A DNA stretch of 56,659 bases, counting the filler, from Barthelona sp. PAP020 (taxonomy: Eukaryota), in NCBI GenBank assembly GCA_040182905.1. It is 2 parts of 2 records of this genome, joined end to end, with 100 filler letters (N's around TTAATTAATTAA, not from the genome) between each part and the next. Parts side by side here need not be neighbours in the genome. Positions count along the whole stretch, not along the records: positions 1 to 28,356 come from JARQWU010000125.1; 1 more part is not named here. One strand, written 5' to 3'. Under the pieces are notes generated by a model. The model had not been told where the DNA came from. It was given only the letters and a program-made list of their open reading frames with translations, and did no database searches. Position numbers and translations under genes: made by a program. Positions 1-56,659 of the stretch are shown here, piece by piece (within the stretch, counting starts at the first letter, position 1; each line of letters begins with the position of its first letter).

Positions 1-334
1 TTTTCCAAAATTCAAATTGCAAATATTCACCTTATGTCAATGAACGATGTTGACAAATATTCATTGGGTGCAGTTGTTTTGTTTTCAGATTTGGTTGAAC
101 TCTGATTTCTTTAATGCTTACTAAACTATGAGCTATACAACCTATTCGGGTGATTAAGGGGTTATAGTGTTGAATTAAGTGGAATTGGTGTTTGAAATCT
201 TTCCACTGAGATTATCATGTTTGTTTTTTCCTTTGTCTGAATTGTTTCCCAAAACTTTCCAAACTTGAGAATTGATGCCTCAGGTACTAATTGTTCAAAA
301 GAGCCCAAAGGCTCCGACATTCTTGAGATTCATC

Positions 335-1636
335 CTAAATGTACAAGGTTTCTTGTGGTTCACTGATAAAAGGCCAAAAATTTTGTAGAAGTTGATGGTA
401 AAAGACAATCACCATGTAAACAACTCTCTTCTTTTCCTTGTTTTCAACATAAAACAGCAAATAGCAAAAATAAAGCTGAAAAAGTTCATTTATATCAATT
501 ATTAACGAATCAAATAATGTATTGAAATCATACCCTGTCTTCTCAAAGTGAAGGTCCCTGCCAAATTCAAATAAACCAGTAATTGTTCCATCGTATTCCA
601 CAGCAAATTTTCCGTCAAAAACCATATCCAAACAGTTGAATTTACAAGACATTTCAAACTCACCATTGTTTAAAACCCAAGTATCTTGATGTAACACGAA
701 TATCTGGTCAAATTTATTCAAATCTAATTCTTTTAAATAATAAATCAAACTAATCCTAGTAGTTAACGTTTCTACGAGCTTTAGGAATATCTGATAAGGT
801 TCAGAAGAATTTAATAAGAGCTGAATTGAACTAAAAACTGGCTCCATTGAGGTTTTAATGTCCGTCTTAGTGAAAAGTTGATCGAACTCCAAGAGTTCTT
901 CATCTGAATGAATCAACAGCACATTGTTTTCACTATCGAATGTAATCCTCACCAAAACTGATGATATCATTAACTGAACTTCATTTTCATCAATACTTTG
1001 AATGCATTCATGCTGAAAAGTGTGAAACATGGAATTCCATGCTAATTCTTCTTCTTCTTCTTCTTCTTCTTTATCATTCAACTTAATGGTCGCGTCAGGA
1101 GAAATCTTTTTCAGTAATTCATCCAATTGAAGACGAATGTGAGGAAAAGTCTGTGAAAAATTCTCGATTTTTCTTTGCAGATCAACAAACTTAAAATCCA
1201 TTTCTTTCCTTTTTTCTTGATGAATTTTCAACTCTTCAGACAATCTTTGACGTTCCTCATGCTCTTCCATCAATAATTCCTGCAATTTATCAAAATAAAT
1301 GTTGATATCAGTTTTTTCACAGTCATATTTAGGTTTCAAAGCCAAAGGTAAGATTCTATACACATCATTCATTTCAATATCATTTGGTAAACTTTTTTCT
1401 TTGCGTGTTAACAATTGTTTTTTGTAATTAAATTTTATTTGTTTTTCAAACAGCTCATTATTCATTTCATAAACATCTTTTTCTATTTGACTTAATTCTT
1501 GAGATACATAATGAATATCTTTTCGAATTCTTTCACTGTGGTGACTGAAATTTAGTATTTTGTCAATCTTCTCTTCTTCTGTTAAATCTTTTGGCAAATC
1601 AATTAATCCATTGATGCACTTTTCACATTCATCCAT
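335..1636 (-). CDS. Coiled-coil protein, weakly THOC5/FMIP-like N-terminal half
   Basis: Long ORF. The likely start is MDECEKC at 1636, because the upstream in-frame ATG at 1702 gives an A/T-run-rich leader. 'LLMEEHEERQRLSEEL...KIENFSQTFPHIRLQL' loosely recalls the THOC5 coiled coil. Family call is tentative. Confidence 0.4.
   Translation of the reverse strand: MDECEKCINGLIDLPKDLTEEEKIDKILNFSHHSERIRKDIHYVSQELSQIEKDVYEMNNELFEKQIKFNYKKQLLTRKEKSLPNDIEMNDVYRILPLALKPKYDCEKTDINIYFDKLQELLMEEHEERQRLSEELKIHQEKRKEMDFKFVDLQRKIENFSQTFPHIRLQLDELLKKISPDATIKLNDKEEEEEEEELAWNSMFHTFQHECIQSIDENEVQLMISSVLVRITFDSENNVLLIHSDEELLEFDQLFTKTDIKTSMEPVFSSIQLLLNSSEPYQIFLKLVETLTTRISLIYYLKELDLNKFDQIFVLHQDTWVLNNGEFEMSCKFNCLDMVFDGKFAVEYDGTITGLFEFGRDLHFEKTGYDFNTLFDSLIIDINELFQLYFCYLLFYVENKEKKRVVYMVIVFYHQLLQNFWPFISEPQETLYI
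1047..1070. repeat. (TTC)n microsatellite encoding poly-Glu on the minus strand
   Basis: ttcttcttcttc... run; the ORF reads KEEEEEEEELA. Confidence 0.8.
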
Positions 1637-1735
1637 TTTTAAAAGGAAAATTTCGGTCAATAAAAAAAAATCCTTTTGTTGACACATTTTTTTTTTCAAC
1701 ATTTCGGTTCTTCATTTATTATGTGAATTAAAGCA

Positions 1736-2017
1736 ATGATAATTGATATGACTCAGATAACAAATTATTTAATTAGCATTGTTCGTTGGATTTTGTACAT
1801 TGTTATATATTTTATTATTGTTGGTTTTGTTACTTCTCCCGATTTTCAGCCTTTTTTCCAAAAATTTAAAAAAAATAATAATTTTGAATCTAATGAGTTG
1901 ATGAATGATGAATCTAATGCAGTAGATGAGCATGAGAATAATTTTGTTTCATTTTTTGATAATAACAACACCAGTTTTAAGTTTTCTTTATTAAATGACG
2001 AAAATTCAGAGCAATAA
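1736..2017 (+). CDS. Small single-pass membrane protein, unknown function
   Basis: ATG-started 93-aa ORF with one hydrophobic segment (WILYIVIYFIIVGFV) followed by an acidic/Asn-rich tail. Confidence 0.45.
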   Translation: MIIDMTQITNYLISIVRWILYIVIYFIIVGFVTSPDFQPFFQKFKKNNNFESNELMNDESNAVDEHENNFVSFFDNNNTSFKFSLLNDENSEQ

Positions 2018-2434
2018 AGGATTATTTTTCTAATGAATCATTTTAATTGGACTATTGTATGTTACGATTTGCTTCTTTTGTCATGTAATCTTTTTAACGT
2101 ATGTTTTTAGGATTTTGACTATTCTTTTTGAATGTTTGTTAGGTTTATAAACAATATAGTATTTCTTTTTTTTTTTTTTAAACAAAATTATTTATATTAT
2201 TAAGTTTTTGCAAAATTGAAAAAGAACAGGTTGATAAAACAAAAACCTGGGAAAAAAGGATTTTTTTTGTGAAAAAGATTTCCATTTTTAGAAAAGTCAA
2301 AAATAAATTATCAACATTGTGTTGGGAAGTTACTTTGAAAAAGGGGTGGAAATTTGTAAAAGAAATTTTTTTCCAAGAGGGAATTAATTTTTGTCTCACC
2401 CCCTCATTTTTGTTGCTTTGTATTTTACATTTTT

Positions 2435-4915
2435 ATGTCAAAGGGGTTGGAAAGACGTTCTTCTTTTGTTTTCAAAAGTAACAAAATAGCTTCACCTTGG
2501 CAACAATTCAAGGCTTTATTTGCAAAAACGATAATTTGGCAAAAAAGAAAGCCTGGATTACTTATTTGTAATATGGTAACACCTATTGTCATGTTACTTT
2601 TGGTTTGGTTGATGCAACTTGCAATTGATTCCATCCCTATTCCTGGAATTCCTGGTTCAAGTAATCCTCCATTAATACCTTTAACATATGTGACAAATGG
2701 TACCAAATTAACACCTGCATCACCAATTGATGCTGTTGATGTGAATAGTAAAGCTGGAGTATTGACTTCCACCACATCCAGTGGATTATTTGGGAAGTTT
2801 GATTTATCTCCTCTTTTCCGTCCTACAGTTAAAATATATAACACTTTGGAAAGCTTTGATAATATGACTCATGACATGTGGTTCAACACCACTAGTAACA
2901 CCAGAAAATATGGAGGTTATATCATAAATGATGTTGATTCCACCAATGGAAAGTTGAATTTTACGTTTGCCTACAATTCATCCAGATACAGCAAATATTC
3001 TTATTGGACAACTGCATATTCAGACGTCAGCTACTTTAGCACTATTAGTTCCTCTTTTGTTAATCTTGTATTGGGTCGTAGTCCACTGGCGAGCGGTCGT
3101 TCATATAGTGTCTGGCCAACTGAAGCGACTAGCATAGAGATTAATATTGTTAGTATGATGCTGGGTCCATATTTATGTTTGTTGCTGACTTTGCCCTTGA
3201 TGGTCTTTGTTTCCTTGGGAGTTTTTGAAAAGTCTAAGGGCTTGGTAAGTTCGATGAAGATGATGGGTGTTCGTGGTTATATTTATCCTGTTGCTACCAA
3301 TGTTTATAACGTGTTGGTCTATTTGATGATAATCTGTGTTGTTATTGTTGTTGGAAAAACCTTGAATTTCGATTTCTTTGATAAAAGCTCTCCATTTTCG
3401 TATGGTATTTTGTGGCTATTTTGGACATATGTATTGATGGCTCAAACTTACTTATTGACATCATTGATCAGTAATCCTCGTTATGCAGCACTTATTTCTT
3501 TTGCTTATGCATATTTGTCCCAAGAAATTGTTGGAATGTTGGATATGGGAGCTTCTATATCACCGGTGAACAATAATTTCCATTATCTCATGGTTATTCC
3601 TCAATTTTCTTTATTTTGTGCTCATAGCCAGATTAACTATTACTCTAGTTACAGAGAATCTTTGGGCTGGAACTTTATGTTCGATAAGAAGTACATTGGT
3701 CCAACTGTAGCTATCTGTTTTATATGTTCTGGTACAATACTATTCATTTTAGGCCACTACTTTAATGAAGTTCTGACACAAGACAGTGTTAATTATCATA
3801 ACTGGCTCTATTTTTTTAGAAAAGCTGAATTATCGATTGAGTTAGAAGCTCCAGCCAGTGTTTTTGAAAGGAACAATAATATTGGTGAAGAAAAAGATAA
3901 AGTTCAAGCTTCTTCCCCCGATGATTACCTTTTGCGTATTTTGGGATTGACAAAAGTCTATGATGGAATGAATAGAGCAGCCACTAACCAAGTATTTTTG
4001 ACAGGAGGTGCCGGAGAGATTTTGGGTGTTATTGGTCCTAACGGATCAGGTAAAACTACCTTAATCAACATGTTATCTGGTAAGTTTTTACCTTCAAAAG
4101 GGTTCGCTACTATTATGGGTTTTGATATTTTGACTGAACGTAACGAAATTTATCGTAGAATGGGTATTTGTCCTCAATTTGATGTTGTATGGGATGTTTT
4201 AACTGTTGCTGAGCATTTCCGATTCTTTTCTCAAGTGAAAGGGTTCTCTGGTGATGAATTGGAAGAGGAAGTTGAAAGAATGCTCACTTGTGTTCGTCTA
4301 GTCGATGCTAGAGATAAAATGGCACATGAATTATCCGGTGGTATGCGTCGTCGTTTATCGGTAGGTATTGCATTATGTGGAAACCCAACTGTCGTTATGT
4401 TGGATGAACCAACTACTGGATTAGATCCTGATTCTAAACGAAAGCTTTGGGATATCATCAAGGATCAATCAGAAGGCCGAGTTTTATTGTTGACTACCCA
4501 TTCAATGGAAGAAGCCACCTATTTATCAAGTCGTGTTGTATTAATGGTTCGTGGTGAGTTGCAATTGATTGGACCTTCATCTGAACTACGTGCAAATCAT
4601 GGTCATGGTTACAGATTGTCTTTACATACAGAGGATGACAAAGAAGATACCACTGAGAGAGTTAAGACTTTTGTTAGAAACAATGTTCCCGAGCATGAAG
4701 ATTTGTTGAATGGCGTTAATGTCAATGGTATTCATGAATATAGGATTACAACTACAAATTTTGATGTTGCGAAGTTATTCCAAGATGTCATTGAGAAGAA
4801 AGATGAACTAAAAATTAGAGATTGGGGTATTTCACAAAGTACTTTGGAAGATGTTTTCCATTCAGCTATTTCTTTGGTCAAGGCTAAAAGAGGAGGTGAC
4901 TTTTTAGAAAGTTAA
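2435..4915 (+). CDS. ABC transporter subfamily A, half-size (1 TMD + 1 NBD)
   Basis: ABCA-type N-terminus 'QQFKALFAKTIIWQKR'; 'EKSKGLVSSMKMMG'; Walker A GPNGSGKTT; 'GICPQFD'; signature LSGGMRRRLS; Walker B VMLDEPTTGLD; H-loop LTTHSMEEA; C-terminal 'ISQSTLEDVF'. Confidence 0.92.
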   Translation: MSKGLERRSSFVFKSNKIASPWQQFKALFAKTIIWQKRKPGLLICNMVTPIVMLLLVWLMQLAIDSIPIPGIPGSSNPPLIPLTYVTNGTKLTPASPIDAVDVNSKAGVLTSTTSSGLFGKFDLSPLFRPTVKIYNTLESFDNMTHDMWFNTTSNTRKYGGYIINDVDSTNGKLNFTFAYNSSRYSKYSYWTTAYSDVSYFSTISSSFVNLVLGRSPLASGRSYSVWPTEATSIEINIVSMMLGPYLCLLLTLPLMVFVSLGVFEKSKGLVSSMKMMGVRGYIYPVATNVYNVLVYLMIICVVIVVGKTLNFDFFDKSSPFSYGILWLFWTYVLMAQTYLLTSLISNPRYAALISFAYAYLSQEIVGMLDMGASISPVNNNFHYLMVIPQFSLFCAHSQINYYSSYRESLGWNFMFDKKYIGPTVAICFICSGTILFILGHYFNEVLTQDSVNYHNWLYFFRKAELSIELEAPASVFERNNNIGEEKDKVQASSPDDYLLRILGLTKVYDGMNRAATNQVFLTGGAGEILGVIGPNGSGKTTLINMLSGKFLPSKGFATIMGFDILTERNEIYRRMGICPQFDVVWDVLTVAEHFRFFSQVKGFSGDELEEEVERMLTCVRLVDARDKMAHELSGGMRRRLSVGIALCGNPTVVMLDEPTTGLDPDSKRKLWDIIKDQSEGRVLLLTTHSMEEATYLSSRVVLMVRGELQLIGPSSELRANHGHGYRLSLHTEDDKEDTTERVKTFVRNNVPEHEDLLNGVNVNGIHEYRITTTNFDVAKLFQDVIEKKDELKIRDWGISQSTLEDVFHSAISLVKAKRGGDFLES

Positions 4916-4974
4916 TATGTTTTTAAATAAATCAGCAAAAAAAAAAAATTTTTTTTTTATTAATTCTTGAACAC

Positions 4975-7900
4975 CTATATGTATGATCTAGTTTTGCTTT
5001 CGGTACTCCTATAACTCTTTTTACTCAATAAAGGAATCAAATTCTCAAGAGAATTCAAACAAAAGCATCTGTCACGAAATTCCAACCCCACAAAATTCTC
5101 ATTATTGCTGAGAATAACCACTTGCAAATTATTGTTGATATACAGAGCTGATTCTATCAAAAAGATGGTTTCTGTGTTGATTGCATCCAACACCAGCCAA
5201 AGGACATTGTTATTGAGACACTCTAAAATTTTAAGACAACGTCCGTTTGTTTCAACAAAACACGGGGCCAATTCATGCTCAGTTTGGTTAAATAACTGTA
5301 TGAAATCATTCCAACGATTCGATTCGCAGTGAATCAACACAGTTGAATTTGAATATATGGGTTTGATAAAAAAGGCGGGTAAATCTAAAGTCAAGCGGAC
5401 TTTAACAGAATCGATAACATGCATCTGAAATTTAAAACTTGAAGGTTTGTCGTTACTTGAAAACATCGTGTAAGGTTCGTTTATGTTATTGGGGCAAATA
5501 TCAATAATCAGTTTGATAACATCCTCATCCATGAGGAAATTGCTGATCGTAATTTTTTTCCCTGAGTCAATTCTATCAACTTGAGGTTCATTGGCTAGAG
5601 TAAACAGACTTCCCATTCCTGTTCCTGTTCCTGTTCCTGTCCCTCCTAAAAGTGTATTCGTGGTGATAGTATTTGATGTTCCTACACCTGAAATAGCATC
5701 TGTACCAATATTAATGTTAGAATTGGTGTTTGGAACGAATCCTGTTGTAGTCATTGCTGACGTTTGAACCGTACCATTGGCAGTTGAAGTCGTAGGACTG
5801 CTGAAAATTTTAGTTATGTTGATATCTTCAATAGTATTACTATTCATAGTCATATTAATTGGTGCTGGTGCTGGTGTAGGTGCATGAAACTCAATAAATG
5901 TACTGATGAAGCTAACTAACTCTTCAAAACAACAATTAACAGTAAGATTTCTAAAGCTCCATTCTATTGAAGGCAAACAATTAGACTGTTCCAAATAAGC
6001 CATAAGACTTTTAATTAAGGCCTTACTCAGGGGAAATATCATCTTCTTTTTGATATTTTGGGTATTTGAATGTTTTACATCTAGAAACAATAACATAAAC
6101 TTGTTTTCATCAATTTGACGATTGTATGAGATAACAATGTTGTAATACTTCCCAATAGTGCTAAACAAGATAGGTTCGTTCAATTTAATGGTACTTTCTT
6201 TCACTAATTGAGGTAAAATGAGATTGCTTAATTTATTGAAGAAATCGGGACAATAAGATAATAAAGGCTCCAAATTATTGAAAGTGTTACGAGGAATTGG
6301 GCTTATACGGTATAAAATTTCATTCATTCCGTGACTACTTTCATAAATATTGAAAGCTGAATCCATTAATAGCATTGGGATACTTGATTGAATAAAAATG
6401 TCTGACCAATTTGAATTACGATTTGAAGCAGAATAAAAGGCAGGATCAATCTCCAAAACAATCCTGGCAAAGCTATTCTTGAATTCTTGCAGATCGAATG
6501 ATTGTTCAATTATTTTATAAAAATGCCCCTTGCAATACCCTAAATACTGCAACCTTTTAATACCTTTTTCAGCATTATTGCTAAAATCCAATTGAGGCTT
6601 ACCAAACATACTAAAATCCTTATTGAACGGATTCGTTGAATTAGGAGATAAATCACTGCTAAGTTCTGTTTCTAAATTGGACATCAAATTATCTGTAGCA
6701 TTTCTTTGTTGTAAATGTTCCAACTGCCTTTGTCTAAACCCTTCATTTGAATTATAAAGAATAGATTCCAATCCCATTAAACTTAAGTTATCCATCAAAT
6801 CGTAATCTAACCAATACTTCACATTCAATTTCTTAAATCGTATGGCAGCAGCATTTTCAAATAAAATTCGTAAATCTTCTCCACCAGAACCAGATATTGG
6901 CATATGTAAATTGTTACCAGAACCCGTAGTTAACATCATGATTGGGATACACAATTGCTCAAAAATTGTAAATAAAGAATTGGCTTTTCTTTCTTCTTCA
7001 AATACACTTCGTTGTAAACAGATGCATTTGAATGAAAAAACAACGGTTATCAAAAAGAATGTTATCAAAAGAATGAGTAAAAGCGTTTGAAACATTGAAA
7101 TTTCATTCTGCCACGTGTAATTAAAATGGTAAGCTCGATAATCAGAGAGATCAGCCATGGCACTTTCAAAAGTGCTTAGAATCTCAGGTATAACCTGTTT
7201 AACTTGATTTGGATGTGTACATATATAATTTTTACCAGGATTTTGAAATAAACAATGAATATAAGTATAAACATCATTAATATCAATCGATAACGAACCT
7301 ACATGAGGATATGAAGGAATTAAGCCATAAGAAACAATTGGAAAGGGTTTGCTGGTTTCAGCAATCTCTTCAAAAATATTCCATGTCAAACAGGAATTGT
7401 ATCTATCACCAAACAATGGTAGAGTAACAATACCCAACTCATAATCTTCGAAGACTTTGATATAATCTTCAATTTGAGCAAAATAAATCATTCTACTATC
7501 AATAAAGGTGATATCTATACTATTGTGCATTGTTTGGATATACGATTGCTTCTGTGCAGTTGTGTCAATATGTTCAATAATTGAATCATAGACAACTAAA
7601 ACTTTTGTAATGCTTGGAAACAATCCTCGCAAGAAATGAATTTCTTTTGCAATGTCAATATTGTAACCAATCTTCCAATGGTTATTGTCGTTCGTATCAA
7701 TAACACTTGTGGAAAACTCAAAACTAACAAGGGTTATATTTTTTTGTAATTTCTCTTTCAATTTTGCTTGTAATTCGACACTTAATAAAGAGGAAAATGA
7801 ATCCAACGATATAATTGAATATAAATCATAATTTTTATATTTTTCATATAAAAAATTAACAGTTTCATTGAAAGGAAAATTCATGCATAATGAACAAAGA

Positions 7901-8109
7901 AATTCAGGAATGAATTTGTATCTTATATCATCATCTTTCCCCAAAGAATATTCATTTAAAGCTCCTTGTTCATAAAAATATTGATCATAATTGGATAATT
8001 TAGGTGATGAACTACTAATAATTATTACATTACGTGTTTCCAAACTAATACATACACTAAATAATGATAATATTAAAATTAATAACGTTCTATTCAAAAT
8101 AGCATTCAT
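4975..8109 (-). CDS. Membrane receptor resembling a degenerate bacterial hybrid sensor kinase (signal peptide, substrate-binding-type ectodomain, TM, 2 PAS, HATPase-like remnant, REC-like)
   Basis: N-terminal signal peptide; TM at ~7030-7085; PAS-like starts 'IFEQLCIPIMML..RILFENAAA' and 'IFIQSSIPMLLMDSAFNI'; C-terminal receiver-like 'NGRCLKILE..LWLVLDA..INNNLQVVILS'. No H-box or G-boxes seen. Confidence 0.6.
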   Translation of the reverse strand: MNAILNRTLLILILSLFSVCISLETRNVIIISSSSPKLSNYDQYFYEQGALNEYSLGKDDDIRYKFIPEFLCSLCMNFPFNETVNFLYEKYKNYDLYSIISLDSFSSLLSVELQAKLKEKLQKNITLVSFEFSTSVIDTNDNNHWKIGYNIDIAKEIHFLRGLFPSITKVLVVYDSIIEHIDTTAQKQSYIQTMHNSIDITFIDSRMIYFAQIEDYIKVFEDYELGIVTLPLFGDRYNSCLTWNIFEEIAETSKPFPIVSYGLIPSYPHVGSLSIDINDVYTYIHCLFQNPGKNYICTHPNQVKQVIPEILSTFESAMADLSDYRAYHFNYTWQNEISMFQTLLLILLITFFLITVVFSFKCICLQRSVFEEERKANSLFTIFEQLCIPIMMLTTGSGNNLHMPISGSGGEDLRILFENAAAIRFKKLNVKYWLDYDLMDNLSLMGLESILYNSNEGFRQRQLEHLQQRNATDNLMSNLETELSSDLSPNSTNPFNKDFSMFGKPQLDFSNNAEKGIKRLQYLGYCKGHFYKIIEQSFDLQEFKNSFARIVLEIDPAFYSASNRNSNWSDIFIQSSIPMLLMDSAFNIYESSHGMNEILYRISPIPRNTFNNLEPLLSYCPDFFNKLSNLILPQLVKESTIKLNEPILFSTIGKYYNIVISYNRQIDENKFMLLFLDVKHSNTQNIKKKMIFPLSKALIKSLMAYLEQSNCLPSIEWSFRNLTVNCCFEELVSFISTFIEFHAPTPAPAPINMTMNSNTIEDINITKIFSSPTTSTANGTVQTSAMTTTGFVPNTNSNINIGTDAISGVGTSNTITTNTLLGGTGTGTGTGMGSLFTLANEPQVDRIDSGKKITISNFLMDEDVIKLIIDICPNNINEPYTMFSSNDKPSSFKFQMHVIDSVKVRLTLDLPAFFIKPIYSNSTVLIHCESNRWNDFIQLFNQTEHELAPCFVETNGRCLKILECLNNNVLWLVLDAINTETIFLIESALYINNNLQVVILSNNENFVGLEFRDRCFCLNSLENLIPLLSKKSYRSTESKTRSYI

Positions 8110-8291
8110 TTAATAATCACCATTTCACTTTGAATCCTTAAAAAAGTTTTTGGCCAATTCATTTTTTTGTTCATTTATTTTTTTCATTTGTAAATGTTGA
8201 TGAAGCTATTTGTTTTAATTTTTATACAATTGAAAAAAATTTGAAAGAAAAAGGAAAGAAAAAATTATTCTTTTTCAATGAATTATATGCC

Positions 8292-9584
8292 ATGAATTTT
8301 ATAGAACTTGGTTTAAACAAACAATTATGTCACGCTTGTTCAGAAATGGGTTGGGAAAATCCAACAGAAATTCAAAAAGAAGCAATTCCAATTGCTTTAT
8401 CAAATAGAGATATTTTAGCCTTGAGTGAAACTGGCAGTGGAAAAACGGGAGCATTTATTTTACCAATTATTCAACATCTTTTTGCAAATCAATTTCAACC
8501 TTTCTTTAGTCTTATTATTTCACCAACACGTGAATTAGCCATACAAATAAATGAACAAATTGAATTAATTTCCGGTCATATAAATTCAATTATGCCTTCA
8601 AATAATAGTGAAACCATTAAATCTTGCTGTATTGTTGGGGGAGAAAATATGATGAATCAAACCATTTCATTGTCAAATCGACCCAATATTATTGTTGCTA
8701 CACCTGGAAGACTTATTGAGCATCTAGAGTTTTCTTCGGGGTTTTCACTAAAAGGAATAAAGTACTTTGTTTTAGATGAAGCAGATAGACTGTTAGGACC
8801 AGAATTTGAAAAGGAAATTGAAAGTATTTTGCCTGCATTGTCAAAAAACAAAGTTACTTTTTTATATTCTGCAACTTTAACGTCTAGAGTTGAACAGATA
8901 AGAGTTGCACAATTGCATAAACCTGAATTTATCAATATTTCAAAAAGTAACCAGCCTGTTAGTACGTTAGTTCAAAAGTATGTTCAAACACCCATAAATA
9001 TTCGTACAATTATCTTGGTATCCATTTTAAACAATCTAAAAGATAGCTCTACTATAGTTTTTTGCAGTACACGTCTTGAAACTCAAAGAATTGCCATGGT
9101 CTTGAAATTGTTAAGTTTTCCAGTATTACCACTACATGGTGATATGGATCAAAAGCGAAGAAATTCTGCATTGAAAAAGTTTAAAAAGAAACAAAATTGT
9201 TCTATTTTAGTGGCCACAGATGTTGCTTCTCGTGGGTTAGACATTGAAGATGTTGATGTTGTTATTAACTTTGATTTACCAACGAATACTGAGACTTATA
9301 CACATAGAATTGGGAGAACCGCTCGAGCAGGAAAACAAGGTCTGGCAATTACGTTTGTTTCGGTTCATGATGTTGATGAATTTGAAAGAATTCAAAAAGA
9401 GCAAGAAATCACTGCAGAAGAATACATTTTTGACATGGATGACATTGTTGCATTGAAACATTTGGTTGAAGAAGTATCCAGAACGGTTGATCGACAATTA
9501 CAATCTACTTTTGTGGAAAATGACATTCAAAAAGGAATGAGAGATTCTGGTAAAAAGAAAAAACAGAAAAAAACAGCACATTAA
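8292..9584 (+). CDS. DDX47: DEAD-box RNA helicase, DDX47/Rrp3 type (18S rRNA processing)
   Basis: Q motif 'GWENPTEIQKEAIP'; 'SETGSGKTGAF'; PTRELA; 'TPGRLIEHLE..GFSL'; DEAD; SAT; 'HRIGRTARAG'. Start moved from TTG 8241 to ATG 8292. Confidence 0.85.
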   Translation: MNFIELGLNKQLCHACSEMGWENPTEIQKEAIPIALSNRDILALSETGSGKTGAFILPIIQHLFANQFQPFFSLIISPTRELAIQINEQIELISGHINSIMPSNNSETIKSCCIVGGENMMNQTISLSNRPNIIVATPGRLIEHLEFSSGFSLKGIKYFVLDEADRLLGPEFEKEIESILPALSKNKVTFLYSATLTSRVEQIRVAQLHKPEFINISKSNQPVSTLVQKYVQTPINIRTIILVSILNNLKDSSTIVFCSTRLETQRIAMVLKLLSFPVLPLHGDMDQKRRNSALKKFKKKQNCSILVATDVASRGLDIEDVDVVINFDLPTNTETYTHRIGRTARAGKQGLAITFVSVHDVDEFERIQKEQEITAEEYIFDMDDIVALKHLVEEVSRTVDRQLQSTFVENDIQKGMRDSGKKKKQKKTAH

Positions 9585-10032
9585 TTGATAAACGGATTTG
9601 AAACGGTTTTTTATTTTTCCATACATTCATAAAACTAGAACCTATGGAAGTTGTCTGCAAATTAGATGTTCCATTTAAAAATTAAAGAAGAACTTAGAAG
9701 CTTTTCAAAGGCGGATAGCTGTTAGAATATAGAATTCAGACAGAAAAGTTTCTGAAAGGAAGGCTGAACTATTTAAAATAAAACTGATAAAGGCTTATTA
9801 ATTTTCAATCACAAGAGGCAGTTGTGCAATCTTTGGAAAGTTTTGGAAAATGTTTCATACAAAGGAAAAATAAAAGGGAAAGTTTATGTGAAAGAAGTTC
9901 TTTTCTTCACTTACTTATGCATTTCAAATAGTTACTTGCATGAATACTGGTATTTCAAAACTTAATTAACTGGGAAAAATTTTGAGCTGCACTTGAAACC
10001 AACAAATTTACGGAAATCATTAGATACGGCTT

Positions 10033-10746
10033 TTATTCAACATTTGATTTGAGCTCAACATGTCGTTGTTCATACAAGCTCTTTGTTTCTTCACCTAAAA
10101 GTATAATGCAACTAATAGTTATCACAAATGGAATAATAAATGAGAAAGCAATTGGAAATTTAACATAAACTAATTTCCAATCTAAAAAACTCAGTAAAAA
10201 AGCAATTTCATAACCACAACAAGCACTCCAAAATAAATAATTGGATACTTTTTCTTCAAAAGTGGTGTGGTTGCAAGAAAAAACATCTTGCAAAAATGTC
10301 TTTGAGTTTGATTCAAAATGGTAAAATAATGGAATAGCTACAAAAACACATGAATAAATAGAAACAGTTATCAAATTAATTAGAGAATCTTGTGAAGTTT
10401 TAAAAGACCCAGATATATAAATGAAGAATAGAATGAAGGGGTAAACAATAAAAACACTTAAAAAACTTTTAAAAAATAAATATAAGGATTTGATAGTTCT
10501 TTCATGGAAAAAATAAATGAAATAAAAATTATAACCAATAATCGTTAATATTGAACCAAAAATGAAAAATTTATACATATTTTCAACATTATTTATGGAA
10601 ATTTTCAAACAAGTTAAAAAGAAAGTTAACGGAATTGAAAAAATCAAAAAAATAATTGAAATAATGTTTAAATGCCCATTTGTTTTTTGTTTTTGGTTAG
10701 TGTTATCATTTGTTATCGTAACTAATTTGGTCTTTTCATTGGCCAT
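10033..10746 (-). CDS. PIGF: PIG-F/Gpi11-like GPI-anchor biosynthesis membrane protein
   Basis: Polytopic membrane protein. 'FLLSFLDWKLVYVKFPI' corresponds to the PIG-F 'PLDWxxxWQxWPI' motif at the expected C-terminal position. Confidence 0.6.
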   Translation of the reverse strand: MANEKTKLVTITNDNTNQKQKTNGHLNIISIIFLIFSIPLTFFLTCLKISINNVENMYKFFIFGSILTIIGYNFYFIYFFHERTIKSLYLFFKSFLSVFIVYPFILFFIYISGSFKTSQDSLINLITVSIYSCVFVAIPLFYHFESNSKTFLQDVFSCNHTTFEEKVSNYLFWSACCGYEIAFLLSFLDWKLVYVKFPIAFSFIIPFVITISCIILLGEETKSLYEQRHVELKSNVE

Positions 10747-10771
10747 CTAAAAAAAAATTATTTTCAAAAAT

Positions 10772-11599
10772 TTATATCTTACCTTGCATTTCACGAATAA
10801 ACATTGACCCTTCATCAGTCGTCATCCACACATAATAGAAGTCCACCAATTTTCTAACAGTAAATTTTTCCAATAAATCTTTAAATTTTACAAAATCTGG
10901 TCCCAAAGTACGACAATAATGAACAAAAATTTTATGTTCATCATCTGTAAACCAATTTAATATGTCCATATTCGAGTTCTTCAGTATTGGTGGTCCATCA
11001 CTGAAATCAAACTTTTCAAAATATGACATTGCCAAATCAATTTCAAAATGAAATCTGCGAATTAAGTCTAAAGCCGAATCAGCATTGAATCTATCTGAAT
11101 AATCTGGTTCATATATTTCCTTTAAAATTTGCAAAAATTCATCGAATTTTTCCTTATGTTCGGCTAAATTAAGACAGTAGTGTGCTGTTTGTTTAACATG
11201 ATATTGATCAGGAATTTCAATCTGATATTGTGTACCAATTCTTGGAGGTTGATAAAAATTACCTTTACCTTCCAAAAATCCTGTGCCTTTTTCTTCCCAC
11301 ATATGTTCTTTCTCCGATTCATCAATATTTGTATTGGTTTCATCTCTTTCATTTTCAATCACAAAATCAGAGCCAGATTCACTGTCAAAAGAGACATCTG
11401 GGTCATATATCTCTTGATTCAAAAACTCCAATGTTTGTTTTTGATATTGTGAAAGATTTGAATCATCTGTATCGCCTAAAACAAAAGCTTGCCATATTGC
11501 TGTGCTTTTTTTTTCTGTTGATAATTGATCTTTAATATCATCTATATCATAATCAGAAACATCATCTTCATCGGTAAAATTTTCTTCGTTTGTTGACAT
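10772..11599 (-). CDS. ELM2-SANT domain protein (MIER/CoREST-like HDAC corepressor subunit)
   Basis: Acidic N-terminus; ELM2 start 'PPRIGTQYQIEIPD'; SANT 'WFTDDEHKIF..LGPDF..FTVRKLVDFYYVW'. Confidence 0.8.
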   Translation of the reverse strand: MSTNEENFTDEDDVSDYDIDDIKDQLSTEKKSTAIWQAFVLGDTDDSNLSQYQKQTLEFLNQEIYDPDVSFDSESGSDFVIENERDETNTNIDESEKEHMWEEKGTGFLEGKGNFYQPPRIGTQYQIEIPDQYHVKQTAHYCLNLAEHKEKFDEFLQILKEIYEPDYSDRFNADSALDLIRRFHFEIDLAMSYFEKFDFSDGPPILKNSNMDILNWFTDDEHKIFVHYCRTLGPDFVKFKDLLEKFTVRKLVDFYYVWMTTDEGSMFIREMQGKI

Positions 11600-11837
11600 T
11601 GAAAAATAATTGTTTTTTATCTTTCTTTTTTACTTTAGCATTTGTTTAAAATGTTTTGATGGATATTTTTTTCAAAAAGGAGTGTTTTAATTGAGGGAAA
11701 TTGATTAAAAAACAAAGATTTATTATTTGTCACTCATTTTTTTGAACAAATTTAAGTCACTTGTTTTATACTTGTGTTGAAATTAAGATTTTTGATCTTA
11801 TTATTTCTTTTTCGAGTTAAATATTAGATAAGCAATA

Positions 11838-12653
11838 ATGAAATTATCCAAAATACCTGTTCTTGGTTGTGCTGTTGCAGCAATTACAATTATCACTGTT
11901 TATCTTATTGCAAGAATTTTAGGCCATGTAAGTGGAATTCCTTACATCTCTGAAACTGGTGGGAAATATCCGCAATATGTTATTTTTGCTTTTGGTTTGA
12001 CCATTTCTGCCTTTTTACAAGCTTCTTCTGTTATTATTTTTTCACAAATCTTATCTTCTCATGTGTCTAAATTGAATCAGAAATTTTTAAAGTTGACTCA
12101 ACTGGGTGGTTTGATTATGTTTGTTGGTTTGTCAGGATTATCTTTTGTTGATACATATGATCATTTAACTTTGCACTCAACTCTAGCACAAATGTATTTT
12201 ATTACTGCGTTTATTGTTGCCATCATATTTACCATTACTATTCACAAACTTAAATCTCAAAACCTTGCAAATTTACATTTTTGTCAGCATTTTGACTCAC
12301 AATTGACTTTTAAAAAGCGTATTCTCACAACAACAATCATTTGTGCTATACCTTATTTGACTATCATGTTGTGGCCTTTCATTCCCAAAACTATTTACAC
12401 ACGTTGGATTGCTGCATTCTTTCAATATCTTACAATCTTATCTCTCATGGGGTATTTTGGTTCATTGTATTACGACTTGAAGGGATATGAATTAAATATT
12501 TCATTTAATGGTTCTGCTGTATTCTCCAAGTTCCCTTATTCAGCTTCAGCTGAAAATGAAGCCAGTTCATACGTTTCCAAATCAATTATGTATCCAATGC
12601 ATGAAATGCATGAAATGAACAATAAAGCAGAAGAATTGGCTGGTATTGTGTGA
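11838..12653 (+). CDS. DRAM/TMEM150/Frag1/Sfk1 family membrane protein
   Basis: About six TM segments; 'IPYISETGGKYPQYVIFAFGL' family motif; conserved His in 'LHSTLA'. Confidence 0.8.
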   Translation: MKLSKIPVLGCAVAAITIITVYLIARILGHVSGIPYISETGGKYPQYVIFAFGLTISAFLQASSVIIFSQILSSHVSKLNQKFLKLTQLGGLIMFVGLSGLSFVDTYDHLTLHSTLAQMYFITAFIVAIIFTITIHKLKSQNLANLHFCQHFDSQLTFKKRILTTTIICAIPYLTIMLWPFIPKTIYTRWIAAFFQYLTILSLMGYFGSLYYDLKGYELNISFNGSAVFSKFPYSASAENEASSYVSKSIMYPMHEMHEMNNKAEELAGIV

Positions 12654-12732
12654 TTAATTCAATATAAAAAAATAGAACATTTTTATTATCTCATTTCTTT
12701 TGCAAAAACCATGGTAAACATCATTCATTCAA

Positions 12733-13914
12733 TCAACTGTTGAGACCTGATACCTTGGGAGTATCAATACCATCTATTTTATCCAATTTCCTTCTTCTGT
12801 CATAACAATAATCGCGTTTGTTGACTTCATCAAAAGGTTGAAAGCATTTACTGCAATTTTTACATCCCGAGGCATATTCAATATCTTCCAACCAGATGCG
12901 AGGGAGGTCTGGTTGAAATACCAAAGGTCTAGAAAGACTGATGATGTCAGCATATCCTTCTTCAAGCAATTGTTCTGCAACAATTCCTGTTCTAATACCA
13001 CCAACAGTTAATACACATTGTCCATCACCTTTGACTTGCATCCACAATTGGGAAGCCTCTTTGTGGTATCCTTGAAGTTCAGGTTTCTTAACAAAGGCGC
13101 CAATTCTAGATGCTCCTTTCTTTAGTCCAGCAAAATTTGAGCTTGCTTCAAGACCATACAACCCAAGATCAAACAAATACTTTGCCACCTCAACAGAGCT
13201 TTCATAGGTTAGTCCATTTTCAATATTCTCCCAACAATTGACTTTAGCAAATATGGGGAAATTTGCACCGCACAACTCTCGAATACGCTCAACAATACGA
13301 GTAACAAATCGCATTCTATTTTCAAAACATCCACCATATGCATCTGTTCTCAAATTAGTAGCAGGGGAACAAAACATTGAAAGTAAAAATCCATGAGCAT
13401 GATGAAGTTGAATTCCATCAAAACCAGCCTCTTTACAACGCCTAGCAGCTTGACCAAAAGCTTCTACAAGTTCATCAATTTGTTCAACAGTTAAAACTAA
13501 TTCTTCTGGAACATTTCCTGTCTGACCCCAAGCTTCAAGACTGAATGCACTTGGAGCGACCTTTTGTTGACCAAAGAAACCACAATGAACCAATTGGCAA
13601 ATAATCTTAACATCAGAATCAATAGCTTTACATTTTTTGATCATTTCAGCATAGCCTTCAATATGCTCATCAGAATACATTGCAGATTGAGAATTGTGAA
13701 ATTCACTTCCAGGTGTAACAGCAGAAAATGAAGAAATAATTAAACCTACACCTCCTTTGGTTAAATCTACATAAACTTTTTCGAATTCTGGGCTGACACC
13801 TCCTTGTAATTTAGCACCAAAAGATTCAATACAAGAACCTTCATAAGTAGGACTCCTAGCAATTCTATTTTTAATAGTAAAATTATTTTTTAAAGTGATT
13901 GGATCAAACAACAT
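12733..13914 (-). CDS. NADH:flavin oxidoreductase / Old Yellow Enzyme family protein
   Basis: 'LFDPITL..IKNRIARSPT'; 'GGVGLII'; 'QLVHCG'; 'AGFDGIQLHHAHGFLLSMF.SP.TN.RTDAYGG..ENRMRF'; 'VGGIR'; 'SRPL..QPDLP'; C-terminal CxxCxxC..C. Confidence 0.92.
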   Translation of the reverse strand: MLFDPITLKNNFTIKNRIARSPTYEGSCIESFGAKLQGGVSPEFEKVYVDLTKGGVGLIISSFSAVTPGSEFHNSQSAMYSDEHIEGYAEMIKKCKAIDSDVKIICQLVHCGFFGQQKVAPSAFSLEAWGQTGNVPEELVLTVEQIDELVEAFGQAARRCKEAGFDGIQLHHAHGFLLSMFCSPATNLRTDAYGGCFENRMRFVTRIVERIRELCGANFPIFAKVNCWENIENGLTYESSVEVAKYLFDLGLYGLEASSNFAGLKKGASRIGAFVKKPELQGYHKEASQLWMQVKGDGQCVLTVGGIRTGIVAEQLLEEGYADIISLSRPLVFQPDLPRIWLEDIEYASGCKNCSKCFQPFDEVNKRDYCYDRRRKLDKIDGIDTPKVSGLNS

Positions 13915-14190
13915 TGAAAAAAAAATGAGATAAAAGAAAGCAACAAAGTGACAGACTTTTAAGATTCTTCTTCCTGTGAATTTTGACTTGATTTTGCTTT
14001 TGTAAAACCATCATTAATAATTGCTTTAGGTTTTGTTTCTTTGAAGGTTCTCTTAAACTTTGACAAAAAAGGAATTTTCTCTCTTTTATTTTTTGTCATT
14101 CAATTTTGCGTACAAATGAGTATTGCAGTTTCGAAACGTTACATTTTTAAAAATTTAAAGAATTTTTTACCTTTTTTGAAAAATTCAAAA

Positions 14191-15294
14191 ATGGAGATTG
14201 ATTTGTCTTCATTGAATAATGATAAAAATTACAAAGAAACAACAAAAGATGAATCGATACTTGATTTTACCAATAACATTGCCTTATTTGAAAGTGAAAG
14301 TAATAATCCATATTTTAATTTAGCTACTGAGAATTGGTTGTTACACGATGCTGATTTACCTGATCAAACATTATTTTTATGGAGAAATGAACCTGTTATT
14401 GTCATTGGAAAACATCAAAATCCTTGGAAAGAATGTAAAGTTGATAAATTATTGGAGGATGGTGTTCATTTGGCACGTAGAACATCTGGCGGTGGCACAG
14501 TATTTCACGATTTAGGAAACACAAATTTTACATTTTTGTCAAAAGCATCAAAATACGATAAAAACATCAACAATCAGATATTACTGGAGGCTATAAATGA
14601 AACCTTTGGTTTAAATGCTGTGTCTTCTGGAAGAAATGACCTTTTGGTAGATGAAAGGAAATTCAGTGGAAGTGCATTTAAAGAAACGAAAGACCGTTGT
14701 TTTCATCATGGAACTTTGTTGATTGATGTTGATATGCAAAAATTATCATCTTATTTGACACCTTCTATGGCAAAATTAAAGTCCAAGGGTACAAATAGCG
14801 TAAAATCAAGGGTTGTTAATTTGAAAGAGATAAATTCTGACATTAATCACGAAACTTTAATTAACGCTATCATGAACAAATTTTGTGACCAATATAATAA
14901 TGGAGAAGCTGTAAATGTTCAAAAACTTAGCAAAAAAACTTTGGAAAAGATCCCCGAACTAAAAAGAAGAGTTGATGAATTGAAGGACAACAAATGGATC
15001 TACGGGAAATCTCCAAGATTTGAATTTGACCTTGAAACTAGGCTTAGTTGGTGCACAATTCAACTGTTGTTTGATGTTAAAGATGGAATTATTTCTGATA
15101 TTGACATTAACACAGATGCATTAGATCCTTTATTGGTAGAGGAATTATACAGACTGTTAATAGGAATGGAATTTAATTGTGATTCCATTAAACGAGTTAC
15201 CATTTCTCCAAATCTCAATAAAAATCAGAAAAAATACATACAAGAAGCATTGGATTGGTTAATTGATACGTTACCTTCAATTTCTCAGGATTAG
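14191..15294 (+). CDS. lplA: Lipoate-protein ligase A (bacterial LplA type, with C-terminal domain)
   Basis: 'NPYFNLATE'; 'LFLWRNEPVIVIGKHQNPWKEC'; 'LARRTSGGGTVFHDLGNTNFTF'; 'GRNDL..RKFSGSA'; 'HHGTLL'; 'WIYGKSP'. Start moved from TTG 14041 to ATG 14191. Confidence 0.93.
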   Translation: MEIDLSSLNNDKNYKETTKDESILDFTNNIALFESESNNPYFNLATENWLLHDADLPDQTLFLWRNEPVIVIGKHQNPWKECKVDKLLEDGVHLARRTSGGGTVFHDLGNTNFTFLSKASKYDKNINNQILLEAINETFGLNAVSSGRNDLLVDERKFSGSAFKETKDRCFHHGTLLIDVDMQKLSSYLTPSMAKLKSKGTNSVKSRVVNLKEINSDINHETLINAIMNKFCDQYNNGEAVNVQKLSKKTLEKIPELKRRVDELKDNKWIYGKSPRFEFDLETRLSWCTIQLLFDVKDGIISDIDINTDALDPLLVEELYRLLIGMEFNCDSIKRVTISPNLNKNQKKYIQEALDWLIDTLPSISQD

Positions 15295-15564
15295 GGACAA
15301 ATAAACAGATAATTTTTATTTTTTAGCTTTTTTCTCCTTTAAAAAAAGAAATATTTGAAGAAGGAGTGTGGAAGATCTGAAAAATAAAAAAAAGGATATT
15401 TAAAATAACATAAAAAATTCGAAAATACACATAGAAATATTGTTAAAATGAAAGTTAACTCTATTTTTGAAAATTAAAAGTTGAAAATTGAATAAATGGT
15501 CTTCCAAGAAAAAAAAATCTTTGGATTTATTTTTTTTTTTTTTGGGTTGATAACATTGATTAAA

Positions 15565-17025
15565 ATGCAAAAGAGTCATTTTTATTTGATTTGTTTGTTT
15601 TTAATTCAAAATATTTTTGCTTCAACACTTTTCGAAGAGTATTTGAAATTGCATGGAAAATCATATTCTTCTAAAGAATTTATTTCTCGAAAAAATCTTT
15701 TTGAACAAAGATTTCAATCTGAAGATGATTTACTCAAACCTTTTTTAGATCGTACTTGGGAAGAATTGGCTGGTTCTAAGGATTATGAAGCGTTTATGGA
15801 TGCAAAAAAAGAATATGAGAATTATTTATTAAATGTTGAATCTTCTGCTTCCCTTTCAAGTACACCTTTCAAACCATTTCACAAATACGATCCTATTGAA
15901 TGCTTCAGAGGACATCATTATATCTATAATTCAACTGTTTGGAATAATTATGGAAATGGTGTTTTGCCAACTACTTACGATCTGAGAACTAAGTATGATT
16001 TCTTAGTTAGGGATCAAGGAAATTGTGGTTCTTGTTATAGTTTTGGAAATATTGCGGTTACTGAATATTTCCTTTGGAAAAAGACTGGTAAACGTCTTTA
16101 TTTGTCAACTCAGGACTATATGTGTACCAATGGAGTTAGTACCAATGGTTGTAACGGTGGTACTGCTTTCAAAGGTTGGGCTGCATCTACAATGGTTGAT
16201 TCTGAGTACAGATATTCATACAAGGCTATGTGTGATGATCCTTATGTTGCTAATTCATCTCCTGAATATTGTGCTGCAATTTCAAACACGAACTATACTG
16301 TTGGTGCCAAATGTTATGGATTCCTCTATGATGCTATTGGTGGAAGTCAAACAGAAGCAACAAATGAACAATTGATGAAACATTTATACTATAGAGGACC
16401 TTTTACCGTCACTATTGATGCTACTGATATCATGAAGTACAAATCTGGTGTCTTGACCAATTGCGCAGGAGACATTAGGCTTGCTAGAGCCAATCATATT
16501 GTGACTGTTGTTGGTTATTCAAATGAAGGCCCTCAACCATACTGGATCATTTTGAATTCATGGGGTAAAGCATGGGGAGAAAATGGTTTTGCAAAGATTG
16601 AGATGGTTTCAAACTCAGTTTATCATAAAAGTTGTGGTATTAGATTCCTTCCTTCTTCTCCCAGTTTTGATTCAAGCGAATGTGCTCAACAAAAGTTTTA
16701 CACTCAAAACATGTGTGATATGACGTTTAATAGCTCAATCACCAATGTAGATTCTTTATCTGAACCTTCTTGCATTAAATTTGTTGATCATATCAATAGT
16801 CCTTACACTAATTATTTGAACTTGTTGCTTACATCTTCTCTTATCGTTGCGATTATTATGTATGGTTCCTTTGCGATCATGATTTTGTTAGGCTGTGGTT
16901 TACTTTGTCGTAGATGTTGTTGTCCTCCAAAGGCAGTTTCTAGCAACAATAATAATTTCAACCATCAATTGTTGCAAAGTGCTCAAAATCTTCCTAATGA
17001 AAATACTCCTTTTCATAATGTATAA
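15565..17025 (+). CDS. Papain-family (C1A) cysteine protease with C-terminal transmembrane anchor
   Basis: Signal peptide from MQKSHFYLICLF; propeptide; catalytic QGNCGSCYSF, ANHIV and LNSWGKAWGENGF; TM followed by CRRCCCPP. Confidence 0.9.
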   Translation: MQKSHFYLICLFLIQNIFASTLFEEYLKLHGKSYSSKEFISRKNLFEQRFQSEDDLLKPFLDRTWEELAGSKDYEAFMDAKKEYENYLLNVESSASLSSTPFKPFHKYDPIECFRGHHYIYNSTVWNNYGNGVLPTTYDLRTKYDFLVRDQGNCGSCYSFGNIAVTEYFLWKKTGKRLYLSTQDYMCTNGVSTNGCNGGTAFKGWAASTMVDSEYRYSYKAMCDDPYVANSSPEYCAAISNTNYTVGAKCYGFLYDAIGGSQTEATNEQLMKHLYYRGPFTVTIDATDIMKYKSGVLTNCAGDIRLARANHIVTVVGYSNEGPQPYWIILNSWGKAWGENGFAKIEMVSNSVYHKSCGIRFLPSSPSFDSSECAQQKFYTQNMCDMTFNSSITNVDSLSEPSCIKFVDHINSPYTNYLNLLLTSSLIVAIIMYGSFAIMILLGCGLLCRRCCCPPKAVSSNNNNFNHQLLQSAQNLPNENTPFHNV

Positions 17026-17262
17026 ATAGTTTATATTTTGCTTATTAAAAGTATATTGATAGAAAAAAATCCAATTTGACCAGGCGCAAAATCATACATA
17101 TCCTGTTAATCTAGACAGTGAGCATTTGAACTAAAGTTTTTTAATCAATTTATGAATAATTTGAGCATTTTGAGTTTAAATGGAACTAAACAAAAGATTG
17201 TTGAATGAAAAGAAATGAAGTGTGAAGCTATTTTTCTTTTTTATCAATGAATTTTCTTTTAT

Positions 17263-18939
17263 ATGAATACCCATGATTCTGTGAGGGATTTAATTAAGGA
17301 TTCAATTATTGCATTAACAAAATGTAAACCTTTAGGAAGTTTAACAGAATTTCAACAAAGTTATGAAAAGTTTAATGAAGTTTTAAGATTAATATGCATT
17401 GAACATTTGAGTATTTTATTGTCTGATGAATTGATTTGTATTTTTCACAAGTTTAGAGGATGTTTTTTATTGGAAAAATTTATTGATTTTGTTTTAAAGA
17501 ATCGATTTCATGAATTTTCTGTATTTTTAAAAGATTTTTTTAAAATTTCATGTGATTTTATACCATTTACCTTTCAAAATAGTTTTACAAGAAAAGAAGA
17601 GTCGTTGAACAAGAGGTTTTCTAAGTTGCTTGAAAACTTTGCCAAATATATTGCTAAATTTGGTTCTTCATCTTTATTTGAGCCTAATTTGGAGTATATT
17701 CAACGGGAACCCTTTTTTCAAGAGTGTGCAAAGAAATTTTCGGTTGGAAAAATTCGGGGAAATATTGTAAGAACTTTGAATCTAGTACTGAGAACAAACA
17801 ATGATGTGATATTGCGGAATGAACAAATGAGGATCACATTTTCATTTCCCGAAAACGATCTTTCCAAAGATTTTTTGAATGGGCTGGAAAATGTCAACAA
17901 TGAGTCCAATGAAGGTTTCAATAAAGATGAAGCTCTCAATGATCTGCCCATTTTTTCGATGCTCACACAACCCAATTGTATTTTAGATGGCAGACACAAT
18001 GATCAAGAGGCCACATTTGACACATGTGTTCAGCAAGAGTCAACGACAAATTTCAACCCCATAGACCAAAGAAAAGTTGAGAAAGGAGAAGCCCATGATG
18101 ATAAATCAGTTGTAGATTTTAATGAGACAACCCCTTGTAGATTTGATAAGATTGCAGAATATGAGATTGAGCCTTGTTTTTCATCTGGGCAAATAATTCA
18201 ATCTCGGCAAACAGATACCCCTGTTTCTCATGATCATAGTAATGGAAAGAAAAATAACAATGTTAGTTTGAATGCAGTACAACCGTGGGACACACCGTTA
18301 CAAAATGGCGAAGTCAATTCTTTTGGCATTGCAATGGACACTCAAGAGGATTTCTATTTCGCTGCTAAAGAAACAGGTGGTATTTGTGAGTTTCCGGGTA
18401 GTGATGAAATGGTTTCAAGCCAGTATGAAGAAAGAATTTGCGAGAGTAAATCTAAAAAGGATTATACAAATGAAATAATTGTGCCAACATCACCACGAGA
18501 GTTGTTCAATCAACAAACAGACCTTTCAATCATGACTTGTTTTGAATTGGACCTTTCTGATTCAGACTTACAAACCCCCACAATTACCTTTGATTCCACA
18601 AAGAAAAATGATCCACATTCTAAGGTTAAACATTTTTCCAATGAAATTGCCTGTTCTGACAATTGGAGTGTTGATTTGGAACATTTTTTGCAACAATGTT
18701 CGAGTATTGTTAAAGAAGAGGTCAAACCACATATATATGTATCTCTTAATGAAGATAATTGTAATTTGTTGCGAGTTACTGAGTTAGATTCACTCAAGCA
18801 GAGTAGAATTAATTGTGTGAAGTTTTCACGAAGCGTTTTACAAAAAGCAATCGCAAATTCTCGAAGCAGAGTCTTTTCTTTATCTACCCTATACACAAAA
18901 ATGCATAAAAAAAAAAATGTAACTGAAATTGAAGAATAA
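17263..18939 (+). CDS. Hypothetical protein (helical N-terminal domain, long acidic disordered region)
   Basis: 558-aa ATG-started ORF; no motif recognised. Confidence 0.6.
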   Translation: MNTHDSVRDLIKDSIIALTKCKPLGSLTEFQQSYEKFNEVLRLICIEHLSILLSDELICIFHKFRGCFLLEKFIDFVLKNRFHEFSVFLKDFFKISCDFIPFTFQNSFTRKEESLNKRFSKLLENFAKYIAKFGSSSLFEPNLEYIQREPFFQECAKKFSVGKIRGNIVRTLNLVLRTNNDVILRNEQMRITFSFPENDLSKDFLNGLENVNNESNEGFNKDEALNDLPIFSMLTQPNCILDGRHNDQEATFDTCVQQESTTNFNPIDQRKVEKGEAHDDKSVVDFNETTPCRFDKIAEYEIEPCFSSGQIIQSRQTDTPVSHDHSNGKKNNNVSLNAVQPWDTPLQNGEVNSFGIAMDTQEDFYFAAKETGGICEFPGSDEMVSSQYEERICESKSKKDYTNEIIVPTSPRELFNQQTDLSIMTCFELDLSDSDLQTPTITFDSTKKNDPHSKVKHFSNEIACSDNWSVDLEHFLQQCSSIVKEEVKPHIYVSLNEDNCNLLRVTELDSLKQSRINCVKFSRSVLQKAIANSRSRVFSLSTLYTKMHKKKNVTEIEE

Positions 18940-19413
18940 AATGGTTAAATTAGTCAATGATAATCTTTCTTATCATTTTTTACTTTGTAACAATGAAGAT
19001 CAATAAAATGAGGATTGTGGTTTGGCTTTTGTGTACATTTTTCAGATTTGTTGATAAATCGGTAATCTTTCTCTTTTTTAAGGAAATTTTTTCCAAATGT
19101 CTCCCAATATATGACAAACGCGCGTTGATAACAATTATCAATGAGTTAAAAATGCCTTGATATGTTCCTTTGTTTCTTTTTATCCACATTAATGTCCTTT
19201 TTGATAATTAATGAAGAAATAAATCCTATAACAAAACCAAATAAATTCTATTTACATGGGTTGAGAGAAGAACAGCAGAAATGTATATTTCACTAGGTAA
19301 TGCTTTGATAAAGTTGCGTGAAAGATAGTTTTAAAGTTTATGGGAAAGAAATTGAGAGGATTAAAAATACTGTTCCTCTTAACTCTTTTACGAACAGAGC
19401 ACAATCTTTTTTG

Positions 19414-20622
19414 TCAATCATCATCTTCATCATTACTTTCATCTGTTTGTATATCCATAAATTGATGCATGTTACCACCATTATCTTTATTGAGGTCAAC
19501 CAAATCCCAACATGTGTCAACGATCATATAGAACTCATTTTTAGTCATGCAAATACCTGCAGCAACCAATTGTCGAACAACTCCATTGTCAATATGCTTA
19601 TTTAAAAGGCTTGCCAATACATGGCCATCATACCTAGATAATTCAACAAATACTTTTTCATTTGAAGGGTTATAAAAAGGAATAATCGGATATAACTTCA
19701 GAATTTTGGTGGTATTGGATGCAAATGCAAATTGCATTTTTGTAGGTGACACTACACAAAAAGAATCGGGTTTATCAGTAACACCACAACAAACCATTTG
19801 AATCGGCTGAAAGTTCTTCAAATTGAATAAGCGAACATAACCATTAATAGTGACAATACAGATGACATTGGGGCTAAGAAAATTAAGATACAATATTGCG
19901 CAGCCTGTATCAAATTCATGAAGAACAGATTCATTATCAATATCCCACAACTTAACTTTTCCAAATTCATCACCTACAGCAATGATTTTTGTGTTTGGAT
20001 GCAAATCAACATCAAAGATGTTTGAATCAAAGGTAAATGTTTGAACAACAGATAAACTGACGGTATCAATTAATTTAATGATTTTTGAACTAAATTTTAT
20101 CAACAAAAATCTTTCATTAGAGGAAAGCCTCACATTAAACCAATTAGAGAGAGGTTCAGATTCTAAAATAATGCTTTCATCGTGTATACATAACTTCTTT
20201 ATCATTAAACTAAAATCACTAATATATATATAATCGGAGCAATGTGAAAAAATAATTGAAAAAACATGGTAATCAGTGCAGAATTTACACAAAATGGAAA
20301 AATCAGGCAAATTATATATAATGATAGACTTGTCGTGAGCGCACGTTGCAAATTTTTGACCATCTGGAGAAAATGCAACATCGTAAAGTAAATCAGTATG
20401 GTCTTTCAAAGAAATATGTAATTTTCCAGTTTTAGCATTAACTACATGAACTTTTCTTAGATCACCAAGTACCACATATTTACCGTCTTGGGAATATCCC
20501 GAAAAAAACAAAAAATCAAAAGTAATTCCATTAATTTCCTTAATATTTCTTTCATCGATGTTCAAAGGAAGCAGATCAAGAATATTTTCCTCAAATGGCT
20601 CATTACATGACTCAATAGACAT
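19414..20622 (-). CDS. WD40 repeat protein with non-WD C-terminal tail
   Basis: 'LKDHTDLLYDVAFSPDGQKFATCAHDKSIIIYN'; 'VDLHPNTKIIAVGDEFGKVKLWD'. Likely ATG at 20622; the track start at 20784 is TTG. Confidence 0.8.
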   Translation of the reverse strand: MSIESCNEPFEENILDLLPLNIDERNIKEINGITFDFLFFSGYSQDGKYVVLGDLRKVHVVNAKTGKLHISLKDHTDLLYDVAFSPDGQKFATCAHDKSIIIYNLPDFSILCKFCTDYHVFSIIFSHCSDYIYISDFSLMIKKLCIHDESIILESEPLSNWFNVRLSSNERFLLIKFSSKIIKLIDTVSLSVVQTFTFDSNIFDVDLHPNTKIIAVGDEFGKVKLWDIDNESVLHEFDTGCAILYLNFLSPNVICIVTINGYVRLFNLKNFQPIQMVCCGVTDKPDSFCVVSPTKMQFAFASNTTKILKLYPIIPFYNPSNEKVFVELSRYDGHVLASLLNKHIDNGVVRQLVAAGICMTKNEFYMIVDTCWDLVDLNKDNGGNMHQFMDIQTDESNDEDDD

Positions 20623-20886
20623 GTTGTAAATATCAATATAAAAAAAGACTCCTTTCAAGAACTTGCAGACATTTGGTTGATTTCCTTTCTTCATCAATGC
20701 TGAAATTCTTCGACAATTTCTTTGATGTTTATAAATAAATTGCCGAAATTTTCGCAAAGAAATGACAATTGGCAAGTATAACAAAGTGTTTATTCAAACA
20801 ACTTTTAAAAACACTTCACCAAGCAGTAAAAAATAAATAAATAAATAAAATTCCGACATTTTTTACAAATGAACAACCTTCAAAGC

Positions 20887-22218
20887 TTAAAACTCATCAA
20901 TACCTATACCTGTTATAACATCATCTGCAATCAAGTCTTTTCTGCTCATAAAAGTAGTGAAAAATTGTTTTTCATCCATGTTGGGCAGAAAACTAATTAA
21001 CTTCTCGTCTAATTCTTCAAAAAAGCATGGATTCAAAGAGTGTTTCATGTTTTCAAGATCTTTGATAGTCTTAATTCGTAACTGTCCACCTCCATTTAAA
21101 CAACCTTTCGGACATGCAGATATCTCAGCAAACCTCATGTTATTAATTGCTGCTTTTTGACGATGAACCCCTGTATTTTTGACTCGAAGAAACAGATTCT
21201 CCAAATCTTGAAACCCTTCAGCCAAAACAACTAATCGATCATTTGTAATGTTCAAACCCCGTTTTTTTGCTAGAGCTGACGATGAATCAAATTCCTTTTT
21301 AATATTTGTGTGTATAAATGATGCTAAAGACCCTGTGGAAGCACCTGTTCCAATCGCTAATTGATCATTAACGAAAGTAACAAGGGGCGATATATTTTCA
21401 GACTCAACATTAAGCATTGGTGTTTCCTTCAACAGATCTTCTTTGATAATATTATAAAATTCAACAGAAGTCAACACAAAGTCAATCATTTTCTTGTCAT
21501 TTCTTTGCAATTCAGGCCTGATTACATCCAACTTATGGTCATGACAACATTCAATAGCACAATGAGCGACATTATCACCATAAATAGAGTGTATCAATAT
21601 ACCATTAATAATAAGTGGGGATACAATGGGAAGAAGATCTGGAATTAAATCTTCGTGCATTTTTTCACAAAAACAAACCCAACCAGGACATTCAGAAGAA
21701 AAGACAAGATGATGCGAATTTTGGACATGTTTCAAAGTCAATTTGGCATGCAAATGATAACTCAGGGCAGAATCATTTATAATCGCATTGTATTTTCTTT
21801 CCAATATGTAACCTATTTTTAAAAAGGTTTCAGTATACGTTAGGTCTAATTGATAAGCAATTGAAATAATAGATTGGGGTGATAAAGTGACAACTAACTT
21901 TTTATTCTGTTCAATACTCTCTTTAATAAATACTGTTTCAAATTTATTTTCTGATTGTGATTCAACTAAGACACTCTCAGATGAAGTAATACATCCACTG
22001 CAAGCCATACAATCTTGTAAAGAAACTTTAATTTTTTTTTTTTCTATTACAGCTGCAGAAGAATCAATAGAATCATCACCAATTTGTAATCTTTGAGGAA
22101 TAGAATTTTGTGAATTTTTCACATCATCTTTTTTTTTTGTATCAAAAACAATACAAGTTGGTGGTACTGTTCCTAAATCATTCAAATCTGACAAGCGTAT
22201 ACCAACACCTGATAACAT
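20887..22218 (-). CDS. NAR1: Cytosolic Fe-S assembly factor Nar1/CIAO3 ([FeFe]-hydrogenase-like)
   Basis: 'IRLSDLND..PPTC'; 'KVSLQDCMACSGCITSSESVL'; 'SSECPGWVCFCEK'; 'CCHDHKLD'; 'EISACPKGCLNGGGQ'; ends in an aromatic residue (..IDEF) as Nar1 proteins do. ATG at 22218. Confidence 0.9.
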   Translation of the reverse strand: MLSGVGIRLSDLNDLGTVPPTCIVFDTKKKDDVKNSQNSIPQRLQIGDDSIDSSAAVIEKKKIKVSLQDCMACSGCITSSESVLVESQSENKFETVFIKESIEQNKKLVVTLSPQSIISIAYQLDLTYTETFLKIGYILERKYNAIINDSALSYHLHAKLTLKHVQNSHHLVFSSECPGWVCFCEKMHEDLIPDLLPIVSPLIINGILIHSIYGDNVAHCAIECCHDHKLDVIRPELQRNDKKMIDFVLTSVEFYNIIKEDLLKETPMLNVESENISPLVTFVNDQLAIGTGASTGSLASFIHTNIKKEFDSSSALAKKRGLNITNDRLVVLAEGFQDLENLFLRVKNTGVHRQKAAINNMRFAEISACPKGCLNGGGQLRIKTIKDLENMKHSLNPCFFEELDEKLISFLPNMDEKQFFTTFMSRKDLIADDVITGIGIDEF

Positions 22219-22462
22219 AAAAAAAGTCAAATCAATTATTTTTATTGTCTATCAGATAAATTCTTTGAAAAAGTTTTTGACTGTATTATATAAGAATCAA
22301 TCAAGAGATATTTCTTGAATTAATTCAGGGGAGATTTTTTCAGTTCCTCAACGAAAAAAGAAAGGGAATCGATTTTTGATCTACTGCGAAACCACGGTTA
22401 AATAAAAAAAGAATAGTTTATTGTTTTTTTATCACTTTTATTTTTACACAATATTATTGAAA

Positions 22463-25400
22463 ATGAGTGAACCAAACAATAATCATGATTATCATGGTTT
22501 CGATGGAAATACTGCTGCTTCTCACATTGCCTACTTTTTCAGTGATAATGCTATCATTTATCCTATTACTCCTTCAACTCCAATGGCAGAAAAAATAGAT
22601 CAATGGTCAGCTGAAAAAAGAAAAAATTATGCAAATCAATGTGTAAGTGTTCAACAGATGGGTTCTGAAGCTCAAGCTGCTGGTGCAGTTCATGGATCTT
22701 TAGTTGCTGGTGGTTTAACTTCCACCTTTACTGCTTCCCAAGGATTGTTGTTGATGATTCCTAACATGTATAAAATGGCTGGTGAATTGTTGCCCGTTGT
22801 TTTCCATGTAGCAGCTAGATCTGTAGCAACCCATGCTTTGTCCATTTTTGGAGATCATTCCGATATTGCTGCTGCAAGAACAACTGGATTTTCTTTTCTT
22901 GCATCAACTGGTGTACAAGAAGCAATGGATTTAGCTATTGTTGCACATTTAAGTACCTTAAAATCATCTATTCCTTTTGTACATTTTTTTGATGGATTCA
23001 GAACTTCTCATGAAGTTAATGTTATCGATGTCATCCCTTATGAAAAATTGGAAACACTTCTGCCTTTGGTTTCTGAAGAAATTAAGGCTTTCCGTGATCG
23101 TGCTTTAAATCCTGAACACCCCAAAATGATTGGAACAGCTCAAACAGCTGATGTATTCTTTCAACAAGCTGAGTCTGTCAACAAATATTATGAAGCAGTT
23201 CCTGAACATACTCAATGGGCTATGGATAGGGTTAAAGAAATTACTGGACGTGAATACCATTTGTTTGATTATTTCGGTCCCAAAAACCCAAAGGTTGTAT
23301 TAATTGCCATGGGTTCTGGTGCACAAGTAATTAAGGAAACCATTGAAAATGTTGATAATGTTGGTCTTATTATTGTACGTCTTTATCGTCCCTTTTCAAT
23401 TGATCATTTTGTCGATTTATTGCCTGAAAGTGTTGAATTGATTACTGTGCTTGATAGATGCAAAGAAACAGCAGCTGTTGGTGAACCTTTGTTTGAAGAT
23501 GTCAGTAGTGCCTTATTAAGTAAGGGTAAACATATTAAGGTGATAGGTGGTCGTTATGGACTTTCTTCTCGAGATTTTGCTCCTATTCATGTCATGGGTG
23601 TTATCAATCATTCTTTTGACTATTTAGCTGGTACTTCAGTGGTAAAAGGAACCAAATTTACTGTTGGTATTATTGATGATGTGACCCATTTGAGTGTTCC
23701 AATTCCTTCTGAACCAATCAACACAGTACCTGAAGGAACCAAACAATTTGTGTTTTGGGGTCTTGGAGGTGATGGAACTGTTGGTTCCAACAAAAATGCA
23801 GTCAAAATCTTAGGGGATGAAGGAATGTTCTCTCAAGGTATGTATGTTTATGATTCTTTAAAGGCTGGATCTTTAACCGTGAGTCACATCAGGTGTGGTC
23901 ATAAGCAAATTTTTTCTCCATATGAGATTGGTGATGCTGATATTGTCTTTTGTTCTCAAGACTCTTATGTTCGTCGTTTTGCTTTATTGGACTCCATTAA
24001 GAAGAGAGGAATTTTTGTTTTAAATGCACCTTGGACGACTGCAGATGATTTCAACTTGCACGTTCCAGCAGAAATGCGTAAAATGATGGTTGAAAAGGAT
24101 CTTACAGTCTACACAATAGATGCCAGTGGTATTGCTGATAAAATTGGTTTGGGTGGAAGAACAAACATGATTTTGCAAGCAGCTTTCTTCAAGATATCTC
24201 AAGTGATTCCTGATATAGATGAAGCTGTCTCTTTATTGAAAAAAGCAGTTGTGACATCTTATGGAAAGAAGGGTCAACACATTGTTGATATGAACTTTGA
24301 AGCTATTGATCATGGTTTAACCAGTTACGTTCAAGTTCCTCTTGATCCTACTTGGTTGAATTTGAAAGACCACGTTGAATCAACCAGTTTCACACCTTAT
24401 GAAAAAACAACTTTCATTAGTGATATTTTTGACCCTTATTTCAAGAGAAGAGGTGATAGCATTCCAGTTTCAAAGTTTACTCCAGGAGGAGCAATTGAAT
24501 TAAATACTTCTGCACATTTGAAGAGAGGAATTGCTTTGAAAGTTCCTTCTTGGGATAGCTCCTTGTGTATTCAATGTAATACTTGTGGTTTTGTTTGTCC
24601 TCACAGTGTCATTAGACCATTTTTATTGACTGATGAAGAAGTTAGTGATGCTCCAGTTCCGCTTGATGTTATTAAGGCTAAAGGTCCAAAAGTTAAGGGT
24701 TTTAACTTTAAGATTCAAATTAGTCCTCTTGATTGTACTGGTTGTGGTTCTTGTGCAAACAGTTGTCCAAAAAAAGGATGTTTAACAATGGTTCCCCTTG
24801 CAGATGTTGTTGATAAGGAAGCTGAAGCTTGGAAATACGTGCGTTCATTACCTAATAAGAGTGAACAACTCGAAATTAATCGTAAGAATTATAAGAACCT
24901 TCAGTATCATCCTCATCATCTTGAATTCAATGGTGCTTGTGCTGGTTGTGGAGAAGTTCCTTATAATAAACTTGTTGCACAATTATATGGTGATAATTTG
25001 ATTATTGCGAATGCTACTGGATGTTCAACCATTTGGGCATCGTCTTATCCATTAAATGTTTATTGTACTAATGAAAAAGGTGAAGGTCCTGCTTGGGGAA
25101 ACTCATTATTTGAAGACAACGCAGAATATGGATTGGGAATGGTATTTGCAGCCAAGCAACGCCGTCAAAGATTATATGACAGAGCAAAAGAAGCTTTGGA
25201 ATTAGATATTCCTGCTGAATTGAAAACGAGTTTGAAAGAATGGTTGGAAGCTTATGACGATCGTGAGGATGCAAAGATTACTGGTAAAAAGCTTATCAGA
25301 CAGTTATTTGAACATGAAGAACTTGTTAAGAGTACACCTGTTTTGCTTGATATATTAAACGAACGCGATTGGTTAAGAAAACCAGTATTCTTCTGTTTTA

Positions 25401-28006
25401 TGGGTGATGGTGCAGCTTACGATATTGGTTATGGTGGTTTAGATCATGTATTGGCATCTGGAGAAGATATCAACATCATGATTATGGATACCGAAGTATA
25501 TTCAAATACTGGAGGACAAAAGTCAAAGGCTACTCATCTTGCAGCTCAACACAAGTTTGCTGCAGATGGTAAAAAGCTTCCTAAAAAGGAGCTTGGATTA
25601 ATGGCTATGATGTATGATAACATTTATGTGGCTTCTTGTGCAATGGGTGCATCACCTAAACAATTTATGGATTGTCTTCAAGAAGGTGTTGATTATAAGG
25701 GACCTTCTTTGCTCATGTGTTATTCTCCTTGTATTGAGCATCAAATAAAGGGCGGTATGGTCCATTCTCAAGACATTCAAAAATTGGCTGTGGACAGTGG
25801 TTATTGGATTAATTGGCACTACAATCCCCTATTGGCTGAAAAAGGAAAATCGCCAATGGTTATTGATTCTAAGGAACCTTCTGTTGATCCTGCAGAATTT
25901 TTGACTCATAACGGACGTTTCCAGAATTTGAAGAGGACATATCCTGATCAGTATGATACATTAACCGCAGAATTATTTAAATTTTTGGAAAAACGTTGGA
26001 AAAAGTATCAAGCCATGGTGATTGCTTATTCTCATTATAATGATGTCGTTCCTAAGGAAAAGAAGGAAAAAGAAGAAAAGCCCAAAAAAGAAAAGGAAGA
26101 GTCCAAGAAGGAAGAGGAAAAACCTAAAAAAGTGGAAATGCCAAGAAAAGAAAAAGAAGAAAAGCCTAAGAAAGAAAAGAAGGCAAAAGATGAAGAAAAG
26201 GGAAATGCTGCTAAATTCAGTTATCTTCCTGTTTATTATGGCTCTGAAACTGGAACTTCTGAGCAATTTGCCATCGATCTTGCCAAACTTTTGGTTGATT
26301 CAGGTATTAATTCTGAAGCTATCTCTTATGGTGAAACCACCATTTCCAAAATCAAAATGAATCCTGGAGCTGTCTTTATCATGTCTTCAACTGGTGTTGG
26401 TGATATGCCTGGTGACGCAGAAGATTTATATGAAGAATTGAGTAATGCCAAGGAAGATACTTTGTCTGGTTTAGAGTTTGGTTTGTTTGGATTGGGAGCC
26501 AAGTCTTATGATGACAGTTATCAAACTGCTCCAAAGAACTTTGAAAGAGAGTTGCTTCGTCTTAATGCTAAACCATTCATTGATCGTGGTGAAGGTGATG
26601 AAGAATGTGATGGAGGTCATGAAAAGACCTTGATGCCTTGGATTCAACAATTATTCCAAGTTGTTTCTTCTTCAACCAAACCATCAGCTTCAACTGATTC
26701 CAAGCAATTTGTCTCAATGAAACAAGAAACTTTTCCAACAATTGAAGCTATGACAAAAGTATTCCCTGTGGTGTCTGGTGCCTCTCAAATCGATATGATT
26801 GAAGAAGACATTGTTGCAGTTGGTGCGGTTGATGCTTGTGTGCGTGATTTCCATGGATATGAGACTCGTTATGGAACGTCTTACAATTCATATCTTATCA
26901 TGGATGAATCACCAGTTTTGATTGATACTGTCAAATACACTCATGCTAATGTGTTGATCAAAAACATACAAAAGATTCTGCCATTGACAGAATTGAAGTA
27001 TGTGATCATCAATCATGCAGAAATCGATCATTGCAGTGGTATTGTTGAAATTATGAAGTTAGCTCCACAAGCTGTTATTATCACAAACAAGAAGTGTCAA
27101 GAAACAATGGAGAAATTATATCCTGAGTCTGCTTCTTACACTTATGACATCATCAAAAATAAGGAAACACGTTGTTTTGGTAAGCATACATTACAGTTTA
27201 TTCTTACTCCATTATTACACTGGCCTGAAAGTATGATGTCCTTCGACATAACCACCAACACTTTGTTTTCCATGGATGGTTTTGGACAACATCGTGCTTG
27301 TGGTGTTCGTGTGGATGATCAACCTGGTGCCCCTGATTTGGCTACACATCTTAATGATCAAAAGGCATATTGGGCTAATATTCTGATGTTATACGGAAAG
27401 CAAGGTCAAAAATTGTTTAAGAGTTTGGAAGGCTTGGAAATCAAGACCATTGCCAATGCTCATGGTCTTGTTTTGCGTAATTATATTCCCCCAGTCTTAG
27501 AGAAAATCAAATCTTGGGCAACACATCAACACAGACCTCAAGTTTTCATCATGTTCGATTCTATGTGGAAAGGTACTCAAAGAATGGCTGAGGCCATCAA
27601 AGATGGTGCTTTGACCAAGGCTTTTGAAGGTGTTGAGGTTATTATTTGTTGTGCGGGACAAACTCATATCACTGATATTGTCACTGATTCTTTGGAATCT
27701 GCAGTTATGGCTATTGGTTCACCCAGATTGAATGGTTCAGTTCTTGCTTCAATTGGATCTGCTGTGACTTATTTAGGAGGGTTACAACCTGATTGGAAGA
27801 GAGATGGTGTGGCTTTTGGTACTGCTGGTTGGGAAGTTAGACAACACCAAAAGACTATGGACAAAATTGTTGAGGATGCTGGACTTGTTCTTGCTGAATC
27901 TGCATTTATTGCTCATTGGAATCCAAACGAAGATGATTTGAAGCAATGTTTCGAGTTGGGACAAAGATTGGCTGAATTAGCTATTAAAAAAGTTCAAAAA
28001 CAATAG
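22463..28006 (+). CDS. Pyruvate:ferredoxin oxidoreductase - flavodoxin - flavodiiron protein (FDP/FprA) fusion, 1847 aa
   Basis: PFO: DGNTAA, YPITPS, FTASQGLLLMIPNMYK, HFFDGFRTSHE, CIQCNTCGFVCPH, CTGCGSCANSCP, ACAGCGE, ANATGCS, GDGAAYDIG..DTEVYSNTGGQ, YSPCIEH. K/E linker at 26051-26203. Flavodoxin 'YYGSETGTSE..SSTGVGDMP..LFGLGAKSY' at ~26228-26663. FDP 'GTSYNSYLI', HAEIDH, LHWPE, SMDGFG, AHG, 'DSMWKGT', 'AFGTAGW' at ~26795-28003. No internal stop. Confidence 0.93.
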   Translation: MSEPNNNHDYHGFDGNTAASHIAYFFSDNAIIYPITPSTPMAEKIDQWSAEKRKNYANQCVSVQQMGSEAQAAGAVHGSLVAGGLTSTFTASQGLLLMIPNMYKMAGELLPVVFHVAARSVATHALSIFGDHSDIAAARTTGFSFLASTGVQEAMDLAIVAHLSTLKSSIPFVHFFDGFRTSHEVNVIDVIPYEKLETLLPLVSEEIKAFRDRALNPEHPKMIGTAQTADVFFQQAESVNKYYEAVPEHTQWAMDRVKEITGREYHLFDYFGPKNPKVVLIAMGSGAQVIKETIENVDNVGLIIVRLYRPFSIDHFVDLLPESVELITVLDRCKETAAVGEPLFEDVSSALLSKGKHIKVIGGRYGLSSRDFAPIHVMGVINHSFDYLAGTSVVKGTKFTVGIIDDVTHLSVPIPSEPINTVPEGTKQFVFWGLGGDGTVGSNKNAVKILGDEGMFSQGMYVYDSLKAGSLTVSHIRCGHKQIFSPYEIGDADIVFCSQDSYVRRFALLDSIKKRGIFVLNAPWTTADDFNLHVPAEMRKMMVEKDLTVYTIDASGIADKIGLGGRTNMILQAAFFKISQVIPDIDEAVSLLKKAVVTSYGKKGQHIVDMNFEAIDHGLTSYVQVPLDPTWLNLKDHVESTSFTPYEKTTFISDIFDPYFKRRGDSIPVSKFTPGGAIELNTSAHLKRGIALKVPSWDSSLCIQCNTCGFVCPHSVIRPFLLTDEEVSDAPVPLDVIKAKGPKVKGFNFKIQISPLDCTGCGSCANSCPKKGCLTMVPLADVVDKEAEAWKYVRSLPNKSEQLEINRKNYKNLQYHPHHLEFNGACAGCGEVPYNKLVAQLYGDNLIIANATGCSTIWASSYPLNVYCTNEKGEGPAWGNSLFEDNAEYGLGMVFAAKQRRQRLYDRAKEALELDIPAELKTSLKEWLEAYDDREDAKITGKKLIRQLFEHEELVKSTPVLLDILNERDWLRKPVFFCFMGDGAAYDIGYGGLDHVLASGEDINIMIMDTEVYSNTGGQKSKATHLAAQHKFAADGKKLPKKELGLMAMMYDNIYVASCAMGASPKQFMDCLQEGVDYKGPSLLMCYSPCIEHQIKGGMVHSQDIQKLAVDSGYWINWHYNPLLAEKGKSPMVIDSKEPSVDPAEFLTHNGRFQNLKRTYPDQYDTLTAELFKFLEKRWKKYQAMVIAYSHYNDVVPKEKKEKEEKPKKEKEESKKEEEKPKKVEMPRKEKEEKPKKEKKAKDEEKGNAAKFSYLPVYYGSETGTSEQFAIDLAKLLVDSGINSEAISYGETTISKIKMNPGAVFIMSSTGVGDMPGDAEDLYEELSNAKEDTLSGLEFGLFGLGAKSYDDSYQTAPKNFERELLRLNAKPFIDRGEGDEECDGGHEKTLMPWIQQLFQVVSSSTKPSASTDSKQFVSMKQETFPTIEAMTKVFPVVSGASQIDMIEEDIVAVGAVDACVRDFHGYETRYGTSYNSYLIMDESPVLIDTVKYTHANVLIKNIQKILPLTELKYVIINHAEIDHCSGIVEIMKLAPQAVIITNKKCQETMEKLYPESASYTYDIIKNKETRCFGKHTLQFILTPLLHWPESMMSFDITTNTLFSMDGFGQHRACGVRVDDQPGAPDLATHLNDQKAYWANILMLYGKQGQKLFKSLEGLEIKTIANAHGLVLRNYIPPVLEKIKSWATHQHRPQVFIMFDSMWKGTQRMAEAIKDGALTKAFEGVEVIICCAGQTHITDIVTDSLESAVMAIGSPRLNGSVLASIGSAVTYLGGLQPDWKRDGVAFGTAGWEVRQHQKTMDKIVEDAGLVLAESAFIAHWNPNEDDLKQCFELGQRLAELAIKKVQKQ

Positions 28007-28195
28007 TTGAATATCCTTTTGTTTTAAAAAAATTTTATAAATATTGTGTAATTTTTCCTTTTTTGCCTCCTAAAGTTTCTTCCAAAAAAAAGAAGTTTTA
28101 AATAGTTTCCACACAACAATTGAAGAAAAAAATTAAGAAAATTCAAGTTTATTTTTATGTTCGGTTTTTCATTTAAAAAGTGGGCAAATCAGAGT

Positions 28196-28356
28196 CTAAT
28201 AATCCTTAGATGACTTTTTTCCTTTAACAGGACGATATCTACCAATGATTGTTGCATGGTTTCTTTCAAAAGGTTCCAAAGACATTAATTCCTCAGTAAC
28301 AATACCTTCAGCTTTGAAGGAATCATTAACCATAGCATAAACAACTTCAGGATCAA
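28196..28356 (-). CDS. FBL: Fibrillarin (Nop1) C-terminal fragment, truncated by contig end; missed by ORF track
   Basis: Manual translation DPEVVYAMVNDSFKAEGIVTEELMSLEPFERNHATIIGRYRPVKGKKSSKDY* matches the fibrillarin 'EQLTLEPYERDHAVVVGxYR' terminus. Confidence 0.85.
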
Positions 28357-28456
28357 NNNNNNNNNNNNNNNNNNNNNNNNNNNNNNNNNNNNNNNNNNNN
28401 TTAATTAATTAANNNNNNNNNNNNNNNNNNNNNNNNNNNNNNNNNNNNNNNNNNNN
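28357..28456. other. Artificial contig spacer: 44 N + TTAATTAATTAA (stops in all six frames) + 44 N
   Basis: Seen directly; symmetric 100-nt linker. Confidence 0.97.
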
Positions 28457-28585
28457 AAACCCATCTTTAAAATGTAATTTTTTGTCTTGCAAATTAATTT
28501 CTTGCTTTAATTGGTCAGTGTCATTTAAAAAATCTAGTAATTGTTTCTTTCGGGGGGAAACATATGCTTGTTTGATTTCATTCAT
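28457..28585 (-). CDS. Possible N-terminal fragment of an unknown gene running into the spacer
   Basis: ATG at 28585 is open to the gap: MNEIKQAYVSPRKKQLLDFLNDTDQLKQEINLQDKKLHFKDGF. Not fibrillarin-like. Confidence 0.4.
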
Positions 28586-29020
28586 ATAAATCGTGAATAG
28601 ATGTCGAAATCACAGAGAAAGACAATATACAAATTCAAAAAAAAAAAGCTCCTTTTCATTTTCTTTTAAAAAAGCAACATATTTTTATTTTGTTGGCATT
28701 TTTGGAGATTCAAGATTCTTTAAAAACTGTTCAACAATTTTTTAAGATTCCTTAAATTTTACATATTTGGCTCTGTTTTATAAAACCTGTAATTTTAAAA
28801 CATTGTTTTTTGTTCAAAAGGTAAGATAAATGAATTTTTGAAAAAGGATTGAAAATGTTAAACAACTTCAAAAACGGATCATTTCACCCAATCATCATAT
28901 CCAGGATTAATAATGACATGAAAGGTTCTCCAAAAGACTAATATTGAACTTGACCTTGTTAGCCTTCAAGGATATTTATTCATTCCGATTAATTTTCAAT
29001 AGAATTTTTTTGTATTCGAA

Positions 29021-30280
29021 ATGCCAAAGGCTGTTGTGTTAGTATTAGGAGATCTAGGAAGATCACCGAGAATGCAATATCATTGTACTTCATTGGCAAA
29101 TAATGGTTATAATGTTGATTTTGTTGGATATGAAGGAACAATACCTCATTCAAGAGTTACAGATCATACCAATATTCGACTTAAATATTTAAGAAAACCA
29201 TTAAACAGAAGAGTGTACGGATTTTTTTTTCCTATTCTTGCATTTTACAAATTGTTTGTTCAATTTTTGTCAGTATGTCATTGTTTATTTACCAATGGAC
29301 CAATTGATATTGTTTTGGTTCAAAATCCTCCATGTATTCCAATTTTAGCTGCGATCCAATTTGTACGGATTTTTAAGAAGTTTAAGTTTGTAATTGATTG
29401 GCATAATTTAGGGTATTCTATTCTAGCTTTACAGTTTGAAACCAATATAATCAGTAAAACTATTGTTTTTATTGCAAAGATATATGAAATGTTTTTTGGA
29501 CATTTTGCGGATATCCATTTGTGTGTTTCCAATACAATGAAGCAATTTTTGGAGAACCAATTTCATATTTCCAATGTTATTGTTCATTATGACAGACCGT
29601 TTGATACTTTTTCAGAATTAACTATTCAACAAAAGCATGATTGGTTTGAAAAAAATTATAAATCTTTAGAGTTGAATGAAAATTTGTTTACAATTCGCAA
29701 CTCTGATAACACCATTCACTATCGTCAAGATCGTCCCTTTTTTTTGGTCACTTCCACCAGTTACACACCAGATGAAGATTTATCAATAATATTGGAGGCT
29801 TTGGAAGAGATTGACCTAAAACATGAAAAGCGAATTATTTTGGCTATTACTGGTAAAGGACCTTTGAAGGAACACTATAAAGAATTGATTGAATCAAAGT
29901 TTAACTGCATTAGAAACATTAAAGTTGTTCAAGTTTGGCTAAAAGCCGAAGATTATCCCAAGATATTGGGATGTGCTGATCTTGGTATTTCTTTACATTC
30001 ATCTAGCAGTGGAATTGACCTTCCTATGAAAGTTGTTGATATGTTTGGTGCAAGACTTCCAGTTTTGGCCGTTAGATTTAAAGCAATCGAAGAGTTGGTC
30101 ACTCCTAGGGAAACTGGTGAAATATTTGATAATCATGTTGAATTGTGCTGTCTTTTGTTAAAATATTTGGATAACTCCATGATTTTGTCTGAATTCAAAG
30201 AGAATATTAGAAATTCTCAGAAAGTTGAATCGTGGGATAAGGAATGGAATCGTACCATTTTACCTCATGTAAAACTGTAA
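29021..30280 (+). CDS. ALG1: Chitobiosyldiphosphodolichol beta-1,4-mannosyltransferase
   Basis: 'VLVLGDLGRSPRMQYH'; 'VQNPPCIP'; 'IDWHNLGYSIL'; 'TSTSYTPDED'; 'CADLGISLHSSSSGIDLPMKVVDMFG'. Confidence 0.95.
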   Translation: MPKAVVLVLGDLGRSPRMQYHCTSLANNGYNVDFVGYEGTIPHSRVTDHTNIRLKYLRKPLNRRVYGFFFPILAFYKLFVQFLSVCHCLFTNGPIDIVLVQNPPCIPILAAIQFVRIFKKFKFVIDWHNLGYSILALQFETNIISKTIVFIAKIYEMFFGHFADIHLCVSNTMKQFLENQFHISNVIVHYDRPFDTFSELTIQQKHDWFEKNYKSLELNENLFTIRNSDNTIHYRQDRPFFLVTSTSYTPDEDLSIILEALEEIDLKHEKRIILAITGKGPLKEHYKELIESKFNCIRNIKVVQVWLKAEDYPKILGCADLGISLHSSSSGIDLPMKVVDMFGARLPVLAVRFKAIEELVTPRETGEIFDNHVELCCLLLKYLDNSMILSEFKENIRNSQKVESWDKEWNRTILPHVKL

Positions 30281-31100
30281 ATAATTCTTCCGACATTCTT
30301 TTCATTGTCAAAGTTTTTTTTTAAACCTTCGAAAAAGGGTTCAAAATTTGCTATTCTCTTTCATAAAAACAAAAAATGGAGGACAGAGCTTGATTTTCAT
30401 GTTTATGTTTCAAACTCAAACATTGATAAGAGCAAACCTGAATAATGAAGTGGTAACCATCAAAAAGCCCAACAAAATCTTCACTGTTCCTCAAAAAGCA
30501 AAACAAATTCAAACAATTGTAAGGTAAAAAATCAAGAAAGTGAGGAGTTTTCTTTTGCTTTACATTTTATTTTTTTCCATTTTTTTGGGGTTTTTCAAAT
30601 AATTTTAAAGAGAGAAAATATGGTTTGATAGAAATAAAAAAACAAAAAATAATGAAAGTCTCCAAAACAATTATCCTTGCCAAATTGGAACTGTTCTTTT
30701 TTCCTTACGGTCTGCAACTTTTTCATATTTATGGTTATAATTGATCTTTAGAGATAAAACCAACAAATGCCATGCCTTTTAGATAAAAATTTTGCACTTT
30801 TGAAGAGATAGGGCTATTTGGCCCAATCATCAATTCAACTACATGAAAATGTTCAACATGAGCATTATAAACAGTCTTGGGAATGGTACTCAAGGAAATC
30901 AACTATATTCATGCTTCCTAAGAAAGAAAGAGTTGAATTCAAAATGAAGATAAAAGAAATGAAAAAAGAAGTTTGTTTAAGTATCAATCAAAAGGTTTTT
31001 CGTAAATTGGGTGTAGTTCTGAAAAATTTAACGAAAAAAAAGAAAAATGAAAGGAATTTTATTGAAACTAAAGGAAAAGAGAAAGTTGCGAGTTTTGTTT

Positions 31101-31745
31101 TTAAGGTGTTCTCTTTAAATTAAGACTAAGATAGGTGGAACCGATCATTTTAAAATAAATTGTTTGAGATTCATAATAGCTGATGTTATAGATCATGCTT
31201 TGGCATTCAATATTCGGTGGAGCTTCATATTCCAATTCTGGAGCTTTATCCAATGCCCCTGAAGAGAAATATTCAAAGAGTTTCAAAGTTGCGATTCGAT
31301 TCTGTCGGCGAGATCTTGGACAAATGTAGATGAACCTGCCCAAGTAATTCCACCAATGTGGAAAGGGCAAAGAATACCTATTTTCACCAGTTTTGATGTC
31401 TTTACAGGAAACAGAGATCATTAACCCAAATAATCCAAAATCAAACTGCTTTGCATGTTGTGACAAAACTTCAAAAACCTCTTCACTTTCAGTTGAAGTT
31501 TTAAACATTGTTTGTTTTTGTTTAAGTCGTTCAATTAGATAGTGCGAAAATGATTCTCGTTTTCCTTCCATCCAAGGCCATTTGGAAGTTTTTTTAAATT
31601 TTATTCCCAATAGATATCCTTCTAATTTGAAAGAAATGTTATTGCGAATATTCATTACATAAAATAATATCTTTTTGCCATAAGATTTGTTGTAGAAAGG
31701 TATGCTTTCCACATATCTTGTAACATTTTTTTTGTTCCAATTCAA
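31101..31745 (-). CDS. Hypothetical ORF, possibly a degraded gene
   Basis: 214 open codons, but the start is TTG and the first in-frame ATG is at 31655; no motif recognised. Confidence 0.35.
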   Translation of the reverse strand: MNWNKKNVTRYVESIPFYNKSYGKKILFYVMNIRNNISFKLEGYLLGIKFKKTSKWPWMEGKRESFSHYLIERLKQKQTMFKTSTESEEVFEVLSQHAKQFDFGLFGLMISVSCKDIKTGENRYSLPFPHWWNYLGRFIYICPRSRRQNRIATLKLFEYFSSGALDKAPELEYEAPPNIECQSMIYNISYYESQTIYFKMIGSTYLSLNLKRTP

Positions 31746-32761
31746 ACAATTTAATTTAAAAATAATTGTTTTGTTTACAACCGTTGCATCTTTGTCTTCT
31801 CAAATATTGAAAAAAAAAACGCTTTTCCACGATTCTTTGTGTTCAACATTTTTAGTTCATTTAATCTTCAATAAAAGAAAGGCTATCAATAAACGCGCAG
31901 TTATTTATGATAATGTTTCCAGTTAGAAGATTTTGAAATTGACGTTTGCTGCCGTTTAGTGTCAAAAGATGTTATCCATAGTATTAAACAACAAGTTTAA
32001 TTGTTTATTAGCTTATTTTAGGAAAAATAAAATTGGCAATTAAAGAATTTTTGCAAATTTTCTTTTTTTTTTTGGTTTTGGGATAAGATTTGCATCTTTT
32101 GACAATAAAAGGAAAAAAAAAAAACATAATATTTGAGCAGATAAACTTTACAAAATTATCAACTAATTATTTAAAAGATTGACTTTATTTTTCGCGACAA
32201 AAGCTTTCTTCTCCTTCACAAATTCAAGAATAATAGATTACACTGTAGTTTTGAACCTTTAATAAAATTGTCTCTATAGAAGAAGATTCCTTTAGCAAAT
32301 TGAAACTCAAACAACATTAGAAAAATGTGACCGAGAATAATAGACGCTGAAAATTGCATGAAAAAACAACGTGAAAAGATTTTTGAGGAATAATTTTGTT
32401 TTTAAATGAATGGAACATGTCCCATTCTGATTTTTTCAAAAAATTATTCATTGTCTCTGATTTTGATTTGAATTTGAGAATTTTTTTTGATGAATGAAGA
32501 AAGGAAAATAAAGAAGATTTGCCAACAACAAAATTGAACCAAAAGAAAAATGATATTTTGTTCACAACTAAATTTTCCAAAAGAGACAAAAGTTTTTGCA
32601 AAAATGGTTCAAATTTTCCATGAATTGGGAAAGCAAACAATATTTCAATCATGAAAACTACATTCAACCAATGAATGGCAATACAAAATAAACAATAAAA
32701 TTATACATTTCTTTGCTTGTCTTCATTATTTTTGCAATTTCTGTTGCAAAAAAAAAAGCTC

Positions 32762-33250
32762 TTAAAAGCATTGTTTCCAACATAACTGCATGTTCAAAGA
32801 ACCTTTCTTTATAAATTCAAGACAAAAAAAATAAAGAATGAATATGTCTAATAAACAAAAACATAATGACAAAAAACTGACGTTTAAACTGATATTGCTC
32901 AGATATAAACTGCAAGCGATTCCATATATTACAAAAATATACGTGTACAAAAAATAGCGTTTAAAAATCAAAGGATTTATGGACAACACTTCAACATTGG
33001 ATAAAAAGGGAAAAGTTTTCACAATCTGTTTATCACAAAATGCATAAAATAACATGAACAAACCTTCAAAAAGAAAACTAAAAATCTCAAAGATAGTTCT
33101 CTTTAAAAGCAATTTTGAGATTATCAACAAGAAATGAATCACATATAATACCAAATAAACAATAATTTTCCGAAAATAATCGGATTTCGTCCTCCCATTA
33201 ACGGTCAACATGAAAAAAAGATGTAATTCTGAAAGAACAGTCCTTTTCAT
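32762..33250 (-). CDS. Hypothetical small polytopic membrane protein
   Basis: ATG-started 162-aa ORF with about 4 hydrophobic segments. T-rich DNA can mimic this pattern. Confidence 0.4.
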   Translation of the reverse strand: MKRTVLSELHLFFMLTVNGRTKSDYFRKIIVYLVLYVIHFLLIISKLLLKRTIFEIFSFLFEGLFMLFYAFCDKQIVKTFPFLSNVEVLSINPLIFKRYFLYTYIFVIYGIACSLYLSNISLNVSFLSLCFCLLDIFILYFFCLEFIKKGSLNMQLCWKQCF

Positions 33251-33487
33251 GTCTATTCACTTTAAAATTCGACTTTTATGTCTTTATGAGATTGAATTAA
33301 GTAATTTTATGTCTATTTTAAATTTTCTCCAATAACAATGTTCTCTTGCAACTCAATCATTTTTTGCCTATCATTTAAAATATGGGAATATTATGAAAGA
33401 TTTAGTCATTTTACAAAGTTTCCTCAAAAAATATTTGGAAAAGGCAAAAATAAAGCAAAAAAAAAAAACAATAATATACAACAAAAT

Positions 33488-34021
33488 TTATTCCTTATTA
33501 ACCCTGCGTTTTAATTCTAAAGCAATCCAACGTACGGCGTTGAACTTTTCACTGTCATCCAATGGATTTTTAACAAGTTTTTTTACTTGAGGCAATGATA
33601 ACAAATCTACAAGCACTGAATATAACACAGGATAAACATGGTCTTTCAAATAAATTGTTTTTTCGTCATCATCAGGAAAGACATCCAAAAAAGCAGAATC
33701 TTCAATCGATTTTTGGCCAAAAATTCTAGTACAAAAATCTTCTTGGTATTTATTTGGTACAACCATGAAATCTAAATAATTTGTATGATTTTGGGATAAA
33801 AAAATATTGATATCCTTTTCACTCTTCAATAACAATGCAGTTGGTGGAATTTTTAACCATGGTTCTTGTGATGGCATATCAACATCAATCAAATTTAAAT
33901 CAACTCCATTTAATTCAAAATTACGATATTTCAAAATTTGTACTTCTGATTCTAAGAGAGTTTTAACAACATCAGTTAGACTTTCAATAGTTGTAAAAAC
34001 AATCCAATGAGTACTTTCCAT
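33488..34021 (-). CDS. Hypothetical protein with C-terminal Dpy-30/RIIa-like dimerisation motif (possibly flagellar)
   Basis: 'YLKDHVYPVLYSVLVDLL...KFNAVRWIALELKRR' resembles Dpy-30/IQCK-type docking helices. Confidence 0.5.
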   Translation of the reverse strand: MESTHWIVFTTIESLTDVVKTLLESEVQILKYRNFELNGVDLNLIDVDMPSQEPWLKIPPTALLLKSEKDINIFLSQNHTNYLDFMVVPNKYQEDFCTRIFGQKSIEDSAFLDVFPDDDEKTIYLKDHVYPVLYSVLVDLLSLPQVKKLVKNPLDDSEKFNAVRWIALELKRRVNKE

Positions 34022-34298
34022 TTGTACACAATGTTTTCAAATAAAAAAAAGTTAAAACAAATTTTCATTTCCACATACTTTCAAAACGATTGTAACTCTG
34101 AATTTATCAATCCCATTTGGAAAAAAATCATAAAAGATAAATTTAAAATGGAGAGGCTGCCATTTTTTGATGTAAAGAAATTGTGTTTCCAAAAAGGTTT
34201 AAAATATGCATGTTTCTTGAGACAAACAACTTCTTTATTGCAAAAGAAAAATATTTATGAACTAAATTTACATTAAATTAAGATAAATTGAATGTTTG

Positions 34299-35684
34299 TC
34301 ACAAAAACAGGGGATAATTTGAATGACCATTCAAAACACAATTCTTTAGCACCGTATTGTCTTCAATAATGAGAGGAGTATTTGAAGAAACAAGTACAAC
34401 TGTACCAACAAAAGTAACATTTTTACCAATAGAAACATCACCAGAAATAACAAGGTTATCCAAATTATTCAAATTAAGGTCGTAAGGAATTCGCTTTTCA
34501 AAATCAACAAGAGCTTTAAAATTATGATCCAAAGCAACCATAGGGGGAACATTGTGAAATCTCCAATGTTCTGCTTTTGAATTGTAAGTAACTGAACCAT
34601 TAACAATTTTATATAAAGAAGACCTTACTAATAGCAAATCATTGGTTGTTTTAACTGGAATAAACCTAGTTCTAGGTATTTTCAACAACAACATATCATC
34701 AAAGTATCTCATAGAATCGCCAATAGACTGCTCTAATTGCATAATTCGCTGACCTTTATACATTTTAGGATTATGAACAACGGTTAAGGGAATTTCACCA
34801 TTATATTTAACGCATAACTCTTTTAAAGCTTTAACATTAAACCACATATTATTAGTATTGAAAGAATCGAATTTATTCACAGATTTAAAATCATCCAGAT
34901 TTTCTGGTTTAACTTGAGCAAGTTCCACTATCTTTAATTCATTATTTACATAAGCTAAAGTACCACCTTTGATATCCATATTGGTTTTAACAGCAAATTC
35001 CATAGCAACTGACTTTTGAGTCTCTAACAAGTGCTGAATAATTGCAATATCAACTGTGGCACCAATATTATCAATATTGGAAACAAATATATATTGAATA
35101 TCACGACAAATAAGTTCATCAAGAATACCATTAAAATATAAAGTTCTGTACACATCACCATGACCAGGAGGATACCAGGCCTTCATATTAGATCTGTCGT
35201 TAATTATTGGTTCTAATGTTTCTGCATCCATTCTTGGCAAAAAAGACTGGGAAACAACAATAATCTCAATATCTTTAAATTCCTCTTCATTATCACGCAA
35301 AAAATCTTGTGTTAACTCATGTGTAAATTCGGAATCCATTAAAATCAACAAAAGATTTGTACCAAATAATCTTTGAAACTGTTTGATATGTTGAAGCATT
35401 ATTTCAAGAAAACATTTGCTATCTTGAACAGAAATGAGAGATTTAGGTGCAAAAGTCTCCATCGTTGTTCCTAAACCACCAATTAATTTAACAATCGCAA
35501 TTTTGGATAATGATTCACTTATCATTTCAGGATAGATTTTTAATTCTTCATAATTCGTGTACATATTCGAAGGAAGAGCTCTAACAGTATCCCAATCAAG
35601 CAACGGTTGATTTGGACCATGTGATCTAAGAGTATCAAATGCAACTCGTTCATGTGGCTTCAAATTTAAATTTGAATATATCAT
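34299..35684 (-). CDS. UGP: UTP--glucose-1-phosphate uridylyltransferase (eukaryotic UGPase)
   Basis: 'KLIGGLGTTM..PKS'; 'WYPPGHGD'; 'FVSNIDNIGA'; 'DIKGGTL'; 'FNTNNMW'; 'RFIPVKTTNDLLLVRS'; C-terminal beta-helix. Start moved from TTG 35753 to ATG 35684. Confidence 0.93.
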   Translation of the reverse strand: MIYSNLNLKPHERVAFDTLRSHGPNQPLLDWDTVRALPSNMYTNYEELKIYPEMISESLSKIAIVKLIGGLGTTMETFAPKSLISVQDSKCFLEIMLQHIKQFQRLFGTNLLLILMDSEFTHELTQDFLRDNEEEFKDIEIIVVSQSFLPRMDAETLEPIINDRSNMKAWYPPGHGDVYRTLYFNGILDELICRDIQYIFVSNIDNIGATVDIAIIQHLLETQKSVAMEFAVKTNMDIKGGTLAYVNNELKIVELAQVKPENLDDFKSVNKFDSFNTNNMWFNVKALKELCVKYNGEIPLTVVHNPKMYKGQRIMQLEQSIGDSMRYFDDMLLLKIPRTRFIPVKTTNDLLLVRSSLYKIVNGSVTYNSKAEHWRFHNVPPMVALDHNFKALVDFEKRIPYDLNLNNLDNLVISGDVSIGKNVTFVGTVVLVSSNTPLIIEDNTVLKNCVLNGHSNYPLFL

Positions 35685-36242
35685 TTTTGTACATGAAGAT
35701 AAAGAAAAGGGGATTTTTTTTTTCAAAAAAAGAATCCAATCAAAGATTCTCAAAAGAGATCTTTGAAAAAACAGACAAAAAAAAACGTTAAAATGTGAGC
35801 TTATTCTTTTAAAAGGCGAAAGATTTCTCGTTTTGCTTGAAAAGTTTTGAATTTTTATTTTTTTTTTTTTTTTTAAGGGGAAGGAGCTTCATTGAAAATT
35901 CTGTCGTTTTTTTTTTAATTACAATACAACAAAATAAATAAAAAATTTATTATTTATTGGGTTGAATGAAAGACTTTTTATTTGCCAAATCTTCTCTTCA
36001 ATGATTTATTTTATAGTTTGGTTCAAAAAATTCTCTTTTTTTCGGAATATTTTCTTCCTTTTTGCAAATGGACAAATATTTACGTGTGTTCTTTTCCTAT
36101 TGTAGCTAACTCTACATTATGTGAATACAAATCTTTTTCAGCCAAAAACAAAAACATATAAGGAGATAATTTACAATTTTTACAATTTTCACTCTATTTT
36201 GGTTGTTTTGTTTAACTCAATAAAATTCCGATAAATGAATAT

Positions 36243-36878
36243 CTATTCTTTATCAAAAATCGTTTTCCAAGTATCTTCCCAATTTAGCTTAGCATAATTT
36301 GTTAAAAATGTCAAATTTCGAAGAAATTTCTTATTTTCAACATCCCAAGTCTTTTCATCCAATACAATATCTTTCGTTTCTGCAAATTCAAGACGTAATG
36401 CTTCAGACGATCTTTTCCAGTGTCCTTTTCCAATGTGACAAAGATCAGCGTCACGCATACACTTACCATATATAGTTGTTGGAACAGGATCCGAAACCCT
36501 AGTGGCCATGATACAATGAGAAATAAACAAAATATGATTGTCAGACAATTTGTTTGTTGAAATTTCTTCAAAAAATCGTTTCATTTCATTCACAGATTCT
36601 TCTTCATGATTAGAAGGATCAATACAATAACCTAAATCATGAAAAATTCCTGAAATTGTCAAAAGGGAAACGACATTGGATTGTAAATTTTCTCCAATTG
36701 CAATTTCAACAATTGCAGGAACAAAATCTTTAAAAGTGTGATCATAATTATGATAATGAAAAGATTCAGGAAGATTTCTTAACAAAGGTTGCACAAAATT
36801 TTTGCAATCTTCAATGATTGCATTATAATCATAACTTGAATCATCAATGATCGATTGAATGTCAAAACCTTCAAACAT
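36243..36878 (-). CDS. Stand-alone HD-domain metal-dependent phosphohydrolase, bacterial-like
   Basis: 'YHNYDHT'; 'GIFHDLGY'; 'NHEEES'; 'IMATR'; 'MRDADLCHIG'; 'SEALRLE'; 'FLTNYAK'. Confidence 0.85.
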   Translation of the reverse strand: MFEGFDIQSIIDDSSYDYNAIIEDCKNFVQPLLRNLPESFHYHNYDHTFKDFVPAIVEIAIGENLQSNVVSLLTISGIFHDLGYCIDPSNHEEESVNEMKRFFEEISTNKLSDNHILFISHCIMATRVSDPVPTTIYGKCMRDADLCHIGKGHWKRSSEALRLEFAETKDIVLDEKTWDVENKKFLRNLTFLTNYAKLNWEDTWKTIFDKE

Positions 36879-37131
36879 AAATAAAAAAGGAGAAGAAAAA
36901 AAAAATCAAAGAACAATTTTATCATTTCGTTCCCTGTTGTTTCAAGTTGAAAAACTTCATGATAAAAATAAAAATTGTTTTTTGCAAATAATTCTATCAA
37001 AATGGAAAATTTGAAGTTGAGAAAGCATCAAATGAAACAATCTTTACTTTGATTGTCGATCAAACTTTTCTTTCAATAAACAAAAACGTTTTACAATAAT
37101 ATTAAAAATTTACAAAACGAATCATTAAAAT

Positions 37132-40100
37132 TTAAGTGTATTTAATGACAATTGAATTTTCAAATCCAGTTTGAGATTCAATATTGAACCCACATAATCT
37201 TAATTGCAAAAATGGGACAGTTGTAACACAAGGTACTGAAGGGAAAGTATTTAAAACATCAGAAACACAAACTCTTATTTGGAAATCCAAAGTAGTTGAG
37301 TCAAAATAATTGTAGGACAGAAAACCCATCTCATTTTCAAAAGGAGAATTCAATAAAACTGTTTGCAATAATATCATACCTTCAATGCAAGTTAATAAAG
37401 ATGTGTTTTTAGGAGGGGTAAAACCTTCAGGAACCAAAATCAGATGAACATCTTTAATATTATGAACTCTCAAACTGTTCATAGCTGAAGCTTGGAAAGT
37501 AAAAAGGAAAGAACCCAAGGTATCACCAAAAACTTTTGAATGTACTGATAAATTTTTCAAATGCTTAAGAAGAGCTAAATGTCTATTTTCATCCTTCAAA
37601 GCAACGAATAATTTGTTGAAGAAATCAGTTTTCATTTCAAGAACATCTGGTACTGTTCCAAAATTATCATAGTTTATCATAACGGATGTAATACTTTCAT
37701 CATATATGTTTGGTGCCATATTGTTCCAACATTGACCATCAATCATTCTAGTCCAATAGAATGGAGAAATGTTAGCAAATAACAAAAGATTTAAAAAGAA
37801 TGCCGGGATATAATAAGGAGAAATGACCGCATTCAAAGAATTTTCCAATTTTCTTAAATCATGGAATACCATTCTTCTAACATTGTCACTCTTAATAATT
37901 TCAGATTTAAGATATGCAGACATCAGACTTTTATCATGGTCTAAAGCACAACTTTGATATTTTATTGGCTGATGAACTTTCTCATCAAAACGTTGAACGA
38001 CTTGAGTCATCTTTAATTTGATTAATTCTGCCATGTCATTTTGGTCGAATTGAGTAAACAACCTGAAAAGAGAGAAGAACATGTTATTATATTGTTTAGT
38101 CTGAGTAGAAGTGATGTTTGTTTTCACAAAGGTTGTTTTGATGTAATCTATTGTGTAATCAAATTGTTGGTCATATTTTTGCAACCAAGGTCTCAAATCC
38201 TTAATAACTAAAGAATCTTCAGGTACAGGCAATAAATTGGGAGAATTGAACAGATATTCTTTGGCATCTAGAATTAGGGAAGAAAAAATTCTCAAAAATT
38301 GGTTCAATTGTTTGGAAACAGTGAAATTTTGATAAACTAAATCAACGATCAAATCACCAAACTTGTCCAAATTTTCTGTTGACCAACAGTCTACCATAAC
38401 TGCAGACATATGATCAATAATAACTGGATTAACTACTTGATAAGTCTCATAAGCATTAACAACCTTACAAATACTGTAGAAAAACACAGCTAAAATAACT
38501 GGTTTTGCTGGTGTTACCATAGGAATATTTCGAACAGCAACAGCCAAAGCATTATAAAACAACGATTTGAAAGAAATCTCAAAAGCATAATTGTAACATG
38601 GCAAGGCAAATTGTAAAACATTCAATTCAGCTATGGCATGTTTGAATAACACAGAAGGAATACTCTCAACATTGTTACTTGATGAAAGTAAAATGACTTT
38701 TTGGAATGAAGATTTCTTGTCCATCACAAACAAAGCAAATTTGATGTGAGATTCAACATTTGGGACAACCAATGTATGAGCATCTTTTGGCAGTTTCCAA
38801 TCAAGAATTGGTATAGTTGGATCTAAATATACCGCATTTTCACTGATAGAATCTTTAAAGTGGAAAGGAACAGCAATGCATGTAACTCCACTAATTCTAA
38901 AGATAAACTCTTCTTTTTCAAAAACGCCATCAATTCTAATTGGATAGAAGAAGTGATGAGAATCTGAAGAAGAAGTCAAAACTTTCCATTGCAAAGTATC
39001 TGAAATATAACATTCAAATGCGTTACTAAAAGAACTGGGATTGATACAACAATAAATCAATAATTGTTCAAAAGAATTCATTTGACTGATACCTGGTAAA
39101 GGTTTCATATATCCTTCTGGATCGTTTAACCATTCATTCAATAACACTGGAGATTCACGAAGAATAACATTTATTTCACCAACTGCTTCAGAGGACAAAT
39201 ACGGCAAGAGGTCTTCCAAACTAACAATTTTATCTTTTAGTAATTCATCAACGCAACTAAGTTCTTTAATTCCAAAGATATCAAGGAATGCAGCTAATAA
39301 CATAGCAAATGAATGCCTTCTTCGATAATCACCCAATTTTGGCAATTGTATCGTTAAGAAATCGTTGATAAACTTCAAACCTAACTCATGCTTAGCTTGT
39401 TGACTAACATCCAAAGCTTGTAATTCTTCAATCACAGGCCCTTGTAATTTATTTGTAAGCCTAATAAATGCATTTCGAACAGACAATAAATCAGGTGCAA
39501 GATAAAATAACTCGTACATTCTACCATAGAAAACAAGTGTCGAAGTAATAACACCGCATAACTCAACTAAAGGTGTGCTCATACTTATCAATTTCTTTAA
39601 CACCTTTAAACTTTGACGACATTGAACCAACAGTTCATTATTCTCATCAATCAGATCGCGCAAACTCAATAACGTCTTTGGGATATCATCTGGAATATCA
39701 TCAATCTTTAGAGGAATTTTACTCACAGTTTTTAATACTTTTTGTTCATAATCAGTAGACATTTCCAGTAAATATGCCTCTGCTTGACACAATTGAATGT
39801 AATATTCAATCATCTTGGGTTGATCATTTTTATAAGTTTCAAACATGATCAAATTAGTGATACTCTCTTGTCTCAAAGACAAATCAATAAAAGGAAGATC
39901 ATACAATACATCGTCATAGATCAATTCTTTATCATAAATAGAAGCATGACATTCAACATAAAATCGAAATTCTTCATGAATTTTGTGAGATAATTCGTTT
40001 GTCGAATAAAAAGCCTTAATTAGTTGGAAAATAGCAGGAACATGGTCTTTATCGTCATTATTTATGTCTTTTACAACAACAACACATGGTTTTTTACATA

Positions 40101-43100
40101 ATTCAAAAATTTTCTTTGCTATCTTTGGATCAGAGTAAGAATAAACATGAATAGGCAATCCAAACATTTTAACCAAATCTTGAAGAATATTCAGAGGGTC
40201 ATAATACAACATGCTCTTGTAATGTGTTAAAGAAATAGGAATAAATTTGTCAAATCCAGTTAAAGATGCTTCAACCAATGAAATATTACGATATTTATAA
40301 GGTAACTTTGCTAAAGAACCATAAGAAGCTTCTAAATAACTCAATTGGGTTTCACCAACACTACTTTCCACAATTGATTGCTCTTCTAAAAATTGACCAC
40401 TGGCATTTGCCCTGTCTTGACCCAATCCTGTAGTTCCTGAATCTTTTTTTGAAGAATATGCTGGATCAGAGTTATCAGAATCATAAATGAGGTTATCAGA
40501 TTCTTCATCAGAGTCGATAAAATTAAAACCATCATCATCTTCATGAAGTGAATCATTATCTGAATCTGCTTCACTTTGTTGAAAATTTAACATATCTTCA
40601 GTAGCTTTCGTGCTTTCACCATCACTTTCACTTTCATCTTCATTTGAATCAGTTTTACTTTCTGTACCAGAAAAAGTCCCATCTGAATCAATATCAGAAA
40701 ACATTTCTTCAGAAACCTCATTAATATCATGCTCATCCGAAACAATGTCAAAAATGTCTTGCTCTAAAACAGAACTTGTTTGACCATGAGACATTGATTT
40801 TGTCCTGGAAATAGATTTTCTCTCAAAATCATCCCTGAAATGAAAAGCCAACTCTTCCATAGAAGGTAAAACTCCTTCTTTTATTTGGAACTTAGTGTTA
40901 TCAATGCTATTAAATCGTTTAGTCAGTGGGATAACCAATTTTTCAGGATGTGTCAAATAATATTCAGGTAACAATCTTCTTTTTACCAGATCTTTCAAAA
41001 CAAACATCAGACATTGTTCTTCCGAAAATACTGGACTGACTTGCAATTGCATATTAATAATAAAAGACAATAATGAAGCAGAAGTAATTGGAGATAAAAC
41101 AAAGTCCGATTTCTTCATATCTTCAACATTTGCACTCATTTCTTTAATTTTGCTTTGATTCAAGAAATGATGTTCAGTATCATTACTACTGGAACCACCT
41201 TGAAATAATGCCAATTGTTCATGCCATGCTCCACTAAATTTGGACAACACAACTGAAATGTCCTCTAATTTATTCATTTTCTCCTGTTCATCATTTGTAT
41301 TATCTTCAGAAGTAAATTTAGTGATTGAAAAACCATACAATTGCTGTCTTAAAACCTCAATTTTCTTTCCACCATCCTTTAACCTTTGTTCAGCTTGTAA
41401 TACTCTAGCTTTGGTAACATCAACTTGAGATTTAATTGTAGATTCATGATTCTGCAAGTCTTTTAAAGGTCTTGAATGTTTCCATTCTTCAATGATCAAA
41501 GTCATCCAATTAGCCATTAATTCTAAAACTTTATTATTTAATGATACTTGGGAAATTTCAACTAATCTGGCTCTAACCACATTAATACAATCTTCTGTCA
41601 ACAGATTATAAGATACTTGTTGTGCTTGACCACTTAATAAAGATAAATTTGTAACACTTGACTTGAATCTACGTAATAAAGCAGTACTATCACTTGTCTT
41701 GGCATTATTACTGGTTAAACAATACCAAGCTTCTAATACCCAAGTTAATGGAGGAATTGGTCGATTCCAACTCCTTAATTCAATTAAAGCTTCTTCTGAT
41801 GGTGAATATGCTAAATTAAAAATGTTTTGCAACAACTCCTTTTCACGTTTCATTATACTGTTTAGTGTGTCTTGAACTGCATTCAATTCTTGAACTGCAT
41901 TATCATGTTCTTCTTTATACTTGTTAAATTCTATACTGTAATCTTTTAATTGATCTGACAATTCCATGTACTTATGTTGTTCAATACCTAATTGACTGAT
42001 AGCATCCTTACTATTATCAATAGCTTGATTGTAAGCTTGTTCAGAATGAGAGACAGATGATCGCAAAGAAACTATCTCCTTATCTACGTGAAAGATAAAT
42101 TTGATACATTTTTCAATGTGCTTGACATGTTGAAATTCAACAACTGTCCCATTAACCAAGAAACGATAGAAATCTTCAATATAATGCTGACCTCTTCGTT
42201 CATTGAAAATAAACTTTCCATGAACATTTTCAGTGATATTAAAGAAAGCTTCACCAAAACCATCAATAGATTTTGAATGACAATCAATAATTGTATACAA
42301 ATACTTAGTTGTTTGATACCAAGATAAACCGAGATGAAAACAAATCAAATCTCTTTCTAAAGGAGACAATAACGATTCTAAAATATTCAAATTAACACTT
42401 TTCAATATTTTTGCTGGAATTTCATTATTTTCAATCATATGTTTTAATTTATGATGATATGCCAACATAATATCTGAAACAAAATAAATGGCATTCTTCT
42501 CATTATCTGCTGATTTTCTTACACGTAAACTCTTGGCTAAAATAGAAGCAACACTAACAAATTTCAATGGATCACTAATAATATCACCTCCAGCAAAAAT
42601 GACAATTTTAATTCTTTGTTTTACCATTTTTGAAAAGAATTCTGGCCCTTTTACTGTACTTTCAGAAGTATTCTTTATAATCTCTTCAGTAAAGGTCATT
42701 CCACTGTTTTTAAATTGTTCATGTAAGGCAATAGCTCCAAAAGAATTCTTGTAAGTGGTATTAACAACTTGAAAAAGTCTACCAATGTTTTCAGGTGTTA
42801 ATTCAATATACTCTTTAAAAACATCCTTGGAAATTTCAATGACCAAATATCGATCAAAGCTAGTGAAATGATTAAGATTTGCCATAAAACTGGAGCCTGC
42901 AGCAACACGCTTAATCTTAAAGGATTTATGAGTTGTCTCAAAGAATTTCATGATGATTTCATATTCAGCTTTGGTCGTTCTTTCACTGATTGTTTCAAAC
43001 ATAAATACTGATGTATCAATCAAAAAGAACATACCAAACACTAGTATTTGAAATAAGAAGGTTTGACTCAAATAAAAATTGCTTTGAATCAAATCATACA

Positions 43101-46100
43101 GAATTTTGAATATTCTTCTTCTAAAAATCGAATAATTTAACACAGGTACAAATACACCCATTTTGGCTTCATAATTGAGGAAATGTTTCTTCTTTGTTCG
43201 GAATTCTTCAGCAATTATTAAATATTCAGACAAATCTTGATGAATAAATACAGTTTGAGCAATTGTTTGAGGAGTAACTTCCATATTTGTTCCAAAGAAA
43301 GTTCTGCTTGCATTAGTCATTGTTTCAATCAAAATCTTTTTTGACGTTTCATCAACTAATCGGATATTAAACATGGAATAAAAAATAAACATGACAAAAT
43401 CATGAATTTCTTTCAAAGTGCAATGCATATTTGGTGGATTTTCACTTAAGAGTTGAACAAACATCATTCTATCTTCTTCAGAAAATAATTTAAATGGGGC
43501 ATCAACAGTTTGAACCAAAGAAACTTCCAAACGTGATAATATATTATCGACACAATCAACAACAGTCTTAGTTATCGAATCATCAACTTTATTTGCCCAA
43601 CTTTCAAAAATAGGCTTGAAAACAGCATTTTTAGAATTAAAACCAAGCCAATAATCAACTAAGCAAGCTTCATTTAAGGTAATCACATGACTATCATAGA
43701 CCAAAGAAGGAGGATTTTCATTGTTCACATCATAATCTCCAGTACAATAGACAAAAAGATTGTGAAATTTAACTATATCACCATTACTCAATAATATGGA
43801 TTCTTTGTTACTAATGCGAATAATCACATCAATGATAACATCAGAAGCCAATTCAGTATGAGATACCCATAAAATCACTCTGGTTCTTGGATTGGGAGGA
43901 CCATAAGTGTCATTACTGTATTTAACCACATTTTTCAACAGATCCTGCATGAAAACATCAATCGTAATGGCACTATGCAAGACAATACGCACTGGTGCAA
44001 GATTGAAACCTAACCCCGAAGAATTTCTAACACCGTAATCAAATGTAATATTTTCACCATTAATTAGAAGCAATTCCCAAAGATTAACGTCTTTCAAAAC
44101 CATATCTTGCAAAATTTCGGCAGGTCGAACATCAGAATGCAAATACCATCTTCCATCTGGATCAAATGGTTCCGGTAAATGTTCCCAGAAGAAATACATG
44201 TCTTGATTCGGAACTTTTTCCAAAATTCTGGGAACATATTTCTTCATAACTTCATTACAATCTGCTATAAATACTTGAGTTTGTTGTTGGTTCAATCTAA
44301 ATCCTGCAGCGGGAATTGTAAAACAAGCAAATAGATAAATTAATACTGGATCATAATTAACATATCTTTCATGGAAAGTACAAGCCATATAAGCACCAGC
44401 AGCATTGACACAACAACGTGCCATATTAAATGGATCATAACCTTGCATAATTAAATGTCTGCGATCTGCTTTTAAAATAGTAAGAAAATGTGCAATGAAT
44501 GACATTTCCGGCCAAGAAATCAAATGTGAAAATTTTTCATAAAAAATTTTGGAATTTCTAGAAAATTGTACTGATGATGCCAAATAAGGATGCGTTGCAA
44601 TACCATTCAAACCAGTTGGATCCCAAAAATGCATCTTTGGTAAATTTACAACAGCCCAATTATTTCTCAAATAATGTTCAGTTATGTCATTCTTGGCACT
44701 CAAATAATTCCTTGTGGTCGAAGAAGGATTATAATCTCTCTTCAAATAACCATCCAAAAATAAACCGGAATGACTCAAAGCTGTATCATATTTCAACAAC
44801 ACTTTTACTTCCAACCGCATTGCTTGTCCTGTTCTCTTTGTAATTAAAGGGAAAAATTCCATAAATAACTCTTTAATGACTTGAGGTAAATACTGTTCAA
44901 TATAATGAATAAAAGAAGTCATTCTTTGTGTAATCATTACAATCACATAAATGTTGATCACACTTGTAAATTTTTGTATCAAAATTTTCTCAAAAATTTG
45001 ATGTTCCAATTCACTTATGATGTTTGAAACAATAATCGAAAAACTTTCACATTGGACTGTTGAAACAACAACCTTCAACACAACACAATTGGCACCCAAA
45101 CGAGATTTCAAGAGATTTTCGAACGCTTTAAAAACTCGGGTCAGAAATGGTTTATCCTCAAAAACTCCCAATTTCAGGCAAATACTATCAAAATAAGTAA
45201 ATGCTGTGTAACAATCATTTAAGTTCTGCATATCCTCTGGAGTATATTGAGCTACAGAATGAGTCACAGTGTAAGGTTTCAAAGTTATGTAATCAACCAT
45301 TTTATTCTCATATAGTGAAAAAAATTGACCAAATTTGGGATTAATTTCAGAAACAACAAAACCTAACAATTCTTTTTCCCCAGTTAAATTATATGGCGTC
45401 AAATGATTCAATGAATGCACGTTAAAAGCAATTCGAACGCTAGAAACAATCACAAAACACATAATTTGTTTAATCGCATTGTCATAATCTTGCCAATCTT
45501 TCTCTTTTTTATTCCATTTCGAAGTAACAACATTGAATAAACTTTCAATCCAAGCCGCTTGGAAAGAAATAACCTTTTCCCAATAATATGGCTCGACTGA
45601 TAAATTAGTCCCACAAGCACAAATGAGCAACATGTACTTTGTTAATTGTTTAGCGGCAAAATAGGGAAAGGGAAATGTGGAAGCAACAAATTTTGATAAT
45701 GCCTTGTTAAAGGTATAACTCTCCTCAAAACATTGATCATTTCTAACATAAAATGGTTCAACAGCAGTTTTTAATTCCGGAATTTCACAAGTTGAAGTAA
45801 ATATCATTGGATAAGGATGATTTTGACACAATCTATTCAGAACTTTCACATGCTGGGGAGCCAACGTGTGAAGATCCTTCAAAACAACAACAATTTTGAG
45901 TGCTTTTCCAATATTGAACGCAAGTGAAGCCACTGTTTCAAAAGTTTCTGGGTATTTTTCAAAATCAAAAGATGCTTGAAGCAAACCATACAGCATAAAA
46001 TATTCTTTTGCTAAAGATTTAACACAATGATGAATAATATCATCTATTTGAGGAAAAAAATCACCAACCAACAATAATTTGGTACTCTCACCTTGAGACA

Positions 46101-49100
46101 AAGATAAAAATTTCTTCAATGCCAAATATGTTTGAGAATCCAAAGATGAGTGTCTGTTAGTTTCAATGGGATAAAAACCAATTTGTAAATCTTTGAAAGG
46201 TAAATATTCGCTATTTAGTACTGAAGTAGCTGAAAAATCATCAAAATTGTAATTCAACGGATAAATAGGGAAATATGATAAATATTTTTCAAAATCTTCC
46301 AATTTTTCATATTTTTCGTAAAAATCTTCGATTTCAAGATCTCGTTTTTGTTCTTCAGCCTCATGAATCTCAAACAATTCTGTGTCTTCCATAAATACAT
46401 CATTACTCATGTCTAATGGTTTGGATTCACCATCTTTCTCTGTAGCACTCAAAAAATCTTTCTTTCTAAGATATTCATCAAACTCCATTGAACGATATTT
46501 AAGATAATAACTCAACATTTCACAATTTAACGTATATAGATAAGTATGATTGCCTTTGTTTGCTTTATTAGCTTCAAAACCTCCTCTAAATCTCAAATAT
46601 ATATCATAACAAATGGATGCCATCATATTCTGATCAAATAATACATCTGCCCTTGACAATGCGGTTCTTAAAGCAAAGACACTGATGCCTAATGGGAAAT
46701 GGAATAACCTGGTAAAAAAAGTATCGATATCTCTGTTCTCAACAAATTCTCCAATTACTTGGTTGACCATGTGATACTCTTCTTTCATGGCTTTTTCATA
46801 ACTGTCAACTATTTTATTAATAATAACAGCTGGTGTGTCCAAAGAGCCTAAAAAGATAGGAGTAGCCAATTGTAACATTTCAAACGATTGAACCATCTGA
46901 GCAGTTGCAGAAGATACTCTTGATCTATGACTTGAAGCACCACTGTAAGTGGAACTTTGGGCAGTTTGTTCGGTACCAGCTGATGAATATTCAGCTTCAT
47001 CTAAGTACAAAAATTCAGCTAAAGATACAGCTTGATGATCATACGGAACAACACTATAATGTCCTATATCAGTTAAATTACCTCTTTGTATTGAAAAAGT
47101 GGAAAATAAAGGAAATATTTTTTTGAAGAATGTAATGAGTGGCAAAGCGCCCATGTTTGAGGAGCTAAATGATTCTAAATCACTGGAATTAGTTCCAATA
47201 GAAAAGAATAATGCATGTATTATAAACAAATATGAACGATTCAAGTAATAGAATCGATCACATTGTGAAAAACTCAACTGCAACACATTTATTGAAAGTT
47301 CATCAGAAAGTTTAATAAATTCATTCAAAAGACCATTTAAATCTGTTTTGTATTGAACATTCGCCAATGAATTCATAGTAACTCCTTGGATTTTACTAGA
47401 AAAATAATTTTGAATGGTAAATAAGTGATCTACAACTTGCGATAACTTTTTGCTCTGTGATAAATCTAAATCAATCGTCAATGAACCCAAAGTAACAACA
47501 AAAGCATCAACATGTAGTTGAAGGTAGCAAATAAGGATGCAAACATTTAGAATATTCAAAAGTCTGTTCAAATACATGTATAACGACTCTGTATGAATAA
47601 ATTCCGAAATTTTTATCAAATTTTCAAATTCTTTGATATATGCATATATTTCGGCAACAAAAGGAACATATTCAAAATCTTTTTCCAATAATTTGACTCG
47701 ATTTGTAAACAAAAGATCATTATCCATGGCTGTTCTGATAACTTCAGCTGTTAATTTGCCAGATAATAAAGAAAAATCTGTAAAACATATCAAAGAGAAC
47801 TTAGGAATAAAATCACCATCAAAAGCTTTCATGACGGATTTTCCTGAAACGGAAACAGGTGCAGGGGTTCCTGAAGTAAACAAATCATCATCATCAGTTT
47901 TTGTAACATCTAACGATGATTTATCTTTTCGACGAACTTGAAAACCCTTCCAAATACGTTGAATATCCGTAATATTCTTATCAACTTCTTTTTTATGTTC
48001 ATAATCAGCAATTATTTGAATATATTCTTCATCTTCCTTCAGTTTTTGTCGTAATAACCAACTTCTACCAGCAGCTTGTATGCATACAGTGGATTGAAGA
48101 CGATTGAATTCTTTCTTTTTGCTGTTTTTTATTGCCATCTTTTCAATTGTTTCTTTTAAACTATTTTGTTCAGTTTCTGCTGCAATTTCCCTTTGTTCAA
48201 TTTGTCTCAACACAAACATAGCTTGACGATTTAATTTCTGCAATTCTTGACGTCTTTCTTGTTCTCGACGTTTTGAAATCTTTTCAACTTGTTCTTGTTG
48301 TCGTTTTTGAATATTTGTCACTTCTTCATTAAAACGTCTTTCCATTTCCTTTAATAAAGGAGTGTTAGCTCTTAAATGAATATCATAATGTTCTTGTTTA
48401 AAAGTCAAAAAGGTATATTTGACGTCTACTTCTTCAATTAAGGTTGATTGTTTTAAAAATGAAGAAATTCCAGCAAGGTCTTCTTCAGATGATACAACAG
48501 ATCTTACCGCTTCCATAGTCAAAAGTTTTGGATCTTTAACATTAAATATACGCTCCCAAAGAGTTGAGGTAGGTGGAGATTTTTGAAATTTTTCAAATAA
48601 ATCAATATTTTCCTTCAAAACTTTGTAAAACTTAAATTGTCTTGGATATTTTTCTTTCATTTCTGTTGATAAATTATCAAATCTCTTCTTCAAATTTGAA
48701 AAATCAGAAACAAATCGAGGGATATATATATCTAAAAAGAAAGCACCAGAAACCAAAGAATATTCAGCACTAATGATACTACATAACTCTCCCCAACTTG
48801 ACAATATGGTAGACGATTTCTCTAAAGCCTCAAAAGAAACTTCTTTGATACCAACTGGAGAAAAAAAGCTATTCATGTGTTTGATTGTTTGTTGAATTGT
48901 ACTGTACTCATTTTGTAAACCGCCTAACATAATAAGACGATCATCAGACCAAATTTTTTCTTTTTCAGTTTCATATTCAGTTTCACAATCAACAAATGCC
49001 TCCACACATTTGGAATAAAATTGTTCACTCAAAATAGAAGTCTCTTCGATGGTATTCTTGAATAAATCATAGATATTCTTTCCAAATTGAGGATCAGACA

Positions 49101-52100
49101 GGACTTCTTCAACCAATTTTTGAACTTCTTGTGATTCATTCATAATTTCTTTAAATTTACCAAGGTTTTCATCAAATATTTTTGAAAAACATGAAATTCT
49201 TCTTAATTTCTTAACAAAATCTCTAGTTTCTGATATTCTACCTGATATAACCTCATAACAATCTTTAAAAGATTTTGCACATTCCAAACGCTCCTTTATA
49301 GAAGATGACTGTAAGCCACTGCGAATTTTATCAAAAAAATTACTGAAAGTTTCAAAAATGTAATTATTAATCAAAATATAGGCATTGGATATAGTATCAA
49401 TGGCAGATTTTGCTCGAATTGTCAATGACTTAATGAAAGGATTGATGTCTAAATCAAGAAATTCAATTTGATGATGAACTTTGTATGATTCTAACATTTT
49501 TAAAGATTTGTCAACGATTTTAGCAGATTCTTCAACAATTGAATACCTTTCTTTTGCAGAAATATTTTCCAAAAATGAAATTTGTAAATCAGTCCTAGCA
49601 CTTGGATTCAAAACTACTAATGGTGTCTTAACCAATAGTTGAGATTGATTAACAAAATCTAAACCAATAAGTGGACTATAGTTTTCAGTTAACGTTAAAA
49701 TATATTCTTTTAAATTGGTGTTGGCACGAAATACTAATTTATTTAATGTAGAAGCAAATGAATCATTGTCAGCACATTCAAATATCCTACTAGCACTGCT
49801 TTCACTAAAAATTATTGAATCAAACTTTGAATTGGCCTGTCCACTAATTGGAACATTAGTATCAACTTTTGATTTTGAATCTTTGCTTCCTTGCTTTTTC
49901 TTCTTTGTAGAACCATCTTGCAATGCTTTGGCATCAGTGGCTAAAGATATTGTTGATTCAGGTGAAAATAATGTTAGACCATCAAATGCAGACATGTACG
50001 TGTGAAATAGATAAGAAAATACATCTGCTAAATATATTTGCTGATTTGCCCTGTTGCTTTTATTATCCTTTCCAATATTTGCTAATGTAGAAGATTGTGC
50101 CATACGACTGGCAGACAAACCAAATAAATCACTGGATTGATTCTTACCATCAAAAGATGAAGCAATACCCCATTTACTTGAATGTCTTGAACCTTTGCTG
50201 ACTCTCAATACTTCTTCAACACCATTTTCAGTTAAAGTTAATGAGACAGAAGGCTCAGAAATAATTCTTGAACCTCTCAATGTTACAATACCATTTAATA
50301 GGTTCTGTCCAATCATCAGTTGCAAAAAATCTTGACACTGAGCAAAATAGCATTTTCTTATCTTGTCAACAAGATATTCATTCAAAAACTGTACAAATTC
50401 AATCCAGATTGGATCTCCTTGAGATAAATTTAACACATCAAAAGCAGATTGTAACAATGTTATAACTTTTGTTGAAAAGTTTCTTAGAGAATCGTTTAAC
50501 AACACAGCCTTTGCATTAACCGACGCTAACATTGCCTCGTAAGAAGTAGGATATTCAAAATCAAAAAATTTTGGAAACGATTCAATCATAAAATTGACTT
50601 GATCAAATATACTTTTGAAAGCATTCAAATGTTGTTCAAATTGAATCATCAATGCACTTAAGGAAACTTCAAATTCACTTAAACCAGTACTTCCCAATTT
50701 TAATGTTGTTGCAATACGCTTAAAATTATTGTCTATCTCATTGATATCATTCTGCAATAAAACTTGAATTGATGGTTGAATATCTGTGATTAAACGAGTA
50801 AATTTATTGACTAAACTTGAAATTGCATTGGTGTTGGACAATATTCTGTGGAAATCATCAATTCTAAACGTTGATGATTCCTCTTCTAAAAAAGTAAAAA
50901 CAGATGTCAAAGGATATTGTTTTAATGTGTATTTACCAATCATTAACTCTTTAATTAATCTCATAAGCACATAATTATGTGGAATAACATAATGAAAAGG
51001 TTTGTCAATGCTAATCAATGCAGCAGAAACATAGTCATCTAATTTTTCCGCATTTTCACTGTATACTTCCTCATAGGTCTTTAGAGCTTGTGATGTTAAA
51101 GTAGTAAAAGTTTCAACAGCTGTTTTATATTGATTTACTGTGTGATTCAACAAGGTTTTGAAATCATTATCAAAATCTTTCAATTGTACAAGTGATAAAT
51201 GCTCATATTCATCTTGTTGTAAACTCTGGGATCCTTTTCCATCAAATATAAGTCTTTTTGTGATGTTATATTTGTCTTCAACTTTGAAAGTATGGTACAA
51301 TCTATCACTAATATCCAGATGTTCAAAGAATTTTTTCACAATATTCACATAAGCCAACATAGCGGTTCTATATCTCAACAAAGAACTTAATAAATTAACA
51401 AAAGGAGGACCAAAAACATTTGTAGCTTTTAAACGTTCAATTAAATTCTTAGTGTCTACATCTACATCGCCATCCTGAACATATATGAATTCTCCACACA
51501 AATCAACAAATTTTTGATAATGAGGAGCCAAGGCACTTAACATCACATCAGAAACTGTGATCAAATTAAGAAAACTCTTAGCAGAAATACCAAATAAAGA
51601 TTTTCTCAAAACAATTAACTTTGAACTATGAAGAATTTTAGTCATTTCAAACAAACACAGAAGGGTTTGTAATTTTTTCATTTCAGAACATTCAAATTCA
51701 AAAGCTACTTCCAAATATTCACACAACAAGTCCAAATGTTCAGAACTATTTGTGAAATAGTTATTTACGTTTTCATTCCATCCATTATTAGTTATTAAAA
51801 AAATATCTATCGACTCATTCAAAAGGAAAACCAGCAACTTTTTGATCAAAGTAAAGGTATGAATTTTTAAGCCAATCATTTGTTTGTTGATAAAGCTTAT
51901 TGGATTTTTATGTTCAATGAGAGAACCACTTAAACAATCAGAATCTGTTGAAGAACTTGATAAAACGGTGAAAGAAATTTCAGTAAATGAAGAGAAGCAC
52001 AAAGACATTTCACAAAATTCCTCTAAATCCAATAATCGATCACAAAACAGTTGAAATCTATCACGTAGTATATTTGAAAATTTTACTAAAGGTTTAGAAA

Positions 52101-53142
52101 CATGGGATCCTTCAACATTAATCCTTCTGAATCTATTAAAAAATTTTAAAAACAATCTGATTGTCAATAAACAATTTGTGGTGCTCTTAACAAACAAATC
52201 GGAATTGCCACCAAGTTTTTTGGAAAAATCGAGCATTTCAATCAAATACTTTTTAATCAAACAACTGCAATAATCGCTAACTTCATTTAATAAGCTTTTT
52301 AAAAAAACAAAAATCTTTAGATGCAAAACTTCAACAAAATGTTCAGCAATTTTCTTCAATAAAATTACTGAACGCAATTTCAAAGTCAAAGCCTTGGCAA
52401 TATCATCACTATTGCTCAAATAACAATCATTATATACACGTGAAAGCAAAATATCTATTTTACAATAGGTAGACAATAACTCTTTCACTCTCGCTTGCTG
52501 TGAATTGATATTAACTGCAAATTCACTATTGTTGTCAGATAATGTTCGAAACAATTGCTCTCTATTGTGAAACAATATATAAATTTGAGTCAATAGCAAA
52601 ATATGACGACGAATCAATTCGTGTCCTTCTGTAAATGAGTCAGTAGATTCGGGTAATCTCAACATTTCAGACAACAACTGAAAAAATTGTCGGATTGAAG
52701 AATCACTTGGATTTACCAAACAAACTGTCAAATTAAACATGTTTTCTTTTATTGGGGATGAAATCAAAGAATTAAATAATAATTTTTGTTGATCAACTGT
52801 CAATAATTTGGTAACAAACAATGGAATGGAAGAACCTTGACCAATCATATTGTATACAGTTGGAATTTTTGAAATTACTAATTCATTCAAAGACAAAGAT
52901 TTCGAAAACTTTGAAGTTTTTAATATTACTATTCCTACTTTATGGTCTAAAGAAAAGTCGTTCAATGCAACAACCTCGTTATTGACAATATATATATAAC
53001 ATTTAGTTAGAATGGTAGTTTGCAAAAATTGTCCAACAATTTCGATAAATTCTTCTTTTTTTTCTTCAAAAACTTCATTATACAGTCTATAAATTTCTTC
53101 ACATATGTTTAAAATATTGTGTTCATCAGTTTTTTCATTCAT
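37132..53142 (-). CDS. Giant (5336 aa) highly divergent dynein heavy chain-like protein with two IQ motifs
   Basis: Dynein landmarks in the correct order: tail 'FCDRLLDLEEF'; linker 'QCDRFYYLN' (cf. FPRFYFLS); AAA2 'SILLSNGDIVK' (cf. LTLPNGERI); stalk coiled coil with 'LIELRSWNRPIPPLTWVLEA' (cf. ELKSFxxPPxxVxxVMEA); AAA5 'MLYYDPLN..EEFRFYV'; 'EWLNDPEGYMKPLP..FEQLLIYCCINP'. Confidence 0.75.
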   Translation of the reverse strand: MNEKTDEHNILNICEEIYRLYNEVFEEKKEEFIEIVGQFLQTTILTKCYIYIVNNEVVALNDFSLDHKVGIVILKTSKFSKSLSLNELVISKIPTVYNMIGQGSSIPLFVTKLLTVDQQKLLFNSLISSPIKENMFNLTVCLVNPSDSSIRQFFQLLSEMLRLPESTDSFTEGHELIRRHILLLTQIYILFHNREQLFRTLSDNNSEFAVNINSQQARVKELLSTYCKIDILLSRVYNDCYLSNSDDIAKALTLKLRSVILLKKIAEHFVEVLHLKIFVFLKSLLNEVSDYCSCLIKKYLIEMLDFSKKLGGNSDLFVKSTTNCLLTIRLFLKFFNRFRRINVEGSHVSKPLVKFSNILRDRFQLFCDRLLDLEEFCEMSLCFSSFTEISFTVLSSSSTDSDCLSGSLIEHKNPISFINKQMIGLKIHTFTLIKKLLVFLLNESIDIFLITNNGWNENVNNYFTNSSEHLDLLCEYLEVAFEFECSEMKKLQTLLCLFEMTKILHSSKLIVLRKSLFGISAKSFLNLITVSDVMLSALAPHYQKFVDLCGEFIYVQDGDVDVDTKNLIERLKATNVFGPPFVNLLSSLLRYRTAMLAYVNIVKKFFEHLDISDRLYHTFKVEDKYNITKRLIFDGKGSQSLQQDEYEHLSLVQLKDFDNDFKTLLNHTVNQYKTAVETFTTLTSQALKTYEEVYSENAEKLDDYVSAALISIDKPFHYVIPHNYVLMRLIKELMIGKYTLKQYPLTSVFTFLEEESSTFRIDDFHRILSNTNAISSLVNKFTRLITDIQPSIQVLLQNDINEIDNNFKRIATTLKLGSTGLSEFEVSLSALMIQFEQHLNAFKSIFDQVNFMIESFPKFFDFEYPTSYEAMLASVNAKAVLLNDSLRNFSTKVITLLQSAFDVLNLSQGDPIWIEFVQFLNEYLVDKIRKCYFAQCQDFLQLMIGQNLLNGIVTLRGSRIISEPSVSLTLTENGVEEVLRVSKGSRHSSKWGIASSFDGKNQSSDLFGLSASRMAQSSTLANIGKDNKSNRANQQIYLADVFSYLFHTYMSAFDGLTLFSPESTISLATDAKALQDGSTKKKKQGSKDSKSKVDTNVPISGQANSKFDSIIFSESSASRIFECADNDSFASTLNKLVFRANTNLKEYILTLTENYSPLIGLDFVNQSQLLVKTPLVVLNPSARTDLQISFLENISAKERYSIVEESAKIVDKSLKMLESYKVHHQIEFLDLDINPFIKSLTIRAKSAIDTISNAYILINNYIFETFSNFFDKIRSGLQSSSIKERLECAKSFKDCYEVISGRISETRDFVKKLRRISCFSKIFDENLGKFKEIMNESQEVQKLVEEVLSDPQFGKNIYDLFKNTIEETSILSEQFYSKCVEAFVDCETEYETEKEKIWSDDRLIMLGGLQNEYSTIQQTIKHMNSFFSPVGIKEVSFEALEKSSTILSSWGELCSIISAEYSLVSGAFFLDIYIPRFVSDFSNLKKRFDNLSTEMKEKYPRQFKFYKVLKENIDLFEKFQKSPPTSTLWERIFNVKDPKLLTMEAVRSVVSSEEDLAGISSFLKQSTLIEEVDVKYTFLTFKQEHYDIHLRANTPLLKEMERRFNEEVTNIQKRQQEQVEKISKRREQERRQELQKLNRQAMFVLRQIEQREIAAETEQNSLKETIEKMAIKNSKKKEFNRLQSTVCIQAAGRSWLLRQKLKEDEEYIQIIADYEHKKEVDKNITDIQRIWKGFQVRRKDKSSLDVTKTDDDDLFTSGTPAPVSVSGKSVMKAFDGDFIPKFSLICFTDFSLLSGKLTAEVIRTAMDNDLLFTNRVKLLEKDFEYVPFVAEIYAYIKEFENLIKISEFIHTESLYMYLNRLLNILNVCILICYLQLHVDAFVVTLGSLTIDLDLSQSKKLSQVVDHLFTIQNYFSSKIQGVTMNSLANVQYKTDLNGLLNEFIKLSDELSINVLQLSFSQCDRFYYLNRSYLFIIHALFFSIGTNSSDLESFSSSNMGALPLITFFKKIFPLFSTFSIQRGNLTDIGHYSVVPYDHQAVSLAEFLYLDEAEYSSAGTEQTAQSSTYSGASSHRSRVSSATAQMVQSFEMLQLATPIFLGSLDTPAVIINKIVDSYEKAMKEEYHMVNQVIGEFVENRDIDTFFTRLFHFPLGISVFALRTALSRADVLFDQNMMASICYDIYLRFRGGFEANKANKGNHTYLYTLNCEMLSYYLKYRSMEFDEYLRKKDFLSATEKDGESKPLDMSNDVFMEDTELFEIHEAEEQKRDLEIEDFYEKYEKLEDFEKYLSYFPIYPLNYNFDDFSATSVLNSEYLPFKDLQIGFYPIETNRHSSLDSQTYLALKKFLSLSQGESTKLLLVGDFFPQIDDIIHHCVKSLAKEYFMLYGLLQASFDFEKYPETFETVASLAFNIGKALKIVVVLKDLHTLAPQHVKVLNRLCQNHPYPMIFTSTCEIPELKTAVEPFYVRNDQCFEESYTFNKALSKFVASTFPFPYFAAKQLTKYMLLICACGTNLSVEPYYWEKVISFQAAWIESLFNVVTSKWNKKEKDWQDYDNAIKQIMCFVIVSSVRIAFNVHSLNHLTPYNLTGEKELLGFVVSEINPKFGQFFSLYENKMVDYITLKPYTVTHSVAQYTPEDMQNLNDCYTAFTYFDSICLKLGVFEDKPFLTRVFKAFENLLKSRLGANCVVLKVVVSTVQCESFSIIVSNIISELEHQIFEKILIQKFTSVINIYVIVMITQRMTSFIHYIEQYLPQVIKELFMEFFPLITKRTGQAMRLEVKVLLKYDTALSHSGLFLDGYLKRDYNPSSTTRNYLSAKNDITEHYLRNNWAVVNLPKMHFWDPTGLNGIATHPYLASSVQFSRNSKIFYEKFSHLISWPEMSFIAHFLTILKADRRHLIMQGYDPFNMARCCVNAAGAYMACTFHERYVNYDPVLIYLFACFTIPAAGFRLNQQQTQVFIADCNEVMKKYVPRILEKVPNQDMYFFWEHLPEPFDPDGRWYLHSDVRPAEILQDMVLKDVNLWELLLINGENITFDYGVRNSSGLGFNLAPVRIVLHSAITIDVFMQDLLKNVVKYSNDTYGPPNPRTRVILWVSHTELASDVIIDVIIRISNKESILLSNGDIVKFHNLFVYCTGDYDVNNENPPSLVYDSHVITLNEACLVDYWLGFNSKNAVFKPIFESWANKVDDSITKTVVDCVDNILSRLEVSLVQTVDAPFKLFSEEDRMMFVQLLSENPPNMHCTLKEIHDFVMFIFYSMFNIRLVDETSKKILIETMTNASRTFFGTNMEVTPQTIAQTVFIHQDLSEYLIIAEEFRTKKKHFLNYEAKMGVFVPVLNYSIFRRRIFKILYDLIQSNFYLSQTFLFQILVFGMFFLIDTSVFMFETISERTTKAEYEIIMKFFETTHKSFKIKRVAAGSSFMANLNHFTSFDRYLVIEISKDVFKEYIELTPENIGRLFQVVNTTYKNSFGAIALHEQFKNSGMTFTEEIIKNTSESTVKGPEFFSKMVKQRIKIVIFAGGDIISDPLKFVSVASILAKSLRVRKSADNEKNAIYFVSDIMLAYHHKLKHMIENNEIPAKILKSVNLNILESLLSPLERDLICFHLGLSWYQTTKYLYTIIDCHSKSIDGFGEAFFNITENVHGKFIFNERRGQHYIEDFYRFLVNGTVVEFQHVKHIEKCIKFIFHVDKEIVSLRSSVSHSEQAYNQAIDNSKDAISQLGIEQHKYMELSDQLKDYSIEFNKYKEEHDNAVQELNAVQDTLNSIMKREKELLQNIFNLAYSPSEEALIELRSWNRPIPPLTWVLEAWYCLTSNNAKTSDSTALLRRFKSSVTNLSLLSGQAQQVSYNLLTEDCINVVRARLVEISQVSLNNKVLELMANWMTLIIEEWKHSRPLKDLQNHESTIKSQVDVTKARVLQAEQRLKDGGKKIEVLRQQLYGFSITKFTSEDNTNDEQEKMNKLEDISVVLSKFSGAWHEQLALFQGGSSSNDTEHHFLNQSKIKEMSANVEDMKKSDFVLSPITSASLLSFIINMQLQVSPVFSEEQCLMFVLKDLVKRRLLPEYYLTHPEKLVIPLTKRFNSIDNTKFQIKEGVLPSMEELAFHFRDDFERKSISRTKSMSHGQTSSVLEQDIFDIVSDEHDINEVSEEMFSDIDSDGTFSGTESKTDSNEDESESDGESTKATEDMLNFQQSEADSDNDSLHEDDDGFNFIDSDEESDNLIYDSDNSDPAYSSKKDSGTTGLGQDRANASGQFLEEQSIVESSVGETQLSYLEASYGSLAKLPYKYRNISLVEASLTGFDKFIPISLTHYKSMLYYDPLNILQDLVKMFGLPIHVYSYSDPKIAKKIFELCKKPCVVVVKDINNDDKDHVPAIFQLIKAFYSTNELSHKIHEEFRFYVECHASIYDKELIYDDVLYDLPFIDLSLRQESITNLIMFETYKNDQPKMIEYYIQLCQAEAYLLEMSTDYEQKVLKTVSKIPLKIDDIPDDIPKTLLSLRDLIDENNELLVQCRQSLKVLKKLISMSTPLVELCGVITSTLVFYGRMYELFYLAPDLLSVRNAFIRLTNKLQGPVIEELQALDVSQQAKHELGLKFINDFLTIQLPKLGDYRRRHSFAMLLAAFLDIFGIKELSCVDELLKDKIVSLEDLLPYLSSEAVGEINVILRESPVLLNEWLNDPEGYMKPLPGISQMNSFEQLLIYCCINPSSFSNAFECYISDTLQWKVLTSSSDSHHFFYPIRIDGVFEKEEFIFRISGVTCIAVPFHFKDSISENAVYLDPTIPILDWKLPKDAHTLVVPNVESHIKFALFVMDKKSSFQKVILLSSSNNVESIPSVLFKHAIAELNVLQFALPCYNYAFEISFKSLFYNALAVAVRNIPMVTPAKPVILAVFFYSICKVVNAYETYQVVNPVIIDHMSAVMVDCWSTENLDKFGDLIVDLVYQNFTVSKQLNQFLRIFSSLILDAKEYLFNSPNLLPVPEDSLVIKDLRPWLQKYDQQFDYTIDYIKTTFVKTNITSTQTKQYNNMFFSLFRLFTQFDQNDMAELIKLKMTQVVQRFDEKVHQPIKYQSCALDHDKSLMSAYLKSEIIKSDNVRRMVFHDLRKLENSLNAVISPYYIPAFFLNLLLFANISPFYWTRMIDGQCWNNMAPNIYDESITSVMINYDNFGTVPDVLEMKTDFFNKLFVALKDENRHLALLKHLKNLSVHSKVFGDTLGSFLFTFQASAMNSLRVHNIKDVHLILVPEGFTPPKNTSLLTCIEGMILLQTVLLNSPFENEMGFLSYNYFDSTTLDFQIRVCVSDVLNTFPSVPCVTTVPFLQLRLCGFNIESQTGFENSIVIKYT

Positions 53143-53685
53143 TAATAAGAATTAATTATAAAAAAAAAAAATTTGAGTTCTTTTTTTTTAAAAAAGACTT
53201 TTTCTCAAAACTCCTAGAAATTGAGTAAAATTCTTGAAACAATAAGTAAATTATATTCATTTAACTTTTTTGAATTCGAATTTCGTGAATTTTCAAGAAG
53301 ATGATATTTTTGATTTCTCTTTCTGCAAATACAAAGAAAAAATCACAGATAGCTTCAACATTTTATAAATTTAGGGAGATTAATTTTGGAAACTATTCAA
53401 ATATTGTTTTTCACCCGACATTTTTCCATATTCATTTCATCTGAAGCATTTTATTTTGTTTTACAGGTCAAAAATTCTCAATTGGAAATAAGATTTCAGA
53501 AAATTACTTGTTTTGGATTCATTCAACATTACTTACAAATTAAGGAGATTAATTTGTCATCTGCTTGACAACTTTAAGAGAAAATTTTTCAAAATCAATT
53601 GATATAAATGGTTGCTTTAAAATGAGATTTTGAATTTCTTTTTTTACATTTCTAAAAAATCCAAACTATTTGGAAACATGTGCAA

Positions 53686-55254
53686 ATGAGTGAAAGTGTA
53701 TCAAATTTATCATCAATAGAGAACCATTTTCAAAATAATTCCAAAAGAAAAATGATTGATTTTGATAGTTTAAAGTTTAATTCGTTTAATTTGAATGATG
53801 TAGATAATTTATTTGAGGGTATGAATACACCTGCGATAGTCGTAAGTAAAACTGCGAAAAAAAGGGTGTTAAATGAAAATTATGATTTATCTTCAACTAA
53901 AAATAACAGAAAAATAAAAACCCATGTTGTAAATGATCAAATGTTAAGAGAAATTGAGGCGTCAAATGGTTATGTTGATTTATTAATTAATCAAGATCGT
54001 CTATTTGAAGATATTTTAACAAAGACTGAATTAGGTTCAAAAAATGAAAAAAAAAAGAGTAACACGAACAAATTGAATCAGAGCATTCAAACAAAACTGT
54101 CAAATACACACAAAACTTCTCAAAATAAAATGTTTAATCATTTACGAACAAATGATTTTGAAAAATTACGGAAGATACAATCAGAAAAGTTGGAAAACCT
54201 TAATGAAAATTATCGTAGTGAATTAAGAAGTTTAAAAGAGAGCATAAATGGAGCATCAGTGAAAATGAGTGATTTAGCTGATAGTAATCGAGAATTTGAA
54301 TCTGAAAAGGAACAATTATTGTACACAAAGAGTTTGTTAAAGGAAAAATTGCGAAGACAACATCTCAGATTGGTTGATCAAGAACGTCGTTTGAGAATTT
54401 TTGAGCAAACTAAACCAATTTTTTCTAAATTAAAGGAAAAATTTAATTTTAAAGATCCAAAGGAGGTCATCACAAGGTTAGAAGATTTGGAAAGTTCACA
54501 TCGTGAAAGCTATTCAAAATTACTTGAAATAACTGCAAAATATAACAAGCTTCAAAAAGAATATTCAGATTTGAAAAGTGACTTCGACATTCAAAATCAC
54601 CGTGAAATTTTAGACATGACAAGAAAATGGCAAGAAAATGAAGAACTCAAGCAAGATTTGGAAAGAAATGTCCAAAATCAACGCTTGGTGATTGACCGCT
54701 TCAAAGATGAACAAAGCAAATCAAGAGACATGTATTTTGGATTGATTGATAGGTGGAGTCAATGGAAAGATAAAATTGAACAATGGTCTGATTCATCAAT
54801 AACGACTACAAATAATATTAATAAATTGGATCTCTCTGATCCTTTGATGGTTCTTGACAGTTTAAATTTGATGATAAATAGCGCTTCCCCAACAAAGGCT
54901 GGAATTCTGGTGAGAGAATTCTCAGGGACATGTAATATGTTGTGGTCTCGTTTTTTAAGAGATCATCCATCTATCAGAGGAAAACCTATAAAAATTCTGC
55001 AGATATTTATTCAAAAATTTGATGAACAATCAAAAATGGTTTCAAAGCGAATTGAAGAATTATCTTTAAAGGAAAACGCATTGAAGGAACTTCAGGAGGA
55101 AAACGATAAATTAAATGGAATTTTAAAGATGTATGAAGAAAAAGAAAATGAAAAGAAATCTTTATATGACAACCGTAACACAGATACATTTGGCAATATC
55201 TCAAACAAACCATCTGCAACGTTTATGATGACACCAAGAAACTTAAACCTTTGA
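53686..55254 (+). CDS. Coiled-coil protein, weakly CCDC42/CFAP73-like
   Basis: Extended heptad pattern; 'FKDPKEVITRLEDLESSH' loosely recalls the CCDC42/CFAP73 family. ATG at 53686; the track start is GTG. Confidence 0.5.
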   Translation: MSESVSNLSSIENHFQNNSKRKMIDFDSLKFNSFNLNDVDNLFEGMNTPAIVVSKTAKKRVLNENYDLSSTKNNRKIKTHVVNDQMLREIEASNGYVDLLINQDRLFEDILTKTELGSKNEKKKSNTNKLNQSIQTKLSNTHKTSQNKMFNHLRTNDFEKLRKIQSEKLENLNENYRSELRSLKESINGASVKMSDLADSNREFESEKEQLLYTKSLLKEKLRRQHLRLVDQERRLRIFEQTKPIFSKLKEKFNFKDPKEVITRLEDLESSHRESYSKLLEITAKYNKLQKEYSDLKSDFDIQNHREILDMTRKWQENEELKQDLERNVQNQRLVIDRFKDEQSKSRDMYFGLIDRWSQWKDKIEQWSDSSITTTNNINKLDLSDPLMVLDSLNLMINSASPTKAGILVREFSGTCNMLWSRFLRDHPSIRGKPIKILQIFIQKFDEQSKMVSKRIEELSLKENALKELQEENDKLNGILKMYEEKENEKKSLYDNRNTDTFGNISNKPSATFMMTPRNLNL

Positions 55255-55430
55255 AATGACATGTTTCATTTTCTTTTAGTCTTTTATTTTTCTTATTTAT
55301 ATGTATAAATTTGTAATTGAATTTGTTTTTATATCAATAATGCAATTGGATTTGATATCGAAAAAGAACCGTCATTTCATTTACAATATCTCCTGTTGAA
55401 ACTTTTTTTTTTTACCAAAATATTCAAAAT

Positions 55431-56242
55431 ATGGCTTCTATTGGTGCTGGTGTATTAAAGATATTTATATATATAATCTAACAATAGTTTGATTTAGATC
55501 CTACAACGATTTCTCCTGATGGCAGAATTTTTCAAGTCGAATATGCCATGAAAGCTGTTGATAGATCAGGGTAATTTATTTTATTTGATATCCTATACTA
55601 ATTTTCAGAACAACCATTGGAATTAACACAAAGGATGGTGTTGTTATTGGAGTTGAAAAAAAACTCCCTTCAAAAGCTATTATCCCTCAATCAAATCACA
55701 GGATATTTTTAGTTGATGAACATATTGGTGTTGCAACTGTTGGTATTGCTGGTGATGGTATGAAACTTGTTGATCATGTAAGAGATGAAATTGAAAATTG
55801 GAGAGAACAATACGGAACTAAACCTCCAGTTGATCAAATGGCAGGAAGGTTAGCTTTAGAAATGCATCAAAATACGTTGTATGGTGCCTACAGACCATAT
55901 GGTTCGTCTATTTTATTAGCTGGACATTATGATGGTAAAACTGAATTATACGGTATACATCCTTCTGGCAATGTTTTAAGATACTTTGGAATTGCATTGG
56001 GAAAACAAATGAATCAAGCAAAAACAGAAATTGAAAAATTGAATTTAAAAGAACTATCTCTTGCAGAAGGTTTAAAAGAAACTTGCAGAATCTTATTGGT
56101 GTGTCGTGATGAAACTCAAACTTCCACTGTGTTTGAATTAGAATTTGGTTTTATTGATCATGATGGAAAATTCACCATTTTAAATGAACAAGAGACAAAT
56201 GATTTAATAGAATCAATTGATATTGATGCGATGGAAAACTGA
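55431..56242 (+). CDS. PSMA3: 20S proteasome subunit alpha-7 (PSMA3/Pre10); exons 55431-55451, 55488-55570, 55609-56242; 245 aa
   Basis: Spliced translation MASIGAG|FDLDPTTISPDGRIFQVEYAMKAVDRSG|TTIGINTKDGVVIGVEKK..., in frame with the track ORF at 55760; 'HQNTLYGAYRPYG'; 'AKTEIEKL'. Confidence 0.93.
55452..55487 (+). other. Spliceosomal intron 1 of PSMA3 (36 nt)
   Basis: GTATTA...TCTAACAATAG; contains an in-frame TAA, and removal restores the conserved N-terminus. Confidence 0.9.
55571..55608 (+). other. Spliceosomal intron 2 of PSMA3 (38 nt)
   Basis: GTAATT...ACTAATTTTCAG; removal restores the frame. Confidence 0.9.
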
Positions 56243-56491
56243 TGTAAATTGACAAAAATATTTTTTTTTGTTAAATCTTTTTGTTGGAGATTTCCCAGTC
56301 GATTTAAATGTTTTCAAAAGGGAGATTTATTTTCACAGATCCACAATTTCTTATAAAGTGTAATGGTACACAAAAGAGTCTAAAAACACTATCTTCTTTT
56401 GTGGTAACTATTTTGTCGAATGATTATTAACTTTTTTTTAGGCAAATAAACAGAAGAATGAAAAAAATAAAATATAACGATTTATATAAGA

Positions 56492-56659
56492 CTACGCTTC
56501 AGACTTCACTGTATTTTCTGTATTTTTTTGCTTATTTTCCTTCTTCTCTGTCTTTGCTTTCTTTTTACCATCATTCTTAGGTTCAATTGAAGACATAGTA
56601 GGGAAAAGCATAACTTCCTTGATGTTGAAGTTATTTGTCATTATCATCACCAAACGATC
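56492..56659 (-). CDS. KARS: Lysyl-tRNA synthetase (class II) C-terminal fragment, extends beyond window; missed by ORF track
   Basis: Manual translation DRLVMIMTNNFNIKEVMLFPTMSSIEPK...KSEA* matches motif 3 'IDRLxMxLTxxxNIKEVLLFPxM'. Confidence 0.85.
   Translation of the reverse strand, partial: DRLVMIMTNNFNIKEVMLFPTMSSIEPKNDGKKKAKTEKKENKQKNTENTVKSEA

Follow-up and report, generated by a model that had tools for sequence, protein, structure and literature searches.

A candidate non-catalytic receptor resembling a bacterial hybrid histidine kinase in Barthelona sp. PAP020

The window analysed here is a stretch of 56,659 nucleotides from Barthelona sp. PAP020 (assembly GCA_040182905.1), composed of two parts joined by 100 filler letters, and its minus strand carries a long open reading frame, P0001. 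This frame runs without a stop over 1044 codons (chance of about 3e-37 at this base composition), and codon usage within it scores 0.159, compared with -0.003 and 0.045 for the two alternative frames (11 training genes score 0.20 to 0.30 and three other unassigned ORFs 0.15 to 0.20). The intact 1044-aa frame described in an earlier note on this DNA is thus borne out, and all motifs quoted there lie where they had been placed, including the codon of Asp975 at 5185-5187. P0001 is located among eukaryotic genes, with an ABCA-type transporter at a distance of 59 bases and, at 182 bases, a DEAD-box helicase that is present in a eukaryote protein set, and bacterial contamination is therefore an unlikely source. 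The host is a single-celled eukaryote, likely with an anaerobic lifestyle. The GC3 of the last 200 codons is raised (0.40 versus 0.25), but 11 of the 14 other genes likewise have a higher GC3 towards their 3' end (4 at p < 0.05, with P0001 as the extreme), so we rejected the rise as a sign of separate origin. The features of P0001 from its N-terminus onward are as follows:

4975..8109, minus strand: complete ORF of 1044 aa, predicted single-pass type I membrane protein (frame and hydropathy)
8044..8109, minus strand: predicted signal peptide, residues 1-22 (hydropathy alone, peak of 2.2 at residues 3-21)
7105..8043, minus strand: ectodomain, bacterial ABC_sub_bind-type (PF04392-like) sensor, residues 23-335 (profiles)
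7030..7086, minus strand: predicted transmembrane helix, residues 342-360 (hydropathy 2.79)
6922..7020, minus strand: signalling helix and first helix/strand of PAS1, residues 364-396 (profile and spacing)
6436..6921, minus strand: rest of a putative PAS1, residues 397-558, interrupted by insertions (z 1.0)
6049..6417, minus strand: PAS-like domain 2 (PAS2), residues 565-687 (z 3.8)
5884..6027, minus strand: probable end of DHp helix 2, followed by the first helix of the ATP-binding domain, at residues 695-742
5575..5874, minus strand: Thr/Asn/Gly-rich low-complexity insertion, residues 746-845 (composition, short Gly-Thr codon repeat)
5374..5562, minus strand: likely degenerate HATPase strands, residues 850-912 (z 3.3)
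5017..5340, minus strand: likely pseudo-receiver, residues 924-1031 (z 2.5, Asp975 and Ser1001 kept)

The ABC-substrate-binding-type ectodomain, the transmembrane helix, and the start of the first PAS unit, as proposed in the earlier note, are well supported, together with a signalling helix. Hydropathy has just two peaks, at residues 3-21 and 342-360, in agreement with one signal peptide and one transmembrane helix. An N-terminal profile built in this analysis from bacterial sensors spans residues 23-396 end to end (ectodomain, transmembrane helix, signalling helix, and PAS start) and scores -26 on the whole protein versus -85 +/- 7 for shuffles (z 8.1, reached by 0 of 300), while reversed P0001 scores -85 and the best among 26 other window segments -66. 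The ectodomain by itself reaches a glocal z of 6.3, equalled by none of 300 shuffles and none of 88 other window segments, and a HMMER P of 4.8e-6 that would correspond to an E of about 0.1 if scaled to a Pfam-sized library. By these profile scores, the match is specific to the ABC_sub_bind family (z 5.2 to 7.0 for fused-sensor profiles, 4.7 for stand-alone ABC_sub_bind), and an origin from LIV-type or sugar-type binding proteins was rejected (Peripla_BP_6 z 0.1, Peripla_BP_4 z -0.9); eukaryotic flytrap families were compared through Pfam only. The ectodomain is nevertheless highly diverged: it equals the consensus at 46 of 317 positions (about 15% identity), keeps 11 of 32 conserved columns with 21 changed, and aligns poorly to the family over its last 60 residues. 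That no stop has arisen despite so low an identity would argue for a long-lasting constraint on the frame. The helix after the membrane matches the family even with neither ectodomain nor transmembrane helix in the query (z 5.0 for residues 361-420 and 3.7 for 361-1044; 0 of 500 shuffles each) and retains both the family pattern and its spacing, with the PAS start 353 residues past the ectodomain start in a hand register (bacterial mode 352 to 355).

Across the databases searched, P0001 is an orphan. Neither the protein nor its segments match a family in Pfam or NCBIfam, and the curated Pfam ABC_sub_bind profile gave no hit at E 0.1, nor at E 10 on the segment (speed filters on). No relatives were found among proteins of length 574-1827 and 30-573, among 1.84 billion protein representatives, in metagenome contigs, genome contigs, and plasmids, or among PDB sequences (best E 0.86), and the exact sequence is absent from the protein collection, as are those of 5 of its 7 neighbours. 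With the ectodomain as query, 101 genomes yielded no family member and a single unrelated match (MurC ligase-like by eye), and across the 439 frames of the window our five profiles had no match besides P0001 with an E below 0.07. Pairwise scores against all references stay below 1 bit, and an HH-align comparison of the ectodomain with 18 sensors had a probability of 0.6% (E 0.09). An Atlas feature search listed ABC_sub_bind, PAS, and kinase clusters at 0.76 to 0.80, to be read as leads only, and the literature that we searched held no report of an ABC_sub_bind-type sensor in any eukaryote.

The two PAS units claimed previously fared unequally. PAS2 finds moderate support, with a z of 3.8 that none of 300 shuffles and 2 of 268 other segments attain, and a PAS profile run over the whole protein has its best place there, yet at z 1.4. 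PAS1 stands for its first helix and strand, and the PAS identity of residues 397-558 has no statistical support (z 1.0; 1.7 and -1.6 for the two halves).

Residues 695-742 probably correspond to the junction between the second DHp helix and the ATP-binding domain (local z 2.6, reached by 2 of 300 shuffles and by 7 of 404 other segments, falling to 0.9 over residues 366-1044). The spacing here is 33 to 37 in P0001 versus 82 or more in all 29 bacterial references, and the His-bearing domain has apparently lost about 45 residues; a DHp profile reaches z 0.6. No H-box, N-box Asn, or DxGxG is present, as had been reported before and as we confirmed by regex scans together with reference columns. 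The strict H-box regex itself matched only 16 of 51 references, and the columns are nearly invariant, with the H-box His in 99% of 76 references and the N-box Asn pair in 100% of 99. The sole His residues within 600-750 of P0001 are 680 and 742, neither of them in an H-box, and the Asn pair is absent in either ATPase register.

The insertion at 746-845 consists of 23% Thr, 12% Asn, and 12% Gly. It contains a G2-like GxGxG (829-833) and a loose G1-like motif (804-810) that the earlier note had missed, and the GxGxG lies at the end of a short codon repeat. Aligned as an ATP lid, the insertion does not exceed composition-matched shuffles (z 1.2 to 1.3) and its signal is gone once G/N/D/P columns are masked (z 0.1 to 0.2), so we rejected it as a true lid. 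Residues 850-912 behave differently, with a z of 3.3 that 2 of 500 shuffles and none of 352 other segments reach and a z of 2.8 after masking, but they lack the G1, lid, and G2 glycines and were not recovered by a whole-protein search. The receiver-like segment at 924-1031 scores z 2.5, a value reached by 4 of 300 shuffles and by 16 of 281 other segments (halves not significant), with an Atlas match of 0.84 as a lead. Its Asp975 and Ser1001 align, in a weak alignment, to the receiver columns of the phospho-acceptor Asp (post-strand-3) and the post-strand-4 Ser/Thr. The first-strand Asp (with a Glu one position on), Pro, Gly, and Lys-Pro are lost; the metal-binding Asp (post-strand-1) and Lys-Pro (post-strand-5) are 99% to 100% conserved in 84 references. 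Of the earlier assignments, the HATPase-like strands and the receiver-like domain are weakly supported alone and moderately as an ordered set; together with PAS2, they score in the range of z 2.5 to 3.8 on hand-picked segments only.

The order of these segments speaks for a kinase-derived tail. The segments were chosen by eye, none of them is significant singly on the whole protein, and local HMMER with our own PAS, DHp, ATPase, and receiver profiles found nothing in the tail. For a chain of PAS, junction, kinase strands, and receiver, however, the canonical order is the best of 24 (z 2.5 to 3.9) and outscores all of the 88 and all of the 94 segments, real or reversed, compared with it. In the best chain, the kinase half aligned to the low-complexity insertion, with its end at 863, rather than to 850-912, so part of this score may be compositional; kinase strands and receiver alone reach z 0.5, and a five-part chain with DHp z 1.3. 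Single-sequence AlphaFold models have a pLDDT of 33 for the whole protein and 39 for residues 916-1036. The full low-confidence model (pLDDT < 50) shows alternating strands and helices in the receiver region that the domain alone does not reproduce, and with this model (pLDDT 33) Foldseek returned nothing at E 0.001 and VIA-align nothing at Z 8.

On balance, we consider it moderately probable that P0001 is a bacterial hybrid histidine kinase that was likely acquired laterally and has been kept as a non-catalytic receptor; a kinase origin of the tail is likely, as is acquisition from a bacterium. Among bacterial proteins with this ectodomain (a biased sample), PAS comes next in 39 of 49, and an ATP-binding kinase domain is found in 35 and a receiver in 23. 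A rather unlikely alternative is a chimera in which a genuine bacterial sensor front end is joined to another alpha/beta (e.g., STAS-like) or eukaryotic output that does not derive from a kinase. Besides the weak matches on hand-picked tail segments, this is suggested by the low-confidence model, where CheY-like chains (Z 4.9 to 5.4, best rmsd 3.0 over 89 aligned) tie with STAS-containing ones (Z 5.0 to 6.0) and a phosphodiesterase (Z 6.4), and by the other outputs seen among 13 bacterial members scanned (GGDEF in 3; SpoIIE, HD, sigma-54 activator, and GAF in 1 each). However, P0001 contains no GGDEF or EAL motif, the canonical domain order scores best, Asp975 and Ser1001 fall on conserved receiver columns, and the strand end at 912 lies 12 residues before the receiver-like strand (18 to 28 in references).

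We likewise regard it as unlikely that P0001 is a kinase-derived relic that has lost signal transmission and is kept at the surface for solute binding or adhesion, or is simply drifting. The large insertions that break PAS1 and the ATPase domain, the changed majority of conserved ectodomain columns, and the lack of a close relative in the databases searched would all fit such decay, but the frame has stayed intact even though the sequence diverged extremely, the signalling helix is conserved in pattern and spacing, and 680 cytoplasmic residues are still present. Very improbable is a protein that is still an enzyme, with the glycine-rich stretch as a real ATP lid and ATP binding or Ser/Thr kinase activity. 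The best-scoring ATPase-domain alignment does use this stretch, and diverged eukaryotic kinases are reported to have gained Ser/Thr activity (PMC6324907). Yet this alignment performs like shuffled sequence and vanishes on masking, the 850-912 register survives it, neither register has either of the two N-box Asn, and the GxGxG lies at the end of a codon repeat.

If P0001 is indeed a retained receptor, a small solute would close its putatively two-lobed ectodomain, probably at the cell surface, and the transmembrane and signalling helices would relay this movement to the PAS units. The putative ATPase and receiver folds, both dead, could then form a switchable dock for a eukaryotic partner, similar to the docking of CTR1 and EIN2 on plant ethylene receptors. 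Since the kinase-like tail is stripped of catalytic motifs, signalling without phosphate transfer is predicted, and the output would be a change of shape. Solved stand-alone ABC_sub_bind members are described as binding Trp, Tyr, or Phe (PMC10443332). For the redox sensing suggested earlier, we saw no supporting feature in P0001 and dropped it.

We propose more tentatively that P0001 exemplifies a bacterial solute-sensing hybrid kinase turned into a wholly non-catalytic surface receptor, so that a flytrap-type receptor of eukaryotes would have arisen independently from the ABC_sub_bind family. Its ligands may be amino acids or signals from bacteria that serve as prey or partners. Receptors of this kind may form a hidden class, overlooked by surveys of eukaryotic histidine kinases that depend on Pfam matches: one survey retained a protein only if it had two or more of three Pfam domains (PMC6324907), and a protein like P0001 would be missed. 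Lineages scored as lacking two-component sensors may hold degenerate ones. If functional, P0001 would be a bacterial sensor that was coupled anew to eukaryotic signalling once its phosphotransfer motifs had been lost, and its ectodomain offers a concrete handle on what a free-living, likely anaerobic protist senses.

The closest known systems are bacterial kinases of the layout ABC_sub_bind (PF04392)-TM-PAS-HisKA-HATPase_c-REC (e.g., P0002 and P0004), which share the register of ectodomain, transmembrane helix, signalling helix, and PAS start with P0001 and likely also its overall domain order; a two-PAS hybrid layout occurs in 5 of 51 sampled bacterial ABC_sub_bind sensors. P0001 differs from them by its eukaryotic host, low ectodomain identity, long insertions, lack of H-box, N-box, DxGxG, and receiver Lys, and apparent deletion of half of the His-bearing domain. 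Dead histidine-kinase receptors as such are already known from plants and from DivL. ERS2-type ethylene receptors, phytochromes, and the chloroplast sensor kinase are reported to be of two-component origin with rewired partners, but they have other sensor domains, are detectable by Pfam, and reportedly have Ser/Thr activity (PMC6324907, PMC6566107), whereas the ectodomain of P0001 is of the binding-protein type and Pfam does not detect the protein. DivL of Caulobacter is described as an allosteric PAS-containing histidine-kinase chassis devoid of kinase and phosphatase activity, though as a bacterial protein whose full DHp docks DivK~P (PMC4211667); P0001 seems to have lost most of its DHp and to carry a dead receiver of its own. 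For transfer of bacterial hybrid kinases to an anaerobic protist, the PAS-HK-REC kinases of Mastigamoeba balamuthi set a precedent. They are presented as recognisable and placed in a tree, with no ectodomain mentioned in that account (PMC8136499), while P0001 would be a membrane receptor with a degenerate core.

The open reading frame at 4975-8109(-) encodes P0001, a stop-free protein of 1044 residues (chance probability ~3e-37) with a codon-usage score of 0.159 vs. -0.003 and 0.045 for the other two frames, which confirms the intact frame described in the earlier note. All P0001 motifs quoted there were found in place in a position check, including Asp975 with its codon at 5185-5187. Hydropathy shows two peaks, one N-terminal and one at residues 342-360, and Cys362 and Cys364 just inside this transmembrane segment (7018-7026(-)) could be palmitoylation sites. 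P0001 is an orphan: no relatives were found in a 5.8-billion protein collection (lengths 30-1827), among 1.84 billion protein representatives, or in contig collections, plasmids or the PDB, and the protein has neither a Pfam nor an NCBIfam match. A feature search of the Atlas with P0001 pointed to clusters of ABC_sub_bind, PAS, and histidine-kinase proteins (0.76-0.80), and one with residues 845-1044 to small bacterial proteins (0.84-0.85), with a receiver in half of one cluster; all of these lie under the tool's 0.9 level and serve only as leads.

We scored bacterial reference profiles filtered at 70% identity (ectodomain, 57 rows; PAS, 131; DHp, 76; ATP-binding, 99; receiver, 84) end to end on P0001 and compared the scores with those of control sequences, namely shuffled and reversed ones and real proteins of the window. 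Judged by these profiles, it is well supported that the front end of P0001 (ectodomain, transmembrane segment, signalling helix, and start of PAS1) is homologous to ABC_sub_bind-type bacterial sensors, in line with the ABC-substrate-binding-type ectodomain proposed previously. The ectodomain profile matches residues 85-242 in HMMER (P 4.8e-6) and reaches z 6.3 end to end, beating 300/300 shuffles and 88/88 window segments, and z 6.3 again on the whole protein. When 20 stand-alone ABC_sub_bind proteins are made into a profile of their own, it finds the same register (z 4.7); fused-sensor profiles (four subsamples of 20 rows each) score z 5.2-7.0, and a profile running from the ectodomain to the PAS start aligns over residues 23-396 with z 8.1; the post-transmembrane stretch alone gives z 3.7 on residues 361-1044 (0/500 shuffles). 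The match is family-specific, and Peripla_BP_6 (30 rows; z 0.1) and Peripla_BP_4 (11 rows; z -0.9) were rejected as ectodomain families. HH-align of 18 sensor rows with the ectodomain yielded a probability of 0.6%, which counts against homology, although 57 rows scored 25 vs. a shuffle maximum of 22 (n = 60). The final 60 residues of the ectodomain align poorly to the profile, and a reciprocal search with the ectodomain in 101 genomes recovered no ABC_sub_bind family member. The five ectodomain cysteines could form disulfides.

The H-box His, the N-box Asn pair, the G1 and G2 glycines, and the first-strand Asp and Lys of the receiver are conserved in 99-100% of the references and all missing from P0001. 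This supports the suggested loss of kinase chemistry and, at the level of motifs, makes canonical His-Asp phosphotransfer very unlikely in any reading. The receiver-like part retains Ser1001 and the previously highlighted Asp975 (receiver identity z 2.5 on a picked segment). The gap from the last PAS to the ATPase domain is at least 82 residues long in 29/29 references and 33-37 in P0001 if its first ATPase helix is rightly placed; if so, the His-bearing hairpin would have been deleted, beyond mere mutation. A rival ATPase register with G1-/G2-like motifs in the Thr/Gly insertion did not exceed what composition alone would give (z 1.2; 0.2 masked) and was rejected, and the register of the earlier note gave z 2.8 after masking.

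For the tail behind the front end, we consider an origin from a kinase probable, and its credibility is raised by the bacterial carriers of the ectodomain, most of which have a kinase domain (35/49; receiver in 23/49), in a sample biased by references that are mostly from Desulfobacterota and spirochaetes and seeded from a hybrid kinase. These 49 are 51 rows minus one stand-alone and one truncated protein, and 13 of the 14 carriers without a kinase domain were scanned, giving GGDEF, EAL, SpoIIE, HD, HisKA_2, sigma-54, and GAF domains. Local HMMER found no PAS, DHp, ATPase, or receiver match in the tail. On hand-picked segments, z is 3.8 for PAS2, 3.3 for the kinase strands, and 2.5 for the receiver, with 2.6 for the junction of the DHp end and first ATPase helix; the PAS1 body and a full DHp give no significant score, and no single tail profile holds up on the whole protein. 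Of the two PAS units and the kinase and receiver parts noted earlier, PAS2 and the picked segments find some backing, and PAS1 does so only at its start. The canonical domain order was the best of 6 three-part and the best of 24 four-part chains. Several chains were tried, and their z values carry no correction for this choice: three-part, 2.3 (3/150 shuffles, 6/76 real or reversed segments); with two PAS, 3.2; four-part, 2.5-3.9 (0/88 and 0/94 such segments), with the kinase half placed on the insertion; kinase strands plus receiver, 0.5; five-part including DHp, 1.3. Alignment-free structure prediction gave low-confidence models (pLDDT 33 and 39), and in fold searches CheY-like chains tied with STAS chains, all below Z 8.

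We lean slightly towards P0001 being a kinase-derived, non-catalytic receptor that signals through a docking partner, because its signalling helix is kept and its long tail is intact. These features favor it over a tail of non-kinase origin, which we regard as unlikely, over a relic, which seems somewhat less likely still, and over a cryptic enzyme, which would be quite improbable. The earlier receptor/pseudokinase interpretation is partly supported, in its front end and motif loss, with the kinase origin of the tail likely rather than established. In such a docking receptor, a solute would close the ectodomain, the transmembrane segment and signalling helix would move the PAS units, and the dead ATPase and receiver would expose or conceal a surface on which a eukaryotic partner docks. 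Table 1 of PMC10443332 lists three solved PF04392 proteins as solute-binding proteins with bound Trp, Tyr, or Phe.

Since the front end is distributed among bacteria, the gene was likely acquired by lateral transfer. Its neighbors by Pfam are an ABCA-type transporter, a DEAD-box helicase, a WD40 protein, a papain-family protease, a proteasome subunit, and a PFO fusion, and a eukaryote protein set contains 2/7 neighbors looked up; on these grounds, the host is a eukaryote and probably anaerobic. GC3 in the last 200 codons exceeds that upstream in 12/15 window genes tested (p < 0.05 in 5). Other genes in the window, with Pfam assignments, are:

12733-15294, flavin oxidoreductase (Oxidored_FMN) and lipoate-protein ligase with bacterial-type C-terminal domain
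20887-22218, -, protein with Fe-hydrogenase large-subunit C-terminal domain
22463-28006, +, 1847-aa fusion of pyruvate:ferredoxin oxidoreductase (PFO), P450-reductase-type flavodoxin domain, and complete flavodiiron protein
37132-53142, -, 5336-aa ORF with only one borderline IQ motif

The flavin oxidoreductase and lipoate-protein ligase genes are possible further lateral transfers. The genes for the Fe-hydrogenase-domain protein, which we take to be Nar1-like, and for the PFO fusion stand head to head, 244 bases apart. This fusion would link the oxidation of pyruvate directly to the reduction of O2 or NO; no description of it turned up in the literature searched, and PMC4989108 describes a different fusion, of flavodiiron protein and ferredoxin.

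We found no eukaryotic ABC_sub_bind sensor kinase in the literature searched, with "ABC" absent from the main text of PMC6324907 and "binding protein" from the searched text of PMC6944256; domain tables in the supplements might be relevant here. A bacterial histidine pseudokinase (PMC4211667), hybrid kinases transferred into an anaerobic amoeba (PMC8136499), and degenerate eukaryotic histidine-kinase homologues with non-regulator partners (PMC6324907; PMC6566107) are already known.
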